This document shows positions 1 to 64,000 of a stretch of DNA of 64,000 bases, piece after piece. Source of the DNA: Pirellulales bacterium. GTDB lineage: Bacteria > Planctomycetota > Planctomycetia > Pirellulales > Lacipirellulaceae. Position 1 is the stretch's first letter. The number at the start of each line of letters is the position of its first letter. The position numbers and the translations under genes are program-made. The stretch spans positions 33,223-97,222 of the forward strand of contig JALHQZ010000005.1 of assembly GCA_022841705.1 (NCBI GenBank), in the 5' to 3' direction. The notes beneath the pieces were generated by a model that had not been told where the DNA came from, did not search any database, and saw nothing but the letters and a program-made list of their open reading frames with translations.

Positions 1-67
1 GCGACTGCGCTTTGGCAGCAAGTGCTGAACAGGCTAGCAGCAGAAAGAAAGTGAAAATGTAACGCAT
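1..67 (-). CDS. 5' fragment of a secreted protein; the gene continues beyond the window start
   Basis: The reverse complement of 1-67 reads ATG CGT TAC ATT TTC ... = MRYIFTFFLLLACSALAAKAQS, a signal-peptide-like N-terminus. It is absent from the ORF table because it is truncated. Confidence 0.3.
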   Translation of the reverse strand, partial: MRYIFTFFLLLACSALAAKAQS

Positions 68-244
68 GAAAAGTCTCCGCCGATTTGGGAAAGGAGCCAG
101 ATTTCGCAGTCCGCATTCTAACGCGCCGCCGATCCTCGGCCTACAGCGAGGGAAAAATAAGACTCCCTAGCCCGAACCGGAGTTCCAACCGATAATCGGC
201 GTTTCGCAGTTCAACATTTTTCCAACTCACGGAGACTTTTCGCC

Positions 245-763
245 ATGTCACGCGCCGGCGCCGTCACTTTCAAAGGAACCCCCATGACTCTGGCCGGCTC
301 TGCCGTTAAAGAAGGCCAAGCGGCGCCGGACTTCACCTTGCACTACTTCGAAGGCGGCCTGAAGCCGATCACCAAGGACAGCTTGAAGGGCAAGCCGACG
401 CTGCTGAGCGTGGTGCCGTCGCTCGACACCGGCGTCTGCGCGATTCAAACCAAGAAGTTCAACGAATCGCTCGGCGCCCTGGGCGACAAGATCAACGCGG
501 TGACCGTGAGCCTCGACCTCCCCTTCGCGATGAACCGCTTCTGCGGCGCCGAAGGGATCAAGAACATGAAGGTCGGCAGCGATTACCAAGACCGCAACTT
601 CGGCAACAGCTACGGCACGCTCATCGAAGAGCTCAAGATTCTCAGTCGCGCGACGTTTGTGCTCGATAAGGATGGCAAACTCATCCACGTCGAGTATGTG
701 CCGGAAGTGACCCAAGAGCCGAATTACGACGCCGCCCTAGCGGCGCTCAAGGGTGCGCTGTAA
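245..763 (+). CDS. tpx: thiol peroxidase (atypical 2-Cys peroxiredoxin)
   Basis: 172 aa. It aligns end to end with the E. coli Tpx pattern (VTFKG.P.TL.G, SVVPSLDTGVCA, LPFAMNRFCGAEG, EPNYDAALAALK). Confidence 0.9.
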   Translation: MSRAGAVTFKGTPMTLAGSAVKEGQAAPDFTLHYFEGGLKPITKDSLKGKPTLLSVVPSLDTGVCAIQTKKFNESLGALGDKINAVTVSLDLPFAMNRFCGAEGIKNMKVGSDYQDRNFGNSYGTLIEELKILSRATFVLDKDGKLIHVEYVPEVTQEPNYDAALAALKGAL

Positions 764-766
764 CCG

Positions 767-1675
767 TCAGCCGCGAAGCTCGCTTTCGGCCAGCGCCATA
801 ATCGTGTTCGCATAGATCTCGGCGATATCGCCCACGTTGCGCGCATATCCGCCACCCATGACGGTGACGAGCGGCAGTGCGCGCTCGCGAACCCAGGTGA
901 AGACCCGCCGATCGCGCTCCACGAGGCCCGCTTTGGTGAGCGCCATGCGTCCGTAACGGTCGTCAACATACGGATCGGCGCCGCTGATGTAGAAGACAAA
1001 CGTCGGCGTGAAGCGACGTTCGATCTCGGCGAGCGTTGCATTGAGCAGCGGCAGGTATGTCGCGTCATCGCAGCCATCGTCGAGCGGCAAGTCCAGATCG
1101 CTCACCGCTTTCTTGAGCGGGAAGTTTTTCGCGCCGTGGATTGAGCAGGTGAATACGTTCGCATCGCCGGCGAAGATTTCCGCCGTGCCGTTGCCTTGGT
1201 GAACGTCGCAATCGAGCACAAGAAACTGGTGCTTGTAGTACTGCTGCATCTGGCGAATCGCGACGGCGATATCGTTGAAGACGCAGAATCCCTGGCCGCG
1301 ATCGGCGGAGGCATGATGCGTGCCGCCCGCCAAGTGCGCCGCCCAAGCGTTTTCGTTCGCCGCAAAGTCCGCCGCGGCGATTGTGGCGCCAGTGGAGCGG
1401 AGGGAACGCTCGACGAACCCGGGCGACCACGGAAAGCCAATCGCCCGCTGCTCTTCGGCGGTGAGTTCGCCGGCGTGAACGCGACGGACATAGTCAGCGG
1501 TGTGAACTCGCAGGAGTTGCTCGTCGGTCGCCAGCGGCGCCGGTCGAAGTTCAATCGCCAGTTCTGCGGCAGAAAGTGCGACGAGTTCTCGCGCCAGCCG
1601 ATACTTGTCCCGCGGAAAAACGTGCTTCTCGGGCAGCGGGAGTTCGACGAAATCACTGTAGTAGACGGGGAGCAT
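767..1675 (-). CDS. histone deacetylase-superfamily amidohydrolase (AcuC/AphA-like)
   Basis: 302 aa with the HDAC signatures HHASADRGQGFCVFNDIAVA and GGGY. Confidence 0.85.
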   Translation of the reverse strand: MLPVYYSDFVELPLPEKHVFPRDKYRLARELVALSAAELAIELRPAPLATDEQLLRVHTADYVRRVHAGELTAEEQRAIGFPWSPGFVERSLRSTGATIAAADFAANENAWAAHLAGGTHHASADRGQGFCVFNDIAVAIRQMQQYYKHQFLVLDCDVHQGNGTAEIFAGDANVFTCSIHGAKNFPLKKAVSDLDLPLDDGCDDATYLPLLNATLAEIERRFTPTFVFYISGADPYVDDRYGRMALTKAGLVERDRRVFTWVRERALPLVTVMGGGYARNVGDIAEIYANTIMALAESELRG

Positions 1676-1790
1676 GGCGGAACGGCGACTCGCAGCAGGA
1701 AATCCTCGCCAATCGACGAAGGACTATGCGAATCTTAGTCATTGCGTAGGGCGAATGACCAATGACCAAGCCGAAATGACCAATTCGGTG

Positions 1791-2552
1791 TTACGCGGCC
1801 CGGCGGCCAGCGTCTTGCATCCGGCCTTCGACGAGGGTTACCGTGCGGTGTGCGCGGGCGGCGATGGCGGAGTCGTGCGTGACCATCACAATCGTCAGGC
1901 CCGCTTGCTGGTTAAGCTCGCCGAGCAGGTCGAGGATGCCTTCGCCATTGGCTTGATCGAGATTGCCGGTCGGTTCGTCGGCCAGCAGCAGCTTGGGCGA
2001 GTTCATCAATGCGCGGGCAATGGCGGCCCGCTGCATTTCGCCGCCGGAGAGTTCGCGCGGTTTGTGGTGCAGCCGCTTGCCGAGGCCGACCCGTTCCAAG
2101 ATCGCGGTGGCTTGGGCTTTGAGTTTGCGCGCTTGCGTCCAGTAGCTGAACACGCCGTAACGGATCATTGCCGGCAGCAGCACGTTTTCGAGCGCCGTCA
2201 TTTCGGGCGTGAGGTGATACGCCTGAAAAATCATGCCAAAGTAGCGGTTGCGCAGCAGGTCGCGCCCGCTGGCGGGGAGATTGTCGATGCGGTGGCCTTC
2301 GAAATGCACCTCGCCGGCGTCGGGCTGATCGAGCGTGCCGAGCAGGTGCAATAACGTGCTTTTGCCGCTACCACTTTGGCCGATGATCGCCAGCATCTCG
2401 CCAGCGCGCACGGCGAGGTCCACGCCTTGCAGCACCGGCACACTGACCGGACCCTTGCGATAGGTCTTCAGCAGCCCGCGGCATGCGAGTAGCGTAGGCC
2501 GCTCGGTCGCAGAGCGCGGCATCAGTTCGGCGAGGGTGGGATTCGGTCGCAT
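1791..2552 (-). CDS. ABC transporter ATP-binding protein, LolD/MacB-type
   Basis: Walker [10 protein letters not shown], signature [15 protein letters not shown], Walker [13 protein letters not shown]. It is adjacent to an FtsX/MacB-type permease. Confidence 0.85.
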
Positions 2553-2561
2553 GATTTTTGA

Positions 2562-4097
2562 TTACTCCCAACGCAAAGCCGACACCGGATGCAATCGCGC
2601 CGCGCGCCACGCCGGCAGGATGCTCGCCAGCACGGCGATCGCCATCGCGCCGAGGGCGATCCAGGTGACGGTGAACGGCTCAACGATCGTGGGAATGCGA
2701 TAAAAATAGTAGATCGAAGGATCAAACACTTTTTGGCCGGTGAGTTTGCCCAGGCCGTCGGCGATTTCGTTGATGTACTTCACGAACAAGAGCCCGCCAA
2801 AGAGGCCCACGCCAGAACCCACCACGCCGAGCGTCAGACCGTAGCTGAGAAAGATGCCCATCACGCCGCGCGAGCTGGCGCCCAAGCTTTTGAGGATGCC
2901 AATGTCGCGGGTTTTTTCCACCACAATCATGAAGAAGATCGCCAGGATACCGAAGCCCGCGACGGCGATAATCATGAAGAGCAGCACGTTCAGCACAGCG
3001 GTTTCCATGCTCACCGCGGCCAGCAGCGGTCCCTGCTTGTCCATCCAAGTGCTCACCACGATGTACTCGGGCTGGAAGGTCGCTTGCAGTAGGTCGCGGA
3101 CCATTGCCGGATCGACACCAGGTTTCACTTTGATTTGAATCGAGTTAAAGTTGCCGACCTGCGTGATGGGGTCAATCATCCCCCGGAGCTCTTGCATTTT
3201 CGCGAGCGGCACGAAGACGAACGACGCGTCGTACTCGTTCATTTTGCTTTCGTAAAAGTCGGTGACGGTGAACTTGGCCGACAGCGGCTTTGGCGGGCGA
3301 CCGGCGGAGGGGTAGGTGATCTCCACATCGTCGCCCGGGAGAACCAGGAATTGATCAGCGCCACTCGCCGCGCGGTACGAGCCGATGGAAATCCCGAGCA
3401 CGGCGCCGGTATGCTGTTCGGTTAGTGGATCGAAAACTTCCTGCGTGGCTGGCGTCGTAGCGAGGAATGGATCCGCGCTTGCCAGAGCGTTGGAATTTTC
3501 CGCACTGGGCGTAGTTGCGCCGGGAGGTGTGACCGTCGTGTCGATGGGCTTACGCCACTGCGAAATCTGCCGGCGCCATTTCCAGCCCGCGATTCGCATT
3601 TGCTCGCGCGCGGTCGCGAGCGCCGGATTCTCGGCTTGGTGATCGTACTGATCGTAACCTTGTTCTTTGAGTTTGAAATCGAGTTGTTTGCGGTTCTCAG
3701 GATGTTGGAGATACTGGCCGAAATCACTTACCGAGGAGTAAGTCGCTTCGTCGATGCCGATGAGCGTGATCTGCTTGTTGACATACTGGTCGCCCACTTG
3801 AAAGCCGAGCATCGCGGGGACATTCGCTGTCGGCGTCATGCCGGCGATGTACTGCCCCGCCACTTCACGAATCTTCGCCATGTGGCCGGGAGCGTCGGCG
3901 ATGCCATCGAGACTCCGGCTCTCTACCACCAGGTCCGACAGGATGCCATGAATGCGGTCCTGCATCTCGTGCGCAAAGCCCGCCATCACGGCGTTTACCA
4001 CAATCATCGTCGCCACGCCGAGCATCACGCTCACCACGCTCGCCAGCGCGATGTAGCGCGTGCGCAGATACCGCAGGCAGAGGATCAGCTTGTACAT
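2562..4097 (-). CDS. ABC transporter permease, LolC/E-FtsX family (MacB periplasmic domain plus FtsX C-terminal TM bundle)
   Basis: 511 aa. It has an N-terminal TM helix, a large periplasmic domain, and a C-terminal FtsX-like helix cluster (GILKSLGAS...). It sits 10 bp downstream of the ATPase. Confidence 0.8.
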   Translation of the reverse strand: MYKLILCLRYLRTRYIALASVVSVMLGVATMIVVNAVMAGFAHEMQDRIHGILSDLVVESRSLDGIADAPGHMAKIREVAGQYIAGMTPTANVPAMLGFQVGDQYVNKQITLIGIDEATYSSVSDFGQYLQHPENRKQLDFKLKEQGYDQYDHQAENPALATAREQMRIAGWKWRRQISQWRKPIDTTVTPPGATTPSAENSNALASADPFLATTPATQEVFDPLTEQHTGAVLGISIGSYRAASGADQFLVLPGDDVEITYPSAGRPPKPLSAKFTVTDFYESKMNEYDASFVFVPLAKMQELRGMIDPITQVGNFNSIQIKVKPGVDPAMVRDLLQATFQPEYIVVSTWMDKQGPLLAAVSMETAVLNVLLFMIIAVAGFGILAIFFMIVVEKTRDIGILKSLGASSRGVMGIFLSYGLTLGVVGSGVGLFGGLLFVKYINEIADGLGKLTGQKVFDPSIYYFYRIPTIVEPFTVTWIALGAMAIAVLASILPAWRAARLHPVSALRWE

Positions 4098-4208
4098 AGC
4101 GCGAGGGGGCAGCAGGCTGGAGGCAGAACGCGACCGGGCCGGAAGAATAGCGGGCCGCGCCGCGGGGGGCCAGAGAGAAACGCGGCGCTGGTGCTAGCAG
4201 TCGCCCCT

Positions 4209-5783
4209 CTACTTCTCGGGCCGCAGCAGCGGAAACAGAATCACATCCCGAATCGACTGCGAATTGGTGAGCAACATCACCAGTCGATCGATGCCCAAAC
4301 CCAAGCCGCCGGCGGGGGGCATGCCGTGGCGCAGCGCGCGGATGAAATCGTGGTCCATCTTGGCCATCGAGTCTTCATCGTTGAGACCTTCGAGTTGCGT
4401 TTTGAACAGTTCTTCTTGCAGATCGGGGTCGTTCAGCTCCGTGTAGGCGTTGGCGACTTCCATCCCTTGGATGAACAATTCAAACCGCTCCGCAATCGCG
4501 GGGTTCGTGCGGCTGCGCTTGGTGAGGGGGCAGATACTCGCCGGGTAATCGGTCACGAAGATCGGGCCCACGAGCGAGTCTTCGACGGTCGCTTCAAAGA
4601 CATCGTTCTTCACCACATCAGGATGCCGGCCGGCTGTTTCGATGTGCAGTTTCTTAGCGACTGCGGCGACGGCGGCGGCATCGGTCGGCTCACAACCGGC
4701 GTGCGTGGCGAAGAGCTCGTCGTAGGTTTTTCGTGCAAATGGAGGTGTAAAATTGATGCTCGTTTCGCCCCACGGCAGCACCATGCTCGCGTCGCAAACT
4801 CCGGCCGCTTTGATCGCATCGACAATTATCGCCTCCGTTAAATCCATCATCGAGCGGTAGTCGCCGTACGCTTGGTACGCTTCGAGCATGGTGAACTCGG
4901 GGTTGTGCTTTTGGCTGATCCCCTCGTTGCGATAGACGCGGCCGAGCTCGTAGACGCGCTCGATGCCGCCCACGAGCAGCCGCTTGAGATGCAGCTCGAG
5001 CGCGATCCGCATAAACAGATCGATATCGAGCGCATTGTGGTGCGTTTCGAACGGCCGAGCGGCGGCGCCGCCGGCGATCGAATGGAGCGTGGGGCCTTCC
5101 ACTTCCACGAAGCCGCGCTGTGCGAGCGTTTCGCGCACGCTGCGGACGATGCGCGAGCGGGCAAGGAAGCGCTGCGTGACGCCATCGTTGTACGCCATGT
5201 CAACGTACCGCATCCGCTGCCGCAGTTCGGGGTCGGCGAGGCCGTGGTGCTTCTCCGGCGGCGGCTCAAGACTTTTCGTGAGAAAGTGAATCTTGGTGGC
5301 GAAAATCGACAGCTCACCCGTGTTCGTGAAGCCAAGCGTGCCATCGACGGCGATCAGGTCGCCGAGATCAAGCTGCTCGACCACGGCCCAGGTGTCGCCC
5401 ACTTGTTGCTTGCCGACCATCAATTGCAGTCGGCCCGATTGATCCACGAGGTCAATGAAGACCAGCTTCCCCGCAGTGCGCAGCAGGCGAATGCGCCCCG
5501 CCGCGCGCACGGTGGGGCCGACGACTTCGCCCTTGCCGTTGTCCGCTTTCCACTGGCGGAAGTTGAAATCGGGGATGGAAAAATCGGGCAGCGGCAGTTC
5601 CGCGCCCGTTTCCAGCTTGTAGCGCACCTCGCCCGCGCGAGCCCGCAGCTCGCCGATGGCGGAATGACCGTCGATCCGCTGACCCCACGGGTCGAGCCCC
5701 AACTCGGCCAAGGCGTGCAATTTCTCCCGCCGGGCGACGAGCGGATCGGTGGCGCCAGCAGGGCTATCGGGGTTTTCAGACAT
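4209..5783 (-). CDS. lysS: lysine--tRNA ligase (class II)
   Basis: 524 aa with an OB-fold anticodon-binding N-terminus and class II motifs (FMRIALELHLKRLLVGG, YRNEGIS, GGLGLGIDRLVMLL). Confidence 0.9.
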   Translation of the reverse strand: MSENPDSPAGATDPLVARREKLHALAELGLDPWGQRIDGHSAIGELRARAGEVRYKLETGAELPLPDFSIPDFNFRQWKADNGKGEVVGPTVRAAGRIRLLRTAGKLVFIDLVDQSGRLQLMVGKQQVGDTWAVVEQLDLGDLIAVDGTLGFTNTGELSIFATKIHFLTKSLEPPPEKHHGLADPELRQRMRYVDMAYNDGVTQRFLARSRIVRSVRETLAQRGFVEVEGPTLHSIAGGAAARPFETHHNALDIDLFMRIALELHLKRLLVGGIERVYELGRVYRNEGISQKHNPEFTMLEAYQAYGDYRSMMDLTEAIIVDAIKAAGVCDASMVLPWGETSINFTPPFARKTYDELFATHAGCEPTDAAAVAAVAKKLHIETAGRHPDVVKNDVFEATVEDSLVGPIFVTDYPASICPLTKRSRTNPAIAERFELFIQGMEVANAYTELNDPDLQEELFKTQLEGLNDEDSMAKMDHDFIRALRHGMPPAGGLGLGIDRLVMLLTNSQSIRDVILFPLLRPEK

Positions 5784-5972
5784 GCGGGTTTTAGCCGCGG
5801 GCGTTCCGCCCGCGTTCTTTCGGAACCAAATACTGTACTCCGCCGACTATAAGTCGACAGCTATTGATGCGAACGAACCGCACATTGTGCCGGTCATTGT
5901 GCGGGCGAGTCAAGTTGACGCCGTTCGCGGGGCCGCGTAGCATTCGCTGCCCCAGTGTGAGGAACAGCCGGC

Positions 5973-6680
5973 ATGAAGCGTTTTTACCAAATTGCGTTGC
6001 GTGCCGTTTTGGCGGGAGCGCTGCTGGTGGTACTCGGCCTCGCCGGCATGTACTGGGCGATTCGTTCTACACCGCCGCAGTACGCGGCCGCGGTGGCGGA
6101 GCAAGACCCGGCGAAGCTGGACGAAGATCGCCGCGAGCTCGAAAGCCAACTCGCCATCGCCTACAGCGATTCACAGCGGTCGGCGCCCTGGGCGGTTTGC
6201 GTTTCGGACGATCAGCTCAACGCCTGGCTCGCCACCCAATTGCCGCTTGATTACCCGGAGCTTGCCCAGCGGGGTTTGAGCGAACCGCGGATCATCTTCG
6301 CCCCGCAGTCGGCCCAACTGGCGTTCCGCGCCAAGTTCGGCAGCATCGACACGGTGGTCTCCGTCAACGGCAACGTCTTCGCCACCGAGACGGGTGAACT
6401 AGCGATTGAATTCCAAAACGCGGCGGCCGGCCGCGCGGCGATTCCGCTCACTTTTGTGGTGCAGGGGATCGACGAAGGCATTCGCCTACGGCAGTTGCCG
6501 TTCCACTGGGCGCCGGGCGAAAGCCGGCACGTGCTGCTGGTCGATTTCGAACGGCTGGCCTCTTCGCCCGAGCAAGCTCGGAAGCTGAGCGCGATCGAAG
6601 TGCGCGAGGGCGAAGTGTACGTCGCCGGGGTGACGACCGATCGCGATGAGCCGGAATACAGCACCGCGCAACGGCCGTAG
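5973..6680 (+). CDS. hypothetical membrane-anchored protein
   Basis: 235 aa with one N-terminal TM helix (LAGALLVVLGLAGMYWAI). I recognise no family. Confidence 0.5.
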   Translation: MKRFYQIALRAVLAGALLVVLGLAGMYWAIRSTPPQYAAAVAEQDPAKLDEDRRELESQLAIAYSDSQRSAPWAVCVSDDQLNAWLATQLPLDYPELAQRGLSEPRIIFAPQSAQLAFRAKFGSIDTVVSVNGNVFATETGELAIEFQNAAAGRAAIPLTFVVQGIDEGIRLRQLPFHWAPGESRHVLLVDFERLASSPEQARKLSAIEVREGEVYVAGVTTDRDEPEYSTAQRP

Positions 6681-6756
6681 CTTTTGTACGATGGGCTCCT
6701 AGCCCGTCGCGAATTGAGTACCCGCCGCCCGACGGGCTGAAAGCCCATCGTATAAA

Positions 6757-7152
6757 TTACGCACGCCACAGCAGCCACCACTCGCCGACCGTGCGTACGA
6801 GTTCCAGTTCACCGGTGAGCGGTCCCGAAAGAATCCGCACCACCGCACGTTCTTCTTCACATATGCGCCATTCGAACTCTCCCGCGGCCACACGCTCGAC
6901 ATCACCGCGGTCACCCGAGAGCGGGCCTTCGTAATCGAGATACACAATGCGGTGATCGGCCAACCGATCGACGCTGAGTGTTATCGGCCCCTCCGCAGGC
7001 CATGGATTCTCTGGCAGCGACCATGTGCGCAGCACGCCGTCGCGCTCAAGCATCAAGTCCCAATGCGGACCAGACCGGTAGGTGGCGGGGCAACCGTGGT
7101 GGAGCAAAGCGTAGCGCGGCATGACCGCATTGTAGCAGGCATTCGCGACCAC
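6757..7152 (-). CDS. stand-alone LigD-N-like domain protein (DNA ligase D 3'-phosphoesterase-type)
   Basis: ALLHHGCPATYRSGPHWDLMLERDGVLRTWSLPENPW resembles the HH..H.DLRLE.DGVL.SWAVPKGP motif of LigD phosphoesterase domains. A likelier start is MPRYALL at 7122. Confidence 0.5.
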   Translation of the reverse strand: MVANACYNAVMPRYALLHHGCPATYRSGPHWDLMLERDGVLRTWSLPENPWPAEGPITLSVDRLADHRIVYLDYEGPLSGDRGDVERVAAGEFEWRICEEERAVVRILSGPLTGELELVRTVGEWWLLWRA

Positions 7153-7154
7153 TA

Positions 7155-9491
7155 TCAGCGCGGGGCGATAGAAATGACCTCTTCACGGAACTGTGCCTCC
7201 GGCATCGCTTCCGAGCGATACTCGACTCGCACTCGCGCCTCGCCCGCTTGGGCTGCGGTGACCACGACCACCACGGGAAGCGGTTCGTTCGGGCGGAGTT
7301 CTGCCACCTTGTCAAAAGTTAAGAAATAGCGCGTATCTGTGTTGAACTTGAGGTTCCGGGCGGAATTAGCGGTGGTGGTTGTTTGCAGATCGGGCGTGAA
7401 TTGCGGGGGGATGCCGATGCGAAACTCGACGTTGCGCTCCGGCGTGAGGCCGGTGTTGGTGAGCGTCACGTACAGCGTCGTCCGTTTGCCCTCCTGGACC
7501 GCGGTGGTCGTGATGGCCGCCTGGATATTGCCGGGCGCCGGCGCCACGCCGCCGTCGTTCGGCGAGTTCAGCGGCCCCAGCACTTCCACATCCCAACTGG
7601 CCCGCGCTTCGCGCTGCATGTTGTCGGCCACGGCGGTGACGGAGACCGTCGCCACGGGATCAGGCTGAACGCATTTGAATTGCAATTGCAAGCTGGTTTG
7701 TGCGCCCGCTTCCAATCGACCTGCGGTGTACTGCAACACGCCGGGACGCTGGAGCGATTCCGTATTGACGGGGTCCAACGCGGGATCGTAGTTCACCGTC
7801 ACCAGCATATTCGCGGCGGGGGTCGCGCCCGTGTTGCGAATCACAAAGGGGAACGTGGCAATTTCGCCCACGGTCCGCCGACGCTCGCCTTGAATGGTGA
7901 TCTCGAGTTGCGGCGCCGCGGCCGATGCGGGCGGTATCACATTTACGCAGTAGCGGTCCGTTCCTTGCGTCACGCCGTTCAGGCTGGCCTCGGCCACAAC
8001 GCACTGCTTACCGAGCGCGAGCGTACCGAAGTCGAGCACGGGAAGTGAAATCGATTCGCCCGCGCCCAAGTTGTACGTTTGCTCGGAATCAACTGCATAG
8101 ACGCCCTGCCGCGCCGCGGCTTGCGAAAGCCCGCGGTCGAACTCCGCCCGAACTCTGACGCCTGTTGCCGGGGCATTCCCGGCGTTGCGAACCGTGATGA
8201 GCAGCTTCGCCGGTTTACCGAGCTCGACATCGGGGCTATCGGGCGAGGTGATCCGCACTTCCAAATCGGGCGCGCCGGTGGGCGGCGGCGGGGTGGTTGT
8301 GGGCGGAGTACTGGGCGGCAGGTACTGCGGCGGGATCGTCGTGCCGGTTCCTGGTTCCGGCGTCACCGGCAGCGCGGTGGGGGACCATGTAATCGCCGCA
8401 GCGCCAGTGCCGACTTCCACACGGGGGCTGGCCGCCACGCCCGCTTGTTCGGGGCGAATGACGGTGATCGCGACGTTCGTCGTGCCAGGGCCGTTGTCGG
8501 TGGGTGTGAGCTCCACACTCGCGCGGCCGCGGTTGTCGGTGGTCGCTTCGGTGGTTTGGCCCGCTTCATAGCCCAAACGAGCGCCGCTGCCCCCTTGAAC
8601 CGTGTAACGCACGATCCAGCCGGCGATGGGGGCGCCGTCCGTCTTGCGCGTGATCGTGGTGGTGAGAATATGCTTCTGCCCCGCCGGCACCGTGACCGAC
8701 GGCGGGAATTGCCATTGGGCATCAACCCAGTAGATGGTGGCGATCGCGCGGCGAGCAGGCCAGTTGCCCACGCTCGGTGCATACGCGGTGACGTAGCTGG
8801 TTCCTTCGGCTGCGCTGGTAACGGTGACCCACGCATCGCCAGGGGTGATTTGCAAATCGTCCGAAGTGTCGGCCGTGCCGCGGTCCAAGCACTTGTGAAC
8901 CGGCGTGGAATAACTCACCGCGTAGGTGTTGTCGATCTTCTTCGACTTCTCCCACGGCAAGCGGAAGATATCGCTCTCACCCTCTTCACCGATTTCTACA
9001 AACTGTCCCGAGCCTTGCTGACCGAGCATCCATTCGACGCGGCGATTCGTGCGCGTGTAGCCGTCTTGGTTGCACACACCGGCTCGCAGCACCACTTCGC
9101 TGCCGACGGGCGCGAGCACCTTGCTGGGGGTGAGTGTAAGCCGTTCTTCGGGCACATCCACGACTTGGCCACTAGCTGGATCGACGGCCGTGGTGGAACG
9201 ATCGCCGTGGAAGATTTGATCGAAGAGATCACCGCCACTGCTGGTACTAGCGGCGGGCGCAGTGCCGTCGCTGAAGACCGGGGGCGCAACCACGTTGCCC
9301 GCGCCGCCGGAGAACGTTGGCGCCGGAGCGGTCACCGTTCCCGCAGGAGCAGTGGCCTGTTGGTTCGGGAAAATCAAAAACCGTTCGCCCGAGGGATCAA
9401 TCCGCGGCAGGCCAGCGCACCCGGGCAATAAGCACTGCGCAGCGAGGATCGCGGCGAGCGTGATTCGGGTGTGGGGAGTGGGGCGGAACAT
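7155..9491 (-). CDS. DUF11-repeat (conserved repeat domain) surface lipoprotein
   Basis: The ORF runs 7155-9665, but the first plausible start is MFRPTPHTRITLAAILAAQCLLPGCAG at 9491, a lipobox signal peptide. Repeated DUF11-like beta-sandwich segments follow (VTVRNAGNAPATGVRV, FVIRNTGATPAANMLVTV, VTLTNTGLTPERNVEF) with T/P-rich linkers. Confidence 0.7.
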   Translation of the reverse strand: MFRPTPHTRITLAAILAAQCLLPGCAGLPRIDPSGERFLIFPNQQATAPAGTVTAPAPTFSGGAGNVVAPPVFSDGTAPAASTSSGGDLFDQIFHGDRSTTAVDPASGQVVDVPEERLTLTPSKVLAPVGSEVVLRAGVCNQDGYTRTNRRVEWMLGQQGSGQFVEIGEEGESDIFRLPWEKSKKIDNTYAVSYSTPVHKCLDRGTADTSDDLQITPGDAWVTVTSAAEGTSYVTAYAPSVGNWPARRAIATIYWVDAQWQFPPSVTVPAGQKHILTTTITRKTDGAPIAGWIVRYTVQGGSGARLGYEAGQTTEATTDNRGRASVELTPTDNGPGTTNVAITVIRPEQAGVAASPRVEVGTGAAAITWSPTALPVTPEPGTGTTIPPQYLPPSTPPTTTPPPPTGAPDLEVRITSPDSPDVELGKPAKLLITVRNAGNAPATGVRVRAEFDRGLSQAAARQGVYAVDSEQTYNLGAGESISLPVLDFGTLALGKQCVVAEASLNGVTQGTDRYCVNVIPPASAAAPQLEITIQGERRRTVGEIATFPFVIRNTGATPAANMLVTVNYDPALDPVNTESLQRPGVLQYTAGRLEAGAQTSLQLQFKCVQPDPVATVSVTAVADNMQREARASWDVEVLGPLNSPNDGGVAPAPGNIQAAITTTAVQEGKRTTLYVTLTNTGLTPERNVEFRIGIPPQFTPDLQTTTTANSARNLKFNTDTRYFLTFDKVAELRPNEPLPVVVVVTAAQAGEARVRVEYRSEAMPEAQFREEVISIAPR

Positions 9492-9517
9492 CGACCGGGA
9501 CGGACTTCCTGTCTCTC

Positions 9518-9596
9518 GGGTGCCACTGTCCGGGTTGTCCGGCAGTGGACAACGGGTACACGCTTCCCACTGCCGGACAAGCCGGACAGTGGCACG
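9518..9596. promoter_or_regulatory. two tandem 26-bp palindromes CCACTGYCCGG-N5-CCGGRCAGTGG
   Basis: 9523-9548 is CCACTGTCCGGGTTGTCCGGCAGTGG and 9567-9592 is CCACTGCCGGACAAGCCGGACAGTGG. They lie 27-105 bp upstream of the DUF11 lipoprotein start at 9491 on the minus strand. Confidence 0.8.
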
Positions 9597-9913
9597 CAAG
9601 CGCGCAGCACCGCTAGTCTGGGGAACTCTACCGCCTGGGCAGGGTGGATGAGGCGAAATCGCCACATTCTGGGGTGACTTTTCGCCTCATTCAGACCGGT
9701 CGGGCGGGTTATCCGGATTTGACGGGCGGATCAACGACTTGCGTCGATGGAGAGAGGTCCGATTTCGCCTAACCGCGCTGGTTTTCTTGCTTTACCCAGG
9801 CTGCCCGATTACGATCAGGAATATCCGAGCGCTGCTCGGCTGAACCATTGAGGGTCGATCCTGCGCATTGTGATCGACCTCAGCACACCTGCTGCAACAC
9901 GCGACAACTCCCC

Positions 9914-11359
9914 ATGAAACTCTCCTACCGCTCCGTACTCGTTGCTCTCTTGTTCACCTGGGCCTCGATGGCCCACGCCCAATTTGGCGGCGGTGGGGGC
10001 GGACTCGGCGGGGGGGGCGGCGGACTTGGCGGCGGGGGTGGGGGTCTCGGTGGTGGCCAACAAGGTGGCGCCGGCCCCTCGGGCGTTGCAGTCGACGCCA
10101 ACGGAGTGCTGCGGCGTGTGATGTCGCAAGACGCCACCGGGCAGCTCGCGCGGCAACGTGCGAACGAAGCTTTGCAGCGCCTGGAAGGCAACCTTGCCAA
10201 GCCCAGCAAGCTCCGGAAGGTTTCGCTGACGCGACTCGAAAAATTGTTGGCCCAGAAACTCGCTGCAGGCAGCGGACCAGACGATACGATGAAAGCGCTC
10301 GCCGGGCTCACCCGGATCGATTACGTGTTTTGCTACCCTGACAGTGGTGATGTTGTTTTGGCGGGTCCCGCCGAACCGTGGGGCGAAGCGCCGGACAATC
10401 GGCTGCGTGGGGTGACGAGCGGCCGCCCGGTGCTCGAGCTGCAAGACCTGATCGTTGCGCTCCGGGCATTCGCGCCGGAAGCACGCAACAACAATCCGCT
10501 GATCTACTGCTCGATCGATCCCACGCCGGAAGGTCTGTCGCGCATGCAGCAGTTTCTCATTCAGTTCGGCCGGCAAGCCACGCCGAACGACACCCAATTC
10601 ATTGTGAATGAGCTGCAGGAAAAACTCGGCCCGCAGGTGATTACTGTCGGCGGTGTGTCGCCCAAGACGCACTTCGCCCAAGTTCTAGTGGAAGCCGACT
10701 ACCGGATGAAGCTCATCGGCATTGGCCTCGAACGCCCGCCGGTGCGGCTCACCAGCTACGTCGAACGGGCAAACCCCGCGATGGTCGGCCGCAACGCGCT
10801 GCAGCGGTGGTACTTCGTGCCTGATTACCAATGCCTGAAGGTGAGCGAAGATGGCCTGGCGATGGAAATCCTCGGCGAAGGGGTGAAGCTGATCGGCGAA
10901 GATGAACTGGTGCAACAAGATGGTTCGCGCAAGGGCGCCGGCAACTCCAACCGGGCGAGCCAAGGGTTCGTTGATTCGTTCACCAAGGTGTATCCCAAGC
11001 TGGCGGCCGTTTCGCCGGTGTACGCGCAGCTTCGCAATTGCATCGATCTCGCGGTTGCCGCGGCGTTCATTCAGCACCAAGACTTCTACGCCCAAACGGG
11101 GTGGGATTTGGCCATTTTCGGCGATGAGTCGAAGTACCCTGTGGAAACGCTCAACGCCCCGGAAAAGGTCGCCTCGGCCGTGAACAGCATTTGGAAGGGA
11201 AGCACGCTGATGACGCCCATCGGCGGCGGCGTGCAGATTCAGCCGACCATGGCGCTCGAATCGGCCAACCAGCAGCAGGATGAGGAGGGCGTGGTCACCG
11301 CGACCCGCGAACAGGTGCAGCCCAAAAATCTGGCTGACACCCAATGGTGGTGGGACTAG
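9914..11359 (+). CDS. secreted hypothetical protein with an N-terminal (GGGGGGL)x3 glycine-rich repeat
   Basis: Start trimmed to MKLSYRSVLVALLFTWASMAHA (signal peptide), followed by QFGGGGGGLGGGGGGLGGGGGGLGGGQQGG and then a ~430-aa globular region. It may be a planctomycete DUF, but I cannot name it with confidence. Confidence 0.6.
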   Translation: MKLSYRSVLVALLFTWASMAHAQFGGGGGGLGGGGGGLGGGGGGLGGGQQGGAGPSGVAVDANGVLRRVMSQDATGQLARQRANEALQRLEGNLAKPSKLRKVSLTRLEKLLAQKLAAGSGPDDTMKALAGLTRIDYVFCYPDSGDVVLAGPAEPWGEAPDNRLRGVTSGRPVLELQDLIVALRAFAPEARNNNPLIYCSIDPTPEGLSRMQQFLIQFGRQATPNDTQFIVNELQEKLGPQVITVGGVSPKTHFAQVLVEADYRMKLIGIGLERPPVRLTSYVERANPAMVGRNALQRWYFVPDYQCLKVSEDGLAMEILGEGVKLIGEDELVQQDGSRKGAGNSNRASQGFVDSFTKVYPKLAAVSPVYAQLRNCIDLAVAAAFIQHQDFYAQTGWDLAIFGDESKYPVETLNAPEKVASAVNSIWKGSTLMTPIGGGVQIQPTMALESANQQQDEEGVVTATREQVQPKNLADTQWWWD

Positions 11360-11421
11360 AGGAGGAGGGATTGGTGATCGGTGACTGGTGATCGGTAACT
11401 CGAAGCCTTTCCGATCACCGA

Positions 11422-12768
11422 TCAGTGTTTCCCCACGACAACAACGCGTAAATCACACACGTTGGTTCCCGTCGGCCCCGTCTTCAACAGACCTCCGCAG
11501 TCGTCGAAAAACGTGTAGGCGTCGTTGCGGGCCAAATGGTCTCGAGCACTAAGCCGGGATCTTCGAGCGATTGCGGTGTCCAGAATCGCCCCAGCGGCGT
11601 CAGTGGGGCCGTCTTCGCCATCAGTGCCGGCACTTACGAGGGCGATGTCCTGGCAGTCGCCGAGCACCTCCAGCGCGGCGAGAGCGAGCTGCTGGTTGCG
11701 GCCGCCGCGACCGCGGAGGGCGGGATCAGCGAGTTTGACGGTCGTCTCTCCGCCGGAGATCAGGCAGTTGGGGTTGCCAGAACTGCGCATTCGAAGGGCC
11801 GTCTCAGCCAAATGCCGGCCGACTTCTTCGGCCGGCCCTTCTGTGGCCGTGGCGCAAAGCATCGCGTGGTTGTAGCCGAGGCGCTCCGCTTCGACGCCCG
11901 CCGCATCCACCGCGACGGCATTGTTGCCCAATATGCGATACTCCAGGGCAGCCGTCACCTCGGCTTCGCCCCGCGCTTCGCGACTTAGCGCCCCGATGGC
12001 CCCAGCGCACTCACTCCGCCCGGCCATGGCGTACCGCTGCAAAATCTCCAGCGCTGCGCCTGGCACCGGCGGCGCCGGAACCGTCGGCCCCGACGCGATG
12101 AGATGAACCGGATCGCCCAACACATCCGACAGCGTGAGGGTCACCAGCCGCCCAGCGCGACACGCCCGCGCCAGACCGCCGCGTTTGATGGCGCTGAGAT
12201 TCGAGCGCACGAGATTGAGTTCTTCAATACTCGCGCCGGCGGCGCTGAGCAGCCGCGTGACGGCGATCTTGTCGGCAAGCGTTACGCCCGGCGCGGGCAG
12301 CGGAAGGAGCGCCGAACCGCCGCCGGAGAGGAGGCAGAGGCAGAGGTCGTTCGGTTGAGCGCTGGCCACGAGCTGCATCATCCGCCGGGCGGCGGTTTCG
12401 CCCTCGGGGCGGGGTTCGTTCACTCCGGCGGGGCGGCCGTGGATGAGCTCGATGTGCTCGAGCGGAACTTCGCTACCGGCGGGGATGGAGAGGAGGCCGG
12501 TGAGTTGTGGCGATGCGAAACGTGCGGGGGCCCGTTCAACAGGAGACGGGGCCGCGGCTAACGCCGCTTCGAGGCCGAGGGTCATTGCGGCGCTCGCTTT
12601 TCCGGCGCCGACGACGAGAACGCGGCCGATGGTGCGCAGGTCAAACTGCAAATCATCCACCAGCAGCCAGTGGCCATCAACCACCACCGCTTCCTGCACG
12701 AGCCGCTCTGGATCAACCGCGGCCACGCCGGCACGCCAGATTCGCAGCGCATCATCGCGGAGGGACAT
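11422..12768 (-). CDS. glycerate kinase (MOFRL family, glycerate 2-kinase/TtuD-like)
   Basis: 448 aa with VLVVGAGKASAAM, LSGGGSALL and GTDGEDGPTDAAGA, which are typical of the DUF4147+MOFRL glycerate kinases. Confidence 0.85.
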   Translation of the reverse strand: MSLRDDALRIWRAGVAAVDPERLVQEAVVVDGHWLLVDDLQFDLRTIGRVLVVGAGKASAAMTLGLEAALAAAPSPVERAPARFASPQLTGLLSIPAGSEVPLEHIELIHGRPAGVNEPRPEGETAARRMMQLVASAQPNDLCLCLLSGGGSALLPLPAPGVTLADKIAVTRLLSAAGASIEELNLVRSNLSAIKRGGLARACRAGRLVTLTLSDVLGDPVHLIASGPTVPAPPVPGAALEILQRYAMAGRSECAGAIGALSREARGEAEVTAALEYRILGNNAVAVDAAGVEAERLGYNHAMLCATATEGPAEEVGRHLAETALRMRSSGNPNCLISGGETTVKLADPALRGRGGRNQQLALAALEVLGDCQDIALVSAGTDGEDGPTDAAGAILDTAIARRSRLSARDHLARNDAYTFFDDCGGLLKTGPTGTNVCDLRVVVVGKH

Positions 12769-12788
12769 CTGTATTTCAGAAAAGATGG

Positions 12789-12958
12789 GGGACGCGGATT
12801 AACACGGATGCAGCGGATTAACGCGGATAACAAAAAGGGGAACGCTTATCTACACTAATTCCCACTAATCTGATTAGCGATGATTAGTGGAGATTAGTGT
12901 TCTTCTTTTCTCTCTATTCATCCGCGCGTATCCGCTGCATCCGCGCTCATCCGCGTCC
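12789..12958. repeat. ~170-bp intergenic element: imperfect ~42-bp inverted repeats built from GCGGAT(T) sub-repeats, flanking an AT-rich core containing CTAATC/GATTAG palindromes
   Basis: The left arm is GGACGCGGATTAACACGGATGCAGCGGATTAACGCGGAT. The right arm reverse-complements to GGACGCGGATGAGCGCGGATGCAGCGGATACGCGCGGAT. It lies between the rpiB stop (12973) and the glycerate kinase start (12768). Confidence 0.8.
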
Positions 12959-12972
12959 ACTATCTTCGTTTT

Positions 12973-13425
12973 TCAGCACACGCCGTTTTCGGTTTCGAGC
13001 TGCCCGATCTTTTCGACGCGGCGGGCGTGGCGGCCCCCTTCGAATTCGGTGGTGAGCCACACTTCGACCATCCGTTCGGCAACGCGGGCGCTGAGGAGTT
13101 CCGCGCCGAGGCACAGGACGTTGAGGTTGTTGTGACGGCGGCTGATTTCCGCGGTGACTTCGTCGCTGCACGGGGCGGCGCGGACGCCGCGGAACTTGTT
13201 GGCGGCGATTGACATGCCAATGCCGGTGCCGCAGATGAGGATGCCGCGGTCGATTTGGCCAGTGCTCACTTTGCGGGCGACGATCGACGCGAAGTCGGGG
13301 TAGTCGACGCTTTCGCTGCCGTTCGGGCCGACATCTTCTACGTCGTGCTCCTTACTGCGGAGCACGTTGAGCACAGCTTCTTTCAGGGCGACCCCACGAT
13401 GGTCGCTGGCGACGGCGATACGCAT
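12973..13425 (-). CDS. rpiB: ribose-5-phosphate isomerase B
   Basis: 150 aa with MRIAVASDHRG, ICGTGIGMSIAANK and NVLCLGAELL. Confidence 0.9.
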   Translation of the reverse strand: MRIAVASDHRGVALKEAVLNVLRSKEHDVEDVGPNGSESVDYPDFASIVARKVSTGQIDRGILICGTGIGMSIAANKFRGVRAAPCSDEVTAEISRRHNNLNVLCLGAELLSARVAERMVEVWLTTEFEGGRHARRVEKIGQLETENGVC

Positions 13426-13524
13426 AACTCGATTACTGGCCTGTTGTCGTGACGGTGCCCTCTCTTCCGCTCCGCCATCAATTTAGCGTCACCCGGCCGT
13501 TTGGGATACTGAGCTTAATTCCCC

Positions 13525-14181
13525 TCAGGAAAGCAGCAATTCGTAGCGGCGGGCGAGCACCAATTTCCGCATCCCAGGCAGAATTCCCGCAAACTCGGGT
13601 GGGAGTTCCGGCAAGCTGACCCGTGACAGCACTTGGTTCATCCGGTGGCAGAGCCGGCCATCGTCGGCGTAGTCGGCCAGGAACCGCACGTCCAAAAATC
13701 GGCCGATGAACCACGCCAGCTCGCCCGGCGATTGGCCGCAAAATTCTTCGATGGCTGTCGTGACCTTTGCCGCGTCGATCGTGGCGACCACTGCATAGTA
13801 CCGGTCCAACAGTTCGGGCGAATCAGAAATCAGCGCCCAATCGAGCAGCAGTTCCACCAGCACGTGCCCCACGAACCACGGCCGCATGCCGGTGCTGTCG
13901 CCGAGCGCTTCGCGAATCTGGCGGGCGAACTCCAGCGACAGCTTGTTGAACGCGGGCAGTTCGTGAAATGCGCCGTCGTCGGCATGGTGCTGCCGCACGC
14001 CGCACGCCAAAGCGGCAAGCTGCGGGTCGGCGTGATTGACGTACGGCTCCGCATGACGCGAGCGGCACTTCACCCGCCGCGCGGTTACGCAGAGCCAATC
14101 GGGCGTAGCGAGCCCGGCCAGATAGTAGCCGTCCACTTGCGGCTGCTGGAGCGCGGCGTAAGCGTGAGCGAAGTAGTTCAA
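13525..14181 (-). CDS. ACP phosphodiesterase-like protein (AcpH/DUF479 family)
   Basis: The N-terminus MNYFAHAYAA matches the MNFLAHLHLA start of AcpH, and the length (~200 aa) is similar. Confidence 0.5.
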   Translation of the reverse strand: MNYFAHAYAALQQPQVDGYYLAGLATPDWLCVTARRVKCRSRHAEPYVNHADPQLAALACGVRQHHADDGAFHELPAFNKLSLEFARQIREALGDSTGMRPWFVGHVLVELLLDWALISDSPELLDRYYAVVATIDAAKVTTAIEEFCGQSPGELAWFIGRFLDVRFLADYADDGRLCHRMNQVLSRVSLPELPPEFAGILPGMRKLVLARRYELLLS

Positions 14182-14249
14182 GAGGGTATTAGCTGTTGGC
14201 TGTTGGCGGTGGACAAGAGCCGGCGACCTACGGTCGGCGGAGTCCCGGT

Positions 14250-14456
14250 TCAGTCGGACTGTTTGCGAAGGAACTCCGTCGTCAGCATCCCGGCGTAGCC
14301 CCAGTTTTCGGGGTCGACTTCGTCGATGATGATATGGGTATGCTCCGGACGTTTTCCCAAGACGCGCACCAAGGTGTCGGTGATCTCCGCGACAATTTGC
14401 GATTTTTGCGCGGGGGTCACTCCGGTTTTCGTGATGCGGACGTTAACGTAGGGCAT
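14250..14456 (-). CDS. 4-oxalocrotonate tautomerase-family protein
   Basis: Start trimmed to MPYVNVRITKTGVT with a Pro-1 catalytic N-terminus. It is 68 aa, a typical tautomerase size. Confidence 0.7.
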   Translation of the reverse strand: MPYVNVRITKTGVTPAQKSQIVAEITDTLVRVLGKRPEHTHIIIDEVDPENWGYAGMLTTEFLRKQSD

Positions 14457-14605
14457 CGGTCGAACATCCTCAGCAGGCGAAATCTGCGGGCAGTGAGAGG
14501 TCAATATTAGAGATGGTAACACAATCGCAATTGCTCGTCCCTACGCTGGGGCCGTGCACAATTCCTTCGCCGCTCGCCAACCGGCACGCCAGCAAGCGGC
14601 GGTTC

Positions 14606-15805
14606 ATGGCGGATGATACCCGCGTGCTGTTTGAAGTGGAGTACCGCGCGGGGGCGCCGATCGACGAGCGCTCGCTCGAAAAGTCCGGCCCGCGGGAAAA
14701 GATCTTCTTCGAGCCGGCCAAAACTAAAGCCGCCATTGTTACCTGCGGCGGGCTTTGTCCCGGCATCAACAACGTCATTCGCAATTTGTACTACACGCTC
14801 AAGGCGAATTACGGCGTGCAGTCGGTCATCGGCATTCGCAACGGGTACGAAGGGCTCAACCCGGCGCAGGGCGAGGCGCCCTGCGAACTGACCGATAGCA
14901 TGGTCGAGCACATTCACCATCGCGGCGGGACGGTGCTGGGCACGTCGCGCGGGCCGCAGGACCCGGTGGTGACGGTGAACTTTCTGGAATCGATGGGCGT
15001 GGACATCTTGTTCACCATCGGCGGCGATGGCACGCAGCGCGGCGCCCACGCGATTGCCGCGGAAGTGACCCGCCGCGGCGCCAAAATCGCGGTGGTCGGA
15101 ATCCCCAAGACCATCGATAACGACATCAAGTTCTGCTACCAAACCTTCGGCTTTCTCACCGCGGTGGCGGAAGCGGAGAAGGTGATCGATCGCGCGCACA
15201 TTGAGGCGACCAGCATGGAAAATGGCGTGGGGCTGGTGAAACTGATGGGGCGTGAAGCGGGCTTCATTGCGGCAGCCGCCACCATCGCCAGCGGTGAAGT
15301 GAACTTTACCCTGATCCCTGAAGCGCCGTTTGAGCTGGCTGGACCACGCGGGTTCTTGCCGAAACTTGCGCATCGACTGCGCGAGCGCAAGCACGCAGTA
15401 GTGGTGGTGGCCGAAGGCGCCGGGCAAGAGCATTTGGCTGACGGACAGGAGGAGTATGACGCCTCGGGCAATCGCAAGCTCGACGACATTGGGCCGTTCC
15501 TCAAGGGGAAGATCGAAGCCTATTGCCGCGAGGTTTCACTGCCAGTGGGCGTGAAATACTTCGACCCCAGCTATTTCATTCGTAGCGCCCATGCCGACGC
15601 GGCCGACAGTTTGCTGACCGAGCAACTTTCGCGGCACGCCGTCCACGCGGCGATGGCGGGGAAGACCGATATGTTCGTCGGCCTGTGGCACAACCACACG
15701 GTTCACGTTCCGCTGGCGCTCAACACCGGCGAGAAGAAACGCTTAGAGACCGACCGCGACATGTGGGCGGCGGTGCTGGCGATTACGGGGCAGGAGGATT
15801 GGTAG
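14606..15805 (+). CDS. pfkA: 6-phosphofructokinase (ATP- or PPi-dependent PFK family)
   Basis: Start trimmed to MADDTRV. It has CGGLCPGINNVIRN, FTIGGDGTQRGA, GIPKTIDNDI and MGREAGFIA. Confidence 0.85.
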   Translation: MADDTRVLFEVEYRAGAPIDERSLEKSGPREKIFFEPAKTKAAIVTCGGLCPGINNVIRNLYYTLKANYGVQSVIGIRNGYEGLNPAQGEAPCELTDSMVEHIHHRGGTVLGTSRGPQDPVVTVNFLESMGVDILFTIGGDGTQRGAHAIAAEVTRRGAKIAVVGIPKTIDNDIKFCYQTFGFLTAVAEAEKVIDRAHIEATSMENGVGLVKLMGREAGFIAAAATIASGEVNFTLIPEAPFELAGPRGFLPKLAHRLRERKHAVVVVAEGAGQEHLADGQEEYDASGNRKLDDIGPFLKGKIEAYCREVSLPVGVKYFDPSYFIRSAHADAADSLLTEQLSRHAVHAAMAGKTDMFVGLWHNHTVHVPLALNTGEKKRLETDRDMWAAVLAITGQEDW

Positions 15806-16376
15806 AAGCAGGGGCTAGGGGCTGGGGGCTGGGGGCTAGGGAAAGGTTCACGATCGGCAAGCCCTGCGTGCGGAGTTCTTCTACCGCATTCGCAACGCCC
15901 AGGGGGTCGCGCGGGTCGAGTTGTTTCACCAGCGCGACCACTTCGTTCGCCTTGTCCGGTTGGCCGAGTTTTTCTAAGCACCAGGCGAGGCCCTGGGCGG
16001 CGGCGAAGAAGGGGGTGTTGGCGGGGTGATCGCCCGGCAAGGGGCCGCGGCATTCGGCGCGGCGGATCGCCTTCTCGCCCAGTTGGTACGCATAGCCGAA
16101 GTGGCCGCGAGCCAAGGGAATATCCTGCGAGAGTTCAAGCGCCAGTTCGCCGAGCAGGTTGTGCGCTTCGAGAAAGTCGCTGCAATCGGCCAAGAGCCAG
16201 CGGAGCTCATCGACCGCGATTTCGCCTTCGCCGGCGGCGATCATGGCGCGGACTTCTTCGAGGTCTTCGGCCATTTCCCGCACCGCCTTGGGGTGCGTGA
16301 AGACCCACGCCGACCCGCTGGCATTGCGATGCACCTGCACACTATTGGGTGACGACTTGGCGGGGCGTTTGGGCAT
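15783..16376 (-). CDS. hypothetical protein
   Basis: 197 aa helical-looking ORF convergent with pfkA, with a low-complexity P/A-rich tail. The antisense ORF 16026-16352 looks less protein-like. Confidence 0.4.
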   Translation of the reverse strand: MPKRPAKSSPNSVQVHRNASGSAWVFTHPKAVREMAEDLEEVRAMIAAGEGEIAVDELRWLLADCSDFLEAHNLLGELALELSQDIPLARGHFGYAYQLGEKAIRRAECRGPLPGDHPANTPFFAAAQGLAWCLEKLGQPDKANEVVALVKQLDPRDPLGVANAVEELRTQGLPIVNLSLAPSPQPLAPASTNPPAP

Positions 16377-16381
16377 TGATT

Positions 16382-17242
16382 CTACGAGACCAATTCCTTA
16401 CCAAGCGCGTAGACCTCGGCGGCGTCGAGCAGGGCGTCGTTCCTGGTGAAAAGCTCTTGGATCGCGCGTTTGTGAAGTTTCATCTTCAGGCCGCCCACCG
16501 CTAGGGCGCCGTAGCAAGCGCAGCCGTGGAGCAGCACGCCTTTGTCGAACGAGCCCACGCCGCCGATGCCCACCGGCGGCGCAGCGTTCAAATCAATCGC
16601 CACTTGCGGCCCAACAGCCGACGAACAAGCGGCGGCGAGCACTTCCATCGGCAGCACTTCCACGCCTGCCGGTCCCGCCGCGAAGACCGACTGCACGCCG
16701 TCGAGTAGTTTCGCGAGTTCACTGTGGCCCGACGACCAGCCACTCACGAGGTTCGCATCGATCTCCGCCCCCACCTTGGCCGCTTTTGCCGGTGAACGCG
16801 AAGCCAGCCGCACATCCACCCCTTCGGCCGCCAGCAGCTTTGCGACGCGCCGGCCAACGGGCCCCGTACCGATGATCGCCGCCGTGGCGCCGTTCCACGT
16901 CACATGCTTCCCCGCCGTAAGTACGGCCGCGGCCGCCGTAGTGTTGGCGCCATTGGGATCGAGCAGCACCGAGTTGCGAATCGGCCCGAAGAAGGCCTTG
17001 GGCACTTCGCGAAATAACGCCTCCGCCGCGGTGATGTCCGACCCGCCAATAAAGATCGCCGTGTGCGCAAGCTCCTTTGGCCCCCGCGTGAACATCGCCC
17101 CGTGCACCAGCCCCTGCACATCGGCCGGCGTTACGCCACCGTGCCGGAGCAGATGATCGGCCCCCGCATCAATCGCCACCACCGCGTCGAAGACGCTGGG
17201 CTGCGGATCGGCGTCGAGACAGAGGAGGATTTTCGCGGGCAT
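16382..17242 (-). CDS. mtdA: NAD(P)-dependent methylene-tetrahydromethanopterin/methylene-H4F dehydrogenase
   Basis: Start trimmed to MPAKILLCLD. It has long collinear similarity to Methylobacterium MtdA (FDAVVAIDAGADH, FIGGSD, FFGPIRNSVLLDPNGANTTAAAAV, IIGTGPVGRRVAKLLAAEG, GIGGVGSFDKG, GGLKMKLHK). Confidence 0.85.
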   Translation of the reverse strand: MPAKILLCLDADPQPSVFDAVVAIDAGADHLLRHGGVTPADVQGLVHGAMFTRGPKELAHTAIFIGGSDITAAEALFREVPKAFFGPIRNSVLLDPNGANTTAAAAVLTAGKHVTWNGATAAIIGTGPVGRRVAKLLAAEGVDVRLASRSPAKAAKVGAEIDANLVSGWSSGHSELAKLLDGVQSVFAAGPAGVEVLPMEVLAAACSSAVGPQVAIDLNAAPPVGIGGVGSFDKGVLLHGCACYGALAVGGLKMKLHKRAIQELFTRNDALLDAAEVYALGKELVS

Positions 17243-17371
17243 GGGAGGGGAGTGAGTCGTGAGTGGTGATTCGTGCATCGGCCAAGTGATAAAAAAACGC
17301 GGCGCGGCGAAAACTAGCCACGCCGCGTTCAAAGCCCTTATCTGGCCGACAGCCGATCGCCGACAGCCACT

Positions 17372-17866
17372 TTAGAACCCACGGAACGGATGCACCGAAT
17401 CTTTACCGGCGATCATTTCGTCGGCGCTCGGCTTGTTACCCATTGCATTGGCGATCGCCATCTTGGTGGCGGTGTAGTTGTAGTCGTGAATCTTCTTGTC
17501 GTCGGTAGCGCCCGGGTGAATGAACACGCCGCACACGCAGACCAGGTCTTCCGCCTTGTTCTTCGGAATGACCCCTTCAGCCACAGAGTCGGCCACCGCC
17601 TTGGCGACGGCGGCTTGGGCTGGGCCGAACATTTGCACCGCTTGCTTCATACCCTTGATGGTCACTTTGGTGATCATCACGGTCGCCGGCTTCACGGCTA
17701 GGTTGGGGGTCAGCACGGCCAGCAGATTGGTGTGGCCTTCACTTTGGTTGGAGAGGGCGTTGGCGAAGGCGATGCCCACGGGGCCCGTCTTGTCGCCAAT
17801 CATCAGGTCAATGTGGGCAATTTCGTTGCCGTCGCCCGCTAGGGCTTCGCCAATGTGCATCGACAT
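17372..17866 (-). CDS. fae: formaldehyde-activating enzyme
   Basis: 164 aa, near-collinear with Fae (GEALAGDGNEIAHIDLMIG, LLAVLTPNL, AVQMFGPAQ, GVFIHP, YNYTATK, HPF). Confidence 0.9.
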   Translation of the reverse strand: MSMHIGEALAGDGNEIAHIDLMIGDKTGPVGIAFANALSNQSEGHTNLLAVLTPNLAVKPATVMITKVTIKGMKQAVQMFGPAQAAVAKAVADSVAEGVIPKNKAEDLVCVCGVFIHPGATDDKKIHDYNYTATKMAIANAMGNKPSADEMIAGKDSVHPFRGF

Positions 17867-18012
17867 AACGCTAAAACTCCGTAAAGAGACAGGATTGAAG
17901 GGCGCTTTGAGGCCGAAAGGGCCGCCCCGCGGAAAGCCCCGTGAGAGGAAACGGTCCGGTGGGGAAGATTATTGCCGCCGCCGGACGAAGCTACCAGTGG
18001 CGCTGGCCTTTT

Positions 18013-18098
18013 ATCAGCCGCCGGGCGCTAGCCCCCGGTCGTTCAGATTGAGTTGACCAGTGTTTTGCACGACCGGGGGCTAGCGCCCGGCGGCTGAT
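18013..18098. repeat. REP-like 86-bp hairpin element, family A copy 1 (ATCAGCCGCC...GCTAGC...loop...GCTAGC...GGCGGCTGAT)
   Basis: ~30-bp perfectly complementary arms and a ~27-nt loop, in the divergent region between fae and the DUF1559 gene. Confidence 0.85.
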
Positions 18099-18211
18099 GA
18101 CCAGGCGAAAACAGGGCCTTCAAACCGTTAAGTGGACAAACGCCCGCAATCCTGAGAGAATAAAAGCTCCGGGGCAGTTGCGGTATTATCGCCGTTCATA
18201 AGGACTTATCG

Positions 18212-19333
18212 ATGAGGCACATGCGTACAAATCGGCTGGCGTTCACGCTGGTGGAACTGTTGGTGGTGATCGCGATTATCGGCACGCTGGTGGCGCTGCT
18301 ACTGCCGGCGGTGCAATCCGCACGAGAGACGGCACGCAGCAATACCTGTCGGAACAATATCAAACAGTTCACCACCGCGCTCACCTTGTACGATACCAAC
18401 CAGAAAAAGCTGCCGGGCTACGTGAACTCGATCGTTGATTCTTCAAGTCCCAAGAACTCTTCCAATCAGCAGCCCACCGTCGGTCGGCGGGCCAGTTGGG
18501 TGGTGCTGACTTTCCCCTACATTGAAGAACCAGCGCTATTTGATCGGTGGTCGAAAAACTTCAACACGCCAATTGGCAACGCATCCGCTGATAACCAGGA
18601 CATGCCCGAGCTCTTGGGCGCCCAGTGCCCCAGCGACGCCCCCGATGGTCCGGGTACGCCGGCTCTCAGCTATGTCGTGAATGCCGGTCAGGCGATGCTT
18701 GATACCTCGCGGGGAAACAACAACACCCCGGCTGGCGCCATTGATGCGAATACCGAGTACATCGGTAACGGGGTCTTCTTCGATCTCAATCGCAATCCCA
18801 ACATCAACAACGGCCGCCTCGATCTCCGCGAAAACGCACCTGCTTTGCAGTCCTCGATCAACTACATCAGCTCGGCAGACGGCACCAGCAAGACGATGAT
18901 GGTTTCGGAGAACATCCACCCGCAAGCTTGGTCGTACTTGGGCGATACAGCCCAACAGCGCGATGCCAAACACCACTTCGGCTTCGTCTGGCACAACCAA
19001 GCCTCCGGAGCCGATGCCGCGATTCGAAAAATCAACGGCGCTAACCAAGCGGGCGCCGTTGATGGGACCGTCTTCTGGCCCACTAGTGGTTCAGCTCCCT
19101 TTGCCGATGGCGAATCGTATGGCTACCCTTCCAGCAACCATCCAGGGGGTGTGAACATGTCGTTCTGCGATAGTCATATCGTATTTCTCGCAGAGGATAT
19201 TGATCAGCGGGTCTACGCTCAATCGATGACTTCCAATCGCAAGCGGTCGAAGTACTTCGACGCCTCGATCTCCACCACGAATCCCAACGCGGCAGATCGT
19301 AACTTGCCGCAGCCTTCGGATGCGGACTTCTAG
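18212..19333 (+). CDS. DUF1559 / H-X9-DG protein with an N-terminal type-IV-pilin-like cleavage/methylation domain
   Basis: RLAFTLVELLVVIAIIGTLVALLLPAVQSARE is a prepilin N-methylation motif. SFCDSHIVFLAEDID is the C-terminal H-X9-DG motif. This family is heavily expanded in Planctomycetes. Confidence 0.85.
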   Translation: MRHMRTNRLAFTLVELLVVIAIIGTLVALLLPAVQSARETARSNTCRNNIKQFTTALTLYDTNQKKLPGYVNSIVDSSSPKNSSNQQPTVGRRASWVVLTFPYIEEPALFDRWSKNFNTPIGNASADNQDMPELLGAQCPSDAPDGPGTPALSYVVNAGQAMLDTSRGNNNTPAGAIDANTEYIGNGVFFDLNRNPNINNGRLDLRENAPALQSSINYISSADGTSKTMMVSENIHPQAWSYLGDTAQQRDAKHHFGFVWHNQASGADAAIRKINGANQAGAVDGTVFWPTSGSAPFADGESYGYPSSNHPGGVNMSFCDSHIVFLAEDIDQRVYAQSMTSNRKRSKYFDASISTTNPNAADRNLPQPSDADF

Positions 19334-19393
19334 GATTTTGCTTCGCAACAATCGCTTATCGGGCCGGCGCGATCACGCGCCGGCCCGTGTTAT

Positions 19394-20257
19394 TTGTGCT
19401 CTATGCAGTGGCCCGACTACGAACTCTTGGACTTCGGCGCTGGCCGCCGGCTGGAACGCTTCCGCCAAGTGGTGGTTGATCGCCCGTGCCCCGCCGCGGA
19501 TCATTCCCCGAAACAACGTGCCGCCATGTGGCGTGACGCGGCCGCGCGATATGACGGCGACCGCGCCGCCAGCGGTAAGTGGACCGGCGGCGGTTCCGTC
19601 GAGTGGCCCGACATCGATGTGCCGTTGAGTGAAAACCATCGATTTCGCTTGCGAGTTAGCGCTTCCCCCGCCGGACAGGTCGGCATCTTCCCCGAACAGT
19701 ACCCCAACTGGCGCTGGCTGTGCGAACGCCTCCAACGCTTCACCACGCCACTGAAAATCCTCAACCTCTTCGCCTACACCGGTGGCAGCACGCTCGCCTG
19801 CGCCGTTGCCGGCGCGGAGGTCACGCACGTCGACGCCTCGAAACCGTCGGTCGCCATCGCCCGGCAGAACGCGGAGCTCTCGGGCCTCGCCGCCGCGCCG
19901 ATCCGCTGGATTGTGGAAGACGCCCTGAAATACTGCGAGCGTGAAGTCCGCCGCGGCATGAAGTACGACGGCGTGATTCTCGACCCCCCCAGCTACGGCC
20001 ACGGCCCGAAAGGGGAAGAGTGGAGCGTCCACCGCGACCTGCCGAAGCTGCTGACCCTGTGCGGCCAGCTCACCGGCGGCGCCCCGCGATTGCTGCTGGC
20101 CACCTGCCATACGCCGGGCATTGGCCCCGCAGAACTGTCGGCCCTGGTGAGCGACGGTCTCTTCGGCTCCTGCCGCCAACCACCGACGACCGGCGAGTTG
20201 TTCCTTGCGACCGCGAGTGGCCGCAAGCTGCCGAGCGGCGTCTTCGCGCGGTTGTGA
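19394..20257 (+). CDS. class I SAM-dependent methyltransferase (RlmI/RlmK-like rRNA methyltransferase catalytic domain)
   Basis: LNLFAYTGGSTLACAVAGA (motif I) and VILDPPSYGHG (motif IV). The true start is probably MQWPDY at 19403. Confidence 0.7.
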   Translation: MCSMQWPDYELLDFGAGRRLERFRQVVVDRPCPAADHSPKQRAAMWRDAAARYDGDRAASGKWTGGGSVEWPDIDVPLSENHRFRLRVSASPAGQVGIFPEQYPNWRWLCERLQRFTTPLKILNLFAYTGGSTLACAVAGAEVTHVDASKPSVAIARQNAELSGLAAAPIRWIVEDALKYCEREVRRGMKYDGVILDPPSYGHGPKGEEWSVHRDLPKLLTLCGQLTGGAPRLLLATCHTPGIGPAELSALVSDGLFGSCRQPPTTGELFLATASGRKLPSGVFARL

Positions 20258-20631
20258 TTCGACGGCGGCTGCTTTTTTCCGTAGCATGGCCTCCTTGGCC
20301 GTGTGCGCTGAGGGCAACATGTCGCTAGACCTACCAACCTGAGTTCGGCTTACGTTTCTTGCGCTAAGCCGCAGCTTTGGAAGCCGAAAGGTTGACTTTG
20401 CCGAGAGCGACATTTGCCACAGGCGCCACATTGCCACACAAACCGCTAAAAAGCGCAAGCGATCAAGCCAGTGGGGGTATCTGTTTGCAATTGCTAATCT
20501 GAGCGTTGAACTCGGATGGCCGTCTTGATCAGTCACAACACGAGAATTGGCGACTTTGTCAGTCTGGGAACCAGAAAACAAGTAGGAAACTCGATTCCCT
20601 CTCCAGAACTCAGGTTAGCAGGCCAAGCTAC

Positions 20632-22332
20632 ATGCCCGAACCACGCTGCAACGTTGCCGATCGCCTGACCGCGCTCGCGGCTGCGCGGACGGAGTCGATT
20701 GCGGTGGTTGAAGCAAATCGGGGTGGGTATCGCACGATCACGTTCCGTGAATTGGAGCGAGACGCCACGCTGCTCGCGCGCGGGTTGGTGGCGATGGGCG
20801 TGAAGCCGGGCGACCGGATTGCCCTGCTCGTTCGACCGGGACTTGAGTTCGTGACGCTCGTCTTCGCGCTACTGCGCTCGGGCGCCACGTTGGTGCTGGT
20901 GGATGCGGGGCTCGGGCGGCAGAATATTTTGCGCTGTTTGGCCATGACCGAGCCGCAAGGCTTTGTGGCGATTCCGCTGGCGCATGCGCTGCGCATTGCC
21001 AGCCGCAAGTTTCCGTATGCGAAGCTGAATGTGACCGTTGGCCGGCGGTGGTTTTGGGGCGGGGAGACGCTCGACTCGCTGCGGAAGATAGGCGAACGCG
21101 CGAACGCCGAACTACCGCACACTTCGGCGGACGACCACGCGGCGATTGTCTTCACGTCCGGCAGCACCGGCCCGCCGAAGGGCGTTTTGTATCGGCACGA
21201 GACGTTCGCCACGCAGGCGGATGAGATTCAGCGGCAGTACGGCATCGAGCCCGGCGGCATCGATCTCGCGTGTTTTCCGCTGTTCGGGTTGTTCAACGTC
21301 TCGATGGGCGTCACCACCGTGCTGCCGGAGATGGATTTTAGTCGCCCCGCCGCCGCGGACCCAAAGAAACTGCTTCGGGCCGCCAACGATTGGAAAGTGA
21401 CGCAGGCCTTTGCGTCGCCGGCCGTGTGGCGTAACTTGAGCACCCACTGCGAACGGACCGGCGAACGCATCCCCACGTTGCAAAATGTCTTCAGTTGCGG
21501 CGCCCCCGTGCCGGCGAAGGTCATCCGCCGCACGCTCGCTTGTGTTCATCCCAAAGCAAAGCTTCACACGCCGTACGGCGCCACCGAAGCGCTGCCGGTC
21601 GCCACCATCGAAGCCCAAGAGATTCTCACCGAAACCGCCGCCAAGACCGACCAGGGCGCCGGCGTCTGCGTGGGCCGGAAGTTTGATTCCATCGAGTGGC
21701 GCGTGATCCGCATTCGGGACGATGCGATTGCGACGATGGATGAAGCGGAAGAGTTGCCGACGGGCGAGATTGGCGAGCTCATCGTCCGCGGGCCGCAGGT
21801 GAGCCGCACTTACCTTGGTGACTTCAACAAAGCAGCGAAGATCATCGATGGTGAAACCGTGTGGCACCGTGTCGGCGATGTCGGATACTTCGATGACCAG
21901 CAGCGGTTTTGGTACTGCGGGCGGAAGTCGCAGCGCGTGCGGCATGGCAACGGAGATTTATTCACAGAGAAGGTTGAGAATGTCTTTGCCGACATTCCAG
22001 GTGTAAACCGAGTAGCGTTGGTTGGGGTGCCCGTAAACAATTTGCAACGACCGGCGCTCATTTTTGAGTTGGCGCCATCATCTTCCGCCTCGAATGAGGA
22101 GGAAGTTTGGGAGTTGTGCCGAAGCATCAATCCCAACATTGAAAATGTTTGGTACGGTCAACACGAAATAAAAGGTCAAGAATCGTTTACTGACTGGCCG
22201 TACTTACTCATTCACCCGAAACTTCCCACCGACATCCGCCACAACTCGAAAATTCAGCGCGAGAAGTTGGCGGTGTGGGCGGAGAAACAACTCGCCAAGC
22301 GAAAAACGCGCTCCGCTGCGCGTCGCGGCTAA
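20632..22332 (+). CDS. fatty-acyl-AMP ligase (AMP-dependent synthetase, OleC-like)
   Basis: Start trimmed to MPEPRCNV. It has the adenylation motifs IVFTSGSTGPPKGV, YGATE and GDVGYFD...WYCGRKS. It sits immediately upstream of a 3beta-HSD-family reductase, the oleC-oleD arrangement. Confidence 0.7.
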   Translation: MPEPRCNVADRLTALAAARTESIAVVEANRGGYRTITFRELERDATLLARGLVAMGVKPGDRIALLVRPGLEFVTLVFALLRSGATLVLVDAGLGRQNILRCLAMTEPQGFVAIPLAHALRIASRKFPYAKLNVTVGRRWFWGGETLDSLRKIGERANAELPHTSADDHAAIVFTSGSTGPPKGVLYRHETFATQADEIQRQYGIEPGGIDLACFPLFGLFNVSMGVTTVLPEMDFSRPAAADPKKLLRAANDWKVTQAFASPAVWRNLSTHCERTGERIPTLQNVFSCGAPVPAKVIRRTLACVHPKAKLHTPYGATEALPVATIEAQEILTETAAKTDQGAGVCVGRKFDSIEWRVIRIRDDAIATMDEAEELPTGEIGELIVRGPQVSRTYLGDFNKAAKIIDGETVWHRVGDVGYFDDQQRFWYCGRKSQRVRHGNGDLFTEKVENVFADIPGVNRVALVGVPVNNLQRPALIFELAPSSSASNEEEVWELCRSINPNIENVWYGQHEIKGQESFTDWPYLLIHPKLPTDIRHNSKIQREKLAVWAEKQLAKRKTRSAARRG

Positions 22333-22342
22333 ACGGATACTT

Positions 22343-23380
22343 ATGAAATACTTGGTCACCGGTCCCGGTGGTTTTCTGGGGCGTTACATCGTCGAACAAC
22401 TAATCGCCCGCGGTGATGCGGTGCGCGGGCTCGCGCGCGGGAACTATCCGGAGCTGGCGGCGTTAGGGGTTGAACTGGTGCGGGGTGATCTCGCGGATCG
22501 CAAGACCGTCATGGCGGCTTGTGAAGGCATCGACTGCGTCTTCCATGTCGCGGGCCGGGTTGGAGTGTGGGGGAAGTGGAACGACTACGTGCGCGATAAC
22601 GTGCGCGGGACGCTCAACCTCCTCGCGGGTTGCCAGCAACAAGGCGTCGAGCGGATGGTGTTTACTTCCAGCCCGAGCGTCACCTTCACCGGCGAGGATC
22701 AGTGCAACGTCGCTGAGTCGGCGCCGTACGCCACTAAGTGGCTGGCGCACTATCCGCACTCGAAGGCGCTCGCCGAGCAGTTCGTGCTGGCGATGAATGG
22801 CGAAGAGGTTCATGGCGGCGGCGTATTCCGCTGCTGCTCGCTCCGGCCGCACTTGGTGTGGGGGCCGAGGGATCATCACCTCACCGCGCGGCTGGTGCAG
22901 CGGGCGAAGTCGGGCCAACTGCGGCGCGTCGGCGAGGGGAAAAACTTGGTGGACATGATCTACGTCGAGAACGCGGCGACCGCGCACCTGCAAGCGGCCG
23001 ATGCGCTCGCCGTCGCGCCCTACGCGCCGGCAGGTAAGGCGTACTTCATCAGCCAAGGCGCCCCGGTGAACTGCTGGCAATGGATCGACGAGATTCTCGC
23101 CCTGGTCAACCTGCCGCCGGTCACCAAAAGCATCTCGGCCTCGAGCGCTTACCGGGTCGGCGCCGCCTTGGAGTGGGCCCACCGGCTGACCCGCAACCGC
23201 ACCGAACCCCGGATGACCCGCTTCGTCGCCCGGCAACTGGCGACCAGCCATTATTTCAACATCGCCGCCGCGAAGCGCGATTTCGGGTATGAACCCAAGG
23301 TCCCAACGGCCGAGGGGATGCGGCGGTTGGGTGAATGGCTGAATTCAAATGCGGAAGGCGGAATGCGGAATGCGGAATAA
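22343..23380 (+). CDS. NAD(P)-dependent 3beta-hydroxysteroid dehydrogenase/isomerase-family reductase (OleD-like)
   Basis: MKYLVTGPGGFLGRYIV (Rossmann fold) and a YxxxK-type SDR-extended fold. It follows the acyl-AMP ligase 10 bp downstream. The C-terminal 10 codons are encoded by a GCGGAAT tandem repeat. Confidence 0.7.
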   Translation: MKYLVTGPGGFLGRYIVEQLIARGDAVRGLARGNYPELAALGVELVRGDLADRKTVMAACEGIDCVFHVAGRVGVWGKWNDYVRDNVRGTLNLLAGCQQQGVERMVFTSSPSVTFTGEDQCNVAESAPYATKWLAHYPHSKALAEQFVLAMNGEEVHGGGVFRCCSLRPHLVWGPRDHHLTARLVQRAKSGQLRRVGEGKNLVDMIYVENAATAHLQAADALAVAPYAPAGKAYFISQGAPVNCWQWIDEILALVNLPPVTKSISASSAYRVGAALEWAHRLTRNRTEPRMTRFVARQLATSHYFNIAAAKRDFGYEPKVPTAEGMRRLGEWLNSNAEGGMRNAE

Positions 23381-23537
23381 GATCAGCGAGCCGGCTCATC
23401 TTCTCGATTGTGAGGGGCGCAAGTACAATCCTGGATTCGGTTTACGCCGAAACACGGCGGCCCCACTCAGGATTACTGGCGGCCGGCTAGCAACGCAATT
23501 CCGCATTCCGCATTCCGCACTCCGACATCCGCATTCG
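23349..23537. repeat. ~190-bp intergenic element: (GCGGAAT)n tandem heptamers at the left end and (ATTCCGC)n at the right end, flanking a ~115-bp core
   Basis: The left arm is AATGCGGAAGGCGGAATGCGGAATGCGGAAT, which also encodes the last 10 aa of the upstream reductase. The right arm is ATTCCGCATTCCGCATTCCGCACTCCGACATCCGCATTC and ends 2 bp before the aspS ATG. Confidence 0.8.
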
Positions 23538-23539
23538 CT

Positions 23540-25312
23540 ATGCTTCGCACTCATACTTGTGGTGAACTTCGCTCTTCGCACGCTGGTGGCGTGGTCACGT
23601 TATGCGGGTGGGTCGATAGCTACCGCGACCACGGCGGCGGGCTGTTCGTCGACCTGCGCGACCGCTACGGCATCACCCAAGTGGTCTTCAACCCGCCCGA
23701 CTCGTCGGCGGAACTAATCGAGCAATCGAAGCAACTCCGGGCCGAGTACGTGATTCAGGTCACCGGCAACGTCGCCCTGCGGCCCGAGGGGATGGCGAAC
23801 CCGCGGCTTTCCAGCGGCGAGATTGAACTGCGGGCCACGAGCCTCAAGCTGCTGAACAAATCGCTCACGCCACCGGTCTCGCCGAGTGAAAGCATCACCG
23901 AACTGCCGAGCGAAGAGTTGCGGCTGAAGTACCGCTATCTCGACCTGCGACGGCAGAAGATGCAGAAGGCGCTGCTCTTGCGCGACAAGCTCATTAAGCT
24001 GATGCGGGACTACTTCGCCGAGCTCGATTTTATTGATGTCGAAACGCCGATCCTTGGCCGTAGCACGCCGGAAGGCGCCCGCGATTACTTGGTGCCGAGC
24101 CGCGTCCACCATGGGCACTTCTACGCGCTGCCTCAATCGCCACAGCTCTACAAACAGATTTTGATGATGGCGGGCTACGACCGCTACGTGCAGGTGGCCC
24201 GCTGCTTCCGCGACGAGGACCTGCGGGCGGACCGCCAACCGGAGTTCACGCAGCTCGACGTCGAGATGGCGTTCATCGACCACGAAGACATTATGGGCAT
24301 CATCGATGGGCTAGTGGTTAAACTTGCGAAGGAAGTTCACAACCTTGACGTCAAGTTACCGCTGCCGCGGATGACGTACGACGAAGCGATGCGCCGCTTT
24401 GGCCACGATGCGCCCGACCTGCGGTTCGGGCTCGAGATCGTCGACTGCACCGACCTCGCCGCGAAGAGCGAGTTCCGCGTCTTTCAAACGGTGGCCCAAA
24501 GCGGCGGCTTCGTCCGGGCGATCAACGTCAAGAAAGGGACCGACACCTACAGCCGCCGCGGGATTGATAGCCTCACGGAGTTCGTCGCCAACTACGGCGC
24601 CAAGGGCCTCGCGTGGTTCCGCTGCGAAGAGGACGGTACGCTTGGCAGCACCATCGCCAAAAACTTCACACCCGAAACACTGAAGGAATTCGCCACGCGG
24701 CTGAACGCCGAACCGGGCGACCTAATTCTGTTCTCCGCCGACAAGTGGCCCGTCACCTGCAAAGTGCTGCACGCGCTGCGCACGAAAATCGGCGCCGAGA
24801 TGAAACTGTACGACCCGGCCGCGATGAATTTTTCGTGGATCGTAGAGTTCCCCATGTTCGAGCACGACGCGGAAGAAGGCCGGTGGGTCGCCATGCACCA
24901 TCCCTTCACGGCGCCTCTCGATGAGCACCTGCAGTACCTCGACACCGACCCCGGCCGTTGCCGGGCAAAGGCGTACGACCTAGTGATCAACGGCTACGAA
25001 GCGGGCGGCGGCACCATCCGGATTCACGACAATGTGGTGCAATCAAAAGTCTTTGGCCTGTTGGGTCTCTCTGCCGAGGTGGCCAAAGACCGCTTCGGTT
25101 TTCTGCTCGACGCGTTGCAGTACGGCGCCCCCCCGCACGGCGGCATCGCGCTCGGCATCGACCGCGTGGTGATGCTCTTCGGCGGCCTCGACAACATCCG
25201 CGACGTGATCGCCTTCCCCAAAACCCAGAAAGCAACCGACCTGATGACCGAAGCCCCCGGCACGGTCGACGCGAAGCAGTTGCGCGAGCTGGGCGTTAAA
25301 GTGGTGGAGTAA
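23540..25312 (+). CDS. aspS: aspartate--tRNA ligase
   Basis: 590 aa with an OB anticodon-binding domain, class II motifs (FRDEDLRADRQPEFTQLD, GGGTIRIH, GIALGIDR) and the GAD insertion domain. Confidence 0.9.
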   Translation: MLRTHTCGELRSSHAGGVVTLCGWVDSYRDHGGGLFVDLRDRYGITQVVFNPPDSSAELIEQSKQLRAEYVIQVTGNVALRPEGMANPRLSSGEIELRATSLKLLNKSLTPPVSPSESITELPSEELRLKYRYLDLRRQKMQKALLLRDKLIKLMRDYFAELDFIDVETPILGRSTPEGARDYLVPSRVHHGHFYALPQSPQLYKQILMMAGYDRYVQVARCFRDEDLRADRQPEFTQLDVEMAFIDHEDIMGIIDGLVVKLAKEVHNLDVKLPLPRMTYDEAMRRFGHDAPDLRFGLEIVDCTDLAAKSEFRVFQTVAQSGGFVRAINVKKGTDTYSRRGIDSLTEFVANYGAKGLAWFRCEEDGTLGSTIAKNFTPETLKEFATRLNAEPGDLILFSADKWPVTCKVLHALRTKIGAEMKLYDPAAMNFSWIVEFPMFEHDAEEGRWVAMHHPFTAPLDEHLQYLDTDPGRCRAKAYDLVINGYEAGGGTIRIHDNVVQSKVFGLLGLSAEVAKDRFGFLLDALQYGAPPHGGIALGIDRVVMLFGGLDNIRDVIAFPKTQKATDLMTEAPGTVDAKQLRELGVKVVE

Positions 25313-25479
25313 CGTTAGCCGCGAGGCGATAGCGGAGCGCGTTTCGGGGTCGTCGTCCGAAAATCCCCCCATTTTCTCCATAGCCCTCAACCGCCACTTG
25401 CGGCTATACTCACCCCCACTCACATGGCCGGGTTTTCACGACTTCTGCTGAAAACAGCCCGAGTTTCTGGGGATGAGAC

Positions 25480-26469
25480 ATGCCAGCCGTAATCGACGAA
25501 GAAACCCAAGCCCTTATCGACGGCCCCATCGCCGAGCCCGTTCTCAAGCGGCACGCGATCGAAACGCATGCCCTGCCGCGGCCTGAGACGACCGTTGCGC
25601 CGGTTGCCGTGCGCTGGAAGTACGCCATCGGCATCCCGCTGATTCACCTGCTCGCATGTTTGGCGTTCGTGCCGTACTTCTTCAGTTGGACCGGCGTGGT
25701 GTGCGCGGTGCTGGGGTTTTATGTGTTTGGCACGCTCGGCATCAACTTATGTTATCACCGTCTGCTGACGCATCAGGGACTCACGCTGCCGAAGTGGCTC
25801 GAGCATACCTTCGCGGTGCTCGGGGTCTGCTGCCTACAAGACACGCCGGCGTGCTGGATCGCCATGCACCGAATCCATCATAAGCATTCGGACGAACAGC
25901 CCGACCCGCATAGCCCGCTGGTGAATTTCTTCTGGGGGCATTTTGGCTGGCTGATGGTTCACAATCGCGAGTTCCTCAACGTCAATTACTACCAGCGCTT
26001 CACGCGCGATATTCTCCGCGATCCGTTTTACATGACACTCGAACGCCGCGGCGTGTGGTTAAGGATTTACCTCGCCAGCATGTTGGTCTTCTTCCTCGCG
26101 GGCCTGGCCATCGGTTGGCCGCTGACCGGTTCGTACTGGACCGGCGTGCAGTTTGGGCTAAGCCTGCTGGTGTGGGGCGTGTTTGTCCGCACGGTGCTGG
26201 TGTGGCACATCACTTGGAGTGTGAATTCCATCACCCACATCTGGGGCTACCGCAATTACGAAACCACCGACAGCAGCCGAAATAACTGGCTGGTGGGCCT
26301 ATGGTCGAACGGCGAAGGGTGGCACAACAACCACCACGCCGACCAACGCGCCGCCGCCCACGGGCACACTTGGTGGGAGTTCGATGTGACGTGGATCACC
26401 ATCCGGGCACTCGAAAAACTCGGCCTCGCGACCGATGTGGTGCGTCCTCGCGCGTGGAAAAAGACGTAA
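25480..26469 (+). CDS. acyl-CoA (stearoyl-CoA delta-9-type) fatty acid desaturase
   Basis: Histidine boxes HRLLTH, HRIHHKHSD and HNNHH, with four TM segments. Confidence 0.85.
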   Translation: MPAVIDEETQALIDGPIAEPVLKRHAIETHALPRPETTVAPVAVRWKYAIGIPLIHLLACLAFVPYFFSWTGVVCAVLGFYVFGTLGINLCYHRLLTHQGLTLPKWLEHTFAVLGVCCLQDTPACWIAMHRIHHKHSDEQPDPHSPLVNFFWGHFGWLMVHNREFLNVNYYQRFTRDILRDPFYMTLERRGVWLRIYLASMLVFFLAGLAIGWPLTGSYWTGVQFGLSLLVWGVFVRTVLVWHITWSVNSITHIWGYRNYETTDSSRNNWLVGLWSNGEGWHNNHHADQRAAAHGHTWWEFDVTWITIRALEKLGLATDVVRPRAWKKT

Positions 26470-26493
26470 TCTCGATGGGTGCCACTGTCCGGT

Positions 26494-27429
26494 TTATAGC
26501 TTTCCGCCGTTCGGAACCGTCACTTTTGGCGCTCCGGGGCCATCGAGTTTTTCAAGTTCACCGAGCGGATCAGCGTTCAGGCGCAGAAACTTGAAGCCCA
26601 CCAGCCGCGGCTTGCGAGCGGCGTCCCGCTCGGCGTGATCCGTCTTCATTCGGGCGATGTACGCCGCTAGCGGTTCTTCGCGCACCTTGGGTTCGCTGGA
26701 ATGGATCATGGTGAGCGTGCCATCCTCAGCGCGGCCAATTAAGCCGACATGCCCGACGAACGCCCCCGCCGGCGGCTTGGTGGGGTCGAGCACCACGCCG
26801 CGGACCACATTCACGAAATCACCCGGCTGCAAAGCGGCGTCCGCTCGCGCCAGCTCATCCATCGGCAAATAAATGTCGTCCCATTTCTGCACCGGAATCT
26901 TGGCTTCGATTTTGTACCGATTGCGAAAGAACGCCGCCCGATCGATCGGCTGCGAGAACTTCATCGCTGCATCACCGGCAACCTCCGAAGTGATGTCCGT
27001 CACCAGCCAGCGATTGGAAATGTTCCAATCCGCTTCGGTGTAATGGTTGCGCGTGAGGACGCCGATTTGTCCATCGCGGTAGCGAATGCGCTGCAACAGC
27101 GCCATGAACCGCGGCCAACTGTCGGCCAGCGCCATCGCGTAGGTATGTTCGGCGAACACCACGCAATCGCTTTTGCCCAAGCAGTACAGCGGCTGCGGGT
27201 CGTAAGTTTCAAACGGCGCTTCGCCGAGCAAATACAACTCGTACGGCTGCCCCAAATTGCGGCGGGCGATTCGTACGACCCGCTTGCGCAAATCTGGCTC
27301 AGAGCTGTGGAGCTCGGCCAGGAATGCGCCCACCTCCGCTTCCGTGCATTGATAGAGCGGCTTCTCGGCGCCCACGCACTGTGCGCTCAGCGCGAAGAGT
27401 AAAAGCCAACAGCAGTAGCGATAAAGCAT
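26494..27429 (-). CDS. hypothetical secreted protein
   Basis: Start trimmed to MLYRYCCWLLLFALSAQCVGA (signal peptide) in a 311-aa globular protein. I recognise no family with confidence (possibly DUF1460-like). Confidence 0.5.
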   Translation of the reverse strand: MLYRYCCWLLLFALSAQCVGAEKPLYQCTEAEVGAFLAELHSSEPDLRKRVVRIARRNLGQPYELYLLGEAPFETYDPQPLYCLGKSDCVVFAEHTYAMALADSWPRFMALLQRIRYRDGQIGVLTRNHYTEADWNISNRWLVTDITSEVAGDAAMKFSQPIDRAAFFRNRYKIEAKIPVQKWDDIYLPMDELARADAALQPGDFVNVVRGVVLDPTKPPAGAFVGHVGLIGRAEDGTLTMIHSSEPKVREEPLAAYIARMKTDHAERDAARKPRLVGFKFLRLNADPLGELEKLDGPGAPKVTVPNGGKL

Positions 27430-27454
27430 GACGGGTGATCTCTCGAATTGAAAA

Positions 27455-27940
27455 TTAGCGGTGATTCCAACACCAACTGAACAGCGTCTCCCACTCCGCC
27501 TGCTGCCAATCGAGGCAGCGCTCGAGGTCTCGACCCGTGCGCACGGCGGTTTGGCAATCATCAACAAAGCGGTACGGGTCGAACTCAACACCCAAACGCT
27601 GCGACAGTTCATCGTACACCGGATGTGGCCCCGCTTGGCGGAACCAGTACTTGGCGTTGCCGAAGTCCCCCTCGCGCCGGTGCATGATGCCGTGCCACAA
27701 ACTTCCCTCGGCGGTGTGAATCTCCTGGCTCACCACATGCGAAGCGTCAAGATCATCCACCAACAGCCACAATCCCGCCGCACAACATCGCGCGCAATCG
27801 CTGCTCCCCAAACTTTTCACGGCGCCGGCAATTCGAGCCCGGTCCGGGGTTTGCGCCTTAGCGCCCTCGAGCCCCCGCCGGCGATCCCCGCTGAGAACCG
27901 GCGCCAACTCAGTTCCAAACGACTGCGGATCAAAACTCAT
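27455..27940 (-). CDS. hypothetical protein
   Basis: 161 aa ORF 25 bp upstream of and co-directional with the previous gene. I recognise no motif. Confidence 0.4.
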   Translation of the reverse strand: MSFDPQSFGTELAPVLSGDRRRGLEGAKAQTPDRARIAGAVKSLGSSDCARCCAAGLWLLVDDLDASHVVSQEIHTAEGSLWHGIMHRREGDFGNAKYWFRQAGPHPVYDELSQRLGVEFDPYRFVDDCQTAVRTGRDLERCLDWQQAEWETLFSWCWNHR

Positions 27941-28054
27941 GGCTTAACCAGCGATTCCTACGGCTCGAAGGGCAAACTACAATGAGCACACTCAGCTCGG
28001 CCACCTGCCCGATTGTACGAACCTTTCGCTTCTAATGGAAACAAGTCGCCCGCA

Positions 28055-30262
28055 ATGCAATTTCCTTACCGACTGAAATGGCCCATTCTCGTGCTCAGTC
28101 TCAGCAGCGCAGTCTTTTCCGGGGCCATCGCAGCAACGCCGCCACGGCCCAACATCCTGTACATTTTCGCCGATGACTTGGGTTGGGGCACCGGGCAGTT
28201 CAATAACCCCGATTCGCCGATCGTCACCCCCAACTTGAACGCTCTTGCTCAGCGGGGCCTCAACTTCACGCGGCACTACGCGGCCACGGTCTGCTCGCCG
28301 TCGCGCAGCATGTTGTACACCGGCTTCCACACCGGGCACGGCTCAAACGATCGAAATGCAAACATCAACTCCGGCCTGCGGCCGCAAGAAGTCACGGTGG
28401 GCGAAATCCTCCGCTCGGCTGGTTACGCCACCAGCGTGTGGGGGAAGTGGGGCTGGGGTGGCTCGCAGAGTAACGATCAATCCGACCTGCGTGCAAACCC
28501 GGTCATCCACCTTCCCGCCGCGCTCCCCACGCGCCAGGGGTTTGACACTTTCTATGGTTACTTGAATCACACCCGCGCCCATTCGTACTTCGTTGATTCG
28601 CTGTGGACCACCGTGGAACCTGCCGAGCAGAAAAAATATCACTCTGCGCCCGCCGAAGGGTTGTGGCTCGAACGCACCGGCAACACCGCTGAAACTCCGC
28701 ACGCAGCTTACACCCATGATCTCGTTGCGGCCAAAGCGGAAGCGTACATCGCTTCGCGCGCTGGCCAGCCCGATCCGTTCCTGATGATGGTCTGCTTCAC
28801 CACGCCTCACCAGCGACTCGATCATATCTCGCGCTCGCCAAACGGCCTTGGCCAGTACGCGAACCACCCCACCATGAGCCAACGCGAAAAAGAACACGCG
28901 GCGATGGTCACCCGAATGGATGCGAGCATCGGCGCGCTGATTGCTCGCCTCGCGGACCCCAACGCCGATGGCGATTCGGCCGACAGCCTGCTCGCCAACA
29001 CGCTCATCCTGTTCAGCTCCGATAATGGCCCCACGCCGGAGACGGGCCTCGATAAGTCGGGCCTCATCAATCTCGACCTGACGGGCGGCCTGCGCGGTGG
29101 CAAGCGCGATCTCTACGAAGGGGGCATCCGCACGCCGCTGTTGGTCCGCTGGGATGCAGCGATCACGGCCGAACGTCGCGGGACAAAAATCTCTCGGCCC
29201 ACCGAGCTTACGGACTTCATCTCGACCGCGGCCGACCTTGCAGGCGCTCAGGCGCCGCTTGGCATCGATGGCGTTTCGCTCGCGCCGACCATTACGAGCC
29301 GCGGCATGCAACGCCAGCGGCTCCCCTTGGTGTCCGAGAACTTCGAAATCAGTCAAACAGCTAACCCCAATTCCGATTGGTCTATCGTGGATGGCGACGA
29401 CAAACTCATCAAGTTTCGCTCCGGCAAATTCGAACTGTACGATCTGGTGACCGACCCCGCTGAAAAAGCGCCGCTCGATCTCACGCTGGAAGCGAACCGC
29501 TCACGCCAACAACGGCTTAAAGCGATCGCACTTGCGGAAGGCGTTGGCCAGCCCGATAGCTACTGCGTGGAGTATGCACAGTGGATCGGCGCCGAGGGCG
29601 GCGAGCTGATTGACGCGGCGAATTGGAGTCTCAACGCTTACCCGCAACCGACTTGGATCACCGTGATTAGCAACAGCGCGACGACCCCTTCCACGGTTCA
29701 CACCAACGGGCAAATCTCCACGTTAGCGCTTGAAGTCCGCGGCGAACACGGCTTACAGTCATTGCTAGTTGAAGGACGTGGCGAAGTGAGCGGCCGAAAT
29801 GAAGTCCGCGTGAACCGCGGTGGGCGGATTATGCTTGCCGGTGGGCGCGTTGGCTCCTCACGTTGGATCGATGTCCTCCCCGGTGGTGAACTCCTCGGTA
29901 GCGGAGAGCTTCGCGGGGACGTATTCTGCGCCGGCCTTCTTTCGCCCGGCGACAAATCGCTCGGCGGAATTAGCTTTCGGGACGATGTGCATCTCCTCCC
30001 CGAGTCCATCGTGCAAATTCATCTGGATGACGAGGATAGCGATCGACTCACCGCCACCGGCGACTTGAAACTCGATGGCGAGTTAAAAATCGCGTTGATA
30101 GAGAACACTCGAATACAAGCGGGCCGAACGTTCGATGTGCTCGTCGCCGGAAGCGTAACCGGCAAGTTCCGCAAGGTTGAATTACCGCCGCTCGCCGACA
30201 ATCTGACGCTGCGGCTGCGCTACCTGCCGGATCGCGTGCAATTGCTTGTGGAAACGCGTTAA
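28055..30262 (+). CDS. sulfatase (arylsulfatase-A family) with a ~270-aa C-terminal extension
   Basis: Start trimmed to MQFPYRLKWPILVLSLSSAVFSGAIA (signal peptide). It has the FGly motif CSPSRSMLYTG and the metal-binding motifs IFADDLGWG and GKWGWGG. The C-terminal third is an extra domain. Confidence 0.85.
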   Translation: MQFPYRLKWPILVLSLSSAVFSGAIAATPPRPNILYIFADDLGWGTGQFNNPDSPIVTPNLNALAQRGLNFTRHYAATVCSPSRSMLYTGFHTGHGSNDRNANINSGLRPQEVTVGEILRSAGYATSVWGKWGWGGSQSNDQSDLRANPVIHLPAALPTRQGFDTFYGYLNHTRAHSYFVDSLWTTVEPAEQKKYHSAPAEGLWLERTGNTAETPHAAYTHDLVAAKAEAYIASRAGQPDPFLMMVCFTTPHQRLDHISRSPNGLGQYANHPTMSQREKEHAAMVTRMDASIGALIARLADPNADGDSADSLLANTLILFSSDNGPTPETGLDKSGLINLDLTGGLRGGKRDLYEGGIRTPLLVRWDAAITAERRGTKISRPTELTDFISTAADLAGAQAPLGIDGVSLAPTITSRGMQRQRLPLVSENFEISQTANPNSDWSIVDGDDKLIKFRSGKFELYDLVTDPAEKAPLDLTLEANRSRQQRLKAIALAEGVGQPDSYCVEYAQWIGAEGGELIDAANWSLNAYPQPTWITVISNSATTPSTVHTNGQISTLALEVRGEHGLQSLLVEGRGEVSGRNEVRVNRGGRIMLAGGRVGSSRWIDVLPGGELLGSGELRGDVFCAGLLSPGDKSLGGISFRDDVHLLPESIVQIHLDDEDSDRLTATGDLKLDGELKIALIENTRIQAGRTFDVLVAGSVTGKFRKVELPPLADNLTLRLRYLPDRVQLLVETR

Positions 30263-30429
30263 AATCCAACTACGAAAGAGCAAAGGGCTCACCAAACACG
30301 TAAACTCGCAATTTAGTCCGTTTATCTTTGACTTAGCGGAACTAGGGCAGTTAGAATTAGGGCACGTCGGCGAGCAGCAACGACGAAACGTCTCACGAAG
30401 CCCACACCTTTTGAGAGCTTGAGGTCGCC

Positions 30430-31146
30430 ATGACACGATTCGCAGATTTGCTGTCCGCAGTGATCGGGATGGTCGGTTGCAATTTCGCTCTCGCCGTTTC
30501 GGTCCCGCTGGTCGCGATGGATCCCAGGAACAGCAACTTTGCGGAGCCGCACTCAAATGGTACCTGGGGCTTCACCTTCACGCTCACCTCCCCAGTGGTC
30601 GCCACGCATGTCGGTTGGCACGACGAGGGGCAGAATGGGCTGTCTCATGCTCACCGCATCGGCTTGTGGTACGGTAGCTTTCCGGGGACGCAATTACTTG
30701 GGGAAGTCACCCCGACCGATGGATTGGGTGTTGAAGTTCCCGCTGGTACGAGCGCCGAGCTCGACGGTCCGTGGCGCAAGGTTCCAATCCTCGGTGGGCC
30801 GACCATCCTAGCGCCGGGTGATTACTGTCTCGCCGGTACCGATGCACTTACCTCGACGGACTCCGTCGTGTACACGCCGGCCTTAATCCCCATGCCCCCC
30901 GATTTTCTGGAAGTGATACTTGCGGAAGGTCGAGGAACCATTGGATCACCAGCTTTTTCAGAGGTGCCAGGCTTCAATCGACCTGCCTTTGAAATTCTCG
31001 TTTTCGGTGTCGCCACAGGTCCGATGCTTTTTGTCGAACCGATCCCCGAACCCTCCGCGGTGTTGACGGCGGTGGTGATCGGGGGAGGTCTGCTCGTCGC
31101 GGGCCGGATTCGGTCGACGCGCGCTCCGCTCGCGCGTCGCGGCTAA
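30430..31146 (+). CDS. PEP-CTERM sorting-domain protein
   Basis: The C-terminus IPEPSAVLTAVVIGGGLLVAGRIRSTRAPLARRG is a PEP motif followed by a TM helix and basic tail. An N-terminal signal peptide is present. Confidence 0.7.
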   Translation: MTRFADLLSAVIGMVGCNFALAVSVPLVAMDPRNSNFAEPHSNGTWGFTFTLTSPVVATHVGWHDEGQNGLSHAHRIGLWYGSFPGTQLLGEVTPTDGLGVEVPAGTSAELDGPWRKVPILGGPTILAPGDYCLAGTDALTSTDSVVYTPALIPMPPDFLEVILAEGRGTIGSPAFSEVPGFNRPAFEILVFGVATGPMLFVEPIPEPSAVLTAVVIGGGLLVAGRIRSTRAPLARRG

Positions 31147-31148
31147 CG

Positions 31149-32879
31149 CTACCGCGGCGCCTTCACCGGCCGCAGCGCTTCGCCATTCTCTTCAACCACC
31201 GGCGACTCCTTCGGCCCCGCGTTGCTCATCAGCGACGCTAAGCTCTCGGGGATATCCACGCCACCGATGTCCTTGAGCACCTGCATCATCGGGGGCAGCG
31301 TGCCGGCCATGCCGTGCAGGAAGTCGGCGGTGCTCGAGCGACCATTCTTGCCGCCGTTTTCCCACACCACCACTTTGTCGAACTTGATGTTGCTGATCGC
31401 CTTGGCGCTCGACTCGGCCAGGTTGTCGAGGTGTTCGAGCATCATCAGTTGGAACGCTTCGCGGGCGCCGCCGCACGCTTCGACGATTTGCTTGAGGCCC
31501 TCGCCCTTCTTCGCCAGAATCTCGTACTGGCCCTTCGCTTCGGCGGCCAGCTTGGCGTAGATGGCGGCCGCTTCGCCCTCGGCTTCCAGGCGCCGCTTTT
31601 GGGCTTCGGCTTCCGCTTCGACGATGATCCGCGCCTTGGCCGCTTTGGCCGGGGCTTCGAACTTGGCCCGCTGTTCCGCTTCGATCCGTTCGGCGTCGGC
31701 GAGCGCCGCCTTGGCCATCGCGATGTTCTGCGCTTCAATCACCGCCGCTTCGGCGGCCCGCTTGCGCGTTTCGCCCTTTTCGTACGCTTCGGCCTTTTGC
31801 ACCAACAGCGTCGCTTGCGACTGGGCTACCTTCGCCTCAGCCACGTTTTCGCCATCCACCGCCGCGGCGTTCGCTTCGGCCACGCTCACGCGCTTCGCCT
31901 TCTCGGCTTCCTTCACCTGCACTTCGCGCTCGAAGGCGGCCTGCTGCTCCGCAACGGTTTGTTCCTTGAGCATTTGCGCCATGCGAATCGCTTGATCGCG
32001 CTCCGCTTCACGCTCGCCGAGGGTTTGTTCCTTGTTGAGCTCCGCCACGCGGACCGCTTGTTCGCGAGTTGCTTCCCGCGTGCCGATTTCGCGGAGCTTG
32101 GTGGCGTTGGCGACGCTGACCGTCTTTTCGCGGTCCGCCTCGGCCACGCGGATTTCCCCCTGTTTCACTTCGGTCGCCACATCGCCGCGGGCTTGTTGAA
32201 TCGCTTGCGAAGCGGCCTTCTGGCCAATCGCATCGATGTAGCCGCTTTCGTCGGTGATGTCGGTAATGTTGACGTTAATCAGCACCAGGCCGATCTTCTT
32301 CAGCTCCGGCTCGACCGAGTTTTGAATGTGCTGCAGGAACGTGTCGCGTTCGCGGTTGATCTCCTCGATCTTCATCGAGGCGATTACCTGCCGCAGTTGC
32401 CCGAAGATAATTTCCTCGGCCTGCTTGCGAATGTCCTGGCTGGAAAGGTCGAGCAAACGAATCGCCGCGTTGCTCATTACATCCGGCGTGGTGCCGATGG
32501 CGACCGTGAACACACTCGGCACATTGACGCGGATGTTCTCGCTCGAGAGGGCTCCACGCAGCGGGATTTCGATTTGAATCGGTTCCAGGCTGAGATAGCG
32601 GTAGTCTTGAATGACAGGGAACACGAACGTCCCTCCGCCATGAACCGTCTTCGCCGTCCGATCTTTGCCGGTCATGGCGCCGAAGACCACCAGCACTTGG
32701 TTGCTGCTGCACCGCTTGTAAACGCTTTTGATGAAGCCGAGGATCACGAACAGCAGCAAGGTGCAGGCTACCGCAACGAGTGTCCATAAAACACCCGAAG
32801 GCAAGTCGCGCAGAGAAAATTCTGCCAGGATTCCGATTGGTGTCGTTGACATTGGTTGTCCTTTGACGATTGAAAGCAA
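31149..32879 (-). CDS. flotillin-like SPFH/band-7 protein (YqiK/FloA-like)
   Basis: 576 aa with an N-terminal TM helix, an SPFH domain, and a long EA-rich coiled coil (AEAEAQKRRLEAEGEAAAIYAKLAAEAKG). Confidence 0.85.
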   Translation of the reverse strand: MLSIVKGQPMSTTPIGILAEFSLRDLPSGVLWTLVAVACTLLLFVILGFIKSVYKRCSSNQVLVVFGAMTGKDRTAKTVHGGGTFVFPVIQDYRYLSLEPIQIEIPLRGALSSENIRVNVPSVFTVAIGTTPDVMSNAAIRLLDLSSQDIRKQAEEIIFGQLRQVIASMKIEEINRERDTFLQHIQNSVEPELKKIGLVLINVNITDITDESGYIDAIGQKAASQAIQQARGDVATEVKQGEIRVAEADREKTVSVANATKLREIGTREATREQAVRVAELNKEQTLGEREAERDQAIRMAQMLKEQTVAEQQAAFEREVQVKEAEKAKRVSVAEANAAAVDGENVAEAKVAQSQATLLVQKAEAYEKGETRKRAAEAAVIEAQNIAMAKAALADAERIEAEQRAKFEAPAKAAKARIIVEAEAEAQKRRLEAEGEAAAIYAKLAAEAKGQYEILAKKGEGLKQIVEACGGAREAFQLMMLEHLDNLAESSAKAISNIKFDKVVVWENGGKNGRSSTADFLHGMAGTLPPMMQVLKDIGGVDIPESLASLMSNAGPKESPVVEENGEALRPVKAPR

Positions 32880-33473
32880 CTAACTTATTGAGGATGTTGC
32901 ACGTACAACACGCACGGTGTCACTTGAAATAATTTCGACAACGACGACATCCTCGCCGGACGGCAGTCGCACATCTTCGTCGGTGATCGCTTGGTACTCG
33001 ACAGTTCTTCCTTGCATGGAAAGTTGCACTTTTCCGCTACCCTGCGACTTGGCTGGTATCGCTACGTAGACTTTCGCTGGCTGATCGAGAGCGAGTTGAA
33101 TGTTCTCATTGCCGGATGACTCGAGTCGGCCCAACTGTTTGAAGAGCCAGTAAACGGTGTAAAGCGCTGCGCCCCCGGCCGCTGTCGCGAAAGTCGCCGC
33201 GGTCGTCGAACTGGCGCCGTGCGATAAGGCAACAAGCCCGATCAATCCGAAGAAGGTCGCAGCCGCGCTCAAGGTGCGAATCGAAAGCAATTCATAAAAC
33301 CAACCAAACGAACTGTCACCATCACTCGATAGGTCGGGTACGTCCAAGTCGTCGCTCGCGAAACCCAACAGCATCAGCCCCAACTGCACCACGAGTATCG
33401 TGCCGCCGATGATCGCCGAATACAGAAATAATGTGCTAAGCATGGGACGGGTGTGTCCAAGGACCTTTCGCAA
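32880..33473 (-). CDS. NfeD-like membrane protein (flotillin partner, YqiJ-like)
   Basis: It lies immediately upstream of and 1 bp apart from the flotillin gene. It has two TM helices and a C-terminal OB-fold-like segment VEYQAITDEDVRLPSGEDVVVVEI. Confidence 0.7.
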   Translation of the reverse strand: MRKVLGHTRPMLSTLFLYSAIIGGTILVVQLGLMLLGFASDDLDVPDLSSDGDSSFGWFYELLSIRTLSAAATFFGLIGLVALSHGASSTTAATFATAAGGAALYTVYWLFKQLGRLESSGNENIQLALDQPAKVYVAIPAKSQGSGKVQLSMQGRTVEYQAITDEDVRLPSGEDVVVVEIISSDTVRVVRATSSIS

Positions 33474-33581
33474 GTTTATGCCGCCGAGCGGGCTGTTTCA
33501 GCTACATTTCGTCGGCCAACCGCAATTCTTGGCGAAAATCGCCGGGCCGATTAGTTCGAGAAGGAGGGTTGTGCCGCCATT

Positions 33582-33662
33582 GTAGCAGGCACGGTCCCCG
33601 TGCCGTTGCCCCGAGTTGGAGTCTACCCTCGCAGAAACGGCACGGGGACCGTGCCTGCTACT
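33582..33662. promoter_or_regulatory. 81-nt hairpin with a perfect 26-bp stem (GTAGCAGGCACGGTCCCCGTGCCGTT / AACGGCACGGGGACCGTGCCTGCTAC) and a 29-nt loop
   Basis: Each arm contains the internal palindrome GGCACGG-N3-CCGTGCC. It lies in the divergent region between nfeD (start 33473, minus strand) and the 33741 plus-strand gene. Confidence 0.8.
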
Positions 33663-33740
33663 TTGGGCCGCATTGACGCCAACCGCCATGGCCGGGAAAC
33701 TAAGGGGCGAATCGGACTCGCGTTCCCACGGAAGTTTCCC

Positions 33741-34250
33741 ATGCTGAAGCCGCTGTTTGCCCTCGCCCTGCTCGTCGCCATCGCCCACGCCGCACCGCCG
33801 GCCGTGCAGCTTTCGGACGATCACCAGCAAATGTCCACCGTGAAAGTGGGCGACGCGTGGCCCGCGCTCGCGCTGAAAACCACCGCCGGCGCCGAAGCCA
33901 AGTGGGCCGAGCAGCAAGGCGCCAAAGCAACCGTGGTCGGCGTGACTACAGCGGGCGGCTGGATGTCGAAGGGCCTGCGGAAAGATTTGGCGGCAGACAT
34001 CGCCACGCCGCTGGCCGACGAAGGCGTGAAAGCCGTGGCGATCACGGTTGGCCCCCCCGCGGGTGCGACCGAAGGTCTCACCACGCTTTCCGACACCGAT
34101 GGCTCCGCCTTCGCCAAGCTCGGCACAGGCCGCCTGCCACGCGTCTATGTGCTCGATGCCGCTGGCAAGATCGTGTGGTTCGATCTCGAGTACACGAACT
34201 CCAGCCGCCGGGAACTTAAGGCGACGCTGGATGAGCTGTTGGCGAAGTAG
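33741..34250 (+). CDS. hypothetical secreted protein
   Basis: Start trimmed to MLKPLFALALLVAIAHAA (signal peptide) in a 169-aa protein. It may have a thioredoxin-like fold, but this is unproven. Confidence 0.5.
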   Translation: MLKPLFALALLVAIAHAAPPAVQLSDDHQQMSTVKVGDAWPALALKTTAGAEAKWAEQQGAKATVVGVTTAGGWMSKGLRKDLAADIATPLADEGVKAVAITVGPPAGATEGLTTLSDTDGSAFAKLGTGRLPRVYVLDAAGKIVWFDLEYTNSSRRELKATLDELLAK

Positions 34251-35331
34251 TTGATCCTACGGAGCCCTTCGCCCGGCGCCACAGCGCCGAGAGCTCATTC
34301 CACAGCGACGTGCTCACTGTTTTGCGGTACGGCGAATCACTCGGCAAATCACGCATCAGTCGCCGGTGCGCCTCGGCCATCGCGTGGTACGGCATCGAGG
34401 GGAAGATGTGGTGCAGCGCGTGGAAGCGTAAACCCACCGGCGCCCAGAGCCCTGTGAGCAACGGCCGGCGGTCGTAGGTCACGCTATCGAGCATTTGCTC
34501 AACAAAACTCATCTCGCCGCCGTTGTTGAGCCAACGATGGGCGCCCAGCGTGCGGAGCGCGTTGATCGTCACCACGAACACGCCGGTCGCATACGCGTGC
34601 GGCAGAAACCACGGACCCAATCGGCCGGTGCCATAAGCCAAGCCGCGGAAGACGCCGATGCTCATCACCACGATGAATAAGAAGCACCCCAGCTCTTGCC
34701 AACGGATAATGCGGAGCGTTTGTTTGGTTGGCAGCGGCCGCAAATACATGGGATCGATAATCATGCTCGACGCATGGCGATGAACCCAATCGCGCGTCGG
34801 CGTGCTAAGCCACGTGAGCGGCGTGAGGATGCCAAACCGCACAATCGCGAGAATCGGAATCACAAAACTCTGCGCGAAATACCCAACAATCCACCACGGC
34901 GAACGGTTCGAAAGCGGCAGGTACTCACCATCTTCCTTGGTGCCGTAGTGCTTGCGGCGATGGTGGTCGACGTGAGTGTAGTACACGAAGCTCGGAATGA
35001 GGAACGGAATTCCACAGAGCAGATTCCACACCACCCGAAACGAGCGGAGCTTTTCCTCGGGGATGTGCATCAGCTCGTGGATGAACAACCCGCAGCGGTA
35101 CATGAGGAGACTCGACACCAAAAAGCAGACCACTCGCCAGGGCCAATCGATGCCCGGCCCCCGGACCAACCCGAACGCGATGACGGCGACCGACCAGCTC
35201 ACCAGGAAGTCGGTCCAATAGATCCACTCGACCGGGCGGAAGAACTCGCCGACGATGCTGCGGGCCTGGGCGAGCGAAAACTCGGGCCGGTGGTCGGTGG
35301 CGGCGGCGATTTTGGACGGTGCAATCGGCAT
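34216..35331 (-). CDS. membrane fatty-acid desaturase-family protein
   Basis: Histidine boxes HELMH, HVDHH and HALHHIFP, with multiple TM helices. Confidence 0.8.
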   Translation of the reverse strand: MPIAPSKIAAATDHRPEFSLAQARSIVGEFFRPVEWIYWTDFLVSWSVAVIAFGLVRGPGIDWPWRVVCFLVSSLLMYRCGLFIHELMHIPEEKLRSFRVVWNLLCGIPFLIPSFVYYTHVDHHRRKHYGTKEDGEYLPLSNRSPWWIVGYFAQSFVIPILAIVRFGILTPLTWLSTPTRDWVHRHASSMIIDPMYLRPLPTKQTLRIIRWQELGCFLFIVVMSIGVFRGLAYGTGRLGPWFLPHAYATGVFVVTINALRTLGAHRWLNNGGEMSFVEQMLDSVTYDRRPLLTGLWAPVGLRFHALHHIFPSMPYHAMAEAHRRLMRDLPSDSPYRKTVSTSLWNELSALWRRAKGSVGSTTSPTAHPASP

Positions 35332-35614
35332 GGCTGGCGCGGTTTTACTAACGCGAAATCCTTCACTTATTATTGGCGGCGCGGGGGCCGAATGTAAGTC
35401 GAAGGGGTGTTTCCCGCAAAAATCCCCCTGGGCGACGATTTGAGAACCACCGCCTCCCTAAGTACACTGCCACTGGGGGCATCACATTTGCTGGGCAGAG
35501 CGTACTTATTCCTTCGACTGCGCTCCGCTCGGGGGGCGAGTCGAGGGCCACTTGTAGCGATTAACACAGGCGTGCCTCTGCATCATAACAGGGTCACGGC
35601 GTGGTTGTGCCATC

Positions 35615-36862
35615 ATGAGCGATGTCGTCATCACCGGCCTCGGCATCGTCTCCCCGCTCGGGGTTGGCGCCGATGTTGTGTGGCAGGCGATTCTCGCACG
35701 GCAGAGCGGCGTCCGGCCGATTCCCCGCTTCGCCGAGATGGGCTGGATCGCGCCGTTCGGCGCCGAAGTGCAGGGCTTTGATCCTAAGGAGTACGTCACC
35801 CCGCGCAAAAGCTTGAAGGTGATGGCGCCTGAAATTCAGTTCGCCTTCGCCGCCGCGGAGCAAGCGAGTCGAATGGCGGGGCTGGAAGAAGGCAGCGTGA
35901 CGCCCGAACGTTTTGGCGTGGTCTGCGGCGGCGGGATGATGTACTGCGAGTTCGATGAACTCGAAGCGCCGTTCAAAGCGAGCATCAACGGCAAGGGCTT
36001 TGACATGCGCGCGTGGGGCGCCGAGGGAATGCGGCTCCTGTTCCCGCTGTGGATGCTGAAGTATCTGCCGAATATGTCGGCCTGCCATGTGGGGATTCAT
36101 CGCGACGCGCGCGGACCGACGAACACGATTGCGCATGGCGATGTTTCGAGTCTCTTGAGCATCGGCGAAGCGGCCGACTGCATCCGCCGGGGTCATGCCG
36201 ACGTGATGCTCGCCGGCGGCAGTGGTTCGCGATTGCATTTGACCGATCTGTTGTGGCGGCGTGGGGCCGGCCTCACGCTGGCCGGCGATGAACCCGCTGC
36301 GGCGAGTCGGCCCTTCGAACTTAATCGCCAAGGGATGGTGTGCGGCGAAGGCTGCGCGATGTTCGTGCTGGAAAGCGTTGCGCACGCCGAACGTCGCAAA
36401 GCCAAGCCAATCGCGAAAATTGCCGGATTTGGTTCACGATTTGAGCCGAGCGCTGCTTCGCGTCAACCAACTGGTCAAGCGATTGAAAACGCATTACGCT
36501 TCGCGCTGGAGCAAAGCGGCGAACCAAGGATTGCGTTCGTCAAAGCGCACGGCAACGCGATGCGCCATTCCGATCAGATTGAAGCCCAAGCGATTCACCG
36601 CGTGCTGGGCGACACACCCGTCACCGCGCCCACGAGTTACTTCGGCGAGCTCGGCGCCGGCGGCGGCGCGGTGGAACTTGCCGTTGCGCTGCTCGGTATA
36701 CAGCACAACGTGATTCCACCAACGCTGAACTACGATGAGCCCGATCCGCAATGCCCGGTGAACGTCATCACCGCACCGCAACCGATTGGTGGGAACACGA
36801 TTGTGGCGATTAATCACACGCCGACTGGACAGGCCGCGGCGCTGGTGCTGACGAAAGCATGA
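35615..36862 (+). CDS. fabF: beta-ketoacyl-[ACP] synthase (KAS II-like)
   Basis: MSDVVITGLGIVSPLG is a typical KAS N-terminus. The active-site region ACHVG and a C-terminal Gly-rich region are present. Confidence 0.8.
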   Translation: MSDVVITGLGIVSPLGVGADVVWQAILARQSGVRPIPRFAEMGWIAPFGAEVQGFDPKEYVTPRKSLKVMAPEIQFAFAAAEQASRMAGLEEGSVTPERFGVVCGGGMMYCEFDELEAPFKASINGKGFDMRAWGAEGMRLLFPLWMLKYLPNMSACHVGIHRDARGPTNTIAHGDVSSLLSIGEAADCIRRGHADVMLAGGSGSRLHLTDLLWRRGAGLTLAGDEPAAASRPFELNRQGMVCGEGCAMFVLESVAHAERRKAKPIAKIAGFGSRFEPSAASRQPTGQAIENALRFALEQSGEPRIAFVKAHGNAMRHSDQIEAQAIHRVLGDTPVTAPTSYFGELGAGGGAVELAVALLGIQHNVIPPTLNYDEPDPQCPVNVITAPQPIGGNTIVAINHTPTGQAAALVLTKA

Positions 36863-36866
36863 ATCT

Positions 36867-36952
36867 ATCAGCCGCCACGCTCTAGCGTCCGGTCGTTCAG
36901 AATGCGGCGCAAATCACTACCAGCGACCGGACGCTAGCGCGTGGCGGCTGAT
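36867..36952. repeat. REP-like hairpin element, family A copy 2
   Basis: It shares the termini ATCAGCCGCC/GGCGGCTGAT and the central GCTAGC with copy 1. The arms carry compensatory substitutions that preserve pairing. It starts 5 bp after the fabF stop. Confidence 0.85.
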
Positions 36953-37649
36953 GTCGCGATTCGTCTACGGCAAGAACGGCCGCAGAGTGCGGACTTCGGT
37001 GGCGCCGTTGGCGGAGGCCAGTCGCTCAGCGGTCGCAACGCCGCGCTCGGTGTTGCGCGTTTGCAGCGCCACGACGAGGCCCACGATCCAGGCCAGCACA
37101 AAGCCGACCACTTCGCCACACAAAAACAGTTGCCGCCAGGAAACAGTTCGGAGAGACATTGTCTTACTTCGCCAATCACGCCCGCTTGCCTCTGATGCCC
37201 GAATCCTCCGGACATCCATCACAAGCGCAATTACACTGCAAATCTTCACAGTCGGCAAGGTCACTCGCTTTGCGGCGTGCTAGCGTGAGGCAGACTTTCT
37301 AGTCTGCCGGAAGTGGGTCCCAGCGTGGCCCAAAGATGGCTAGCCGAAATTGGCGGCGACGGCGGAATGTTTCGGGCGGCTGCCGCGTCTCAATTGGCAG
37401 GCTAGAAAGCCTGCCCTCCGGAAGGCCCGCAAAATCGGCCCAAAATGTCCGATCGCCAGGCTTTTCGCCGGAGTCAAAATCTATCCCCCCCGATTGCGGC
37501 ATGGTATGATGCAAGGCTACGGCCCAGCCGCTAGTGCCGGCTAAGTTTGCTAGCACTCGCCGCTGGGTTCCCGCCGAATTGTCGCCCTTCCCCGGTGAAG
37601 CGGCTTTCCAAAAATTGTTCCTAAGTGATTGGTTCTGTTCGAGGTCGCA

Positions 37650-38654
37650 ATGGCTAGTAAGAAACGCGTGGCTTTGGTTGGTGGCGGCGGCGGGTTTATC
37701 GGCGGGCATTTGATCGCCAAACTTCGCGATCTTGGGTACGACCAAATTCGCAGTGTCGACATCAAGCCGCTCGACGAGTGGTATCAAGTTCACGACGATG
37801 TCGAAAACATCCAGGCCGACCTGAAGCTCAAAGAAGCCTGCATGGATGCGGTGTCCGGCGTGACCGAAGTCTACAACCTAGCCGCCGACATGGGTGGCAT
37901 GGGGTTCATCGAGAACAACCGCGCACTGTGCATGCTCAGCGTGCTCATCAACACGCATCTCTTGGAAGCGGCCAAGGAAATTGGCGGCGTCGATAAGTTC
38001 TTCTACGCTTCGAGCGCTTGCGTGTACAACGCCGATAAGCAGAAGTGCGAAGACGTGGTCCCCCTCAAAGAAGAAGACGCCTACCCCGCGATGCCGGAAG
38101 ATGGCTACGGTTGGGAAAAGCTCTTTAGCGAACGGATGTGCCGCCACTTCCGCGAAGACTTTGGCCTGACGACCCGCGTGGCCCGGTTCCATAACGTCTA
38201 CGGCCCTTACGGCACGTGGGATGGCGGCCGCGAAAAGGCGCCCGCCGCGGTTTGCCGGAAGGTCATCACCGCCAAGGAGAGCGGCAAGCACGAAATCGAA
38301 ATCTGGGGCGACGGCAAACAAACCCGCAGCTTCATGTACATCGACGATTGTGTGGAAGGCATTCTGAAGATCACCAACTCGAACATCCTCGAGCCGATCA
38401 ATCTGGGCAGCGACGAAGTGGTGACGATCAACGGGTTGGTCGACATCGTCGAAGAGATCGCCGGCATCAAGCTGAAGCGCAACTACAACCTGTCGGCACC
38501 CAAGGGCGTGAACGGCCGCAACAGCGACAACACCAAGATTCTCGATTACTTGGGTTGGGAACCAGGCATCAGCCTCCGCGAAGGAATGGCCAAAACCTAC
38601 GACTGGATTTACGGCGAGTACAGCAAGACGCACGGGTTGGCTGTGGCGCGGTAA
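37650..38654 (+). CDS. NAD-dependent epimerase, GDP-mannose 3,5-epimerase-like
   Basis: GGGGFIGGHL (Rossmann fold) and a long match to the GME family (GYGWEKL, FHNVYGPYGTWDGGREKAPAAVCRK, IWGDGKQTRSF, IDDCVEG). The ORF opens at TTG 37629, but the first ATG is 37650. Confidence 0.75.
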   Translation: MASKKRVALVGGGGGFIGGHLIAKLRDLGYDQIRSVDIKPLDEWYQVHDDVENIQADLKLKEACMDAVSGVTEVYNLAADMGGMGFIENNRALCMLSVLINTHLLEAAKEIGGVDKFFYASSACVYNADKQKCEDVVPLKEEDAYPAMPEDGYGWEKLFSERMCRHFREDFGLTTRVARFHNVYGPYGTWDGGREKAPAAVCRKVITAKESGKHEIEIWGDGKQTRSFMYIDDCVEGILKITNSNILEPINLGSDEVVTINGLVDIVEEIAGIKLKRNYNLSAPKGVNGRNSDNTKILDYLGWEPGISLREGMAKTYDWIYGEYSKTHGLAVAR

Positions 38655-38689
38655 ACGCTTGCTGGAATTCCACCAGACAAACCACGAAA

Positions 38690-38856
38690 GCGAATGTTTC
38701 ACGTGAAACATTCGCTTTTTCATGCGCCGACTTGAAAAATGTTTCACGTGAAACAATTTGGTCACTCCGCTTCCTGACGGGCGCGGCTCGAAAAAATGTT
38801 TCACGTGAAACAATTTCCCCCTGAGGCCCGCCGTGAATTGTTTCACGTGAAACATT
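38690..38856. promoter_or_regulatory. array of four perfect palindromes sharing the core AATGTTTCACGTGAAACA (copy 1 is a 26-bp perfect palindrome GCGAATGTTTCACGTGAAACATTCGC)
   Basis: Copies lie at 38690-38715, 38738-38758, 38795-38815 and 38836-38856, with centre-to-centre spacing 45, 57 and 42 bp. The region is AT-rich in a GC-rich genome and lies 170-330 bp upstream of the ELWxxDGT giant gene. Confidence 0.85.
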
Positions 38857-38863
38857 CCAAACG

Positions 38864-38916
38864 GGGGGTGGCCACAATTTGGGCTTGACAGGGGGTGGCT
38901 ACAATTTGGGGTTGAC
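38864..38916. repeat. tandem 26-27-bp direct repeat GGGGGTGGCYACAATTTGGGSTTGAC x2
   Basis: The copies are 38864-38889 and 38891-38916. Each contains a TTGAC hexamer. The repeat is immediately downstream of the palindrome array and ~105 bp upstream of the 39023 start. Confidence 0.8.
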
Positions 38917-39022
38917 GGGGCTTTTCCGCGGGCGAATGTTTGCCGCCAACGCGGCCGGCGGGTAGACTCAGAAGCTGTGCCTTCTTGACCGCCCGGCGCC
39001 TCCTTTCTCGCCTGCCAGCTCG

Positions 39023-42000
39023 ATGCCCTCTCGCGATCACCACCACCGGAAGCTGCGCTTTGAGACGCTGGAATCCCGCGCGATGTTAGCGGGGGATTTG
39101 GAGTTGGTGAAGGATATTAACCCCAGTCCAACCGGCACAAGTAGTTCGCCGAGTAACCTGGTCGATGTGAGTGGGGTGCTCTTCTTCGTCGTCAATGATG
39201 GGGCCAACGGCGAAGAGTTGTGGAAGAGCGACGGCACCGAAGCCGGCACTGTGATGGTGAAGGACATTTTCCTGGGCGGACCTTCATCGCCGCGGTATTT
39301 GACTAATGTTGGTGGCATCTTGTACTTTTCCGCTAACGACGGAGTGCATGGGAGTGAACTTTGGAAGAGCGATGGCACGGAAGCCGGGACGGTGATGGTG
39401 AAGGACGTGCGCCCCGGTTTCGTAGGTTCCGGCCCGAGCCAACTAATCAATCTTGCAGGGCAACTCGTTTTCGCCGCCAGCGATGGAAGCGTTGGTCAAG
39501 AGTTATGGCGCTCGGACGGCAGCGAGACTGGTACAGTTCTCGTTCGCGATATTCGTGAAGGCTCATCAAGCAGTAATCCGCGTTATTTTGGTGAGTCGGG
39601 AGGCATCGTCTATTTTCGTGCGAACGATGGTCTAACTGGCGAAGAGCTTTGGAGAAGCGATGGAACTAGCGCTGGCACTGGGCTGGTGAAGGATATTCGC
39701 ACCGGCTCGGCAAGCTCCGATCCCCGGCGATTCACGAGTCATCAAGGTGAAGTCTTTTTTGTCGCGAATGATGGGATGACTGGCGCTGAGCTTTGGAGAA
39801 CCGATGGCACGGCTTCAGGAACGATGCTGGTTCGAGATGTGTTCGTTGGGTCTGGCGGCGCAGACATCACGAGTTTGGCTTCAGTAGGAACCACGTTGTT
39901 TTTTGCGGCTCGCGGGAACGGAACTGCTGGCAAAGAACTTTGGAAAACGGATGGCACTTCGACAGGGACTGTGCTCGTTAAAGACATCCAAAGTTTAGGA
40001 TCTTCGTATCCTTCATCTCTGACGAATGTCTCTGGGGTGTTGTTTTTTCGAGCGACTGATAGCTTCGGAGACGCAGGACTCTGGAAAAGCGACGGCACTG
40101 AGTTGGGAACGCAAATTCTCACTCGCACAGATGCAAGCGCGTTCTTGAACTTCGCAGGTACTCTTTACTTCCGAGGCAATGGCGGTCAAGAAATCTGGAA
40201 ATCTGACGGGACAGTAGCAGGAACAATCATTGTCAAAGCGAACGATGCGAGCTACTTCACAACGGCGCCTCAACCTCTGGTAGCGGTAGGTAGTGCGATA
40301 TTCTTCCGTGCCCACGATGATAGTCATGGAGCAGAACTATGGACCAGCGATACCTCAAATGAGGGAACTAAACTGGTGCGAGATATTCGCACGGCGGGAG
40401 GCTCGGTAGGGACGGGCGTCGGTGACGCAAGTGTTCTCGATGGAGTAGTTTACTTTTTTGCAAATGATGGAGTTTCGGGCGGATTGTGGAGCAGTAATGG
40501 TTTCGAGGCAAACACTCTGAAAATTTCCCCTCCGGGAGTAACGGGCATCGGTGAAATCGAGGTCGCCGGCTCGGTGCTCTATTTTGTGGCGACTGTAGGC
40601 CAAGATTCCCAGTTATGGAAATCGGATGGCACCACTGCAGGCACTGTACTTGTCAAGGACATGACCCCCAGTTTCCGTCCGTCTTCAATCGGCGAGCTAA
40701 CAAACGTCGAAGGTGTGCTCTACTTCACGGCCACTGACGAAGTATCTGGGTACGAATTATGGAAGAGCGATGGTACGACCACCGGTACGGTCCGCGTTCG
40801 GGACATCAATCCAGGATCAGCAGGTTCGTCGCCCCGATACCTCACGAACGTCAACGGAACGTTGTACTTCACAGCGAACAATGGCGTAACCGGCAGTGAG
40901 TTGTGGAGAAGTGATGGAACAGAGGCGGGAACTGCGCTCGTGAAGGAGATCGTTCCTGGCGCCAATGTTTTTGGACCAGCGTGGCTGACGAATCTCGGCG
41001 ATGTGCTTTATTTTGTCGCGAATGATGGGACGAGCGGAACTGAGCTGTGGAAAAGCGATGGGACATCGGCAGGGACCAATATCGTGGTCGATATTCGCCC
41101 GGGGACACAGAGCGCTGTCCCCCAGTTCTTGACTGCTTCGGACCAAGGGCTTTTCTTCTCAGCTGATAATGGCTCACTAGGAGAAGAATTGTGGATCACG
41201 GATGGCACGGCCGTCGGGACACGGATGGTCAAAGATTTAACTCCCGGATTCGGCCGGGGGTTCTTGGGAGGATTGCAAAAAATCGGCAACTTCGTCGTCT
41301 TCCGAGGCCGTGATGGCTCAACGGGAGTTGAATTGTGGAAAAGCGATGGGACGGAAGTTGGAACCACTCTCGTCAAGGATATCTGGCAAGGCCCAGGAAG
41401 CTCGCTCAGCGAATCAGTCGGCATCATCAACGGCATTCCAAGTGACTTGACGCATTATGTAATGGCTAATGAACAGCTCTATTTTCGGGCGAGGAGTAGC
41501 GCGACCGGCACAGAGTTGTGGACCAGTGATGGCACCGAAACAGGCACGGTGATTGTAAGGGATTTGGTCGCGGGCTCTGGCGGCTCATACCCAACGGGAC
41601 TCTTCGCTGCTGGGGACCGACTGTTTCTTGCTGCGCTCACGCCAGAGATCGGATCTGAACTCTACTCCCTCACCACCATCACCCCGCCGGCCCTCCCCGG
41701 CGATTACACCCGCAACAACATCGTCGATCAAGCGGACTACGATCTCTGGCGTTCGACCTTTGGATCGGCAGTGAATCTGGCGGCGGATGGGAATGATGAT
41801 GGCATCATCGATGCCGCGGATTACACCGTGTGGCGAGACGCGCTACCGGCGCCGATTGCGGTGGCGACGACGGCCGTTAGTGCAATCGCCCCGCAGCCGA
41901 TTGCACCGTCGCCGGAGCGGCGGGTGGCGGTGAAGACGGCGCCGACCGAAGCGCTCCCCCCGCTGACGCGAGGGGCTCATGAACGGAATTATGACGCGGC

Positions 42001-42157
42001 GCGGGAGGCGGTGTTTGCGGAGCTGGGTGAGGCGGAAACGGTGGCGCCGTCGCGGATGAGTGCGAATCCGAACAATAGCCGGGGAGCTACGCTCCGCGGA
42101 GCGCGGCTGTTGCTAAAACCGCACATTTCTCTGGAAACCGCACTCCGCGGAGCGTAG
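39023..42157 (+). CDS. giant secreted ELWxxDGT-repeat protein with a planctomycete N-terminal motif and C-terminal dockerin-like repeats
   Basis: 1044 aa. The N-terminus RKLRFETLESRAMLAG is a planctomycete secretion-associated motif. About 17 tandem ~50-aa units of G.ELWKSDGTEAGT..VKDI.PG..SS.P..LTNV.G.LYF.A.DG follow (ELWxxDGT repeat, beta-propeller-like). The C-terminus carries two dockerin-like EF-hand repeats (NNIVDQADYDLWRSTFG, DGNDDGIIDAADYTVWRDAL). Confidence 0.8.
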   Translation: MPSRDHHHRKLRFETLESRAMLAGDLELVKDINPSPTGTSSSPSNLVDVSGVLFFVVNDGANGEELWKSDGTEAGTVMVKDIFLGGPSSPRYLTNVGGILYFSANDGVHGSELWKSDGTEAGTVMVKDVRPGFVGSGPSQLINLAGQLVFAASDGSVGQELWRSDGSETGTVLVRDIREGSSSSNPRYFGESGGIVYFRANDGLTGEELWRSDGTSAGTGLVKDIRTGSASSDPRRFTSHQGEVFFVANDGMTGAELWRTDGTASGTMLVRDVFVGSGGADITSLASVGTTLFFAARGNGTAGKELWKTDGTSTGTVLVKDIQSLGSSYPSSLTNVSGVLFFRATDSFGDAGLWKSDGTELGTQILTRTDASAFLNFAGTLYFRGNGGQEIWKSDGTVAGTIIVKANDASYFTTAPQPLVAVGSAIFFRAHDDSHGAELWTSDTSNEGTKLVRDIRTAGGSVGTGVGDASVLDGVVYFFANDGVSGGLWSSNGFEANTLKISPPGVTGIGEIEVAGSVLYFVATVGQDSQLWKSDGTTAGTVLVKDMTPSFRPSSIGELTNVEGVLYFTATDEVSGYELWKSDGTTTGTVRVRDINPGSAGSSPRYLTNVNGTLYFTANNGVTGSELWRSDGTEAGTALVKEIVPGANVFGPAWLTNLGDVLYFVANDGTSGTELWKSDGTSAGTNIVVDIRPGTQSAVPQFLTASDQGLFFSADNGSLGEELWITDGTAVGTRMVKDLTPGFGRGFLGGLQKIGNFVVFRGRDGSTGVELWKSDGTEVGTTLVKDIWQGPGSSLSESVGIINGIPSDLTHYVMANEQLYFRARSSATGTELWTSDGTETGTVIVRDLVAGSGGSYPTGLFAAGDRLFLAALTPEIGSELYSLTTITPPALPGDYTRNNIVDQADYDLWRSTFGSAVNLAADGNDDGIIDAADYTVWRDALPAPIAVATTAVSAIAPQPIAPSPERRVAVKTAPTEALPPLTRGAHERNYDAAREAVFAELGEAETVAPSRMSANPNNSRGATLRGARLLLKPHISLETALRGA

Positions 42158-42257
42158 CTCCCCGGCTATTTGGCTCATCGCTAGCTTCTTGAGCGCTCTC
42201 GCCGCATTCCGGCAGTTCTTGCTAGAATGGGGGTCTTGCCTCGGAGGGCCTCGCACG

Positions 42258-42434
42258 ATGAACGGACTCGACATTTGGGATACGCTGCTCGCCGTGGCGG
42301 CGGCGGTGATTGCGGTGTCGTCGCTGGTGACGCTCATGCGGCGGCGGCGGGACCAGCTCGTCGGCGAAGTGCAGCAGCAACTCGCGGCGGCGAAACAAAA
42401 AGCGGCGCAAGCTAAGAAGAAGGGCGCTGCTTAA
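42258..42434 (+). CDS. possible small membrane protein
   Basis: 58 aa with one TM helix (LLAVAAAVIAVSSLVTL) followed by a basic/KA-rich tail. It is upstream of miaB. The call is weak. Confidence 0.3.
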   Translation: MNGLDIWDTLLAVAAAVIAVSSLVTLMRRRRDQLVGEVQQQLAAAKQKAAQAKKKGAA

Positions 42435-42562
42435 ACGGGGGTGGAAAGGTCGAAGGGTGAAAAGGTGGAAAGGTATTCTACGGTAACGTCCTGCCTTCAC
42501 GATTCCCCGTCTGCTATCGCCACCTTTCTACCTTTCGACTCTTCCACCTTTTGACCTCTTTC

Positions 42563-44002
42563 ATGCCTAAGCTCTACATCGAAACCGTCGGCTGCCAGAT
42601 GAACTTGCTCGATAGCGAGCTGGTGGTGGCGAGCTTGCGCAAGGAGGGGTACGAGCTGACTTCCAGCAAAGCGGAAGCGGACACGATTCTGTTCAACACG
42701 TGCAGCGTGCGGCAACATGCGGAGGATAAGATCTACAGCGCGCTGGGCCGCCTGAAGGATGCGAAGAAAAAGAATCCGGAGAAGGTGATTGGGGTGATGG
42801 GCTGCATGGCCCAGAAAGACCAGAAGCTGATTTTTGACCGGGCGCCGTTTGTGGATATTGTCGTTGGGCCGGGGCAACTGCAACGCATTCCGGAGCTGAT
42901 TCGCAACGCGCGGGGGAAGAACGAACATCAACTGGCGGTGAGTCTCGGTCGTAAAGAGGGGACGCGGGACACGATCGAGCGGAGCCACGAGAGTTTCGAT
43001 CCGCTGCGCGACCCCACCATGCGACCGACGCCGTTTCAGGCGTATGTGCGGATCATGATTGGCTGCGATAAGTTCTGCACCTACTGCATCGTGCCAAGCG
43101 TGCGCGGGCCGGAGCAAAGTCGGCCGCCGGCGCATATCATCGCCGAGGCGAAGCAATTGGCCGCCGAGGGGTGCAAGGAAATCAACCTGCTCGGCCAAAC
43201 GGTTAACAGCTACAAGGTTCGCGAAGGGGATCGTACGTGGCGGCTGAGCGATTTGCTCACGGCGCTACACGACATTGAAGGGATCGATCGCTTAAAGTTC
43301 GTCACCAGTTATCCGAAGGATATGACGGACGACCTCTTGGCCGCGGTGCGCGATCTGCCGAAGTGCGCGAAGTATCTGCATGTGCCGGTGCAGAGTGGCA
43401 GCGATGCGGTGCTGAAGCGGATGAAGCGCGGCTATACGGTGGCCGAGTATCGGGAGATGCTGGCCCGGGCGTACGAGTGGATTCCCGGCGTGGCGGTCAC
43501 CAGCGATTTCATCGTCGGCTTCTGCGGCGAGACGGAAGAGGAATTCCAACTGACGATGGACATCGTCCGCGAAAGCCGCTTCAAAAACAGCTTTATTTTT
43601 AAGTACAGCGAACGGCCGGGCACGAAAGGCGCCGAGCTGTATCCGGACGATGTGCCGGAGGAAGTGAAGAAGCGGCGCAACAACGAGCTGCTCGCGCTGC
43701 AAAACGAAATCAGCGAGGAAGATAACCACGCATTCTTAGAACGCCGCGTGGAAGTGTTGGTGGAGGGACCGAGCAAGAGTGAAGAGCGCCGCGGCCATGA
43801 CCATGACCACGAAGGCGGTGAAGGGCACACGCTCCAACTCACCGGCCGGACCATGTGCGACCGGATTGTGGTGTTCGACGGCAACCCCCGGCAGATCGGC
43901 CAAACGCTGCCGATCACCATTTACGACGCCAATGCCCACACGCTGTTCGGCGCTGTGGTGACAGAGCACGTGGGGATGGAGCTGTTTTCGCTGGGGGTTT
44001 AG
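42563..44002 (+). CDS. miaB: tRNA-2-methylthio-N6-dimethylallyladenosine synthase (radical SAM methylthiotransferase)
   Basis: MPKLYIETVGCQMN, the CDKFCTYC radical-SAM cluster motif, and a TRAM domain at the C-terminus. Confidence 0.9.
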   Translation: MPKLYIETVGCQMNLLDSELVVASLRKEGYELTSSKAEADTILFNTCSVRQHAEDKIYSALGRLKDAKKKNPEKVIGVMGCMAQKDQKLIFDRAPFVDIVVGPGQLQRIPELIRNARGKNEHQLAVSLGRKEGTRDTIERSHESFDPLRDPTMRPTPFQAYVRIMIGCDKFCTYCIVPSVRGPEQSRPPAHIIAEAKQLAAEGCKEINLLGQTVNSYKVREGDRTWRLSDLLTALHDIEGIDRLKFVTSYPKDMTDDLLAAVRDLPKCAKYLHVPVQSGSDAVLKRMKRGYTVAEYREMLARAYEWIPGVAVTSDFIVGFCGETEEEFQLTMDIVRESRFKNSFIFKYSERPGTKGAELYPDDVPEEVKKRRNNELLALQNEISEEDNHAFLERRVEVLVEGPSKSEERRGHDHDHEGGEGHTLQLTGRTMCDRIVVFDGNPRQIGQTLPITIYDANAHTLFGAVVTEHVGMELFSLGV

Positions 44003-44023
44003 CTCCCCGTACGATGGGCTCTT

Positions 44024-44119
44024 GTAGGATGGGTTATCCGCGCCAGCGGTAACCCATCGGACGCCAGAGTCGATCTCACCGCGTGATGGGTTACCGCCAA
44101 AGCGGATGACCCCTCCTAC
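44024..44119. repeat. ~100-bp nested palindromic element, family B copy 1 (GTAGGATGGGTTATCCGCG...CGGTAACCCAT...ATGGGTTACCG...GCGGATGACCCCTCCTAC)
   Basis: It lies between the miaB stop (44002) and the DUF4832 gene start (44195). Confidence 0.85.
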
Positions 44120-44194
44120 TTTTTGCGTCATCCCTCGCGATCGGCTAACGTAGCCTCTGGGGAGTTCTTGCACCTAGGCACGCGTGGATTGGTG

Positions 44195-45898
44195 ATGCAC
44201 CGGATACTTCGACGGATTTTGGCCGGAATTGTGCTCGCCCTTGCAACCACCGGGGCGTACGGCCAAGGGGCGCCGGTGACAACGAACTTCAACCCCACCA
44301 GCGACAAGATTCTCAACCCCGAGCGGGGGTTTATGCAGTTCAGCTTCCTCACGGATCCCTGGGAGTATGCGAATATCCGCAATCAGGGGCAGACCATGGT
44401 GTATGCGGGAGTGGTCGCCAGTAGCTATCGCAACGCGCCCCTCAGCACCACGTTTCTCAATCAGATTCAGGCGGGCTTTAACGCTGCGCGGACCAACGGT
44501 ATCAAGGTGAAGTTTCGCCTCGCTTACAACAATGACGGCGGGGCGGACGCGCCGAAGAGTGTCATCCTGGGACACATTGCGCAGCTCGCGCCGCTATGGC
44601 AAGCGAACAAGGATGTGCTGTTTCACCTGGACGCGGGGTTCATCGGGGGGTGGGGCGAATGGCACAGCAGCACCAACGGCAACGACACGCCGGCAAACCG
44701 GGCCGAGATTTTGGGCGCCATTCTCGACGCGCTGCCAGTTGACCGGACGGTGGGCATCCGCACGCCGCACTTCAAGCGCGAAATCTTCGGGGGCTCACAA
44801 TCGTCGGACACGGCGGTTATTACGGCGGCCAACGCGTTTGACGGGAGCGATTTGTCGCGGGTCGGACACCTCAACGATTGTTTCCTCTCTTCATCCACGG
44901 ATTTTGGCACGTACATCAATCCTGGCGGCGTGTGGCCGCTCAGTCGAGAACTGGCCTACATTGGTGGCGAGAGCCGCTTCGTGCCGATGGGGGGCGAAAC
45001 GTGCGCACCGCACTCGCGGAACGACGCCACCGCCGCGATCAACGAGATGACCACGCTGCATACTGATTATCTGAATCTTGATTACCATCCCGATGTGATT
45101 CAGAAATGGAAAACCCAGGGGGGCTTTGATGAGATTGATCGCCGGCTCGGCTATCGGCTTCAACTCAACAGCGCTGCGCTACCAACCACGGTGAAGCCGG
45201 GAGGGCTAATGCCAGTTAATATTAACTTGAGCAACGTGGGCTTCGGCGAGTTGTTCAATCCGCGCAATGTCGAGGTGGTGCTGCGCAACAACACCACGGG
45301 CGCGGTGGTCACCGCGGCGCTCGCGGCCGACCCGCGGTTTTGGTCGGGCGGAACCACGCAGACTCTGGCGACGCAACTGGTGCTGCCGAACGGCTTGGCG
45401 GAAGGGACTTACACTGTGGCGCTGTGGATGCCGGACAAGGAAGTCTCGCTCCGAAACGATGTGCGGTACGCGATTCGGTTCGCCAACACGGGGGTGTGGG
45501 AAGCGAGCACCGGGTACAACGTACTGACGAATTCGTTGATCGTCTCGAGCGCGGCGCCCGGGCCGAACATTGTGGGGGTGACAGTGCTGGCAGAAGCGGC
45601 AAACGTGGCGAATCTCACTTTGGCCGGCGACTTCAACCGGGATGGGGCCGTGGATGCGGCCGACTTCACCACCTGGCGAGATGCGTTAGGCGGTTCTGTG
45701 GTCACACCCTATGCCGGCGCCGATGGCAACGGGAATAGCCAAATCGACGCGGGTGATTTGGCGGTGTGGACTGCGAACTTTGGGACGACGATGCCAGCCA
45801 ACTCGGTGGCGGCGAACGCCGTGCCAGAGCCGGCGGGGTTGATGCTGGTGCTTCTTGTAGGATGCGTATGTAAGATGGGGTATCCGCGTGTGCGGTAA
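44195..45898 (+). CDS. secreted DUF4832/DUF4874-like (glycoside-hydrolase-like) protein with dockerin-like repeats and a PEP-CTERM anchor
   Basis: Start trimmed to MHRILRRILAGIVLALATTGAYGQG (signal peptide). The C-terminal region has GDFNRDGAVDAADFTTWRDALG and DGNGNSQIDAGDLAVWTANFG (dockerin-like), then VPEPAGLMLVLLVGCVCKMGYPRVR (PEP-CTERM). The family call for the N-terminal catalytic-like domain is tentative. Confidence 0.6.
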   Translation: MHRILRRILAGIVLALATTGAYGQGAPVTTNFNPTSDKILNPERGFMQFSFLTDPWEYANIRNQGQTMVYAGVVASSYRNAPLSTTFLNQIQAGFNAARTNGIKVKFRLAYNNDGGADAPKSVILGHIAQLAPLWQANKDVLFHLDAGFIGGWGEWHSSTNGNDTPANRAEILGAILDALPVDRTVGIRTPHFKREIFGGSQSSDTAVITAANAFDGSDLSRVGHLNDCFLSSSTDFGTYINPGGVWPLSRELAYIGGESRFVPMGGETCAPHSRNDATAAINEMTTLHTDYLNLDYHPDVIQKWKTQGGFDEIDRRLGYRLQLNSAALPTTVKPGGLMPVNINLSNVGFGELFNPRNVEVVLRNNTTGAVVTAALAADPRFWSGGTTQTLATQLVLPNGLAEGTYTVALWMPDKEVSLRNDVRYAIRFANTGVWEASTGYNVLTNSLIVSSAAPGPNIVGVTVLAEAANVANLTLAGDFNRDGAVDAADFTTWRDALGGSVVTPYAGADGNGNSQIDAGDLAVWTANFGTTMPANSVAANAVPEPAGLMLVLLVGCVCKMGYPRVR

Positions 45899-45963
45899 CC
45901 CATTGAACGCGACGCTTGACTCCACCGCCGATGGGTTACCGCTCCGCGGATAACCCATCCTAC
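45857..45963. repeat. nested palindromic element, family B copy 2
   Basis: It has the same arm set as copy 1, plus a 14-bp internal duplication. Its first 42 bp encode the last 13 codons and the stop (LVGCVCKMGYPRVR*) of the DUF4832/PEP-CTERM gene. Confidence 0.85.
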
Positions 45964-46058
45964 AAATCGAATCGCGGGCTGCTATACTAAAGCTATCGGT
46001 TACGCAGGCGATTCCTTCGGTTCTTCTCGGCCCTTCTTTCGGGCGCCGCTCCGCGCAC

Positions 46059-49000
46059 ATGGAACTCGACCTGCTGAAGCGTTACCTCGACGAGCCCACG
46101 GTGGCGACGCCGTGGCTGCAAACTCTGCGGCTCACCAAGACCAAGAGCGGGCACGACAACCTGCGCCGCATTGCGGAAGCGGGGGTCTCGCTCGATTTGG
46201 TCGATACGCTGTGCGAACAGTTTAAGGCCGCCGCGCCGACGCTCGCCGACGCCGACATGGCGTGGAACAATTTGGAGCGGTTCATCGTGGCGGCGCGGAG
46301 TCCCCTGGCCACGGTGGCGCTGTTCGAGCGCGATCGCTCGGCGCTGCCCAACTTGCTCTCCCTGTTTGCGTCGAGTCAGTACCTGAGCGATTTGTTGGTG
46401 CGCGATCAGGAATGTTACGACCTGCTGCGGATGACAGAGGGTCGGCCGGTGGCCCGCGACGTGCTGGTCGAAGAGATCACCGGCGAAGTTCTAGTGCATC
46501 ACGATATCAACCAAGCGAGTCGCACACTGCGGCGTTGCAAGCGGCGCGAGACGCTGCGGATTGCCTATGGCGATATCGTGCGCGGGCAGGTGGTGAGCAC
46601 GGTCGCGCGGCAGATCTCGTTTCTGGCGGACGCGCTGATCGAGGCGGCGCTCGCGTTTTTGCGGCGGCAACTGGTGGCCAGGTATGGCGAACCGCGCGAC
46701 GCCAAGGGCGACCCCGTGCGATACTGCGTGCTGGCGCTCGGCAAATTGGGCGGGATCGAGCTGAACTACTCGAGCGATATCGATCTGGTATTGCTCTACG
46801 ATCACGACGGTCAAACCTCCGGCCCGCGACCGATTGAGAATCGCGAGTTCTTTGATCGGCTGAGTCGCGAGCTGGTGAAGCTGCTCTCGGAACAAACCGA
46901 GTTCGGCGCCGTCTATCGGGTGGACTTGCGGCTACGGCCCGAGGGAACCCGCGGACCGCTCTGCCCGAATCTCGAGCAGATGATCGCCTACTACGACGTG
47001 AAGGGGCGCACTTGGGAGCGGCAAGCGTATGTGAAAGCGCGGGCCGTGGCGGGGGACATTTCGCTCGGCGATGAACTCTTGCGGCGATTGGAGCCGTGGG
47101 TGTATCGCCGGTACTTGAGTCTCGCGGATATCACGGGGATCAAATCGCTGAAGGCCCGCATCGAACATCGCACGCTGCTAGAAGAAGGGGGTGAACGGAA
47201 TGTCAAGAACGGCCCCGGCGGGATTCGCGACATCGAGTTCGTGATCCAGTTCCTGCAACTGCTGAACGGTGGCACGCTGCCCGAGGTGCGCACCGGCAAC
47301 ACGCTGGAAGCGGTCGAGCGGCTCGCGAAGGCGGGGTGTCTCACGCATCAGGAGGCAACTCTGCTAAGCGATAACTACAGTTTTCTGCGAAAGGTCGAAC
47401 ACCGGCTGCAGATTATGTTCGATCTACAAACGCACACGCTCCCCGCTGAGCCGGACGAGCTGCGCAAGCTGGCCGTGCGGATGGGGTACGTCGGCACGCC
47501 GCACCGGCTGCCGCTGGATATGTTCCGCGGCGAATTGCGCGAGCGGACTGAAACGAACCGCAAGATGCTCGATCACCTGCTGAGCGATGCGTTCGGCGGC
47601 GACCCCACGGCGGAGCCCGAAGTTGACTTGGTGAATGATCCGAGCCCCAGCTTCGAGCGGATTGAAGAGGTCCTCGGCAAGTACCAGTTTGAAGACGCGC
47701 AAAATGCGTACGACAATCTGATGGAACTGGCGACCGAGCGGATTCGATTCCTCTCGACGCGGCGATGCCGGCATTTTTTGGCCTCGATCGCCCCGCGGCT
47801 GCTCACGGCGATTTCACGAACACCAGACCCCGACGGCACGCTGGTGAGTCTGTGTCGGGTGAGCGATTCGCTCGGCGGCAAAGCGGCGCTGTGGGAGCTG
47901 TTTAGTTCCAGCCAGGCGTCGCTGCAATTTTATGTGAAGCTGTGCGCGGCGTGTCCGTATCTTTCCAGCATCCTCACCAGCAACCCGGGGATGATCGACG
48001 AGTTGATGGACAGCCTGCTGGTGGAAAACCTGCCGACACTAGCGATGCTGGAAACCTCGCTGGCGGAACTGGTGCGCGGGGCGGAGGACTTATCACCAAT
48101 TCTGCTCAGTTTCAAAAGCGCCCAGCATTTGCGTGTGGGCGTGCGGGACATTGTGGGCAAGGACGACATCCGCGACACGCATGCGGCGCTGTCGGACATA
48201 GCCGAGTGTTGCCTCAAGGCGATCATCGAGCGGGAGTACCAATGGCTGGTGGACAAGTTTGGCGAGCCGACGATTGGTGAAATGCCCGAACCGACCGCGG
48301 AGAACATGGCGTATCGCAGCCGATTTGCGGAGCGCGTTGGCGAACGCTCGGAACTGGTGGTGCTGGCGCTCGGCAAGCTGGGCGGGCGGGAACCGAACTA
48401 TCACAGCGATCTCGATTTGATTTTTCTATACGAAGCGGAGGGGCAAACGTTCCATCGCAAGCGGGGAAAAACTTCGGGGCTCACCACCACCAACGGCCAC
48501 TTCTTCAGCGAGCTCGGCCAGCGCATCATCAAGGTCGCCAACCAAATCGGCCCGCTCGGCCGGCTGTACGAAGTCGACATGCGGTTGCGTCCCGCCGGCA
48601 AGAGCAGTCCGCTGGCGGCGCCGATTGATAGTTTGGCCCGCTACTTCGCCAGTGGCCGCGGGCAGTTGTGGGAACGGCAAACGCTATGCAAAGCGCGGGT
48701 GATCTTCGGCGCCCACCGCGCGGCGGCATACGCGATGCACACGGTAGTCGAAGCAGCCTACGGCCCCGCGTGGAAGCCGGAAATGGCCCGCGAGATTCGT
48801 GAGATGCGCGCACGACTCGAAGAGTCCGCCACGCCAGCGAACCTGAAGCGTGGCCCCGGCGGCGCGGTGGATACCGAGTTCCTGGTGCAGATGCTGCAAC
48901 TCAAACACGGTCACGAAAACCCCGCAGTGCGTGTGCCGGGGACGCTCGATGCGCTCACTGCACTCGAAGAACACAATTACCTCTCCAGCGGCGACGCCCA

Positions 49001-49226
49001 ATTCTTTCGCCAAGCGTACCGCTTCCAGCGCAGCGTCGAAGCGCGCATCCGCCTGATGAACGCCGCCGGCCGGCATGAATTTCCGAGCGACCCCGCGGAA
49101 CTGGCGAAGCTGGCGTACCTGCTGCGCGGGATTGACCCGACGCTGCTGCAGACCGAGGCGCTCGAGATCTTTGCGGAGACGCGGGAGCGGTTTGAGCGAT
49201 TGTTCGCCGCAGCGGCGGAAAGCTAA
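46059..49226 (+). CDS. glnE: bifunctional glutamine synthetase adenylyltransferase/adenylyl-removing enzyme
   Basis: 1055 aa with two GlnE nucleotidyltransferase repeats (GKLGGIELNYSSDIDLVLLYD and GKLGGREPNYHSDLDLIFLYE), each followed by GlnE-C helical domains (VDLRLRPEG / VDMRLRPAG). Confidence 0.9.
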   Translation: MELDLLKRYLDEPTVATPWLQTLRLTKTKSGHDNLRRIAEAGVSLDLVDTLCEQFKAAAPTLADADMAWNNLERFIVAARSPLATVALFERDRSALPNLLSLFASSQYLSDLLVRDQECYDLLRMTEGRPVARDVLVEEITGEVLVHHDINQASRTLRRCKRRETLRIAYGDIVRGQVVSTVARQISFLADALIEAALAFLRRQLVARYGEPRDAKGDPVRYCVLALGKLGGIELNYSSDIDLVLLYDHDGQTSGPRPIENREFFDRLSRELVKLLSEQTEFGAVYRVDLRLRPEGTRGPLCPNLEQMIAYYDVKGRTWERQAYVKARAVAGDISLGDELLRRLEPWVYRRYLSLADITGIKSLKARIEHRTLLEEGGERNVKNGPGGIRDIEFVIQFLQLLNGGTLPEVRTGNTLEAVERLAKAGCLTHQEATLLSDNYSFLRKVEHRLQIMFDLQTHTLPAEPDELRKLAVRMGYVGTPHRLPLDMFRGELRERTETNRKMLDHLLSDAFGGDPTAEPEVDLVNDPSPSFERIEEVLGKYQFEDAQNAYDNLMELATERIRFLSTRRCRHFLASIAPRLLTAISRTPDPDGTLVSLCRVSDSLGGKAALWELFSSSQASLQFYVKLCAACPYLSSILTSNPGMIDELMDSLLVENLPTLAMLETSLAELVRGAEDLSPILLSFKSAQHLRVGVRDIVGKDDIRDTHAALSDIAECCLKAIIEREYQWLVDKFGEPTIGEMPEPTAENMAYRSRFAERVGERSELVVLALGKLGGREPNYHSDLDLIFLYEAEGQTFHRKRGKTSGLTTTNGHFFSELGQRIIKVANQIGPLGRLYEVDMRLRPAGKSSPLAAPIDSLARYFASGRGQLWERQTLCKARVIFGAHRAAAYAMHTVVEAAYGPAWKPEMAREIREMRARLEESATPANLKRGPGGAVDTEFLVQMLQLKHGHENPAVRVPGTLDALTALEEHNYLSSGDAQFFRQAYRFQRSVEARIRLMNAAGRHEFPSDPAELAKLAYLLRGIDPTLLQTEALEIFAETRERFERLFAAAAES

Positions 49227-49239
49227 TCCCTTAAGAAAA

Positions 49240-49408
49240 GAAGCTTAACCACAGAGAAGACACAGAGAAAGGAAAAAGAGAAGGAAGGAAAAATTGGCAG
49301 ATGCCTATTCTACCGTTCGATCGCTGGTAAGTTGGAAAGAAACTGCCCAAGGAGACCATCCCTCTCTTTCCCTCTGTCCGTCCTCCGTGATCTCTGTGGT
49401 TAAGCTTC
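49240..49408. repeat. ~170-bp intergenic purine-rich element with an 18-bp perfect terminal inverted repeat (GAAGCTTAACCACAGAGA) extended by degenerate AG-rich/CT-rich arms
   Basis: It lies between the glnE stop (49226) and the bamA start (49537) in a low-GC patch. Confidence 0.8.
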
Positions 49409-49536
49409 TCTTTGGTCATTATCGCCGGTAAGTGCTAGCACCTCACGGCGGCTTCTCTTGTAACTTTCACCCGCTTCCGCTAAATCTCTCCCCGCTTGCG
49501 GGTGCGCGGATTTTGTGCGCCGGCTTGCCGACCTTG

Positions 49537-52500
49537 ATGGGCCACTTTCCGAGAGATTTTGTGCCGCAAACTCTTCACAGACTGCTCTTCAGCTTAAGCC
49601 TGGTAGCACTTGTGCTTGCGCCGGCCGCGGGGCAAGCGCCGACGCCGGGGACTCCCTCGGCCCGGTCGCTCTTTGGCGATGAGGAACGGAAACCCATTGT
49701 GCCGGGGCCTTCGGAATTCGCCACCAACGAGCCGGTGATCGATGTGGTGATTGAAGGGAACAAAAGCGTTCCCACCAATCGCATTACAGCCCAGATGGGC
49801 ACCCGCATCGGCCGGCCGTATGACCCCAAAATGGTGCAGCGCGACGTGCGGCTGCTCGCGGGGCTACCGTACTTTGTAAGCGTTCACCCCTTCACGCAGC
49901 AAACCAGCGAAGGGTGGATCGTCACGCTTCGAGTGGTCGAACGGCCCACCATTAAGTACGTCGAGTACCTCGGCAACAAGAAGGTCCGCAACAGTAAGCT
50001 CGCTAAGGAGACGGGCCTACAAGTCGGCGGGGCGGTGGATCCGTTTGCAGTGGAAGAGGGCCGGCGCAAAATCCAAGAGCTATACGAAAACAAGGGCTTC
50101 GCCCGCGTGCAGGTGGAGATTCTCGAAGGCCAAAAACCCCAGGACCAAGGGGTGGTCTATGTGATTAACGAAGGGGGCAAGCAAAAAGTTTGGGGCGTGG
50201 AGTTCGAAGGGAACGAGTTCGCCAGCGACGGCCAGCTTGAAACCAAAATCGAATCGAAACCCGGCTGGACGTGGCCCCTCTTCCCCGGCAAGTTCATTCG
50301 CGAAACGCTGGACGAAGACACCAACAAGCTAATTTCCTACTACCGCTCCTACGGTTTCTTCCAAGCGAAGGTGGGCCGCACGGTGGAATTCGGCGAGAGC
50401 GGCACATGGGCGACCATCAAGTTCGTCATTCACGAAGGGCCGCGCTACAACGTGCGGAATGTTACTTTCCAAGGCAACACAAAATTCGCCAGCGAGTCGA
50501 TCGCCATGGGGATCGAACTCCCCGGCGGCAAGCCGTTCGAACAAGCGGTGATGAATGGCGACACCGAATGGATCAAGCAGCTTTACGGCAGCCAAGGGTA
50601 CGTGTTTGCCGACATCCGCGCGGAGCCCGTCTTTTTGGAAGAGCCAGGGCAACTTGACCTGGTGTACCACATTGAAGAGGGCAAGCGCTGGCGCGTGGGC
50701 CGCATCTTCGTGAACATCAATGGCGAAAATCCTCACACGCGGATTCAAACCGTCTTGAATCGGCTTTCAATCACGCCGGGCGAGATTGTTGACACCCGCG
50801 AATTCCTGGCGAGCGAACGCCGGTTGCGCGCGAGCAGTCTGTTCCTTAGCGATCCGCAGCGCGGGGTGATGCCCAAAATCACGTACCGCATCCCGGAACT
50901 CAGCGACACCGAATTCACGGCCGACAGCGGCGGCTCGCCTAACTTCCGCGGCCAAAGCCCCGACCAAACGCCACAGGTACGACAACTGGCGGCCGGGCAG
51001 TACGAAGTCCATCGGCCGACGACGGAGAATATCGCCGACACCGCCGATCCGAACGACGAGTACGTGGACATCTATTTGGAAGATGCGCCGGGTGTGAATG
51101 CCGCGTCCGCTGCGCCAATCAACAGTGTGTATGCGGCGCTGCCTGTTCCGCCGGTTGATGCGCCGGCGCCGACAGTGCTCGACCGCATCCAGCGCGCGTT
51201 CTTTGGCGATGCCCCCGCGCCGCCGAGCGATCCGTTTCTGCAAACCGCCGCCGAAGGCGCCGCGCTGCAAGCGGCGCCGATCGCAACTACGAACACGCCC
51301 GCGGAACAACAGCGGTACATCGTCTACTATCCCCCAGCGGCGGGGGGAACGGGGTGGCAATCGGCGCCCCCTTCTCAACAGACGCTGGCGCAACAACCCA
51401 CGTCGCAGCAACCGGTTCAACCGCAGCAACCATTCGTTCAGCAGCAACCGGTTCAACAACAGCCCGTGCAGCAATCGATCTACGGTGGCTTGCCGGTCGG
51501 AGCCGCTGGTCCGGGTGAAGGTTCCGCTCCGGTGCAGCCAGTGCAGTTCGCGGAACCGCTGCCTGTGCCGCCGGCCGGCGCCTATCCGGCAGCGCCCCCC
51601 ACTTACGGCACGCCCTACAATCAACCTCCGCCGCAAATGATTCCAGCGCCGATGCCCAATGCCGGCGCGCCGCCAATCGCCAATTCAGGCGAACTGTTCC
51701 CCGGCCCGCAGTTTGGTTCGGCCGGCACGTACAACGATGACGCAGTGGACGTGATTGTCGATGTGGAAGAAACCCAAACCGGCCGCTTTATGGTGGGCGT
51801 GGGGGTGAACTCCAACGCCGGGGTGGTGGGGCAGATCGTGCTCGACGAACGGAACTTCGATTGGCGCCGCCCACCGACCAGTTTTCAAGAAGTGCTTGAT
51901 GGCACCGCGTGGCGCGGCAACGGCGAAGGCTTTCGCTTGGAAGCGGCGCCCGGGACGCAAGTACAGCGGTACCTCGCGAGCTGGCAGAATCCGTACTTCC
52001 TCGATACACCCACCAGCTTAAGCCTGAGCGGTTCGTACTTCGACCGCATTTACGAAGATTGGAACGAAACCCGCGTCGGCGGCCGCGTGGGCTGGGGGTA
52101 CCAGTGGACGGAGAACGATGTGAGCGGCTCGCTCACTTACCGCGGTGAGCAGGTTGAGATTCGCAACATCGATCAATCGCTCCCCGGCGCCCCGCAAGAA
52201 CTGCTCGACACCGAAGGTTACAACGCGGTTCACGGCTTCGGCATCCGCGTGGCGAACGACACGCGCGACAACCCGTTCCTGGCGACCGAAGGTCATTTGC
52301 TCGACTTCACCGTTGAACAAGTGGTCGGCAGCTTCACCTATCCCCGCGCGACGATCGACGCCCACAAATACTTCCTCTTGCGTGAACGGCCCGACCACTC
52401 CGGCCGCCATGTGCTCACGCTCCGCTCGATGGTGGGTGTCACTGGCTCCAACACGCCGGTGTACGACAACTTCTTCGCCGGGGGCTTTAGCACGCTCCGC

Positions 52501-52818
52501 GGCTTCGACTTCCGCGGCGCCTCGCCCGTGAAAGGGAACTCCACCATCGGGGGCCAGTTCATGTGGATCAACACCGTCGAATACATGTTCCCGCTCACGG
52601 CGGACGACATGATTCACGGGGTGACGTTTGTCGACTTCGGCACCGTAGAAGAAAACGTGACGATTAACGATTTCCGCGTGGCGCCGGGGGTCGGTCTCCG
52701 CATCACCATCCCCGCGATGGGCCCCGCCCCGATCGCGCTGGACTTCGCGTGGCCCGTGCAAGACGCCGATTTCGACGACAATCAGGTGTTCACGTTTAAC
52801 ATCGGGTTTATGCGGTAG
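49537..52818 (+). CDS. bamA: outer membrane protein assembly factor (Omp85/D15 family) with a large P/Q-rich insertion
   Basis: Start trimmed to MGHFPRDFVPQTLHRLLFSLSLVALVLAPAAGQA (signal peptide). POTRA repeats (VIEGNKSVPTNRI, VEFEGNEFASDGQL, VTFQGNTKFAS) precede a C-terminal 16-strand barrel region ending ...QVFTFNIGF. A ~270-aa low-complexity P/Q/A-rich segment (nt ~50900-51710) lies between the POTRA domains and the barrel. Confidence 0.85.
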   Translation: MGHFPRDFVPQTLHRLLFSLSLVALVLAPAAGQAPTPGTPSARSLFGDEERKPIVPGPSEFATNEPVIDVVIEGNKSVPTNRITAQMGTRIGRPYDPKMVQRDVRLLAGLPYFVSVHPFTQQTSEGWIVTLRVVERPTIKYVEYLGNKKVRNSKLAKETGLQVGGAVDPFAVEEGRRKIQELYENKGFARVQVEILEGQKPQDQGVVYVINEGGKQKVWGVEFEGNEFASDGQLETKIESKPGWTWPLFPGKFIRETLDEDTNKLISYYRSYGFFQAKVGRTVEFGESGTWATIKFVIHEGPRYNVRNVTFQGNTKFASESIAMGIELPGGKPFEQAVMNGDTEWIKQLYGSQGYVFADIRAEPVFLEEPGQLDLVYHIEEGKRWRVGRIFVNINGENPHTRIQTVLNRLSITPGEIVDTREFLASERRLRASSLFLSDPQRGVMPKITYRIPELSDTEFTADSGGSPNFRGQSPDQTPQVRQLAAGQYEVHRPTTENIADTADPNDEYVDIYLEDAPGVNAASAAPINSVYAALPVPPVDAPAPTVLDRIQRAFFGDAPAPPSDPFLQTAAEGAALQAAPIATTNTPAEQQRYIVYYPPAAGGTGWQSAPPSQQTLAQQPTSQQPVQPQQPFVQQQPVQQQPVQQSIYGGLPVGAAGPGEGSAPVQPVQFAEPLPVPPAGAYPAAPPTYGTPYNQPPPQMIPAPMPNAGAPPIANSGELFPGPQFGSAGTYNDDAVDVIVDVEETQTGRFMVGVGVNSNAGVVGQIVLDERNFDWRRPPTSFQEVLDGTAWRGNGEGFRLEAAPGTQVQRYLASWQNPYFLDTPTSLSLSGSYFDRIYEDWNETRVGGRVGWGYQWTENDVSGSLTYRGEQVEIRNIDQSLPGAPQELLDTEGYNAVHGFGIRVANDTRDNPFLATEGHLLDFTVEQVVGSFTYPRATIDAHKYFLLRERPDHSGRHVLTLRSMVGVTGSNTPVYDNFFAGGFSTLRGFDFRGASPVKGNSTIGGQFMWINTVEYMFPLTADDMIHGVTFVDFGTVEENVTINDFRVAPGVGLRITIPAMGPAPIALDFAWPVQDADFDDNQVFTFNIGFMR

Positions 52819-53192
52819 CTGTGGAGTTATGAATAGCGAGGTGCAAGGTGTGAGGACTTTACCTTCCGCTCACATCTAGCCGTTTTCACACTTCACCTTC
52901 TCGAGCACGACTTGCCGCTTACCACGGGGCTTGGCTCCGGAGCGAATCAGGGAGTGGCAAACGGGGGTTCCCAGGTTTCACGTCGGTGCGGATCACAAAT
53001 TTGACAATCGATGGCGAAGCGGCAGGCCTCCATTCCTCACTCTCGGAGGCGCAAGGGACCGTTGAAAAACGTCAAGCAACTCTGCTGGCGCTTGACACAT
53101 GAGATAAGCAGCGAGTCCAATAAATCGTACTCTCAGCTTGGATCGGTTCTAGGCTCCTTTCCTACGCGTTCTATCGGCCAAAGTGCTCCGTC

Positions 53193-54536
53193 ATGGTGCT
53201 CTCTCTTTGTCGTGGGCGACTGTTGCTCGCCGCGCTGACTCTTCTCGCCGATGTTCACGCTTTGGCGGAATCGCCCCCGAGCGAGATCCGGCTGTCGCGA
53301 TCTGCTTATCGCGAGCGACTTGCCGGGTTCTGGTTGGGCCAAACCATTGCCAACTGGACGGGGCTGGTGACCGAAAACAAACGGACCGATGCGCCGTTCT
53401 TCACCGACGCCGATTGGGGTGGCTACGCCACGTGGGAACGAGGGGCCTCGACCGAGGGCGCTCCTCGCATTGAGCTCGTCTTGGTCGGGCGCGGCAAGCC
53501 CTGGGGCGCTGATGACGACACCGACATCGAATACATGTACCAGCACCTGGTCGAGCATTCGCCGACCTTGGTTCTCTCGCCCGAGCAAATTCGCGCCGGT
53601 TGGCTTAAGCACATCTACTCGAACGATGACGCCCCGATTCCGCCTGGCGGTCAACAGCGCGAGAATTTCTTGTGGGTCTCGAACGAAAGCGCCTACGACC
53701 TGATGCGGGTCGACGGAATGCTGCCGCCTGAGACAAGCGAGCCCGCGAATAATCCCAACTACGACCAGATCGATGCGCAGTTGACGACCGAGATGTTTGG
53801 ACTCCTCGCCCCCGGTCGGCCGGACGTGGCGCTGCGGTTAGGACATTTGCCCGTTCGCACCACCGCCAAGGACGACGCCGAGTGGATCGCCAAGTTCTAC
53901 ATCGAGATGCACTCGATCATCGCCAACAGCGACCCCGCCAAGCCGCTGGGCCCGCGCATGCGCGCTGCGGCAGAGCAGGCCCGCCGTCGGCTACCGCAGG
54001 GAAGCTATGCCGCGGCGATGTACGACTTCGTCAAGGAGTCGTACGACGCGAATCCTGACCACGAGAACTGGGAGTTGACCCGCGATGCGGTGTATGAACG
54101 GTACCAGCTCGCAGCGAGCGATGGCTACAAGTACCGCAATCCGTGGGACGCGGGCATCAACTTCGCGTCAAGTCTCATCAGCCTGTTCTATGGTGACGGC
54201 GACTACTTGCGAACAATCCAGATCGGCTCGCTGGCCGGATGGGATTCAGATAATCCCACCGCTACTTGGGGCGGATTGATTGGATTTGCGATCGGTCCGG
54301 ACGGAATCGCACGCGCTGTCGGACGCAGCGATTTGTCGGGATCTTACTGGATCCATCGCACTCGCCGAGCATTCCCCGATCAAACTCCCGACGTAGAGGG
54401 TGAGGATACTTTCCCGCAAATGGCGGAGCGCGGCGTCTCAATCGTAGACCGAGTTGTCGTTGAGCTCGCCGGCGGCGCTATCGACCAGGCGACTGACGAG
54501 TGGCGGATTCCGACGTATGCCGAACGCCTCCCCTAG
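53193..54536 (+). CDS. secreted ADP-ribosylglycohydrolase-family-like protein
   Basis: It has a signal peptide. LAGFWLGQTIANWTGL resembles the N-terminal ADPRH motif and GWDSDNPTATWGGLIGFAIG the C-terminal GGDTD..AAI.GAL.G motif. The call is tentative. Confidence 0.4.
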   Translation: MVLSLCRGRLLLAALTLLADVHALAESPPSEIRLSRSAYRERLAGFWLGQTIANWTGLVTENKRTDAPFFTDADWGGYATWERGASTEGAPRIELVLVGRGKPWGADDDTDIEYMYQHLVEHSPTLVLSPEQIRAGWLKHIYSNDDAPIPPGGQQRENFLWVSNESAYDLMRVDGMLPPETSEPANNPNYDQIDAQLTTEMFGLLAPGRPDVALRLGHLPVRTTAKDDAEWIAKFYIEMHSIIANSDPAKPLGPRMRAAAEQARRRLPQGSYAAAMYDFVKESYDANPDHENWELTRDAVYERYQLAASDGYKYRNPWDAGINFASSLISLFYGDGDYLRTIQIGSLAGWDSDNPTATWGGLIGFAIGPDGIARAVGRSDLSGSYWIHRTRRAFPDQTPDVEGEDTFPQMAERGVSIVDRVVVELAGGAIDQATDEWRIPTYAERLP

Positions 54537-54796
54537 TATCGCCGCTGGCGATCCCAGCGGATCGTGTCGCCGTTGATGTCGCGGTGCCACTGGACCGTGG
54601 GATAGAAGTGCTCGGCGCCAAACCAACCCCAGCGGTACTGCGGGTTCACTTGCGCGTAGTTGGGCCAACCGGCAAAGGGCGCTGTTGCTTGTGTTGGTTG
54701 CTGCACCGGGAAGGGCCCGTTGGAGTACGGACCGGCGGAGAGCATGCTCGAAGCGGCGAGTAAACAACCGAGCGTCAGTGCGGTGCGAGTGATCAT
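54533..54796 (-). CDS. small secreted hypothetical protein
   Basis: Start trimmed to MITRTALTLGCLLAASSMLSAG (signal peptide) in an 87-aa W/Y/Q-rich mature peptide. Confidence 0.4.
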   Translation of the reverse strand: MITRTALTLGCLLAASSMLSAGPYSNGPFPVQQPTQATAPFAGWPNYAQVNPQYRWGWFGAEHFYPTVQWHRDINGDTIRWDRQRRY

Positions 54797-54820
54797 CTTT
54801 CGCTTCCTTGCGATCTGTTT

Positions 54821-54906
54821 ATCAGCCGGCACGCGCTAGCGTCCGGTCGATGCGAGTTGGGTCAAACCCGCTTTGAACGACCGGGGGCTAGCGCCCGGCG
54901 GCTGAT
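54821..54906. repeat. REP-like hairpin element, family A copy 3 (chimeric arms)
   Basis: The right arm is 31/31 identical to the copy-1 right arm. The left arm is of the copy-2 type, so the stem has ~5 mismatches. It lies between two minus-strand secreted-protein genes. Confidence 0.8.
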
Positions 54907-54917
54907 GAGGTGATTAG

Positions 54918-55478
54918 TTAATTCGCCAGCGCCTCGGCGGCGTTGAACATCGCTCCGCAGTGGGGACACTTCACTTGTTGGTTGGGCAGTTCGTACTGCA
55001 ACGGCGGGCCATTCGGTTGCGGTGGAGCTTGTTGCGCCACATCGGGTGGCGCCGCGCCGTAAAACTGCGAAGCCACCGCCCCCGGCGTGCCATATAAGTT
55101 GCCGAAGTACGGGGCGTAACCGCCCCCGTACCGCATGCGGTAATAATCGAGGTGATACGGATAAGGTCTTTGGAATGAACCGGCCTGAACGTTCGGCGCC
55201 GGCCCGTTCCACACGTTGATTTGATTACCGCCCCAGCCGTTATTCCAACCGGGGCCCCAACCTTGGTTCCAGCCCGGACCCCAGTTGTTAGCCCAACCAG
55301 GCCCCCAACCAGCGCCCGCGTGCATCTGGTACACCGGTGCTTGGCCCCAAGCCACAGTCGCTAGCACGAAAAATGCTGGCGCAATCCACAACTTGGTAAA
55401 CCCACTTCGTTTGGTAAACACTGTCGGTCCCGCAAAGAGTATCGAAGAGGTAAGTACCGTAACTTTCAGAATAGCCAC
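54918..55478 (-). CDS. secreted GW-repeat protein with a C-terminal CPHC zinc-ribbon-like motif
   Basis: It contains the repeat GWGPGWANNWGPGWNQGWGPGWNNGWGG and a Y/G-rich segment. Confidence 0.45.
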   Translation of the reverse strand: MAILKVTVLTSSILFAGPTVFTKRSGFTKLWIAPAFFVLATVAWGQAPVYQMHAGAGWGPGWANNWGPGWNQGWGPGWNNGWGGNQINVWNGPAPNVQAGSFQRPYPYHLDYYRMRYGGGYAPYFGNLYGTPGAVASQFYGAAPPDVAQQAPPQPNGPPLQYELPNQQVKCPHCGAMFNAAEALAN

Positions 55479-55689
55479 GGCAATCGGGAAATGGGACAGC
55501 TAGCAGTGGAAACTCGGGCAGAGTGGGTGGGCCGGGGGGCCGGTTGTAGGGGTGGCCGGGGTCGGCGCGTCAGCCGCCCCCAGCCGGGGTGGAATGGCCC
55601 CTTGCGAATTCACGGTCACGAACCCGTTGCAGGGGACGCTCAGTCGGCACGGCTGAGGGCGGCGAAAGCGCCGACCCCAGCCACCCACC

Positions 55690-56031
55690 CTACTTCCTGA
55701 ACGCGAAGTACACCGCGCCGCACAAGCAGAGCCCGGCCCACAAGAAATTCAGCCGCACCGACTGCTTCATAACCAAAATCGCGAACGGCACAAACACGGA
55801 GAGCGTGATGACTTCCTGCAGCACTTTGAGCTGCGTCAGATCGAGCCGCGAACTGCCCAAGCGGTTCGCCGGGACCATCAGCATGTATTCGAAAAACGCG
55901 ATGCCCCAACTCACCAGCACCGCAACCCATAGCGGTCGGCCGTGTAAATACCTTAAATGCCCATACCACGCGAACGTCATGAACAAGTTCGATGCGACGA
56001 GCAGCAGAATTGTTTGCAACGCAATCGGCAT
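55690..56031 (-). CDS. DMT-superfamily small membrane protein (DUF486-like)
   Basis: Start trimmed to MPIALQTILLLVASNLFMTFAWYGHLRY, which matches the conserved DUF486 N-terminus. Four TM segments are present. Confidence 0.55.
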   Translation of the reverse strand: MPIALQTILLLVASNLFMTFAWYGHLRYLHGRPLWVAVLVSWGIAFFEYMLMVPANRLGSSRLDLTQLKVLQEVITLSVFVPFAILVMKQSVRLNFLWAGLCLCGAVYFAFRK

Positions 56032-56074
56032 GGCGAACGTTCGACCTCCCGTTAAGAGTTGGCGGGGATCATTT

Positions 56075-56845
56075 TCACGCAAAGTACTCCACCGCATTGC
56101 GAAAGACTTGCAGCCCGGCCCCTTCCTTACGCTCGGGCCCGCGGGTCCAACTGGGGTGCTGTTGCGGCGAGATAAAGCGTTCGGGGTGTGGCATCAAGCC
56201 GAAGATGCGGCCGGTCGAATCGCACAACCCGGCAAGGGCCGCTATTGAGCCGTTCGGATTCGCAGGAAACTGCGTCGCCACCTCACCGCGCTCGTTGACG
56301 TACTTAAGCACGCCGCGACCTGCGCCGAGAATCTGGTCTTGGGCCGCCGCGTCGCGGAACATGATCTTCCCTTCGGCGTGGGCGATCGGCAGTTCAAACT
56401 GCTCCATCCCCCGCAGGAACACGCACGCACTCGGCGCCGTGGAGACGCGCACCCAACGCGCTTCGTAGCGGCCGTGATCGTTCCAGGTGAGGGTCGCCTG
56501 CGGACCGCCCGCATCATCCACATCCAACAGCCCCGTCTTCATCAGCACTTGAAATCCGTTGCAAATGCCGAGCACCAGTTTGCCGGCAGCGCGAAATTCC
56601 TCAAGGGCATCGGTCAGCTTAAGCCGCAATTGGTTGCCGAGCACCCGGCCCGAGGCAATGTCATCGCCGTAGCTGAACCCGCCGGGGAGGCACAGGATTT
56701 GGAACCCGCCGAGCCGCGCCGGATGCGCAAGCAGTTCCTGCACATGCAGCCGCAGCGGCGTGGCGCCAGCCTGCGCGAACGCATACGCGGTCTCTTCATC
56801 GCAGTTCACGCCCGGAGCGCGAAGAACTAAAACTTTCGGCGACAT
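56075..56845 (-). CDS. purQ: phosphoribosylformylglycinamidine synthase subunit PurQ (glutaminase)
   Basis: Start trimmed to MSPKVLVLRAPGVNCD. It has the class I GATase triad region GICNGFQ and ...HPER. The start coordinate is good to about 1 nt. Confidence 0.85.
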   Translation of the reverse strand: MSPKVLVLRAPGVNCDEETAYAFAQAGATPLRLHVQELLAHPARLGGFQILCLPGGFSYGDDIASGRVLGNQLRLKLTDALEEFRAAGKLVLGICNGFQVLMKTGLLDVDDAGGPQATLTWNDHGRYEARWVRVSTAPSACVFLRGMEQFELPIAHAEGKIMFRDAAAQDQILGAGRGVLKYVNERGEVATQFPANPNGSIAALAGLCDSTGRIFGLMPHPERFISPQQHPSWTRGPERKEGAGLQVFRNAVEYFA

Positions 56846-56931
56846 GGTTTTCGTAAGTGGCACGCGACCGAAGTCCCGTGCGCAAAATTGTGCTCGCACG
56901 GGACTTCGGTCCCGTGCTACAAACGACTTCA

Positions 56932-59841
56932 TCACGCAAACTTTAGCGGCGCCTGCCACGCTACTTTCGCGGCGGCGATGTTCACATCAATCACTTGCTT
57001 TCCTTCCGCGACGATTTGCAGGAGCGGTGATTCACTCACTACGCCAAGTTTGGCGTGCGGCGTGTCGACCATCCGCGCTTCGAACTCATCCACCAACTCG
57101 CGCGGCACTTCGCACACGAAGCGGCTGTTCGATTCACTGAACAGCTGCGTGGCGACGGTGAGCGAAGATTCGGGCAAATCGATCTCGGCGCCCCACCCGC
57201 CAGCGAAACACATCTCCGCCAGCGCCACCGCGAGGCCCCCTTCACTCAAGTCGTGGCAGGCGCGAATCTGGCCGGCTTGAATAGCGCCGTGCAGGGTGGT
57301 GAAGATTTGCTTTGCCGCTTCGGCTCGCACTTTCGGCGCAGCGCCGCCGGGTTGCCGATGGAGCAAAGCTAATTGCGAGCCGCCGAACTCCGCGTGGGTT
57401 TCACCAATCAGATACAGCACGTTGCCCGGCGTCTTGAGGTCCATCGTGACGCACTGCGTTACGTCCGCCACCTGGCCGAGCGCGGAGATCAATAGCGTCG
57501 GCGGAATGGCGATCGCCCGGCGTTCACCACTCGCGTCCGTGTATTTGAACTCGTTGTTGAGAGAATCCTTGCCGCTAATGAATGGCGTGCCAAGCACCAG
57601 CGCGACATCGTGGCACGCCAGCGCCGCGCGCACCAGCGAACCGAGTGTGGCCGGTTGCTCGCAGTCGCCCCAGCAGAAGTTATCCAAGACGGCGATACGG
57701 CTGGGGTCCGCGCCCACCGCCACACAATTGCGCACCGCTTCGTCGATGGCGCTCGCCGCCATGTCGTAGGGATCGGCATCGCCATAGCAAGGGTTGATGC
57801 CGCACGAAATCACCAGCCCCTGCGGCGAACCAAGCACAGGTTGCACCACGGCGGCGTCGCTCGGTCCATCATGCGCGAGGCCCACCAGCGGCTTCACCAC
57901 ACTGCCGCCCTGCACTTCATGATCGTACTGACGAATGATCCACTCCTTGCTGGCGACGTTCAGCGCGCCGAGAATCGCCAGTAATTCGGCCGTGTGATCG
58001 TCTTTCTTCGGCGGCGTGAAGGCTGGCGCCGGTCGCGGTTCGTAGGAGGCTTGCCGCACGACCGGCGGGCGACCGTTGTGCAGTAAATCCATCGGCAAAT
58101 CGCCGACCGTTTGGCCATCGTAGGTGAGTGTTAGCCGGCCCGTCGGCGTAAACTTGCCGAGGACCGTCGCTTCGACTTCTTCTGCCGCGCACAACGCCTC
58201 GAGTTCCGGCCAGTGCTGCTCGGGCACAGAGAGCACCATCCGCTCTTGCGCTTCGGAAATCCAGATCTCCGTGTAGCTGAGTCCCGCGTACTTCAGCGGC
58301 GCCTTCTCCAGCCACACTTCGGCGCCAATCTTCTCGCCCATCTCGCCGACGGCTGAAGAAAATCCACCAGCCCCGCAGTCGGTCACCGCGCTGAAGAGTC
58401 CGCGGTCGCGCGCCTGCAAGAGCACATCTTGAACCTTCTTTTCTTCGATGGCGTTACCAATTTGCACAGCGCCGCCGCTGGCGGTTTCGCTTTCGCTGGT
58501 CAGTTCCGCGCTCGAGAACGTGGCGCCGTGGATGCCGTCACGGCCGGTGCGGCCGCCGATCGCCACGATGAAATCGTTCGGCTGAGGCTCTTTGAACGCT
58601 TTGTCCGGCGGGATGATCCCCACGTTCCCGCAGAAGACCAGCGGGTTGCCCAGGTACCGCTCGTCGAAACAAACGGCGCCATTGACGGTGGGAATGCCCA
58701 TCCGATTGCCGTAGTCGCGGACCCCTTCGACCACCCCTTGTAGCACGCGCCGCGGATGCAAGACACCTTGTGGCAACGCATCGGCGGACGTGTTCGGCGG
58801 CGCGAAGCAGAAAACATCCGTGCTGCAGACCGGTTTGGCGCCGAGACCCGTGCCGAGCGTGTCGCGAATCACCCCGCCGAGACCCGTGTTGGCGCCGCCG
58901 TACGGTTCAAGCGCTGACGGGTGATTGTGCGTTTCCACCTTAAACGCCGCGTGAAACTCCGGGTGAAACTTCACCACCCCAGCGTTGTCTTTAAAGACGC
59001 TGACACACCAATCGTCGGCGCCCCATTGCTTGCGCAGCGTTTGCGTGGCGGCGAAGATGGTTTCTTTGAGCATGTTCTCGAACCGCCGCTCGCCGTGTTC
59101 ATCGCGATATGCAATCCGTCCCGCGAGCGTTTTGTGGCTGCAATGCTCGCTCCACGTTTGGGCGATGGTTTCAAGTTCGATATCCGTGGGCTCGCGACCG
59201 AGATCGCCAAAATACTTTTGGATCGTTTGCATCTCGGCCAGTTGCAGGTAAAACTGCCCGCTCTTGCTCAGGTGCATCAGCCCCGCGTCATCCAGCCCAG
59301 CGAGTGGCGTGGTGCGGAGCTTGAGCGTGTACGGCGTACCAGCATCGAGCGATTTGATTGTGAGCGGCCCGAACTGCACTTGCTCGATGGCGTCGTTTGC
59401 CAGCAATTGCTTGGCGATGTTTTTCGCGGTAGCGACATCGATTCCGCCCAGCCAGTACTTGTGCAGTGTTCGCACCAGCGGCTTGGCGAGCCCGAGATCG
59501 GCAATCGCCCGCTCGGCGCTCAGGGCAACCGGGTCCATCACGCCCGTCTTCGGCAGCACCTGAACGAGGTGCGATTCGCCAAATCCTGCAGGCGGATTCG
59601 TCAGCACCGGATCATCGACTGGCGCAACAACGAAGCCTTCGACGACCCGATCGCAGAGCACTTCGGCGGCGATGCGCTCGACGGCAGCGCGATCAAAGCT
59701 GGCCGACTCGATTAAAAACCCGCGCGCCGTGGCCGCGGTGAGATTGGGCGTCAGCCCGCGTTCGCAGGCCGTCTGCGCGAGTCGTTCGGCAGCGCGATCG
59801 GCGTGCCCCGGTCGAGGCGTGATATCAACTTCCCACAGCAT
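56932..59841 (-). CDS. purL: phosphoribosylformylglycinamidine synthase, fused PurS-PurL
   Basis: Start trimmed to [16 protein letters not shown] ~80-aa PurS-like N-terminal domain is followed by PurL AIR-synthase-like repeats ([41 protein letters not shown]). Confidence 0.85.
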
Positions 59842-60751
59842 CGCGGCGTTCTTTCCCGGTTCGCAAAAGTTGTTCGAGCACTGGTCCCTCATTCGCCACG
59901 AGCGCCGCCCGGTACTCAGCCAGTTTCGCTTCGAGTTCATCAAGCGCCATCAACACTTCAGCGCTGTTTGCTAGGTAAATGTCTCGCCACAGCGCGGCGT
60001 CTCCGGCGGCGACACGGGTGGTGTCAGCCCAACCGGTCGCGGTCAGCGGCAAGAGTTCCGGCGGAGTGGCAGCAGCGAGCGCGGCAGCCACCAGATGGGG
60101 CAGATGACTGGTGCGGGCTAGCGCAGCATCATGTTCCGTGGGGCTCATCCGCCGTGTTTTAGCGCCCACGGTTTGCCACATTCGTTCGACGGTTTCCAGT
60201 GCGTGAGCCGACGTACTTGCGGTGGGCGTGATCACCACCGTCCGGCCGGCGAACAAATCGGCCCGCGCAGCTTCGGGTCCCCGGCGGTGATCCCCGGCCA
60301 GCGGATGGGCGCCAACAAAGTTCGCCGCGCCGCCAGGATCTTTCGCAAGCGCGGCTTCAATTGTGGCCACCAAGCTTGCCTTCGTGCTACCGGCGTCGGT
60401 AATGACGGCGCCCGGTTGCAGGTTGGCTAAAGATTTCGCCAACCCGTCCGCAATTTCGCCGACCGGCGTGCAGAAGACCATCACGTCGGCCCACCCGGCG
60501 GCTTCGGCCAAGTCGGTTGTGGCCCGCTCAACGACCGCCGATTTGATCACCCGCTGGACCGATTCCGCCGATCGGCACACGCCCAGCACTTCAAATCCTC
60601 CCCGCTTTCGCAGCGCCAAGCCTAGCGAACCGCCAATCAGGCCGACGCCGACAATTGCGATTCGCTGCTGGCGAGGTGGGTTCAAAGGACTGCGATGTTG
60701 AAGGCGAGATTCGTTCGGCGAACTGGCCAGTCTAGCAAACGGCCGCCCCAT
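59825..60751 (-). CDS. tyrA: prephenate/arogenate dehydrogenase
   Basis: [17 protein letters not shown] (Rossmann fold), then the HPLAG catalytic region and a C-terminal dimerisation helix bundle. It overlaps the purSL start by ~16 bp. Confidence 0.8.
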
Positions 60752-61021
60752 TGTGGCGGGGGCCGATTGGGACGACTATTCCATGCCCGTCAAAAAAAGT
60801 TGGCGCCAATTTGCCAGCAGCGCCGTGAGCAATTGGCGATAAATATCCGATACTTTCCAGACCCGCCCCCCACGCTTGCCGCGCGGGAAAGGTCGCTGTA
60901 ACCGGAATCCTTCACCAAATTTCGGCGCAGGACTTCCCCAATTGACGGCCTAACGGCAACAATACAGTTAGGCCAAACCAGGGTTTGTTCCGCCCTTAGC
61001 TCTCTCGCTGACTCGACGACG

Positions 61022-62092
61022 ATGACACGTTTTCTCGCCCCGCAAACCGGTTGGATTCTCTGCGCCTTGCTCTGCTGCTGGGTGCCGGCTGCTGATGCGC
61101 AGCAATGGGCGCTGAAGATGCTCAACAAAACCGACCATGATTTCGGCTTGGTGGCCCGTGGTTCGGACACGGTTTACAAGTTCGAAGTGAAGAACATCTA
61201 CAAAGAAGACATCGTGCTGGACAGCGTCCGCTCGAGCTGCGGTTGCACTTCGCCCTCGATTGAAGGCAATGTCCTGAAGACGTACGAAAAAGGGTATATC
61301 GTCGCCAAGTTCAACACCCGCACGTTCACCGGGATTCATAGCGCCACGCTCACCTTGACAATTTCCAAGCCGTATCCCGCGCAGGTTCAGCTTCGCGTGC
61401 ATGGCAACATCCGCGGCGATGTGGTGTTTGAACCGGGCATGATTGACTTCGGCACAGTCAAGCAAGGCGAAGCGCAGCAAAAGTCGGTTAACGTCGCCTA
61501 TGCCGGCCGGAGCGATTGGCGCATTGACGATGTGCGCAGCGAAAGCAAAGCGCTGGCCGTGGAGCTTATCGAACGGGGCCGCACTGGCGGCAAGGTGAAC
61601 TACGAACTGGCCGTGAAGCTGCTTCCCGATGCGCCGGCCGGATTTTTGAAGGAGCAACTCTTCCTGGTGACCGGCGATCTGAATGCGCAGCGGATTTCAC
61701 TGGATGTCGCGGGGCGAGTGCTACCGGAAGTTTCGGTGCAGCCAGAGAATCTGGTGCTGGGCGAAGTTGCTTACAACCAACCGGTCACCAAGCGACTGAT
61801 GGTGAAGGCGAGCAAACCGTTCAAGATTCTGTCCGTCGAATGTGCGGACAAGAGCTTCACTTTCAAGCACGATGACACGGAAAAGGCCCGGCACATTGTG
61901 ACCGTCACCTTTGATGGCCAGCGGGATCTCGGTGCGTTCAAATCGCCAATTCTCATCAAGACGAGTTTGGGCGAAACCTTCACCGCCACGTGCAATTGCT
62001 ACGCCACGGTGGTGAAAACACCAACGGAACCCGCCACCGCGGATGGCAGCTCGACCGCCGCGGGCGAAGAAAAGACGGCCCAGGTGCCGTAA
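61022..62092 (+). CDS. DUF1573 domain-containing secreted protein
   Basis: It has a signal peptide and the conserved DUF1573 SCGCT motif (SVRSSCGCTSP), with repeated Ig-like beta modules. Confidence 0.7.
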   Translation: MTRFLAPQTGWILCALLCCWVPAADAQQWALKMLNKTDHDFGLVARGSDTVYKFEVKNIYKEDIVLDSVRSSCGCTSPSIEGNVLKTYEKGYIVAKFNTRTFTGIHSATLTLTISKPYPAQVQLRVHGNIRGDVVFEPGMIDFGTVKQGEAQQKSVNVAYAGRSDWRIDDVRSESKALAVELIERGRTGGKVNYELAVKLLPDAPAGFLKEQLFLVTGDLNAQRISLDVAGRVLPEVSVQPENLVLGEVAYNQPVTKRLMVKASKPFKILSVECADKSFTFKHDDTEKARHIVTVTFDGQRDLGAFKSPILIKTSLGETFTATCNCYATVVKTPTEPATADGSSTAAGEEKTAQVP

Positions 62093-62496
62093 GTCGAGGG
62101 GGGCGTCAGGCGGGGCGCTCAAGAAAGTTGCTAAGTCCCGGGTGACTATCTTTAACTAGCATCGTACTTGATGCGGCGCAATCGCTCTTCCAACGCTGTC
62201 GGCGATCAATGTCGGCAGAGGCGCAGAAGTCGTTGAAGGCGCTGATACTTTGGAGGGTGGGGGAGAAATCGGGACTTTGCAGTTCCCTCACTTCTAACCC
62301 TTCAAGCATCGCCCCAGATGTGGCAATGTGGCGCCTGCGGCAAATGTCCTCTCCCAAAAGTAGCCACCCCCTGGCGCAAAAACCTGCGGAGTTGCGCAAC
62401 TTTTAGCCACTTCGCCCGCACGCTGCGTCGCCCGCGCCGTTTTGCTACGATGGCTGCGTACCGCCGCATTCAGCACTCCGCCGTCCGCATTCCCCT

Positions 62497-64000
62497 ATGT
62501 CCGCCGTCATCGAAGTCACCAATCTCCGCACGCAGTTCCGCACCGAGGACGAAGTGGTCCGGGCGGTGGACGATATTTCGTTCCGCATCGAGCCCGGCCG
62601 CGTGCTGGGGATCGTCGGCGAAAGCGGTTCGGGCAAAAGCGTCACGTCGCTGTCGATCATGCGGCTGCTCGCGTCCACGGCAAAAATCGAAACCGGCAAG
62701 ATCGCGCTATTTGGCAAGGACCTGGTCAGCCTGCCCGAACCCGAACTGCGCAAAATCCGCGGCTCGCAGATCAGCATGATCTTCCAGGAGCCGATGACTT
62801 CGCTCAACCCGGTCTTCACCTGCGGCGAACAGGTGATGGAAGCACTCATCCTTCATCAAAAAATGTCGCGGGCCGACGCGCGCAATCGCACCATTGAGCT
62901 CTTCCGCGAAGTCGGCATCCCCAACCCGGAACAGCGCGTCGACCAGTACCCGCACCAAATGTCGGGCGGACAGAAGCAGCGGGTGATGATCGCGATGGCC
63001 TTGTCGTGCGATCCGGAACTCCTCATCGCCGACGAACCAACCACCGCGCTCGACGTCACCATCCAAGCGCAGATTCTCGACATCCTCCGCAAGCTACGCG
63101 ACACGCGCGGGATGGCGATCATGTTCATCACGCACGATCTGGGCGTGATTGCCGAGATCGCCGACGAAGTGTTGGTGATGTACCGCGGCAAAATGGTCGA
63201 GTACGGACCGGTGCTCGACATCTTCGCCGCACCAAAGCACCCGTACACCAAAGGTCTCTTGGCTTGCCGGCCGCGGCTCGATACGCCCTACCGCCTGCTG
63301 CCGACCGTGCAAGATTTTATGGAGGAGCGTACGGTCAACGGAACGGTGGAGATCATCGAGAAGAAACTCGATGACGTGCGACTTAAGGCGCTGCGCGAAA
63401 CGGGCCGGGGACGGCTGTTGCATCCAAAATCCGAACTCGCCGCGATGGGCCACCCGTGGGAGCAAGGCAACCAACAGGCCGACGCCCAGGCCGTGCCGGA
63501 AGGTACGGCGCCGCTGCTCGCCGTGAAGGAGTTGAAAGTCTATTTCCCCGTGCGCCGCGGCGTCTTCGCGCGCGTTCACGATTACGTGAAAGCGGTGGAT
63601 GGCGTTTCGTTCAACGTCTATCGCGGCCAAACGCTGGGCCTCGTGGGCGAGAGCGGCTGCGGCAAAACCACGGCCGGGCGCGCGATCCTCCGGCTCATCG
63701 AACCCACCGATGGCCAAGTGATCTACAACAACGTCGATCTCGCAAAGCTCGGCGATCACGATCTCCGCAAGATGCGCAGGCATTTGCAGATCATCTTCCA
63801 AGACCCTTACGGTTCGCTCAACCCGCGGATGACGGTCGAATCAACGCTGCTCGAACCGATGAACATCCATCGCATCGGCAGCAGCGCCCAACAACGCCGC
63901 GACCGCGCCGCTGCGCTACTGACCGAAGTCGGCCTCGGCCCCGAACACCTGCGCCGCTACCCCCATGAGTTCTCCGGCGGCCAGCGCCAACGCATCTGCA
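62497..64000 (+). CDS. ABC transporter ATP-binding protein with two fused ATPase domains (DppD/DppF- or GsiA-type); 3' end lies beyond the window
   Basis: It is not in the ORF table because no stop occurs before 64000. I translated it by hand from ATG 62497: [14 protein letters not shown]...[18 protein letters not shown]...[14 protein letters not shown]...ADEPTTALD; second domain GESGCGKTT...FSGGQRQRI. The antisense ORFs listed across 62445-63801 are shadows of this gene. Confidence 0.8.

What the first reader, a model, noticed from the sequence alone, without database searches (positions are those of the whole stretch)
12789..12958. 170-bp structured intergenic element with GCGGATT-type sub-repeats flanking an AT-rich CTAATC/GATTAG core, between rpiB and glycerate kinase
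Imperfect 42-bp inverted repeats flank a ~95-bp core that is far more AT-rich than the genome. The left arm is GGACGCGGATTAACACGGATGCAGCGGATTAACGCGGAT and the right arm reverse-complements to GGACGCGGATGAGCGCGGATGCAGCGGATACGCGCGGAT. The core carries the small palindromes CACTAATC...GATTAGTG and CTAATCAGATTAG. It lies on the transcribed minus strand between two co-directional metabolic genes, 21 bp upstream of the glycerate kinase start. Candidates are a cis-regulatory RNA, an attenuator, a small ncRNA or a MITE.
Basis: seen in the sequence. Interest (0 to 1): 0.55.

Follow-up and report, generated by a model that had tools for sequence, protein, structure and literature searches.

The report
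Nested repeat hairpin inside rpiB–glycerate kinase operon
The 185-bp element is real, but it is not a gene-specific RNA switch: it is a gene-less copy of a repeat family found in at least five bacterial phyla, whose arms elsewhere flank small "GxxExxY" nuclease genes of unknown function, and it carries a second kind of repeat hairpin nested in its loop.

Summary
Window 12782-12966 holds 47-nt inverted arms (83% complementary) around a 91-nt AT-rich core. The whole 204-nt rpiB–glycerate kinase spacer folds into one hairpin (-105 kcal/mol, z -14).

The element is not locus-specific. Each arm has a terminus AAT(A/G)GnAC followed by four C(G/A)CGGAT heptamers spaced 10/9/10. This arm belongs to a family found in Planctomycetota, Chloroflexota, Bacteroidota, Gemmatimonadota, Desulfuromonadales and other phyla. 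A profile built from 57 foreign arms hits both window arms (E 5e-14 and 1e-11).

Family arms occur singly, as bare hairpins, as divergent pairs and as tandem arrays. They flank GxxExxY (PD-(D/E)XK) genes: 8 of 8 such genes in arm-selected loci, and 6 of 6 in a sample chosen without regard to arms.

The window core is a second, independent hairpin family (GGAAC plus CACTAATC units) nested in the loop.

Relatives show the spacer was originally short: 24 nt in Aeoliella. One relative at about 85% nucleotide identity keeps the element at 98%. Another carries a different hairpin at the same place.

Best reading: a gene-less REP/MITE-like composite insertion. I infer that it is co-transcribed and retained as an intercistronic RNA hairpin. 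No Rfam family or publication describing it was found.

The parts
12782..12828 (+). Left outer arm: terminus AAGATGGGGGACG followed by four CGGAT units (12795-99, 12805-09, 12814-18, 12824-28) spaced 10/9/10 around a central GCAG.
   Evidence: A profile of 57 arms from other genomes matches it at E 5.3e-14.
12829..12832 (.). Left remnant (AACA) of the loop of the outer hairpin.
   Evidence: Sequence. Together with 12910-12919 it gives a 14-nt loop, within the 10-26 nt range of bare family hairpins.
12833..12909 (.). Inner nested hairpin of a second family: GGAAC terminus (12839-43), CACTAAT(C/T) units at about 10-nt period, centre at 12871, and mirrored GATTAG(C/T)G units ending in GTGTTC (to 12902). 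A/T-rich pairing extends it to 12833/12909.
   Evidence: Inverted repeat I2, 38-nt arms, 76% complementary. The same hairpin type occurs in four unrelated metagenome contexts. In L092 it is nested in different outer arms.
12910..12919 (.). Right remnant (CTCTCTATTC) of the loop of the outer hairpin.
   Evidence: Sequence.
12920..12966 (-). Right outer arm. Read on the minus strand it is AAGATAGTGGACG followed by four CGGAT units (ATCCG on the plus strand at 12920-24, 12930-34, 12939-43, 12949-53).
   Evidence: The arm profile matches it at E 1.2e-11.
12973..13425 (-). Upstream gene rpiB (PF02502). Its stop codon (12973-12975) is 6 nt from the element.
11422..12768 (-). Downstream gene, a glycerate kinase type-2 / hydroxypyruvate reductase-like protein (DUF4147+MOFRL). 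Its ATG (12766-12768) is 13 nt from the end of the inverted repeat.

Best explanation
The element is a gene-less, composite member of a repeat system that resembles REP/BIME and MITE elements.

Shown:
- The outer arms belong to a cross-phylum family. Its unit is one arm: a terminus AAT(A/G)GnAC followed by four C(G/A)CGGAT heptamers on one face of the helix.
- In other genomes this arm stands alone, forms bare hairpins, forms divergent pairs, forms tandem arrays, or brackets a small GxxExxY (PD-(D/E)XK, Cas4/RecB-like) nuclease gene.
- The core is a second hairpin family (GGAAC plus CACTAATC units) sitting in what was the 14-nt loop of a bare outer hairpin.
- The rpiB-glycerate kinase spacer was originally short, so the element is an insertion into an operon.

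Inferred:
- The GxxExxY nuclease recognises the phased heptamers and spreads or maintains the repeats, with gene-less copies as passengers.
- In this operon the element is co-transcribed on the minus strand. It folds into a stem with an uninterrupted 18-bp helix flanked by 10-bp helices, which would be a substrate for RNase III.
- It therefore acts as an intercistronic processing or stability hairpin that uncouples rpiB and glycerate kinase expression. That would explain why it is kept almost unchanged in a diverged relative.
For: Family membership:
- The arm pattern gave 85 stretches in species genomes, many times the number expected by chance. About 55 of them share the extended consensus across at least five phyla.
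- The arm profile hits only the two window arms in 64 kb (E 5e-14 and 1e-11; the next best is E 0.76).

Variable cargo:
- Cores range from 10 nt to about 500 nt, and same-genome copies have unrelated cores.
- Gemmatimonadaceae copies share a core, so they are true multi-copy elements.

Link to GxxExxY:
- All 8 GxxExxY genes in the arm-selected loci abut arms.
- A 36%-identical viral homologue is flanked by inverted repeats built of a different unit, CGC(G)AAAAG.
- The catalytic E...D...ExK residues are invariant. The predicted fold is closest to Cas4 and lambda exonuclease.

Heptamers, not the stem, are what is conserved:
- The 3-nt spacers of partner arms match no better than those of random partners.

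Nested design:
- The core family is found independently of the arms.
- L092 is an architectural twin with different outer arms.

Insertion:
- The spacer is 24 nt in Aeoliella and 88 nt in Pirellulimonas. L087 has a different 113-nt hairpin at the same place.

Constraint:
- L088 has 4 substitutions in 204 nt, against about 15% divergence in the flanking genes (binomial P 3e-10).

RNA fold:
- -105 kcal/mol, z -14, better on the transcribed strand through G-U pairs.

Precedent:
- Correia elements and 23S intervening sequences are cleaved by RNase III at their inverted-repeat stems (PMC2649163, PMC4990558).
Against: - No transcript data exist, and no RNase III site was tested.
- Across the family, the better-folding strand is the sense strand in 8 independent elements and the antisense strand in 5. 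There is therefore no family-wide sign of RNA-level selection.
- Family hairpins also sit between divergently oriented ORFs in Bacteroidales, where they would not be inside an mRNA.
- Only one copy lies in the 64-kb window, and the composite as a whole (arms plus this core) was not found elsewhere. Multi-copy status in this genome is unproven.
- No target-site duplication could be demonstrated.
- Nuclease activity, heptamer binding and any role of GxxExxY in mobility are pure inference.
- The 98% identity could reflect a short recombination tract rather than selection.
Confidence: 0.6

Rival explanations
1. The element has the same identity (a CGGAT-arm repeat), but it works on DNA rather than RNA. 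Each arm is an array of four phased CGCGGAT sites bound by a protein (GxxExxY or a host factor). Any effect on rpiB and glycerate kinase comes through a DNA-protein complex or cruciform, for example a roadblock, local topology or a recombination site.
For: The heptamers and their 10/9/10 phasing are conserved, while the spacers are not kept complementary. Arms occur singly and as divergent pairs between divergent ORFs. There is no consistent strand bias in folding. The unit sequence differs between GxxExxY clades, CGGAT versus CGCAAAAG, as expected for co-evolving protein-DNA recognition.
Against: No binding protein is known. In the window, the arm differences are mostly transitions that give G-U pairs on the transcribed strand only. 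The core, which has no CGGAT units, is conserved as strongly as the arms in L088.
Confidence: 0.22
2. The element is a selfish relic with no present function. It is a decaying non-autonomous insertion, and its near-identity with L088 is due to a recent short recombination or gene-conversion tract.
For: The presence/absence and replacement pattern among equidistant relatives. The spacer is a hot spot for unrelated repeats. The window contains no GxxExxY gene.
Against: The high-identity tract coincides with the spacer and does not extend at random into the genes. The stem is intact, with no indels, after about 15% divergence of the flanks.
Confidence: 0.15
3. The element is a cis-regulatory RNA (riboswitch, attenuator or thermosensor) dedicated to glycerate kinase.
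For: It lies on the transcribed strand directly upstream of the start codon and has a strong fold.
Against: The same arms occur next to unrelated genes in many phyla with unrelated cores. A close relative has a different hairpin and Aeoliella has none. No Rfam family matches. There is no ligand-pocket-like conserved loop, and no alternative terminator or antiterminator pairing was found.
Confidence: 0.02
4. The element is an independent small RNA gene.
For: Its size (about 185 nt) and stable structure.
Against: No promoter-like or terminator-like signals were found. It fills the spacer of a conserved operon exactly. Family behaviour is that of a repeat, not of a conserved single-copy gene.
Confidence: 0.02

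Closest known systems
REP / BIME elements and the REPIN-RAYT system (PMC3116915, PMC3337134)
   Same: A short extragenic repeat unit is used singly, in head-to-head or tail-to-tail pairs, and in clusters with variable linkers. Pairs form long hairpins (REPIN-like). A dedicated small enzyme gene is itself flanked by the repeats in inverted orientation. Most copies carry no gene.
   Different: The associated gene is a PD-(D/E)XK nuclease (GxxExxY), not an IS200/IS605-type Y1 transposase. A single arm is not itself a palindrome and has no 5' GTAG. The arm is built of four phased heptamers. The same arm sequence is shared across phyla, and GxxExxY genes are multi-copy, whereas RAYTs are typically single-copy, vertically inherited and have lineage-specific REPs.
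Correia repeat enclosed elements (CREE/NEMIS) of Neisseria (PMC2649163)
   Same: They are 100-160-bp gene-less elements with terminal inverted repeats, inserted in intergenic DNA and co-transcribed. Their stems are bound or cut by RNase III, and their mobilising enzyme is unknown. The terminus TATAG(C/T)GGATTAAC resembles the family's ATAG..CGGATTAAC.
   Different: CREE have one GGAT unit per end, a conserved core and a TA target duplication. The sequence resemblance is weak when scored against the arm profile (p 0.001 for the best variant, 0.01-0.37 for the others, before correction for multiple comparisons). Homology is therefore not shown.
23S rRNA intervening sequences (Coxiella, Leptospira, Salmonella) (PMC4990558)
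   Same: A small ORF of unknown function is bracketed by terminal inverted repeats that form a stem cut by RNase III, so the insertion is removed at the RNA level. Coxiella's 5' stem carries 3-4 tandem heptamers, GACAGAT.
   Different: The cargo there is a four-helix-bundle (S23p) protein, not GxxExxY. The location is rRNA helix 45, not an mRNA spacer. No CGGAT-arm homology was tested.
Classical bacterial MITEs (PMC10969869)
   Same: Size, terminal inverted repeats, lack of coding capacity, intergenic location, and presence/absence among relatives.
   Different: No target-site duplication could be shown. No canonical transposase parent is known. Cores are not conserved between copies in most genomes, and the arms also function as separate units.

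Membership tests
CGGAT-arm repeat family (defined here; no published name found) | The arm consists of terminus AAT(A/G)GnAC followed by four C(G/A)CGGAT heptamers spaced 10/9/10 around a central GCAG. | tested here: met
   Both window arms have 0 mismatches in the four units. A profile of 57 foreign arms matches them at E 5.3e-14 and 1.2e-11.
CGGAT-arm repeat family (defined here; no published name found) | Arms occur as inverted pairs around a variable core. | tested here: met
   The window has a convergent pair with a 91-nt core, as do 18 other elements with cores of 10-500 nt.
CGGAT-arm repeat family (defined here; no published name found) | A GxxExxY (TIGR04256 / PF13366) gene lies between or beside the arms (the autonomous form). 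| tested here: not met
   tblastn finds no GxxExxY gene in the 64-kb window. The window copy is a gene-less form, like most family copies.
MITE | Terminal inverted repeats, small size and no ORF. | tested here: met
MITE | A target-site duplication flanks the element. | tested here: inconclusive
   In 16 elements the only recurrent flank match is the palindromic AT that is part of the terminus (11 of 16). This cannot be told apart from the inverted repeat itself.
MITE | Many copies of the whole element occur in the same genome. | not testable with these tools
   Only 64 kb of the genome is available, and it holds one copy. The core-pattern scan of metagenomes found the core family but never together with these arms.
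MITE | Presence/absence polymorphism at orthologous sites. | tested here: met
   The element is present in L086 and L088, replaced by another hairpin in L087, and absent in Aeoliella (24-nt spacer) and Pirellulimonas.
REPIN-RAYT | The associated gene is a Y1 (IS200/IS605-like) RAYT transposase flanked by the repeats. | tested here: not met
   The flanked gene is PD-(D/E)XK GxxExxY in 14 of 14 cases examined. No other enzyme gene was seen between arms.
REPIN-RAYT | The REP unit is a 20-40-nt imperfect palindrome with a conserved 5' GTAG. | tested here: not met
   The arm consensus AATAGAACGCGGATnnnCGCGGATGCAGCGGAT... contains only direct heptamers and is not self-complementary.
Correia / CREE | Terminal repeat TATAG[CT]GGATTAAC... 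(PMC2649163). | tested here: inconclusive
   Gapless scoring against the arm profile gives p 0.001 for one variant and 0.014-0.37 for the other three. This is a lead, not a demonstration.
Rfam cis-regulatory or sRNA families | A covariance-model match at gathering score. | tested here: not met
   0 hits in the window. Only chance-level hits at E<=10 on 12700-13050. 0 relevant hits on 18 family loci.
RNase III-processed intercistronic hairpin (functional class) | At least about 20 bp of near-continuous duplex in the transcript. | tested here: met
   The minus-strand MFE structure has helices of 10 + 18 + 10 bp in the outer stem, and the total energy is -105 kcal/mol.
RNase III-processed intercistronic hairpin (functional class) | Cleavage products or transcript ends within the stem. 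| not testable with these tools
   No transcriptome or enzymology is available.

The most novel reading that the evidence does not exclude
GxxExxY proteins (about 27,000 clusters at 50% identity, function unknown) are the enzymes of an undescribed REP-like system that parallels REPIN-RAYT. Each clade recognises its own short unit (CGGAT, CGCAAAAG, perhaps CACTAATC) arrayed in phase in hairpin arms, and spreads or maintains those hairpins across at least five phyla. New hairpins tend to land in the loops of older ones, which produces nested composites. The rpiB-glycerate kinase copy is a domesticated composite kept by selection as an RNA processing site.
Probability: 0.3. Interest if true: 0.8.

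Novelty: new variant of a known kind. Interest (0 to 1): 0.6.

Why it matters
The result turns an isolated oddity into an entry point for a large unexplained system.
- It gives a testable role, and a defined DNA/RNA substrate, for the GxxExxY / PDDEXK_3 family. That family has 27,196 cluster representatives at E<=1e-3 and no known function (PMC3424549). I found no paper on its flanking repeats.
- It shows a repeat arm conserved almost base-for-base across phyla, which lineage-specific REPs are not.
- It provides a natural case in which such a repeat, once inserted into a compact metabolic operon, is more conserved than the genes around it. This is the kind of evidence needed to argue that extragenic palindromes become host functions.
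- Practically, these arms probably break metagenome assemblies: many GxxExxY genes sit on contigs of about 1 kb.

Tried and rejected
- **Rfam.** The window at gathering score, the element at E<=10 and 18 family loci gave nothing relevant. The MIR408 and sR44 hits are chance matches to a long hairpin.
- **Literature by sequence string.** The arm 14-mer and its reverse complement occur in 0 papers. The 10-mers hit only unrelated primers.
- **Literature by name.** GxxExxY, PDDEXK_3, TIGR04256 and PF13366 appear only in incidental mentions.
- **Exact-protein lookup** of the window's glycerate kinase: not on record.
- **Viral contigs.** No arm and only one distant GxxExxY, so a phage vector is not supported.
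- **Plasmids.** blastn with a consensus hairpin found no match.
- **PDB by sequence** for GxxExxY: no hit. Only the fold search was informative.
- **Strand-asymmetry test** for RNA-level selection across the family: 8 versus 5, inconclusive.
- **Spacer covariation.** Absent, so the data give no covariation support for an RNA structure, and I built no covariance model.
- **Target-site duplication search.** Inconclusive.
- **Correia homology.** Weak.
- **CsrA-sponge idea** (GGA in every unit). Rejected, because the GGA motifs are buried in the stem and the sister unit types (CACTAATC, TTGGTCAT, CGCAAAG) lack GGA.
- **Integron attC or CRISPR array readings.** Rejected: no integrase or cas context, and the L102 array is a plain 93-nt tandem duplication at 94% identity.
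- **Promoter or terminator inside the element.** None found.

Full report
**1. The observation**

- The repeat finder reports arms 12782-12828 and 12920-12966, 47 nt, 83% complementary, with 91 nt between them. It also reports a second inverted repeat inside the core, 12833-12870 / 12872-12909.
- The arm string occurs only at these two places in the window, and never in 100 shuffles.
- Core GC falls to 0.42-0.45, against 0.62-0.72 around it.
- The flanking ORFs are RpiB (12973-13425, minus strand) and a DUF4147+MOFRL glycerate-kinase-type protein (11422-12768, minus strand).
- The whole 204-nt spacer folds into a single hairpin: -105 kcal/mol, z -14.3 on the transcribed minus strand, and -100.4 kcal/mol, z -12.9 on the plus strand.
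- It is the longest inverted repeat in the 64 kb.

**2. The arms are not unique to this locus**

I scanned one genome per GTDB species for CGGAT-N5-CGGATGCAGCGGAT (19 specified bases). By my rough estimate a handful of hits would be expected by chance. The scan returned 85 stretches.

About 25 are chance or coding matches. About 55 share a much longer consensus: (A)AT(A/G)GnAC-G-CGGAT-nnnC(G/A)-CGGAT-GCAG-CGGAT-nnnC(G/A)-CGGAT. They come from:
- Planctomycetota (Planctomicrobium, Lacipirellulaceae, Planctomycetaceae)
- Chloroflexota
- Bacteroidota (Bacteroidales, Saprospiraceae)
- Gemmatimonadota
- Desulfuromonadaceae and Geobacteraceae
- KSB1, Blastocatellia and others

Several genomes carry many copies. 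A profile HMM built from 57 such arms, none from the window or its orthologues, hits the two window arms at E 5.3e-14 and 1.2e-11. Nothing else in the 64 kb scores (next best E 0.76). Membership in this arm family is therefore solid.

**3. How the family is organised**

The arm is the unit. It occurs in several arrangements:
- as convergent pairs around cores of 10-26 nt (bare hairpins), 85-150 nt, or 285-500 nt;
- as divergent pairs, with termini facing inward, between ordinary genes in Bacteroidales;
- singly;
- as a 7-copy tandem array of a 93-nt hairpin unit.

Cores of different copies in one genome (Planctomicrobium L001, L026, L034) are unrelated. In a Gemmatimonadaceae genome six copies share the core.

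I compared the two arms of 19 elements position by position against arms of random partners.
- The CGGAT units are 0.9-1.0 identical in both comparisons.
- The 3-nt spacers of true partners match no better than random (0.16-0.37 against 0.28-0.36).
- The termini are partner-specific.

What is conserved is therefore four phased heptamers plus a terminus, not a continuous stem. If folded, the arms give 7-bp helices separated by 3x3 loops. This points to sequence-specific recognition of the units. In the window copy the spacers happen to pair partly, giving 10+18+10-bp helices on the minus strand.

**4. The associated gene**

In the long-core elements the core encodes a protein of about 130 aa of the GxxExxY family (TIGR04256, E 1e-36 to 1e-38; Pfam PF13366 PDDEXK_3). 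This holds in Bacteroidales, Desulfuromonadaceae and Planctomycetaceae.
- All 8 GxxExxY genes in the arm-selected loci abut an arm.
All six have CGGAT-unit arms, or complete hairpins, within about 130 nt on both sides.
- The only relative in IMG/VR (36% identity) is flanked by a 30-nt inverted repeat built of a different unit, CGC(G)AAAAG. This suggests clade-specific units.

The protein keeps an invariant E (in GxxExxY), D and ExK. Its AlphaFold model has pLDDT 91, and its nearest solved folds are Cas4 SSO0001, lambda exonuclease and the AdnAB nuclease domain.

The family is large: 27,196 cluster representatives at E<=1e-3 and 10,752 at E<=1e-10. It is listed as 'function unknown' in the PD-(D/E)XK census (PMC3424549). 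I found no paper that mentions its flanking repeats.

The window has no GxxExxY gene, so its copy is a gene-less form.

**5. The core is a second, nested element**

I scanned metagenomes for the core pattern CACTAAT-N3-CACTAATCTGATTAG. This found four distinct loci, none of them rpiB-gck. Each carries a hairpin GGAAC-(CACTAATC)n-T-(GATTAGTG)n-GTTCC in intergenic DNA of 55-63% GC contigs.
- In L091 the hairpin stands alone.
- In L092 it is nested inside 33-nt outer arms made of CGCAAAG units, the same unit type that flanks the viral GxxExxY gene.

L092 is thus an architectural twin of the window element. If the inner hairpin (12833-12909) is removed from the window element, 14 nt remain (AACA + CTCTCTATTC). 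That is within the loop range of bare CGGAT hairpins.

The simplest history is a bare CGGAT hairpin inserted into the spacer, followed by insertion of an ACTAATC hairpin into its loop. This history is an inference.

**6. Comparative evidence at the locus**

The glycerate kinase places the genome in Lacipirellulaceae (57-60% identity to Aeoliella, Botrimarina and Pirellulimonas). The rpiB-gck adjacency is conserved.

| Genome / locus | Spacer |
|---|---|
| Aeoliella mucimassa | 24 nt |
| Pirellulimonas nuda | 88 nt of tandem 16-mers |
| L086 (99.8% identical) | the same element |
| L088 (flanking genes about 85% nucleotide identity) | the element with only 4 substitutions in 204 nt |
| L087 (similar distance) | 113 nt, with a different hairpin built of TTGGTCAT units (dG -53, z -8.6) |

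The window lineage, L087 and L088 are about equidistant from one another. Sliding identity between the window and L088 is 0.95-1.0 across the spacer, against 0.75-0.9 in the coding DNA. The probability of 4 or fewer changes in 204 nt at 15% divergence is 3e-10.

So the element is an insertion into a compact operon. It is polymorphic among relatives, and where present it is more conserved than the genes beside it. The four changes give no covariation information.

**7. How it most likely works**

Shown: identity as a gene-less composite of two repeat-hairpin families; insertion into an operon; strong conservation; and a very stable fold on the transcribed strand, where three arm differences become G-U pairs.

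Inferred:
- (a) The GxxExxY nuclease recognises the phased heptamers and propagates or maintains the repeats, by analogy with RAYT and REP/REPIN (PMC3116915, PMC3337134).
- (b) The co-transcribed hairpin is processed by RNase III, or protects the upstream rpiB segment, as shown for Correia elements and 23S intervening sequences (PMC2649163, PMC4990558). Coxiella's intervening sequence also has tandem heptamers (GACAGAT) in its stem.
- (c) That role is what selection preserves.

Against (b) as a family-wide rule:
- the better-folding strand is sense in 8 independent elements and antisense in 5;
- Bacteroidales hairpins often lie between divergent ORFs.

A DNA-level role (protein bound to heptamer arrays), or no role at all (with recent recombination explaining the identity), remain live alternatives.

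A riboswitch or attenuator for glycerate kinase and a stand-alone sRNA are effectively excluded by the family's distribution, by the lack of any Rfam match, and by the lack of promoter or terminator signals.

**8. Comparison with known systems**

The system works most like REP/BIME-REPIN elements. However, it fails two defining features: a Y1 RAYT transposase and a palindromic GTAG-REP unit. It is therefore not a member of that family.

It resembles Correia elements in size, co-transcription and probable RNase III exposure, and its terminus looks like TATAG(C/T)GGATTAAC. The scored similarity is weak, though (p 0.001 at best).

It fits the loose definition of a MITE except for two points. A target-site duplication is unproven, and copy number in its own genome is untestable here.

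I file it as a new variant of a known kind: an extragenic palindromic repeat system with a new associated enzyme family and an unusual, cross-phylum, heptamer-array arm.

**9. Verdict**

The finding is real and more interesting than a lone hairpin. Its gene-specific regulatory reading is wrong.
- Confidence in identity: about 0.9.
- Confidence in the GxxExxY association: about 0.85.
- Confidence in GxxExxY-driven mobility: about 0.4.
- Confidence in an RNA-processing role at this locus: about 0.4.
- Overall interest: 0.6.

Noticed in passing
window 23348-23535: A second whole-spacer hairpin between co-directional ORFs (22343-23380 and 23540-25312, plus strand). Its arms are tandem GCGGAAT heptamers (31 nt, 90% complementary) around a 119-126-nt core. 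dG is -100 kcal/mol, z -7.1. The upstream stop codon lies in the left arm, and the downstream ATG is 5 nt after the right arm. The design matches the target element but uses a different unit.
   Followed up: partly
window 49236-49412: A third whole-spacer hairpin between co-directional ORFs (46059-49226 and 49432-52818). Its 22-nt arms AAAAGAAGCTTAACCACAGAGA are 95% complementary and are followed by purine-rich/pyrimidine-rich pairing. dG is -68 kcal/mol, z -5.3.
   Followed up: partly
window 18013-18098 and 36867-36952: Two REP-like hairpins share the arm ATCAGCCGCC...GC(T)CTAGC...CCGGTCG (29-33-nt arms, 97% complementary). They look like another small repeat family in this genome.
   Followed up: no
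window 38736-38856: Three copies of the 21-24-nt perfect palindrome AATGTTTCACGTGAAACAATT lie within 120 nt. It looks like an operator array (CACGTG core).
   Followed up: no
window 9515-9600, 33577-33666, 42074-42170, 44024-44119, 55550-55686, 56851-56926: Further long GC-rich inverted repeats (32-43-nt arms, 83-97% complementary). The genome is unusually rich in intergenic hairpins.
   Followed up: no
L087 2307-2419: The orthologous rpiB-gck spacer of a relative at about 85% identity carries an unrelated hairpin built of TTGGTCAT units (dG -53 kcal/mol, z -8.6). The position keeps a hairpin, but the sequence is replaced.
   Followed up: yes
L107 1413-1500: The Pirellulimonas nuda rpiB-gck spacer consists of about four tandem 16-nt repeats (CCCACGACTCCCCTGA-like). 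The same spacer hosts yet another repeat type.
   Followed up: no
L102 1464-2123: In a Caldilineales contig, a 93-nt unit (CGGAT-type hairpin plus 28-nt spacer) is repeated 7.1 times at 94% identity directly downstream of a GxxExxY gene.
   Followed up: partly
L108 542-977: The only GxxExxY relative found in IMG/VR (36% identity) is flanked by 30-nt inverted repeats made of CGC(G)AAAAG units. The same unit type forms the outer arms around an ACTAATC hairpin in L092 (1641-1793).
   Followed up: partly
protein searches: Many GxxExxY proteins sit on contigs of only about 1 kb, which is consistent with assemblies breaking at the flanking repeats. The best representatives P0241-P0245 are about 260-aa proteins with two GxxExxY domains in tandem.
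   Followed up: no
L003, L025, L030, L039, L067 (Gemmatimonadaceae DATFBS01): Six copies share not only the arms but also an ~85-94-nt core and about 20 nt outside the arm (ctggcatccaagttcaaag). In that genome the repeat unit is larger than the arms.
   Followed up: no
window 9848-11359: A DUF1598 (planctomycete-specific) protein is encoded next to the glycerate kinase on the opposite strand. The same neighbour is seen in Pirellulimonas (L107).
   Followed up: no

Follow-up and report, generated by a model that had tools for sequence, protein, structure and literature searches.

Three 86-bp inverted repeats, each able to fold into a long hairpin, lie dispersed through the 64-kb stretch of Pirellulales DNA analysed here (the window), and the question that they raise is whether this hairpin is itself the selected structure or whether the selected unit is something else. 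We conclude, with a probability of roughly 85%, that the elements are REPINs, in which two inverted units of about 28 nt of the REP type are joined by a spacer of genome-specific length and are cognate to a class-3 HUH/Y1 transposase. The first-pass annotation called them REP-like and argued that the long stem was under selection; the label was right and can be refined to inverted doublets of a REP-type hairpin tied to a HUH/Y1 (RAYT-like) transposase. REP doublets of a class-3 RAYT-like system are a kind of element already known, within which the present family is new, and the 86-bp hairpins belong to an ordinary class of bacterial mobile repeat; they are not purpose-built terminators.

Three doublets were seen in this genome, within the 64-kb window, and their spacers are weakly alike. 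The elements are exactly where the first-pass annotation had placed them, and their arms fall into the two types that dominate the family, A (GG...CC) and B (AC...GT). In the following list, bit scores refer to R1, a covariance model of one arm with which the window was scanned with filters off.

18013 to 18098, no strand assigned: REP doublet (REPIN) copy 1; both arms type A (..GGGCGCTAGCCC..); perfect 30-bp long stem
18013 to 18042, plus strand: copy 1 left arm, one REP unit; R1 46.4 bits, E 4e-12
18043 to 18068, no strand assigned: copy 1 spacer, 26 nt between 30-nt arms; little conserved among copies
18069 to 18098, minus strand: copy 1 right arm, type A REP unit; R1 46.4 bits
36867 to 36952, no strand assigned: REP doublet copy 2; both arms type B (..ACGCGCTAGCGT..); one long-stem mismatch
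36867 to 36896, plus strand: copy 2 left arm, type B; R1 38.6 bits; carries the T at GCTCTAGC
36923 to 36952, minus strand: copy 2 right arm, type B; R1 44.1 bits
54821 to 54906, no strand assigned: REP doublet copy 3, mixed, with left arm B and right arm A; 5 long-stem mismatches
54821 to 54850, plus strand: copy 3 left arm, type B; R1 42.8 bits
54877 to 54906, minus strand: copy 3 right arm, type A; R1 46.4 bits; identical to the copy 1 arms

Model R1 finds exactly six arms in the 64-kb window, at 38.6–46.4 bits (E 1e-9 to 4e-12), the next match scoring 13.7 bits; at the gathering threshold, Rfam 15 returned 0 matches for the whole window. The 10-mer terminus ATCAGCCGCC, allowing at most one mismatch, occurs 19 times in the window against 7.6 expected, a count that 0 of 100 shuffles reached. 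Termini of the form ATCAGCCGCC...GGCGGCTGAT had been described as common to all copies, which holds for copies 1 and 2 but not for copy 3, where the left end is ATCAGCCGGC; likewise the GCTAGC ascribed to every arm is missing from one of the six, that on the left of copy 2, which has TCTAGC. The claimed difference of 5 positions between the arm cores of copies 1 and 2 is confirmed. The accompanying claim of perfect self-complementarity is true of copy 1 (30 bp) but not of copy 2, in which GCTCTAGC in the left arm faces GCGCTAGC in the right arm and leaves one pair mismatched. Copy 3, omitted from that comparison, is a chimera with a copy-2-like left arm and a copy-1-like right arm, and its long stem therefore contains five mismatches. 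Nor are the loops wholly unrelated, since all three are of equal length and those of copies 1 and 2 open with TCGTTCAGA, but they are otherwise poorly conserved, with ungapped spacer identity between copies of 17–21/34. A common orientation of the three copies, sought from the spacers, was rejected because the identity is 17–21/34 in every orientation. In all three copies a T precedes the left arm and a C precedes the right arm, each read on its own strand.

The single arm emerges as the unit. Its consensus of about 28 nt, ATC-AGCCG-NN-NNGC-GCTA-GCNN-C-CGGTT, implies an unpaired 5' foot (ATC), an outer stem (AGCCG/CGGTT) in which G5 and T27 form an invariant G-T (G-U type) pair, a bulge of 2 nt opposite one of 1 nt, an inner stem (NNGC/GCNN) and a GCTA loop, and ViennaRNA predicts this small bulged hairpin for single arms. 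The left arm of copy 1 accordingly reads as foot ATC, outer stem AGCCG/CGGTC, inner stem GGGC/GCCC and loop GCTA, and across the family the foot A1 T2 C3 A4 is conserved at 85–98%. Across 287 arms the strongest mutual information lies between positions 12 and 21 (1.03; GC 155, CG 110, TA 6, AT 4) and the next between positions 11 and 22 (0.87; GC 156, AT 108). In 142 distinct arms from planctomycete metagenomes the same two pairs covary (GC, AU, CG, UA); 94.9% of cells pair, compared with 24–44% when the partner is slid by 1–3 columns, and 109 cells are changed on both sides, a number reached by 0 of 500 shuffles. The covarying positions were free Ns in the search pattern, and therefore the covariation was not imposed by the search. 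Two arm types dominate, so much of it could stem from few evolutionary events, a caveat that is mitigated by the minor pair types (CG and UA at 11-22; AU and UA at 12-21).

These compensatory changes lie inside each arm, at pairs 11-22 and 12-21, and not between arms, which overturns the earlier argument that covariation showed the long stem to be selected. The apparent compensatory substitutions arose because an A/A doublet was set against a B/B doublet. What is selected is the small hairpin inside the arm and not the long stem; copies 1 and 2 have near-perfect long stems because their two arms happen to share a type (A/A and B/B). As single-stranded DNA a single arm folds at -5 to -8 kcal/mol, with z near -1, and is thus of unexceptional stability; the case for the small hairpin therefore rests on the covariation and on class-3 precedent. 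For the complete doublets, RNA folding energies are -75.2, -62.0 and -57.8 kcal/mol for copies 1, 2 and 3 (z of -14.4, -10.6 and -6.8), and in same-type doublets the long hairpin would be favoured energetically over the small ones.

The arm is widespread in Planctomycetota. A strict arm pattern, applied to species-representative genomes, found 4 loci in four Planctomycetota MAGs, two of them titled Pirellulales and Lacipirellulaceae; this pattern ended in CCGGTCG, a lineage-specific variant, most arms ending in CCGGTT. A slightly looser pattern found at least 120 metagenome contigs, and a fuzzy search recovered 289 arms in 840 kb of fetched loci. Arms occur in 71 distinct head-to-head and 33 distinct tail-to-tail doublets, as single arms and in tandem clusters, and same-orientation pairs are also found. 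Head-to-head doublets have inner gaps of 7–55 nt, with two more at 112 and 114; in 28 cases the tail-to-tail gap is exactly 3 nt. Arm types combine about at random in the head-to-head doublets (AA 29, AB 20 and BB 7 against 27.2, 23.7 and 5.2 expected; p = 0.25), with no excess of same-type pairs, and 23 of 24 tail-to-tail doublets are mixed in type. Doublet length is constant within a genome: 86 bp for the three in the window, 77 for four at locus L127, 110 for two at L128 and 87 for two at L130, with 82 bp a further length in another genome. Three doublets in 64 kb is the density in the window; some contigs have 4–7 in 13–15 kb.

More elaborate arrangements were seen at several loci. Tandem arrays comprise six same-orientation arms that recur every 31 nt shortly before a class-3 gene (L139, 9605–9790) and a doublet repeated with a 120-nt period (L078, 12763–13067). 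In other genomes the REP doublet forms the core of a larger palindromic element of 135–140 bp with outer inverted repeats of its own, either around a tail-to-tail doublet (for example L028 6090–6225 and L098 5070–5200) or around a head-to-head one (for example L078 1745–1895 and L048 7840–7990); one type has AGGCGAGCGGCAGAT...ATCTGCCGCTCGCCT as its outer repeats, the other TAAGGCGCTG...CAGCGCCTTA. At L117 an IS4-like DDE insertion sequence (239–1768; Pfam DDE_Tnp_1, E 3.4e-9) sits in a REP arm, with GGCTAGCGCC duplicated at both junctions, near 221 and 1726; REP arms are therefore among the targets of insertion sequences.

The placement of the window copies is as first described, two near stop codons and one in a divergent promoter region. 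Copy 1 is flanked by two divergently transcribed genes, fae on the minus strand (start 17866) and DUF1559 on the plus strand (start 18212). A beta-ketoacyl synthase gene has its TGA stop at 36860–36862, 4 nt ahead of copy 2. Between copy 3 and the stop codon of a 186-aa ORF on the minus strand (54918–55478) there are 11 nt, and on the other side of the copy the next minus-strand ORF has its start at ~54797. A terminator-like role had been read into these positions and finds no support in the sequence: the downstream letters are GACCAGG, GTCGCGA and GAGGTGA, with no T-run after any copy, copy 1 is in a divergent promoter region, and a terminator scan of the window reported none of the three elements. 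Family-wide, the elements are mostly extragenic, 16% lying inside greedy ORFs compared with 79% of random segments; they follow stops as often as they precede starts, and of the gene pairs around them 48 are tandem, 24 convergent and 14 divergent.

Orthologous sites in close relatives show that elements come and go. For copy 2, alignment A3 is clean on both sides of the site in L131 and L135, in which the synthase is 90% and 89% identical respectively, and the doublet is absent:

36863 to 36963, no strand assigned: segment in the window that is absent from L131 and L135 (alignment A3); 101 nt, consisting of ATCT, the 86-bp doublet and GTCGCGATTCG

The missing segment is thus 101 nt and not 86, the additional 15 nt being 36863–36866 and 36953–36963, and TCTA stands at both junctions (36864–36867 and 36964–36967). 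The 101-nt indel, together with a 7/11 match between the tails of copies 2 and 3, had suggested that a conserved one-sided tail of about 11 nt formed part of the mobile unit; this was rejected, tails not being conserved among copies in other genomes. At the site of copy 1, the flanks are conserved in L136 and in the syntenic L137, and an unrelated palindromic repeat takes the place of the doublet. A sample of 37 kb from these relatives contained no REP arm. Copies 1 and 2 are absent from orthologous sites in close relatives and are therefore not conserved parts of the regulation of those genes. The repeat that fills the copy 1 slot between fae and the DUF1559 gene (CTCCCTCTCCCCGTGGGAGAGGGCCGGGGTGAGGG...; L137 10010–10115, L136 1–130) has a motif found in 8 of 148 fetched loci, and small palindromic elements seem to settle in this slot preferentially.

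One gene is consistently linked to the arms. Among arm-bracketed ORFs, a frame of 165 aa at L105 carries THVHVVV and VVEYVTEAQ; its ATG follows the arms at a distance of 19 nt, and the TAG with which it stops is part of an arm's GCTAGC. Its match to Pfam Y1_Tnp is weak (21.2 bits, gathering score 23) and it falls far below the cut-off of NCBIfam REP_Tyr_transpos (17.6 bits against 80). Its homologues, about 160 aa long, number 449; JGI calls many of them RayT, and Y1_Tnp matches 14 of 20 homologues. In alignment A2 the motifs NHVH, WT and Y-x4-Q are conserved, as seen in NARSNHVHVVVTA, RPVWTVGGDW, YVRDAQ and FITWTVYGTHLQG. A search of the PDB with the sequence profile of the family gave no match. 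An AlphaFold model (mean pLDDT 77.6, with 90 residues above 90) had as its best 30 PDB matches only the TnpA of IS608, ISDra2 or IS200 and the E. coli RAYT 4ER8, all with probability 1.00. The enzyme is thus predicted, from the model, to have the IS200/IS605-type fold, with a ferredoxin-like HUH core and a C-terminal helix carrying the tyrosine, and its placement in class 3 was judged by these motifs and the fold.

At 8 of 8 loci carrying the gene (L105, L127–L130, L138, L139 and L144; six found via homologues and one from IMG/VR, in addition to L105), arms lie on both sides, within about 120 nt where the junctions could be read, and the doublets here are mostly A on the left and B on the right. 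The regular expression for the classical RAYT motif, P[NDE]H.H, found no match, the class-3 motif being [NST]HVH. With RAYT and TIRYT queries from E. coli, Stenotrophomonas, Pseudomonas and R. baltica, taken from the Di Nocera supplement, tblastn found three rba2408-like fragments alone, none of them adjoining arms, and no enrichment. The class-3 gene of L138 lies among phage-like genes (portal, capsid; 8476–17406), and eight stretches from six IMG/VR 'viral' contigs (L141–L148) carry arms, with the flanked gene of L144 at 5874–6362; these may be prophage regions or misclassified host DNA. No transposase gene of the class-3 family lies within the 64-kb window, and we assume that the cognate gene is present elsewhere in the window's own genome.

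In the mechanism that we envisage, the HUH/Y1 enzyme would be encoded at another place in the genome, would act in trans and would recognise, on single-stranded DNA, the small hairpin together with its foot, as the TnpA of IS200/IS605 and the TnpA-REP of E. coli do. Again by analogy with those enzymes, it would catalyse cutting and rejoining at the hairpin and foot, and doublets would in consequence be excised or copied to new, mostly extragenic sites. The doublets may also influence neighbouring transcripts as a side effect at the RNA level.

Three other explanations have to be set against the REPIN reading. That of the first-pass annotation, in which the 30-bp stem is the selected structure and acts as an RNA hairpin at 3' ends, whether terminator or exonuclease barrier, draws on the extreme folding of copies 1 and 2, on the proximity of copies 2 and 3 to stop codons (4 nt and 11 nt), on the mild family-wide excess of convergent over divergent contexts (24 against 14) and on the invariant G5-T27 pair, of a G-U type that would suit RNA. 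We nevertheless consider it improbable. Against it stand the five mismatches of copy 3, the random pairing of types head-to-head (p = 0.25) and their mixing in 23 of 24 tail-to-tail doublets, the lack of a T-run after every copy, the position of copy 1 between divergent starts and the absence of copies 1 and 2 from orthologous sites in close relatives. Very improbable in our view is that the arms are double-stranded sites, operators or nucleoid sites, of a dimeric host protein, the covariation then reflecting two-fold symmetry and not a hairpin. Pairs 11-22 and 12-21 are indeed symmetric about a centre, so that palindrome covariation would fit as well, the motif is conserved across genomes with housekeeping proteins 55–60% identical, and single-arm hairpins are thermodynamically unremarkable. 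Yet the GCTA centre and the outer G-T pair are asymmetric, sites are gained and lost between close relatives, positions after stops are as frequent as those before starts, and the sole consistently linked gene encodes an enzyme of single-stranded DNA whose relatives recognise hairpins.

The linked gene bears equally on the proposal that the elements are MITEs of a DDE-type insertion sequence, with the 26–30-nt arms as terminal inverted repeats, since what the arms consistently bracket encodes a HUH/Y1 enzyme. Inverted and terminal arms, the 4-nt direct repeat TCTA that brackets the copy 2 indel and the inclusion of doublets in larger 135–140-bp palindromic elements in other genomes would all suit a MITE, but no target duplication is present at copies 1 and 3, and arms also occur singly, tail-to-tail and in tandem, as MITE ends do not. 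About 1 Mb of loci contained no DDE transposase with these ends, and the sole DDE element near arms, that of L117, has ends of its own (CAGACTTTTCAAGGTG) and inserted into the arm, duplicating GGCTAGCGCC. We find this proposal scarcely credible. Conserved arms around a variable centre also brought integron attC sites and CRISPR to mind; both were rejected on reading the sequence, as the ends are without GTTRRRY cores, the copies are dispersed and not arrayed, and the linked enzyme is a HUH transposase.

Pirellulales-like genomes whose associated transposases share about 60% identity, and whose housekeeping synthase differs by 40–45% from that of the window (55–60% identical), have arms that are about 90% identical. 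A bolder view, which we regard as doubtful, is that class-3 enzyme and hairpin constitute an ancient, order-wide and vertically inherited system, that arms A and B are the equivalents of the left and right ends of IS200/IS605 elements, and that class-3 REPINs are true miniature IS200/IS605-like elements without a transposase. If that were so, they would represent the "missing link" that Quentin et al. proposed between insertion sequences and REPtrons, and the hairpin might in addition be kept through a host-level function.

The family offers several experimental assets, among them a defined 28-nt substrate, two natural compensatory arm variants, hundreds of enzyme homologues and natural filled and empty sites. 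Annotation of the window hairpins as terminators or regulatory elements is unwarranted. Assemblies break at these repeats, and spurious small ORFs arise from them, and recognising them therefore improves the annotation of planctomycete genomes. One public contig (L125; NCBI LNDY01000431.1) opens inside copy 1, its position 1 corresponding to window position 18028, where the assembler broke at the repeat.

The window contains other palindromic repeats besides. Two inverted doublets (33577–33666 and 56851–56926), whose arms contain GTAG followed by a short stem-loop (e.g. GTAGCACGGGACCGAAGTCCCGTGCG), look like classical GTAG-tagged REP families alongside the ATCA family, and GTAG-type palindromes (TGTAGGATGGGTTATCCGC...GCGGTAACCCATC) at 44023–44119 and 45869–45928 lie on both sides of an ORF of 591 aa (44123–45898). 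A different palindromic family is represented by a hairpin at 42074–42170, with 33-nt arms that are 97% complementary (AATAGCCGGGGAGCTACGCTCCGCGGAGCGCGG...), which overlaps the end of a 1044-aa ORF (39023–42157). Another palindrome, a 25-mer (AAAAATGTTTCACGTGAAACAATTT), occurs four to five times at 38690–38858, at spacings of 42–57 nt, ahead of the gene that starts at 39023; its copies look like an array of binding sites and yield a spurious ORF with repeated FHVKHF. Further features are a spacerless 86-nt palindrome (9515–9600) inside or adjoining ORF 7155–9665, a 47-nt inverted repeat rich in GGATTAACGCGGAT (12782–12966), inverted runs of the heptamer AATGCGG (23348–23535) and a 30-nt pair (20409–20438 with 62319–62348) that is 97% complementary over a distance of 42 kb.

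REP and REPIN repeats have been studied thoroughly in Proteobacteria, and the present family supplies a clean and abundant example from Planctomycetes. It resembles the REP/BIME repeats of E. coli, with their Y and Z types, in having two types that combine in head-to-head and tail-to-tail pairs and in clusters, in its mixed tail-to-tail pairs (here 23/24) and in being targeted by insertion sequences (here at L117), but the sequences are unrelated. Enterobacterial REPs serve as insertion-sequence targets, and BIMEs interact with the host factors IHF and gyrase. A full-text search of the searchable literature with the arm strings found no paper that contains them.

Di Nocera et al. (2013, PMC3733652) defined the GTAG- and CGTC-tagged REP super-families and described GTAG-20/21/22 in R. 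baltica; its ATCA foot places the present family in neither super-family. The R. baltica repeats are likewise REPs with tyrosine transposases in the order Pirellulales, but the intragenic peptides SRIRQEF, SRRRPSV and STRWGTTEL do not fit the ATCAGCCG..GCTAGC arm. With the REPIN-RAYT systems of Bertels and Rainey (2011, PMC3116915) our elements share two inverted REPs and a spacer that together form a long hairpin, a dispersed and extragenic distribution, a genome-specific doublet length, a tyrosine HUH gene bracketed by repeats and absence from the corresponding sites of relatives. Those systems differ in having a GTAG foot and class 2 RAYTs (groups 2 and 3) where ours has an ATCA foot and class 3, and their repeats are species-specific, whereas the arm described here is common to many planctomycete genomes.

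The closest counterpart is class 3 of the HuH-Y1 enzymes of Quentin et al. (2018, BMC Genomics 19:475, PMC6006769), known from about two dozen sequences and flanked by what those authors called "atypical secondary structures" with a CnGA foot; whether class-3 genes behave as insertion sequences or as REPtrons was said to need experiments. Their paper lists solely gene-adjacent structures from few genomes and does not contain the dispersed doublets of genome-specific length, the head-to-head and tail-to-tail arrangements or the presence/absence differences between relatives that characterize the present family. The foot is ATCA here and CnGA there, the loop GCTA here and GTNA there, and the inner stem is longer here, with 4 bp, two of which covary and distinguish types A and B. 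The likenesses are nonetheless extensive: the motifs NHVH, W[TA] and Y-x4-Q, a length of about 160–180 aa, a conserved N-terminal region and a distribution principally in Planctomycetes are common to both sets of enzymes. Both genes are flanked by small bulged hairpins of the form (((..((....))..))) with a GCCG...CGG clamp and a 4-nt loop, such as CACGA-GCCG-GA-AGC-GTGA-GC-GA-CGG-GT of P. limnophilus (in Table S1 of PMC6006769, CACGAGCCGGAAGCGTGAGCGACGGGT folded as (((...((....))..)))), and the class-3 repeats can be numerous in a genome, as those described here may be.

Follow-up and report, generated by a model that had tools for sequence, protein, structure and literature searches.

The closest known relatives of the structure described here are the short tandemly repeated repetitive (STRR) heptamer hairpins of cyanobacteria, in which hairpin-capable 7-bp tandem units are located between co-directional genes, as found in the hupS-hupL and nif intergenic regions of Anabaena, Nostoc and Lyngbya. 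The STRR families reuse a few fixed units genome-wide. In 1995, Jackman and Mulligan reportedly described structured nif intergenic regions with variable sequences. The STRR hairpins between hupS and hupL were proposed to participate in transcript stability or translational coupling (PMC2670836), and Anabaena nif transcripts are stabilised by stem-loops at processing sites (PMC4284476). The element analysed here belongs to the Planctomycetota and not to heterocystous or filamentous cyanobacteria, and it differs from the STRRs in that its arms flank a promoter-like box and one of them is translated. Moreover, the few fixed STRR units contrast with 32 unit classes among 42 array pairs in the DNA covered here, and the four elements of the window (the whole stretch of 64,000 nucleotides that was analysed) present four units. 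In the STRR literature covered, no statement was found of a polarity rule placing a purine-rich arm first and a pyrimidine-rich arm second.

In the Haemophilus influenzae hmw 5′-UTR, a heptamer array, (ATCTTTC)n, pairs with a G-rich partner to form a long hairpin, of which it is one arm, and the duplex is cut by RNase III and controls expression (PMC12721329). However, a single arm is repetitive in hmw, its polarity is reversed, with the pyrimidine repeat at the 5′ side and the G-rich sequence at the 3′ side, and it is a phase-variable system of a pathogen. In marine Beggiatoaceae, direct TAACTGA heptamers are placed a few nucleotides from start codons devoid of a canonical ribosome-binding site, and a role in translation was proposed (PMC4679880). 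The arrays analysed here are likewise short heptamer arrays within a few nucleotides of starts, but those of Beggiatoaceae consist of direct repeats of one fixed genome-wide unit, with one indirect repeat among 170 sets (PMC4679880). The REP/BIME palindromes and MITEs such as Correia and ERIC are also intergenic and hairpin-forming, are often co-transcribed, and have proposed roles that include mRNA stabilisation and termination; however, they occur as many near-identical copies, some mobilised by transposases, whereas the tandem arms found here are locus-specific and share no core. In classical translational coupling, a long-range stem keeps the ribosome-binding region of the second cistron masked as long as the first one has not been translated. 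The present junction resembles such stems in that its 5′ arm is positioned at, or within, the final part of the upstream ORF and its 3′ arm covers the initiation region of the next gene, but it departs from them by its internal promoter-like box, its repetitive arms and its several pairing registers.

The hairpin at the HSD-family gene/aspS junction

The 190-bp element at 23348-23536 is the entire junction between an HSD-family gene and aspS, and it is built as a hairpin with inverted tandem heptamer arms. Tandem Repeats Finder delimited, at period 7 on the plus strand, a purine- and G-rich 5′ arm, (AATGCGG)x4.4, at 23348-23378 (91% matches; G/C content of 13/4), and a pyrimidine-rich, G-poor 3′ arm, (ATTCCGC)x5.6, at 23498-23536 (G/C content of 5/17). 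The best pairing revealed by the inverted-repeat search joined 23348-23378 to 23505-23535, comprising 31 nt that are 90% complementary and 126 nt apart. Because the arms are tandem arrays, several registers differing by 7 nt are available, such as those of 27 nt at 93% complementarity (119 nt apart) and of 22 nt at 95%. The original prediction of inverted heptamer arrays at both ends, which would form a stem of ~30 bp, was borne out by both searches and by the fold, the stem enclosing a core of ~120 nt. When up to two mismatches were allowed, GCGGAATGCGGAAT occurred eight times in the window, six of them inside the two arrays, while shuffled sequences yielded 1.03 ± 1.10 occurrences and none of 100 reached eight. 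An inner stem between GCGAGCCGGC (23386-23395, plus strand) and GCCGGCTAGC (23482-23491, plus strand) was also detected as an inverted repeat and was present in the minimum-free-energy fold. The whole element folded at −100 kcal/mol (z = −7.1), with none of 200 shuffles folding as well, and the predicted outer stem would have 21 contiguous pairs plus extensions, the criterion for RNase III being a near-continuous RNA duplex of at least ~20 bp in one transcript.

The upstream ORF (22343-23380, plus strand) belongs to the 3β-HSD/NAD-epimerase family, with Pfam matches to 3Beta_HSD (1.5e-55, residues 4-248) and Epimerase, and the downstream ORF (23540-25312, plus strand) is aspS, encoding the aspartyl-tRNA synthetase, with tRNA-synt_2, GAD and OB matches. 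The 5′ arm overlaps the final 30 nt of the HSD-family ORF and encodes its last ~11 codons (NAEGGMRNAE*), the C-terminus being ...NSNAEGGMRNAE*, and the stop codon TAA (23378-23380) sits within the last arm unit. It had been asked earlier whether the orthologues lack this repeat-encoded tail, and most of them do, since those outside the array-bearing clade terminate 2-6 residues past ...RLGEWL. The 5′ arm is read into the upstream reading frame as a clade-specific tail of 8-12 codons. The arms reach exactly to the coding limits and, at this junction, into an unconserved protein tail, which favours a non-adaptive origin. In such a scenario, heptamer slippage and template switching between the arms (quasi-palindrome correction) would make and homogenise inverted arrays and leave as a by-product a hairpin that does nothing useful. 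The arrays would spread into freely variable sequence, such as the C-terminal end of the upstream ORF, which would be dispensable. We regard this explanation as a serious rival of an RNA-level role, though a somewhat less likely one.

At the opposite end, the aspS ATG (23540) comes 3 nt past the 3′ array end as limited by Tandem Repeats Finder, the array being followed by GCT ATG. The 3′ arm constitutes a G-poor aspS leader that adjoins the ATG and carries no Shine-Dalgarno (SD) sequence, and this leader was unstructured when folded alone (z = +1.15). The aspS start is ATG in the array-bearing clade and GTG, preceded by GAGGA, in other relatives.

The loop holds a conserved promoter-like region, predicted to be of the sigma-70 type and to serve aspS. 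Its −10-like hexamer, TACAAT (23424-23429, plus strand), is conserved as TAnAAT, with only the third position varying across Pirellulales, and 72 of 79 Pirellulales loci have it no more than 200 nt ahead of aspS. The context alignment of 72 loci also revealed a conserved upstream box, CATCTTCTC (23397-23405, plus strand; CCTTCTC or CCTAGC in relatives), which, as CCTwGC/CCTTC, is located 18-20 nt 5′ of the hexamer. This box does not resemble TTGACA and may represent a −35-like element, and a putative aspS transcription start would lie near 23436. A generic sigma-70 consensus scan gave no matches and did not call the TAnAAT box; the promoter-like box was recognised only by its conservation across species. 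The promoter-like core is also present in relatives without arrays.

Abundance, polarity and gene context of the hairpins

Four elements of the tandem-arm hairpin class were found within the window. The second one (12782-12966, minus strand) is flanked by rpiB and a glycerate-kinase-like gene, which share the minus strand, and contains nested arrays, ACGCGGATTA-type in the outer and CACTAAT-type in the inner part, that form one hairpin of ~95 bp (−107.3 kcal/mol, z = −12.6); its arrays of period ~10 occupy 12792-12828 and 12919-12955, with 47-nt arms that are 83% complementary. The third (42440-42560, plus strand), composed of (GGTGGAAA)x4.4 and (CCACCTTT)x4, begins 5 nt past a stop codon, and its other end closely precedes the start codon (ATG at 42563) of a MiaB-like gene (−55.7 kcal/mol, z = −5.2). 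The fourth and less regular element (49236-49412, plus strand), detected as an inverted repeat, has, past a stop codon with its last base at 49226, a purine arm of CACAGAGA/GGAA repeats, with a pyrimidine arm further downstream (−68.5 kcal/mol, z = −3.85). The likeness claimed beforehand for the element at 12789-12958 was confirmed at the level of architecture, which is shared by those at 42440-42560 and 49236-49412 as well, and the notion of a related family stands in this architectural sense but fails as a sequence family of copies, given the number of unit classes. Furthermore, when the cores of the four elements were compared, as had been recommended, no common sequence was found. The idea that every long-spacer element holds a promoter in its loop was rejected, as TAnAAT was found in the spacer at the aspS site only, the other long-spacer elements being nested or extended hairpins.

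In their layout these elements look like a core enclosed by terminal inverted repeats, and a single window contains several of similar size, as would be seen with a mobile element of the MITE type or an independent gene for a structured ncRNA, in line with the insertion or ncRNA that had been suggested at first. However, no evidence supported this suggestion, and we consider it extremely unlikely. No relationship exists between the cores of the elements at 12782-12966, 23348-23536, 42440-42560 and 49236-49412, and the pattern search showed arrays of the aspS unit at this locus only within the window. No target-site duplication or flanking direct repeat is visible at the flanks of the aspS junction, the orthologous site is occupied throughout one clade, and the core corresponds to the ancestral promoter-like region, which relatives without arrays also have. 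In addition, Rfam returned no match at gathering score over the whole window and, at a permissive E-value, a single chance-level match (E = 3.7) in 23250-23650. Integron attC sites were also considered and rejected, since the genes on either side are housekeeping genes in synteny, and no attC-type core sites were seen.

The class is abundant in Lacipirellulaceae/Pirellulales, with 35-37 pairs of inverted arrays in the 1.43 Mb made up of the window and 80 related loci, and six further pairs in an independent 0.44 Mb, totalling ~40 in 1.9 Mb; literature searches revealed no description of such arrays in Planctomycetes. Among 162 intergenic arrays, 78 (48%) had a reverse-complement partner within 400 nt, compared with seven having a direct copy and one a reversed-only copy. 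The commonest unit class was GCGGATT (7 of 42 pairs), confirming that GCGGAWT-type units recur, as anticipated, and the high diversity of units is in agreement with a non-adaptive by-product. The same can be said of period 7, which dominates (27 of 42 pairs) and which, according to the summary of Mrazek 2007 given in PMC4679880, corresponds to a known mutational preference, heptamers being the preferred slippage unit in many bacteria. However, two other orthologous intergenic sites hold such hairpins with unrelated units (at one of them, ATTGCGG versus GTAAGTC in 10 of 14 loci), and the persistence of the architecture at three orthologous sites while the unit changes speaks against a mere by-product. 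CsrA-type GGA sites and SD/anti-SD mimicry were dropped as the basis of the units, many of which have no GGA (GTAAGTC, AGATTTA, GGGGCTG, CACAGAG).

The usual arm order is purine-rich first and pyrimidine-rich second, a polarity that cannot by itself identify the strand because it is unchanged by reverse complementation. Relative to genes, G was less frequent than C in 36 of the 40 arrays lying up to 40 nt from a start, and 53 of the 61 arrays up to 40 nt after a stop were purine-rich, both biases holding for unpaired arrays too; the distances to starts were taken from sequence context, as a simple gene caller misplaced several start codons. If the arrays were non-adaptive, this polarity would reflect the removal of arrangements that put G-rich, structure-prone sequence before starts. 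SD-like motifs were detected at only 13 of 88 unambiguous starts. The pairs were located between co-directional genes in 24 cases, divergent genes in five and convergent genes in one (counts that include two corrected gene calls), against a background of 72/12/16%, and such depletion between convergent genes weighs against the non-adaptive origin.

These contexts also bear on the proposal that the hairpins act as terminators, insulators or 3′-end stabilisers of the upstream gene, that is, as REP-like hairpins past the stop codon that stop or protect the transcript. In about half of the co-directional cases the 5′ arm overlaps or begins within 6 nt of the upstream stop, which favours such a role. 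The window also contains many other long intergenic hairpins. Nevertheless, one of 30 pairs was found between convergent genes when ~5 were expected, and in short-loop members the 3′ arm adjoins the next ATG, so that efficient termination would silence that gene. At aspS, no T-run follows the arms, no terminator-like sites were found in 23200-23700, and the stem closes only once the polymerase is past the aspS promoter and leader. A role of this kind is thus unlikely.

Inheritance and unit turnover at the aspS site

The nearest genomes are those of Aeoliella, Botrimarina and Lacipirellulaceae MAGs (Planctomycetota), and the array-bearing loci group as one Lacipirellulaceae clade (Aeoliella, Botrimarina) in the aspS tree. 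The arm pair is inherited at the aspS site within this clade, in which seven of ten members presented arm complementarity of z −8.3 to −2.2; the range for 22 non-clade orthologues was −2.2 to +1.3. Three members of the clade (L002, L047 and L051) showed little or no complementarity, as a by-product would allow, and L003 groups inside the clade yet has neither the upstream HSD gene nor the TAnAAT box. On account of these four cases, the arm pair is dispensable. In another locus, L091, a (GGGGAAG)n/(TTCCCCC)n hairpin fits entirely into the stretch that separates the stop of the HSD gene from the aspS promoter box, a position that would suit a terminator or stabiliser of the upstream gene.

Between relatives, the repeat unit switches in both arms together (GCGGAAT, GCGGAAG, TGATT). 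That all units of both arms change at once favours the non-adaptive origin, as homogenisation at the DNA level accounts for it more easily than many separate point mutations. In the alignment of seven sequences, 76.7% of the cells paired in register, compared with 30-52% when the arms were slid; eight pairs changed on both sides, which was matched by 8 of 500 shuffles, and the covariation score was 0.131 versus 0.070 (2 of 500 shuffles). Despite their separation of 119-126 nt, the arms remain complementary across genera in which AspRS is only 75-82% identical and the spacer outside the promoter box has diverged, which is at odds with a by-product; template switching over 119-126 nt is expected to be inefficient. 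A matrix of cognate and non-cognate arm duplex energies across species, in which only L027 stood out, was not informative, since the majority of units differ little from GCGGAAN. The search for close relatives in which copy number might vary, covering encoding contigs and a metagenome scan, returned only an identical 3-kb contig, the next nearest sequence having 82% AspRS identity.

A candidate role at the RNA level

The best explanation, which we advance tentatively, is that the junction carries a hairpin of this class, made by slippage and retained for an RNA-level role at aspS, where it probably functions as a cis-acting RNA structure. The hmw hairpin cut by RNase III, the stem-loops that stabilise nif transcripts and the proposals made for the hupS-hupL STRRs are precedents for such a role. 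Replication slippage would make and homogenise the arrays, which would be kept for what they do on RNA. Transcripts from the internal promoter would carry the pyrimidine arm only, providing an open leader suited to initiation without an SD sequence. The main aspS transcript, if it begins at TAnAAT, cannot contain the 5′ arm, and the aspS hairpin would then require putative read-through from the upstream gene, which weighs against this explanation. The read-through transcripts would carry both arms, whose ~30-bp duplex would hide the leader and be long enough for RNase III. In this situation, the translation or stability of aspS would hinge on processing, or on a ribosome that reaches the end of the upstream ORF and melts the 5′ arm, which lies within that ORF. 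In short-loop members, the stem would set the upstream stop and the downstream start on the two sides of its base. The proximity of the elements to both codons is in part trivial, however, since they take up narrow gaps between genes.

An RNA-strand signature was looked for in the arm mismatches, which were of the G·U type in 24 cases versus 25 of the A·C type on the sense strand, with no bias, and sense and antisense folding energies did not differ (Wilcoxon p = 0.50). The symmetry of mismatch types and the equal folding of both strands agree with a non-adaptive by-product, and the strand-symmetric mismatch statistics would equally suit a DNA-level regulatory site, in which the arms would be iteron-like sites for a promoter-looping protein or a supercoiling-sensing cruciform. 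The arms do flank the promoter-like box symmetrically. However, the other elements found in this genome are built from unrelated units (GGTGGAAA, ACGCGGATTA, CACAGAGA), and the unit switches between orthologous sites, and for these reasons a single sequence-specific protein cannot explain the elements. Moreover, a 7-bp period places successive sites on different helix faces, the restriction of spacer TAnAAT to the aspS site argues against a general promoter-looping function, and the extrusion of a cruciform with a loop of ~120 bp is kinetically unfavourable. A DNA-level site is thus very unlikely.

A broader version of the RNA-level role, which we consider rather improbable, is that Lacipirellulaceae use self-renewing tandem-arm hairpins as a general device for SD-free initiation, with stop and start flanking the stem base and re-initiation occurring across the stem. 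The terminating ribosome would melt the first units, free a G-poor landing pad and re-initiate across the stem, in what would be a prokaryotic counterpart of ribosome shunting. Slippage would keep rebuilding the arms, so that sequence turnover would leave a conserved structure. At aspS, transcripts initiated at the promoter, with an open leader, would be kept apart by this device from read-through transcripts, with a closed one.

Whatever their role, these elements represent a type of intergenic structure that is common in this bacterial group, is inherited yet changes quickly, and resembles the cyanobacterial heptamer-repeat hairpins. The function of the STRRs has been open for ~30 years, and the Planctomycetota, with cultured Aeoliella and Botrimarina strains, offer a second phylum in which it could be tested. 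If they act on RNA, the hairpins would show intercistronic control in a high-GC lineage that rarely uses SD sequences, and would be a clear case of selection maintaining a structure while slippage rewrites its sequence. Even if they are non-adaptive, the strong polarity rule, with purine-rich arrays past stops and pyrimidine-rich arrays before starts, needs an explanation. In that case, the arrays still lengthen reading frames, the tail of 8-12 codons in the HSD-family protein being an example, and can mislead start-codon calling as well as ncRNA and MITE finders.

Inverted heptamer arrays between an HSD-family gene and aspS

The aspS element (23348-23536) lies at the junction between an upstream ORF of the Pfam families 3Beta_HSD/Epimerase (the HSD gene, 22343-23380) and aspS, which encodes aspartyl-tRNA synthetase (AspRS), and its sequence was as given in the original prediction. 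Tandem Repeats Finder identified period-7 arrays of AATGCGG (4.4 copies) in the 5′ arm (23348-23378) and of ATTCCGC (5.6 copies) in the 3′ arm (23498-23536), and both inverted arrays were also confirmed by pairing and by probe matching. The arrays were reverse complements, with a best pairing of 31 nt at 90% complementarity across an inter-arm gap of 126 nt; registers shifted by 7 nt paired equally well, as expected because the arms are tandem. A two-unit probe allowing up to 2 mismatches matched the window 8 times, against 1.0 expected, and six of the eight matches fell within these two arrays. Folded as a single RNA, the region 23340-23545 reached -100 kcal/mol (z -7.1), with a predicted continuous outer stem of 21 bp and inner stems including 23386-23395 / 23482-23491.

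The HSD ORF ends in ...NSNAEGGMRNAE*, its TAA stop codon falling within the last heptamer unit of the 5′ arm. This tail had been taken to be repeat-encoded, and the orthologues bore this out: it was absent from most, in which the conserved protein stopped 2-6 residues past ...RLGEWL, and in the array-bearing clade, where the protein was extended by 8-12 residues of the form (A/V/G)EGGxR(N/K)(A/G)E, it was encoded by the same repeats. In many relatives, a pyrimidine-rich heptamer array, whose unit differed per genome, was observed 0-4 nt before the start codon of the HSD-family gene itself (related loci L002 at 8826, L022 at 8824, L029 at 8747, L033 at 8771, L044 at 8841, L058 at 8865 and L059 at 8797). 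The HSD gene of the window starts 10 nt past the preceding stop codon, without an array ahead.

The closest genomes were those of Aeoliella, Botrimarina and Lacipirellulaceae MAGs (AspRS identity 75-82%). The array-bearing aspS loci formed one clade in the AspRS tree, composed of the window, L006, L018, L021, L027, L029, L033 and L051, with L002 and L047 decayed. Arm complementarity, computed for the 45 nt that follow the conserved ...EWL motif against the 45 nt preceding the ATG, gave z values of -8.3 for the window, -5.8 for L029, -5.6 for L033, -4.4 for L018, -3.5 for L006, -2.8 for L027, -2.2 for L021, -1.3 for L051, +0.3 for L002 and +1.5 for L047; in 22 orthologues outside the clade, it ranged from -2.2 to +1.3. 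The repeat unit varied among lineages and was altered in both arms, being GCGGAAT:ATTCCGC in the window, L033 and L006, GCGGAAG:CTTCCGC in L029 and L018, and TGATT:AATCA in L027. In a seven-sequence alignment, 76.7% of cells paired in register, a share that fell to 30-52% when the partner was slid by 1-3 columns; eight pairs were altered on both sides, a count reached in 8 of 500 shuffles, and the covariation score was 0.131 versus 0.070 (2/500 shuffles). With seven related sequences, the alignment lends moderate, not strong, support to covariation of the arms.

A class of tandem-armed hairpins and its polarity

The architecture of the aspS element was common to three further elements of the window. 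The first (12782-12966), lying between the minus-strand genes rpiB and a glycerate-kinase-like gene, comprised nested arrays forming one hairpin of ~95 bp (-107 kcal/mol, z -12.6), and the second (42440-42560; GGTGGAAA/CCACCTTT) extended from 5 nt past a stop codon up to a MiaB-like ATG (z -5.2). The third (49236-49412; -68.5 kcal/mol, z -3.85) was less regular, with a purine-rich arm (CACAGAGA plus GGAA repeats) that started 10 nt past a stop codon and, downstream, an arm rich in pyrimidines. CACAGAG-type units reappeared at other sites in the relatives L031 and L042.

Tandem Repeats Finder combined with a reverse-complement test recovered 35-37 inverted array pairs from 1.43 Mb of sequence, made up of the window and 80 related loci, and 6 additional pairs came from an independent 0.44 Mb of metagenome loci. 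Period 7 predominated (84 of 171 intergenic arrays), and a reverse-complement partner within 400 nt was found for 78 of 162 intergenic arrays, a direct copy for 7 and a reversed-only copy for 1. Pair spacers ranged from 9 to 221 nt (median ~36). The 42 pairs fell into 32 unit classes, the commonest of which, GCGGATT (7 pairs), resembles the units of both elements likened to each other in the original prediction, those at aspS and at 12789-12958. At two other orthologous intergenic sites, the architecture was kept and the unit altered: upstream of an apgM-like gene (MKYAIVIPDG...), where 10 of 14 loci had a hairpin with ATTGCGG-type or GTAAGTC-type units, and upstream of an aspartokinase-like gene, where the units were AGGATGC, CACAGAGGA or a triple-nested set.

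Of 35 pairs, 29 combined a purine/G-rich 5′ arm with a pyrimidine/C-rich 3′ arm, as did 5 of the 6 pairs of the replicate set. Since this purine-first polarity survives reverse complementation, it cannot by itself identify the strand; it is the sole polarity that places pyrimidines before all outward-facing starts and purines after all inward-facing stops. G was less frequent than C in 36 of the 40 arrays within 40 nt of a start codon, 53 of the 61 arrays within 40 nt past a stop codon were purine-rich, and partnerless arrays followed the same bias (16 to 2 near starts, 28 to 4 past stops). Two unpaired arrays of the window also obeyed this rule: a pyrimidine-rich heptamer array at 17252-17275 (sense strand CACGAATCACCACTCACGACTCAC), 9 nt upstream of a minus-strand start at 17242, and (AGGGGCT)x4.6 at 15810-15841, immediately past a stop at 15805. 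The few exceptions to purine-first polarity included inverted TAGCTNT arrays, with an AGCT-containing unit, adjoining a tRNA-like 3′ end (ggttcgaatcc...) in L022 (2212-2298) and L026 (2151-2232).

After two gene calls were corrected from the sequence, 24 pairs lay between co-directional genes, 5 between divergent and 1 between convergent ones, against a background of 72/12/16%. Pairs were depleted between convergent genes (p ~0.04, our own binomial estimate), and therefore the elements associate with gene starts and not with gene ends; their reading as terminators or insulators is less likely. About half of the co-directional pairs had a 5′ arm that started within 6 nt of, or overlapped, the upstream stop and a 3′ arm that ended within 14 nt of the start; since the gaps filled by the elements are short, this adjacency is partly trivial. 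Shine-Dalgarno-like motifs were rare in the group (13 of 88 unambiguous starts).

The promoter-like box and leader of aspS

A TAnAAT hexamer (TACAAT, TAGAAT or TAAAAT, position 3 alone varying) was found within 200 nt of the aspS start in 72 of the 79 loci compared, with a second conserved box (CCTAGC or CCTTC) 18-20 nt 5′ of it. The form of this box followed the group, being CCTAGC in Lacipirellulaceae and CCTTCC/CCTTTG in Pirellulaceae, at the same distance from TAnAAT (e.g., L048 9925-9970). In the window, CATCTTCTC was followed, after a 20-nt gap, by TACAAT at 23424-23429. Conservation suggests that this box pair, placed in the loop of the aspS element, is the aspS promoter, and the upstream box, unlike TTGACA, may reflect the -35 sequence that Pirellulales prefer, or else the site of a regulator; a generic promoter consensus scan did not call the promoter-like box. 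Among the paired elements, only the aspS site carried a TAnAAT box in its spacer. The promoter-like region of the core was also found in relatives without arrays, so that the 115-nt core is an ancestral promoter-like region and not foreign DNA. The structured insertion or ncRNA originally suggested was not upheld, and a MITE or ncRNA is a less likely reading.

In array-less relatives, the aspS leader was ~35-50 nt long, with GAGGA and a GTG start. All array-bearing loci presented an ATG start without a Shine-Dalgarno sequence and a 70-115-nt leader, whose final 30-40 nt were the pyrimidine array. In the window, 3 nt separate the 3′ array from the ATG at 23540, and the leader folded from the putative transcription start had no more structure than shuffled sequences (z +1.15), the array being unpaired. 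In the metagenome relative L091, which retains GAGGA and GTG at aspS, a hairpin of (GGGGAAG)n/(TTCCCCC)n arms around a 12-nt loop (2849-2953) lies between the HSD stop and the TAnAAT box, and therefore wholly upstream of the putative promoter; this layout may be an alternative or ancestral arrangement.

Possible roles and related repeats

Tandem heptamers are most obviously produced by slippage; many bacteria favour the heptamer as the unit of their long simple sequence repeats, according to the summary of Mrazek 2007 given in PMC4679880. Where a site is flanked by a unit and by its complement, growth of one or the other array would increase the pairing potential, which would explain both the fast origin of long stems and unit turnover.

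It is possible, and is proposed here tentatively, that arm pairs are retained through a cis-acting role on RNA. This role is favoured because the arms are complementary across genera at 119-126 nt separation, at which DNA cruciforms and template switching are unlikely, because the elements are associated with gene starts, and because the 3′ arm coincides exactly with the initiation region; DNA looping is a less likely reading. It is also favoured by close precedents, namely the hmw heptamer hairpin of H. influenzae, which RNase III targets and which sets expression (PMC12721329), the stem-loops that stabilise Anabaena nif transcripts at processing sites (PMC4284476), and the 7-bp STRR hairpins located between cyanobacterial hupS and hupL, for which an effect on stability or translational coupling was proposed (PMC2670836). 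In such a mechanism, aspS mRNA from its own putative promoter would have an open, G-poor leader, and in read-through mRNA from the HSD gene a ~30-bp duplex would close over the aspS leader. RNase III could cleave this duplex or, alternatively, it could be opened by the ribosome translating the final 10 HSD codons, which are the 5′ arm.

The main rival explanation, which we regard as somewhat less probable, takes the pairs for by-products of slippage and quasi-palindrome correction that are tolerated, their polarity resulting from purifying selection. It accords better with the units all changing in concert, with the decay seen in some members of the clade and with the symmetric mismatch spectrum: an RNA-strand signature was not found in the arm mismatches (24 G.U-type versus 25 A.C-type, sense) or in the sense and antisense energies, which did not differ.

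Among known kinds, the STRR heptamer hairpin of cyanobacteria, likewise intergenic, comes closest; however, the aspS element has no fixed genome-wide units and comes from another phylum. In Beggiatoaceae, TAACTGA repeats also precede start codons, but there a single unit is repeated in direct orientation (PMC4679880). No account of such arrays in Planctomycetes was found within the literature searched in full text, and the class, which is well defined, is apparently undescribed. The aspS element is ordinary within it; distinctive are the architecture conserved despite locus-specific units, the clear polarity rule, the promoter-like box in the loop and the absorption of one arm into a reading frame. 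The function of the class is testable in cultured relatives.

Other repeats were observed in the window. Two long hairpins (18013-18098 and 36867-36952), with 29-33-nt arms of 97% complementarity and the common arm sequence ATCAGCCGCC...GCTAGC...CGGTCG, form a family of REP-like repeated palindromes that is separate from the tandem-armed class. Intergenic hairpins of non-repetitive sequence, with arms of 27-43 nt, were located at 6683-6756, 9515-9600, 33577-33666, 42074-42170, 44024-44119, 55550-55686 and 56851-56926, and a large fraction of the intergenic regions, judged by eye from the inverted-repeat list, held a long hairpin, whether the flanking genes were co-directional, divergent or convergent. 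Upstream of the plus-strand gene at 39023, a perfect palindrome of ~20 nt (AATGTTTCACGTGAAACATT) occurs four times, ~40-57 nt apart, at 38692-38857; the copies resemble an operator array that a dimeric regulator would bind, and 2.2 copies of a 27-nt tandem repeat (GGGGGTGGCCACAATTTGGGCTTGAC) follow them at 38864-38920.
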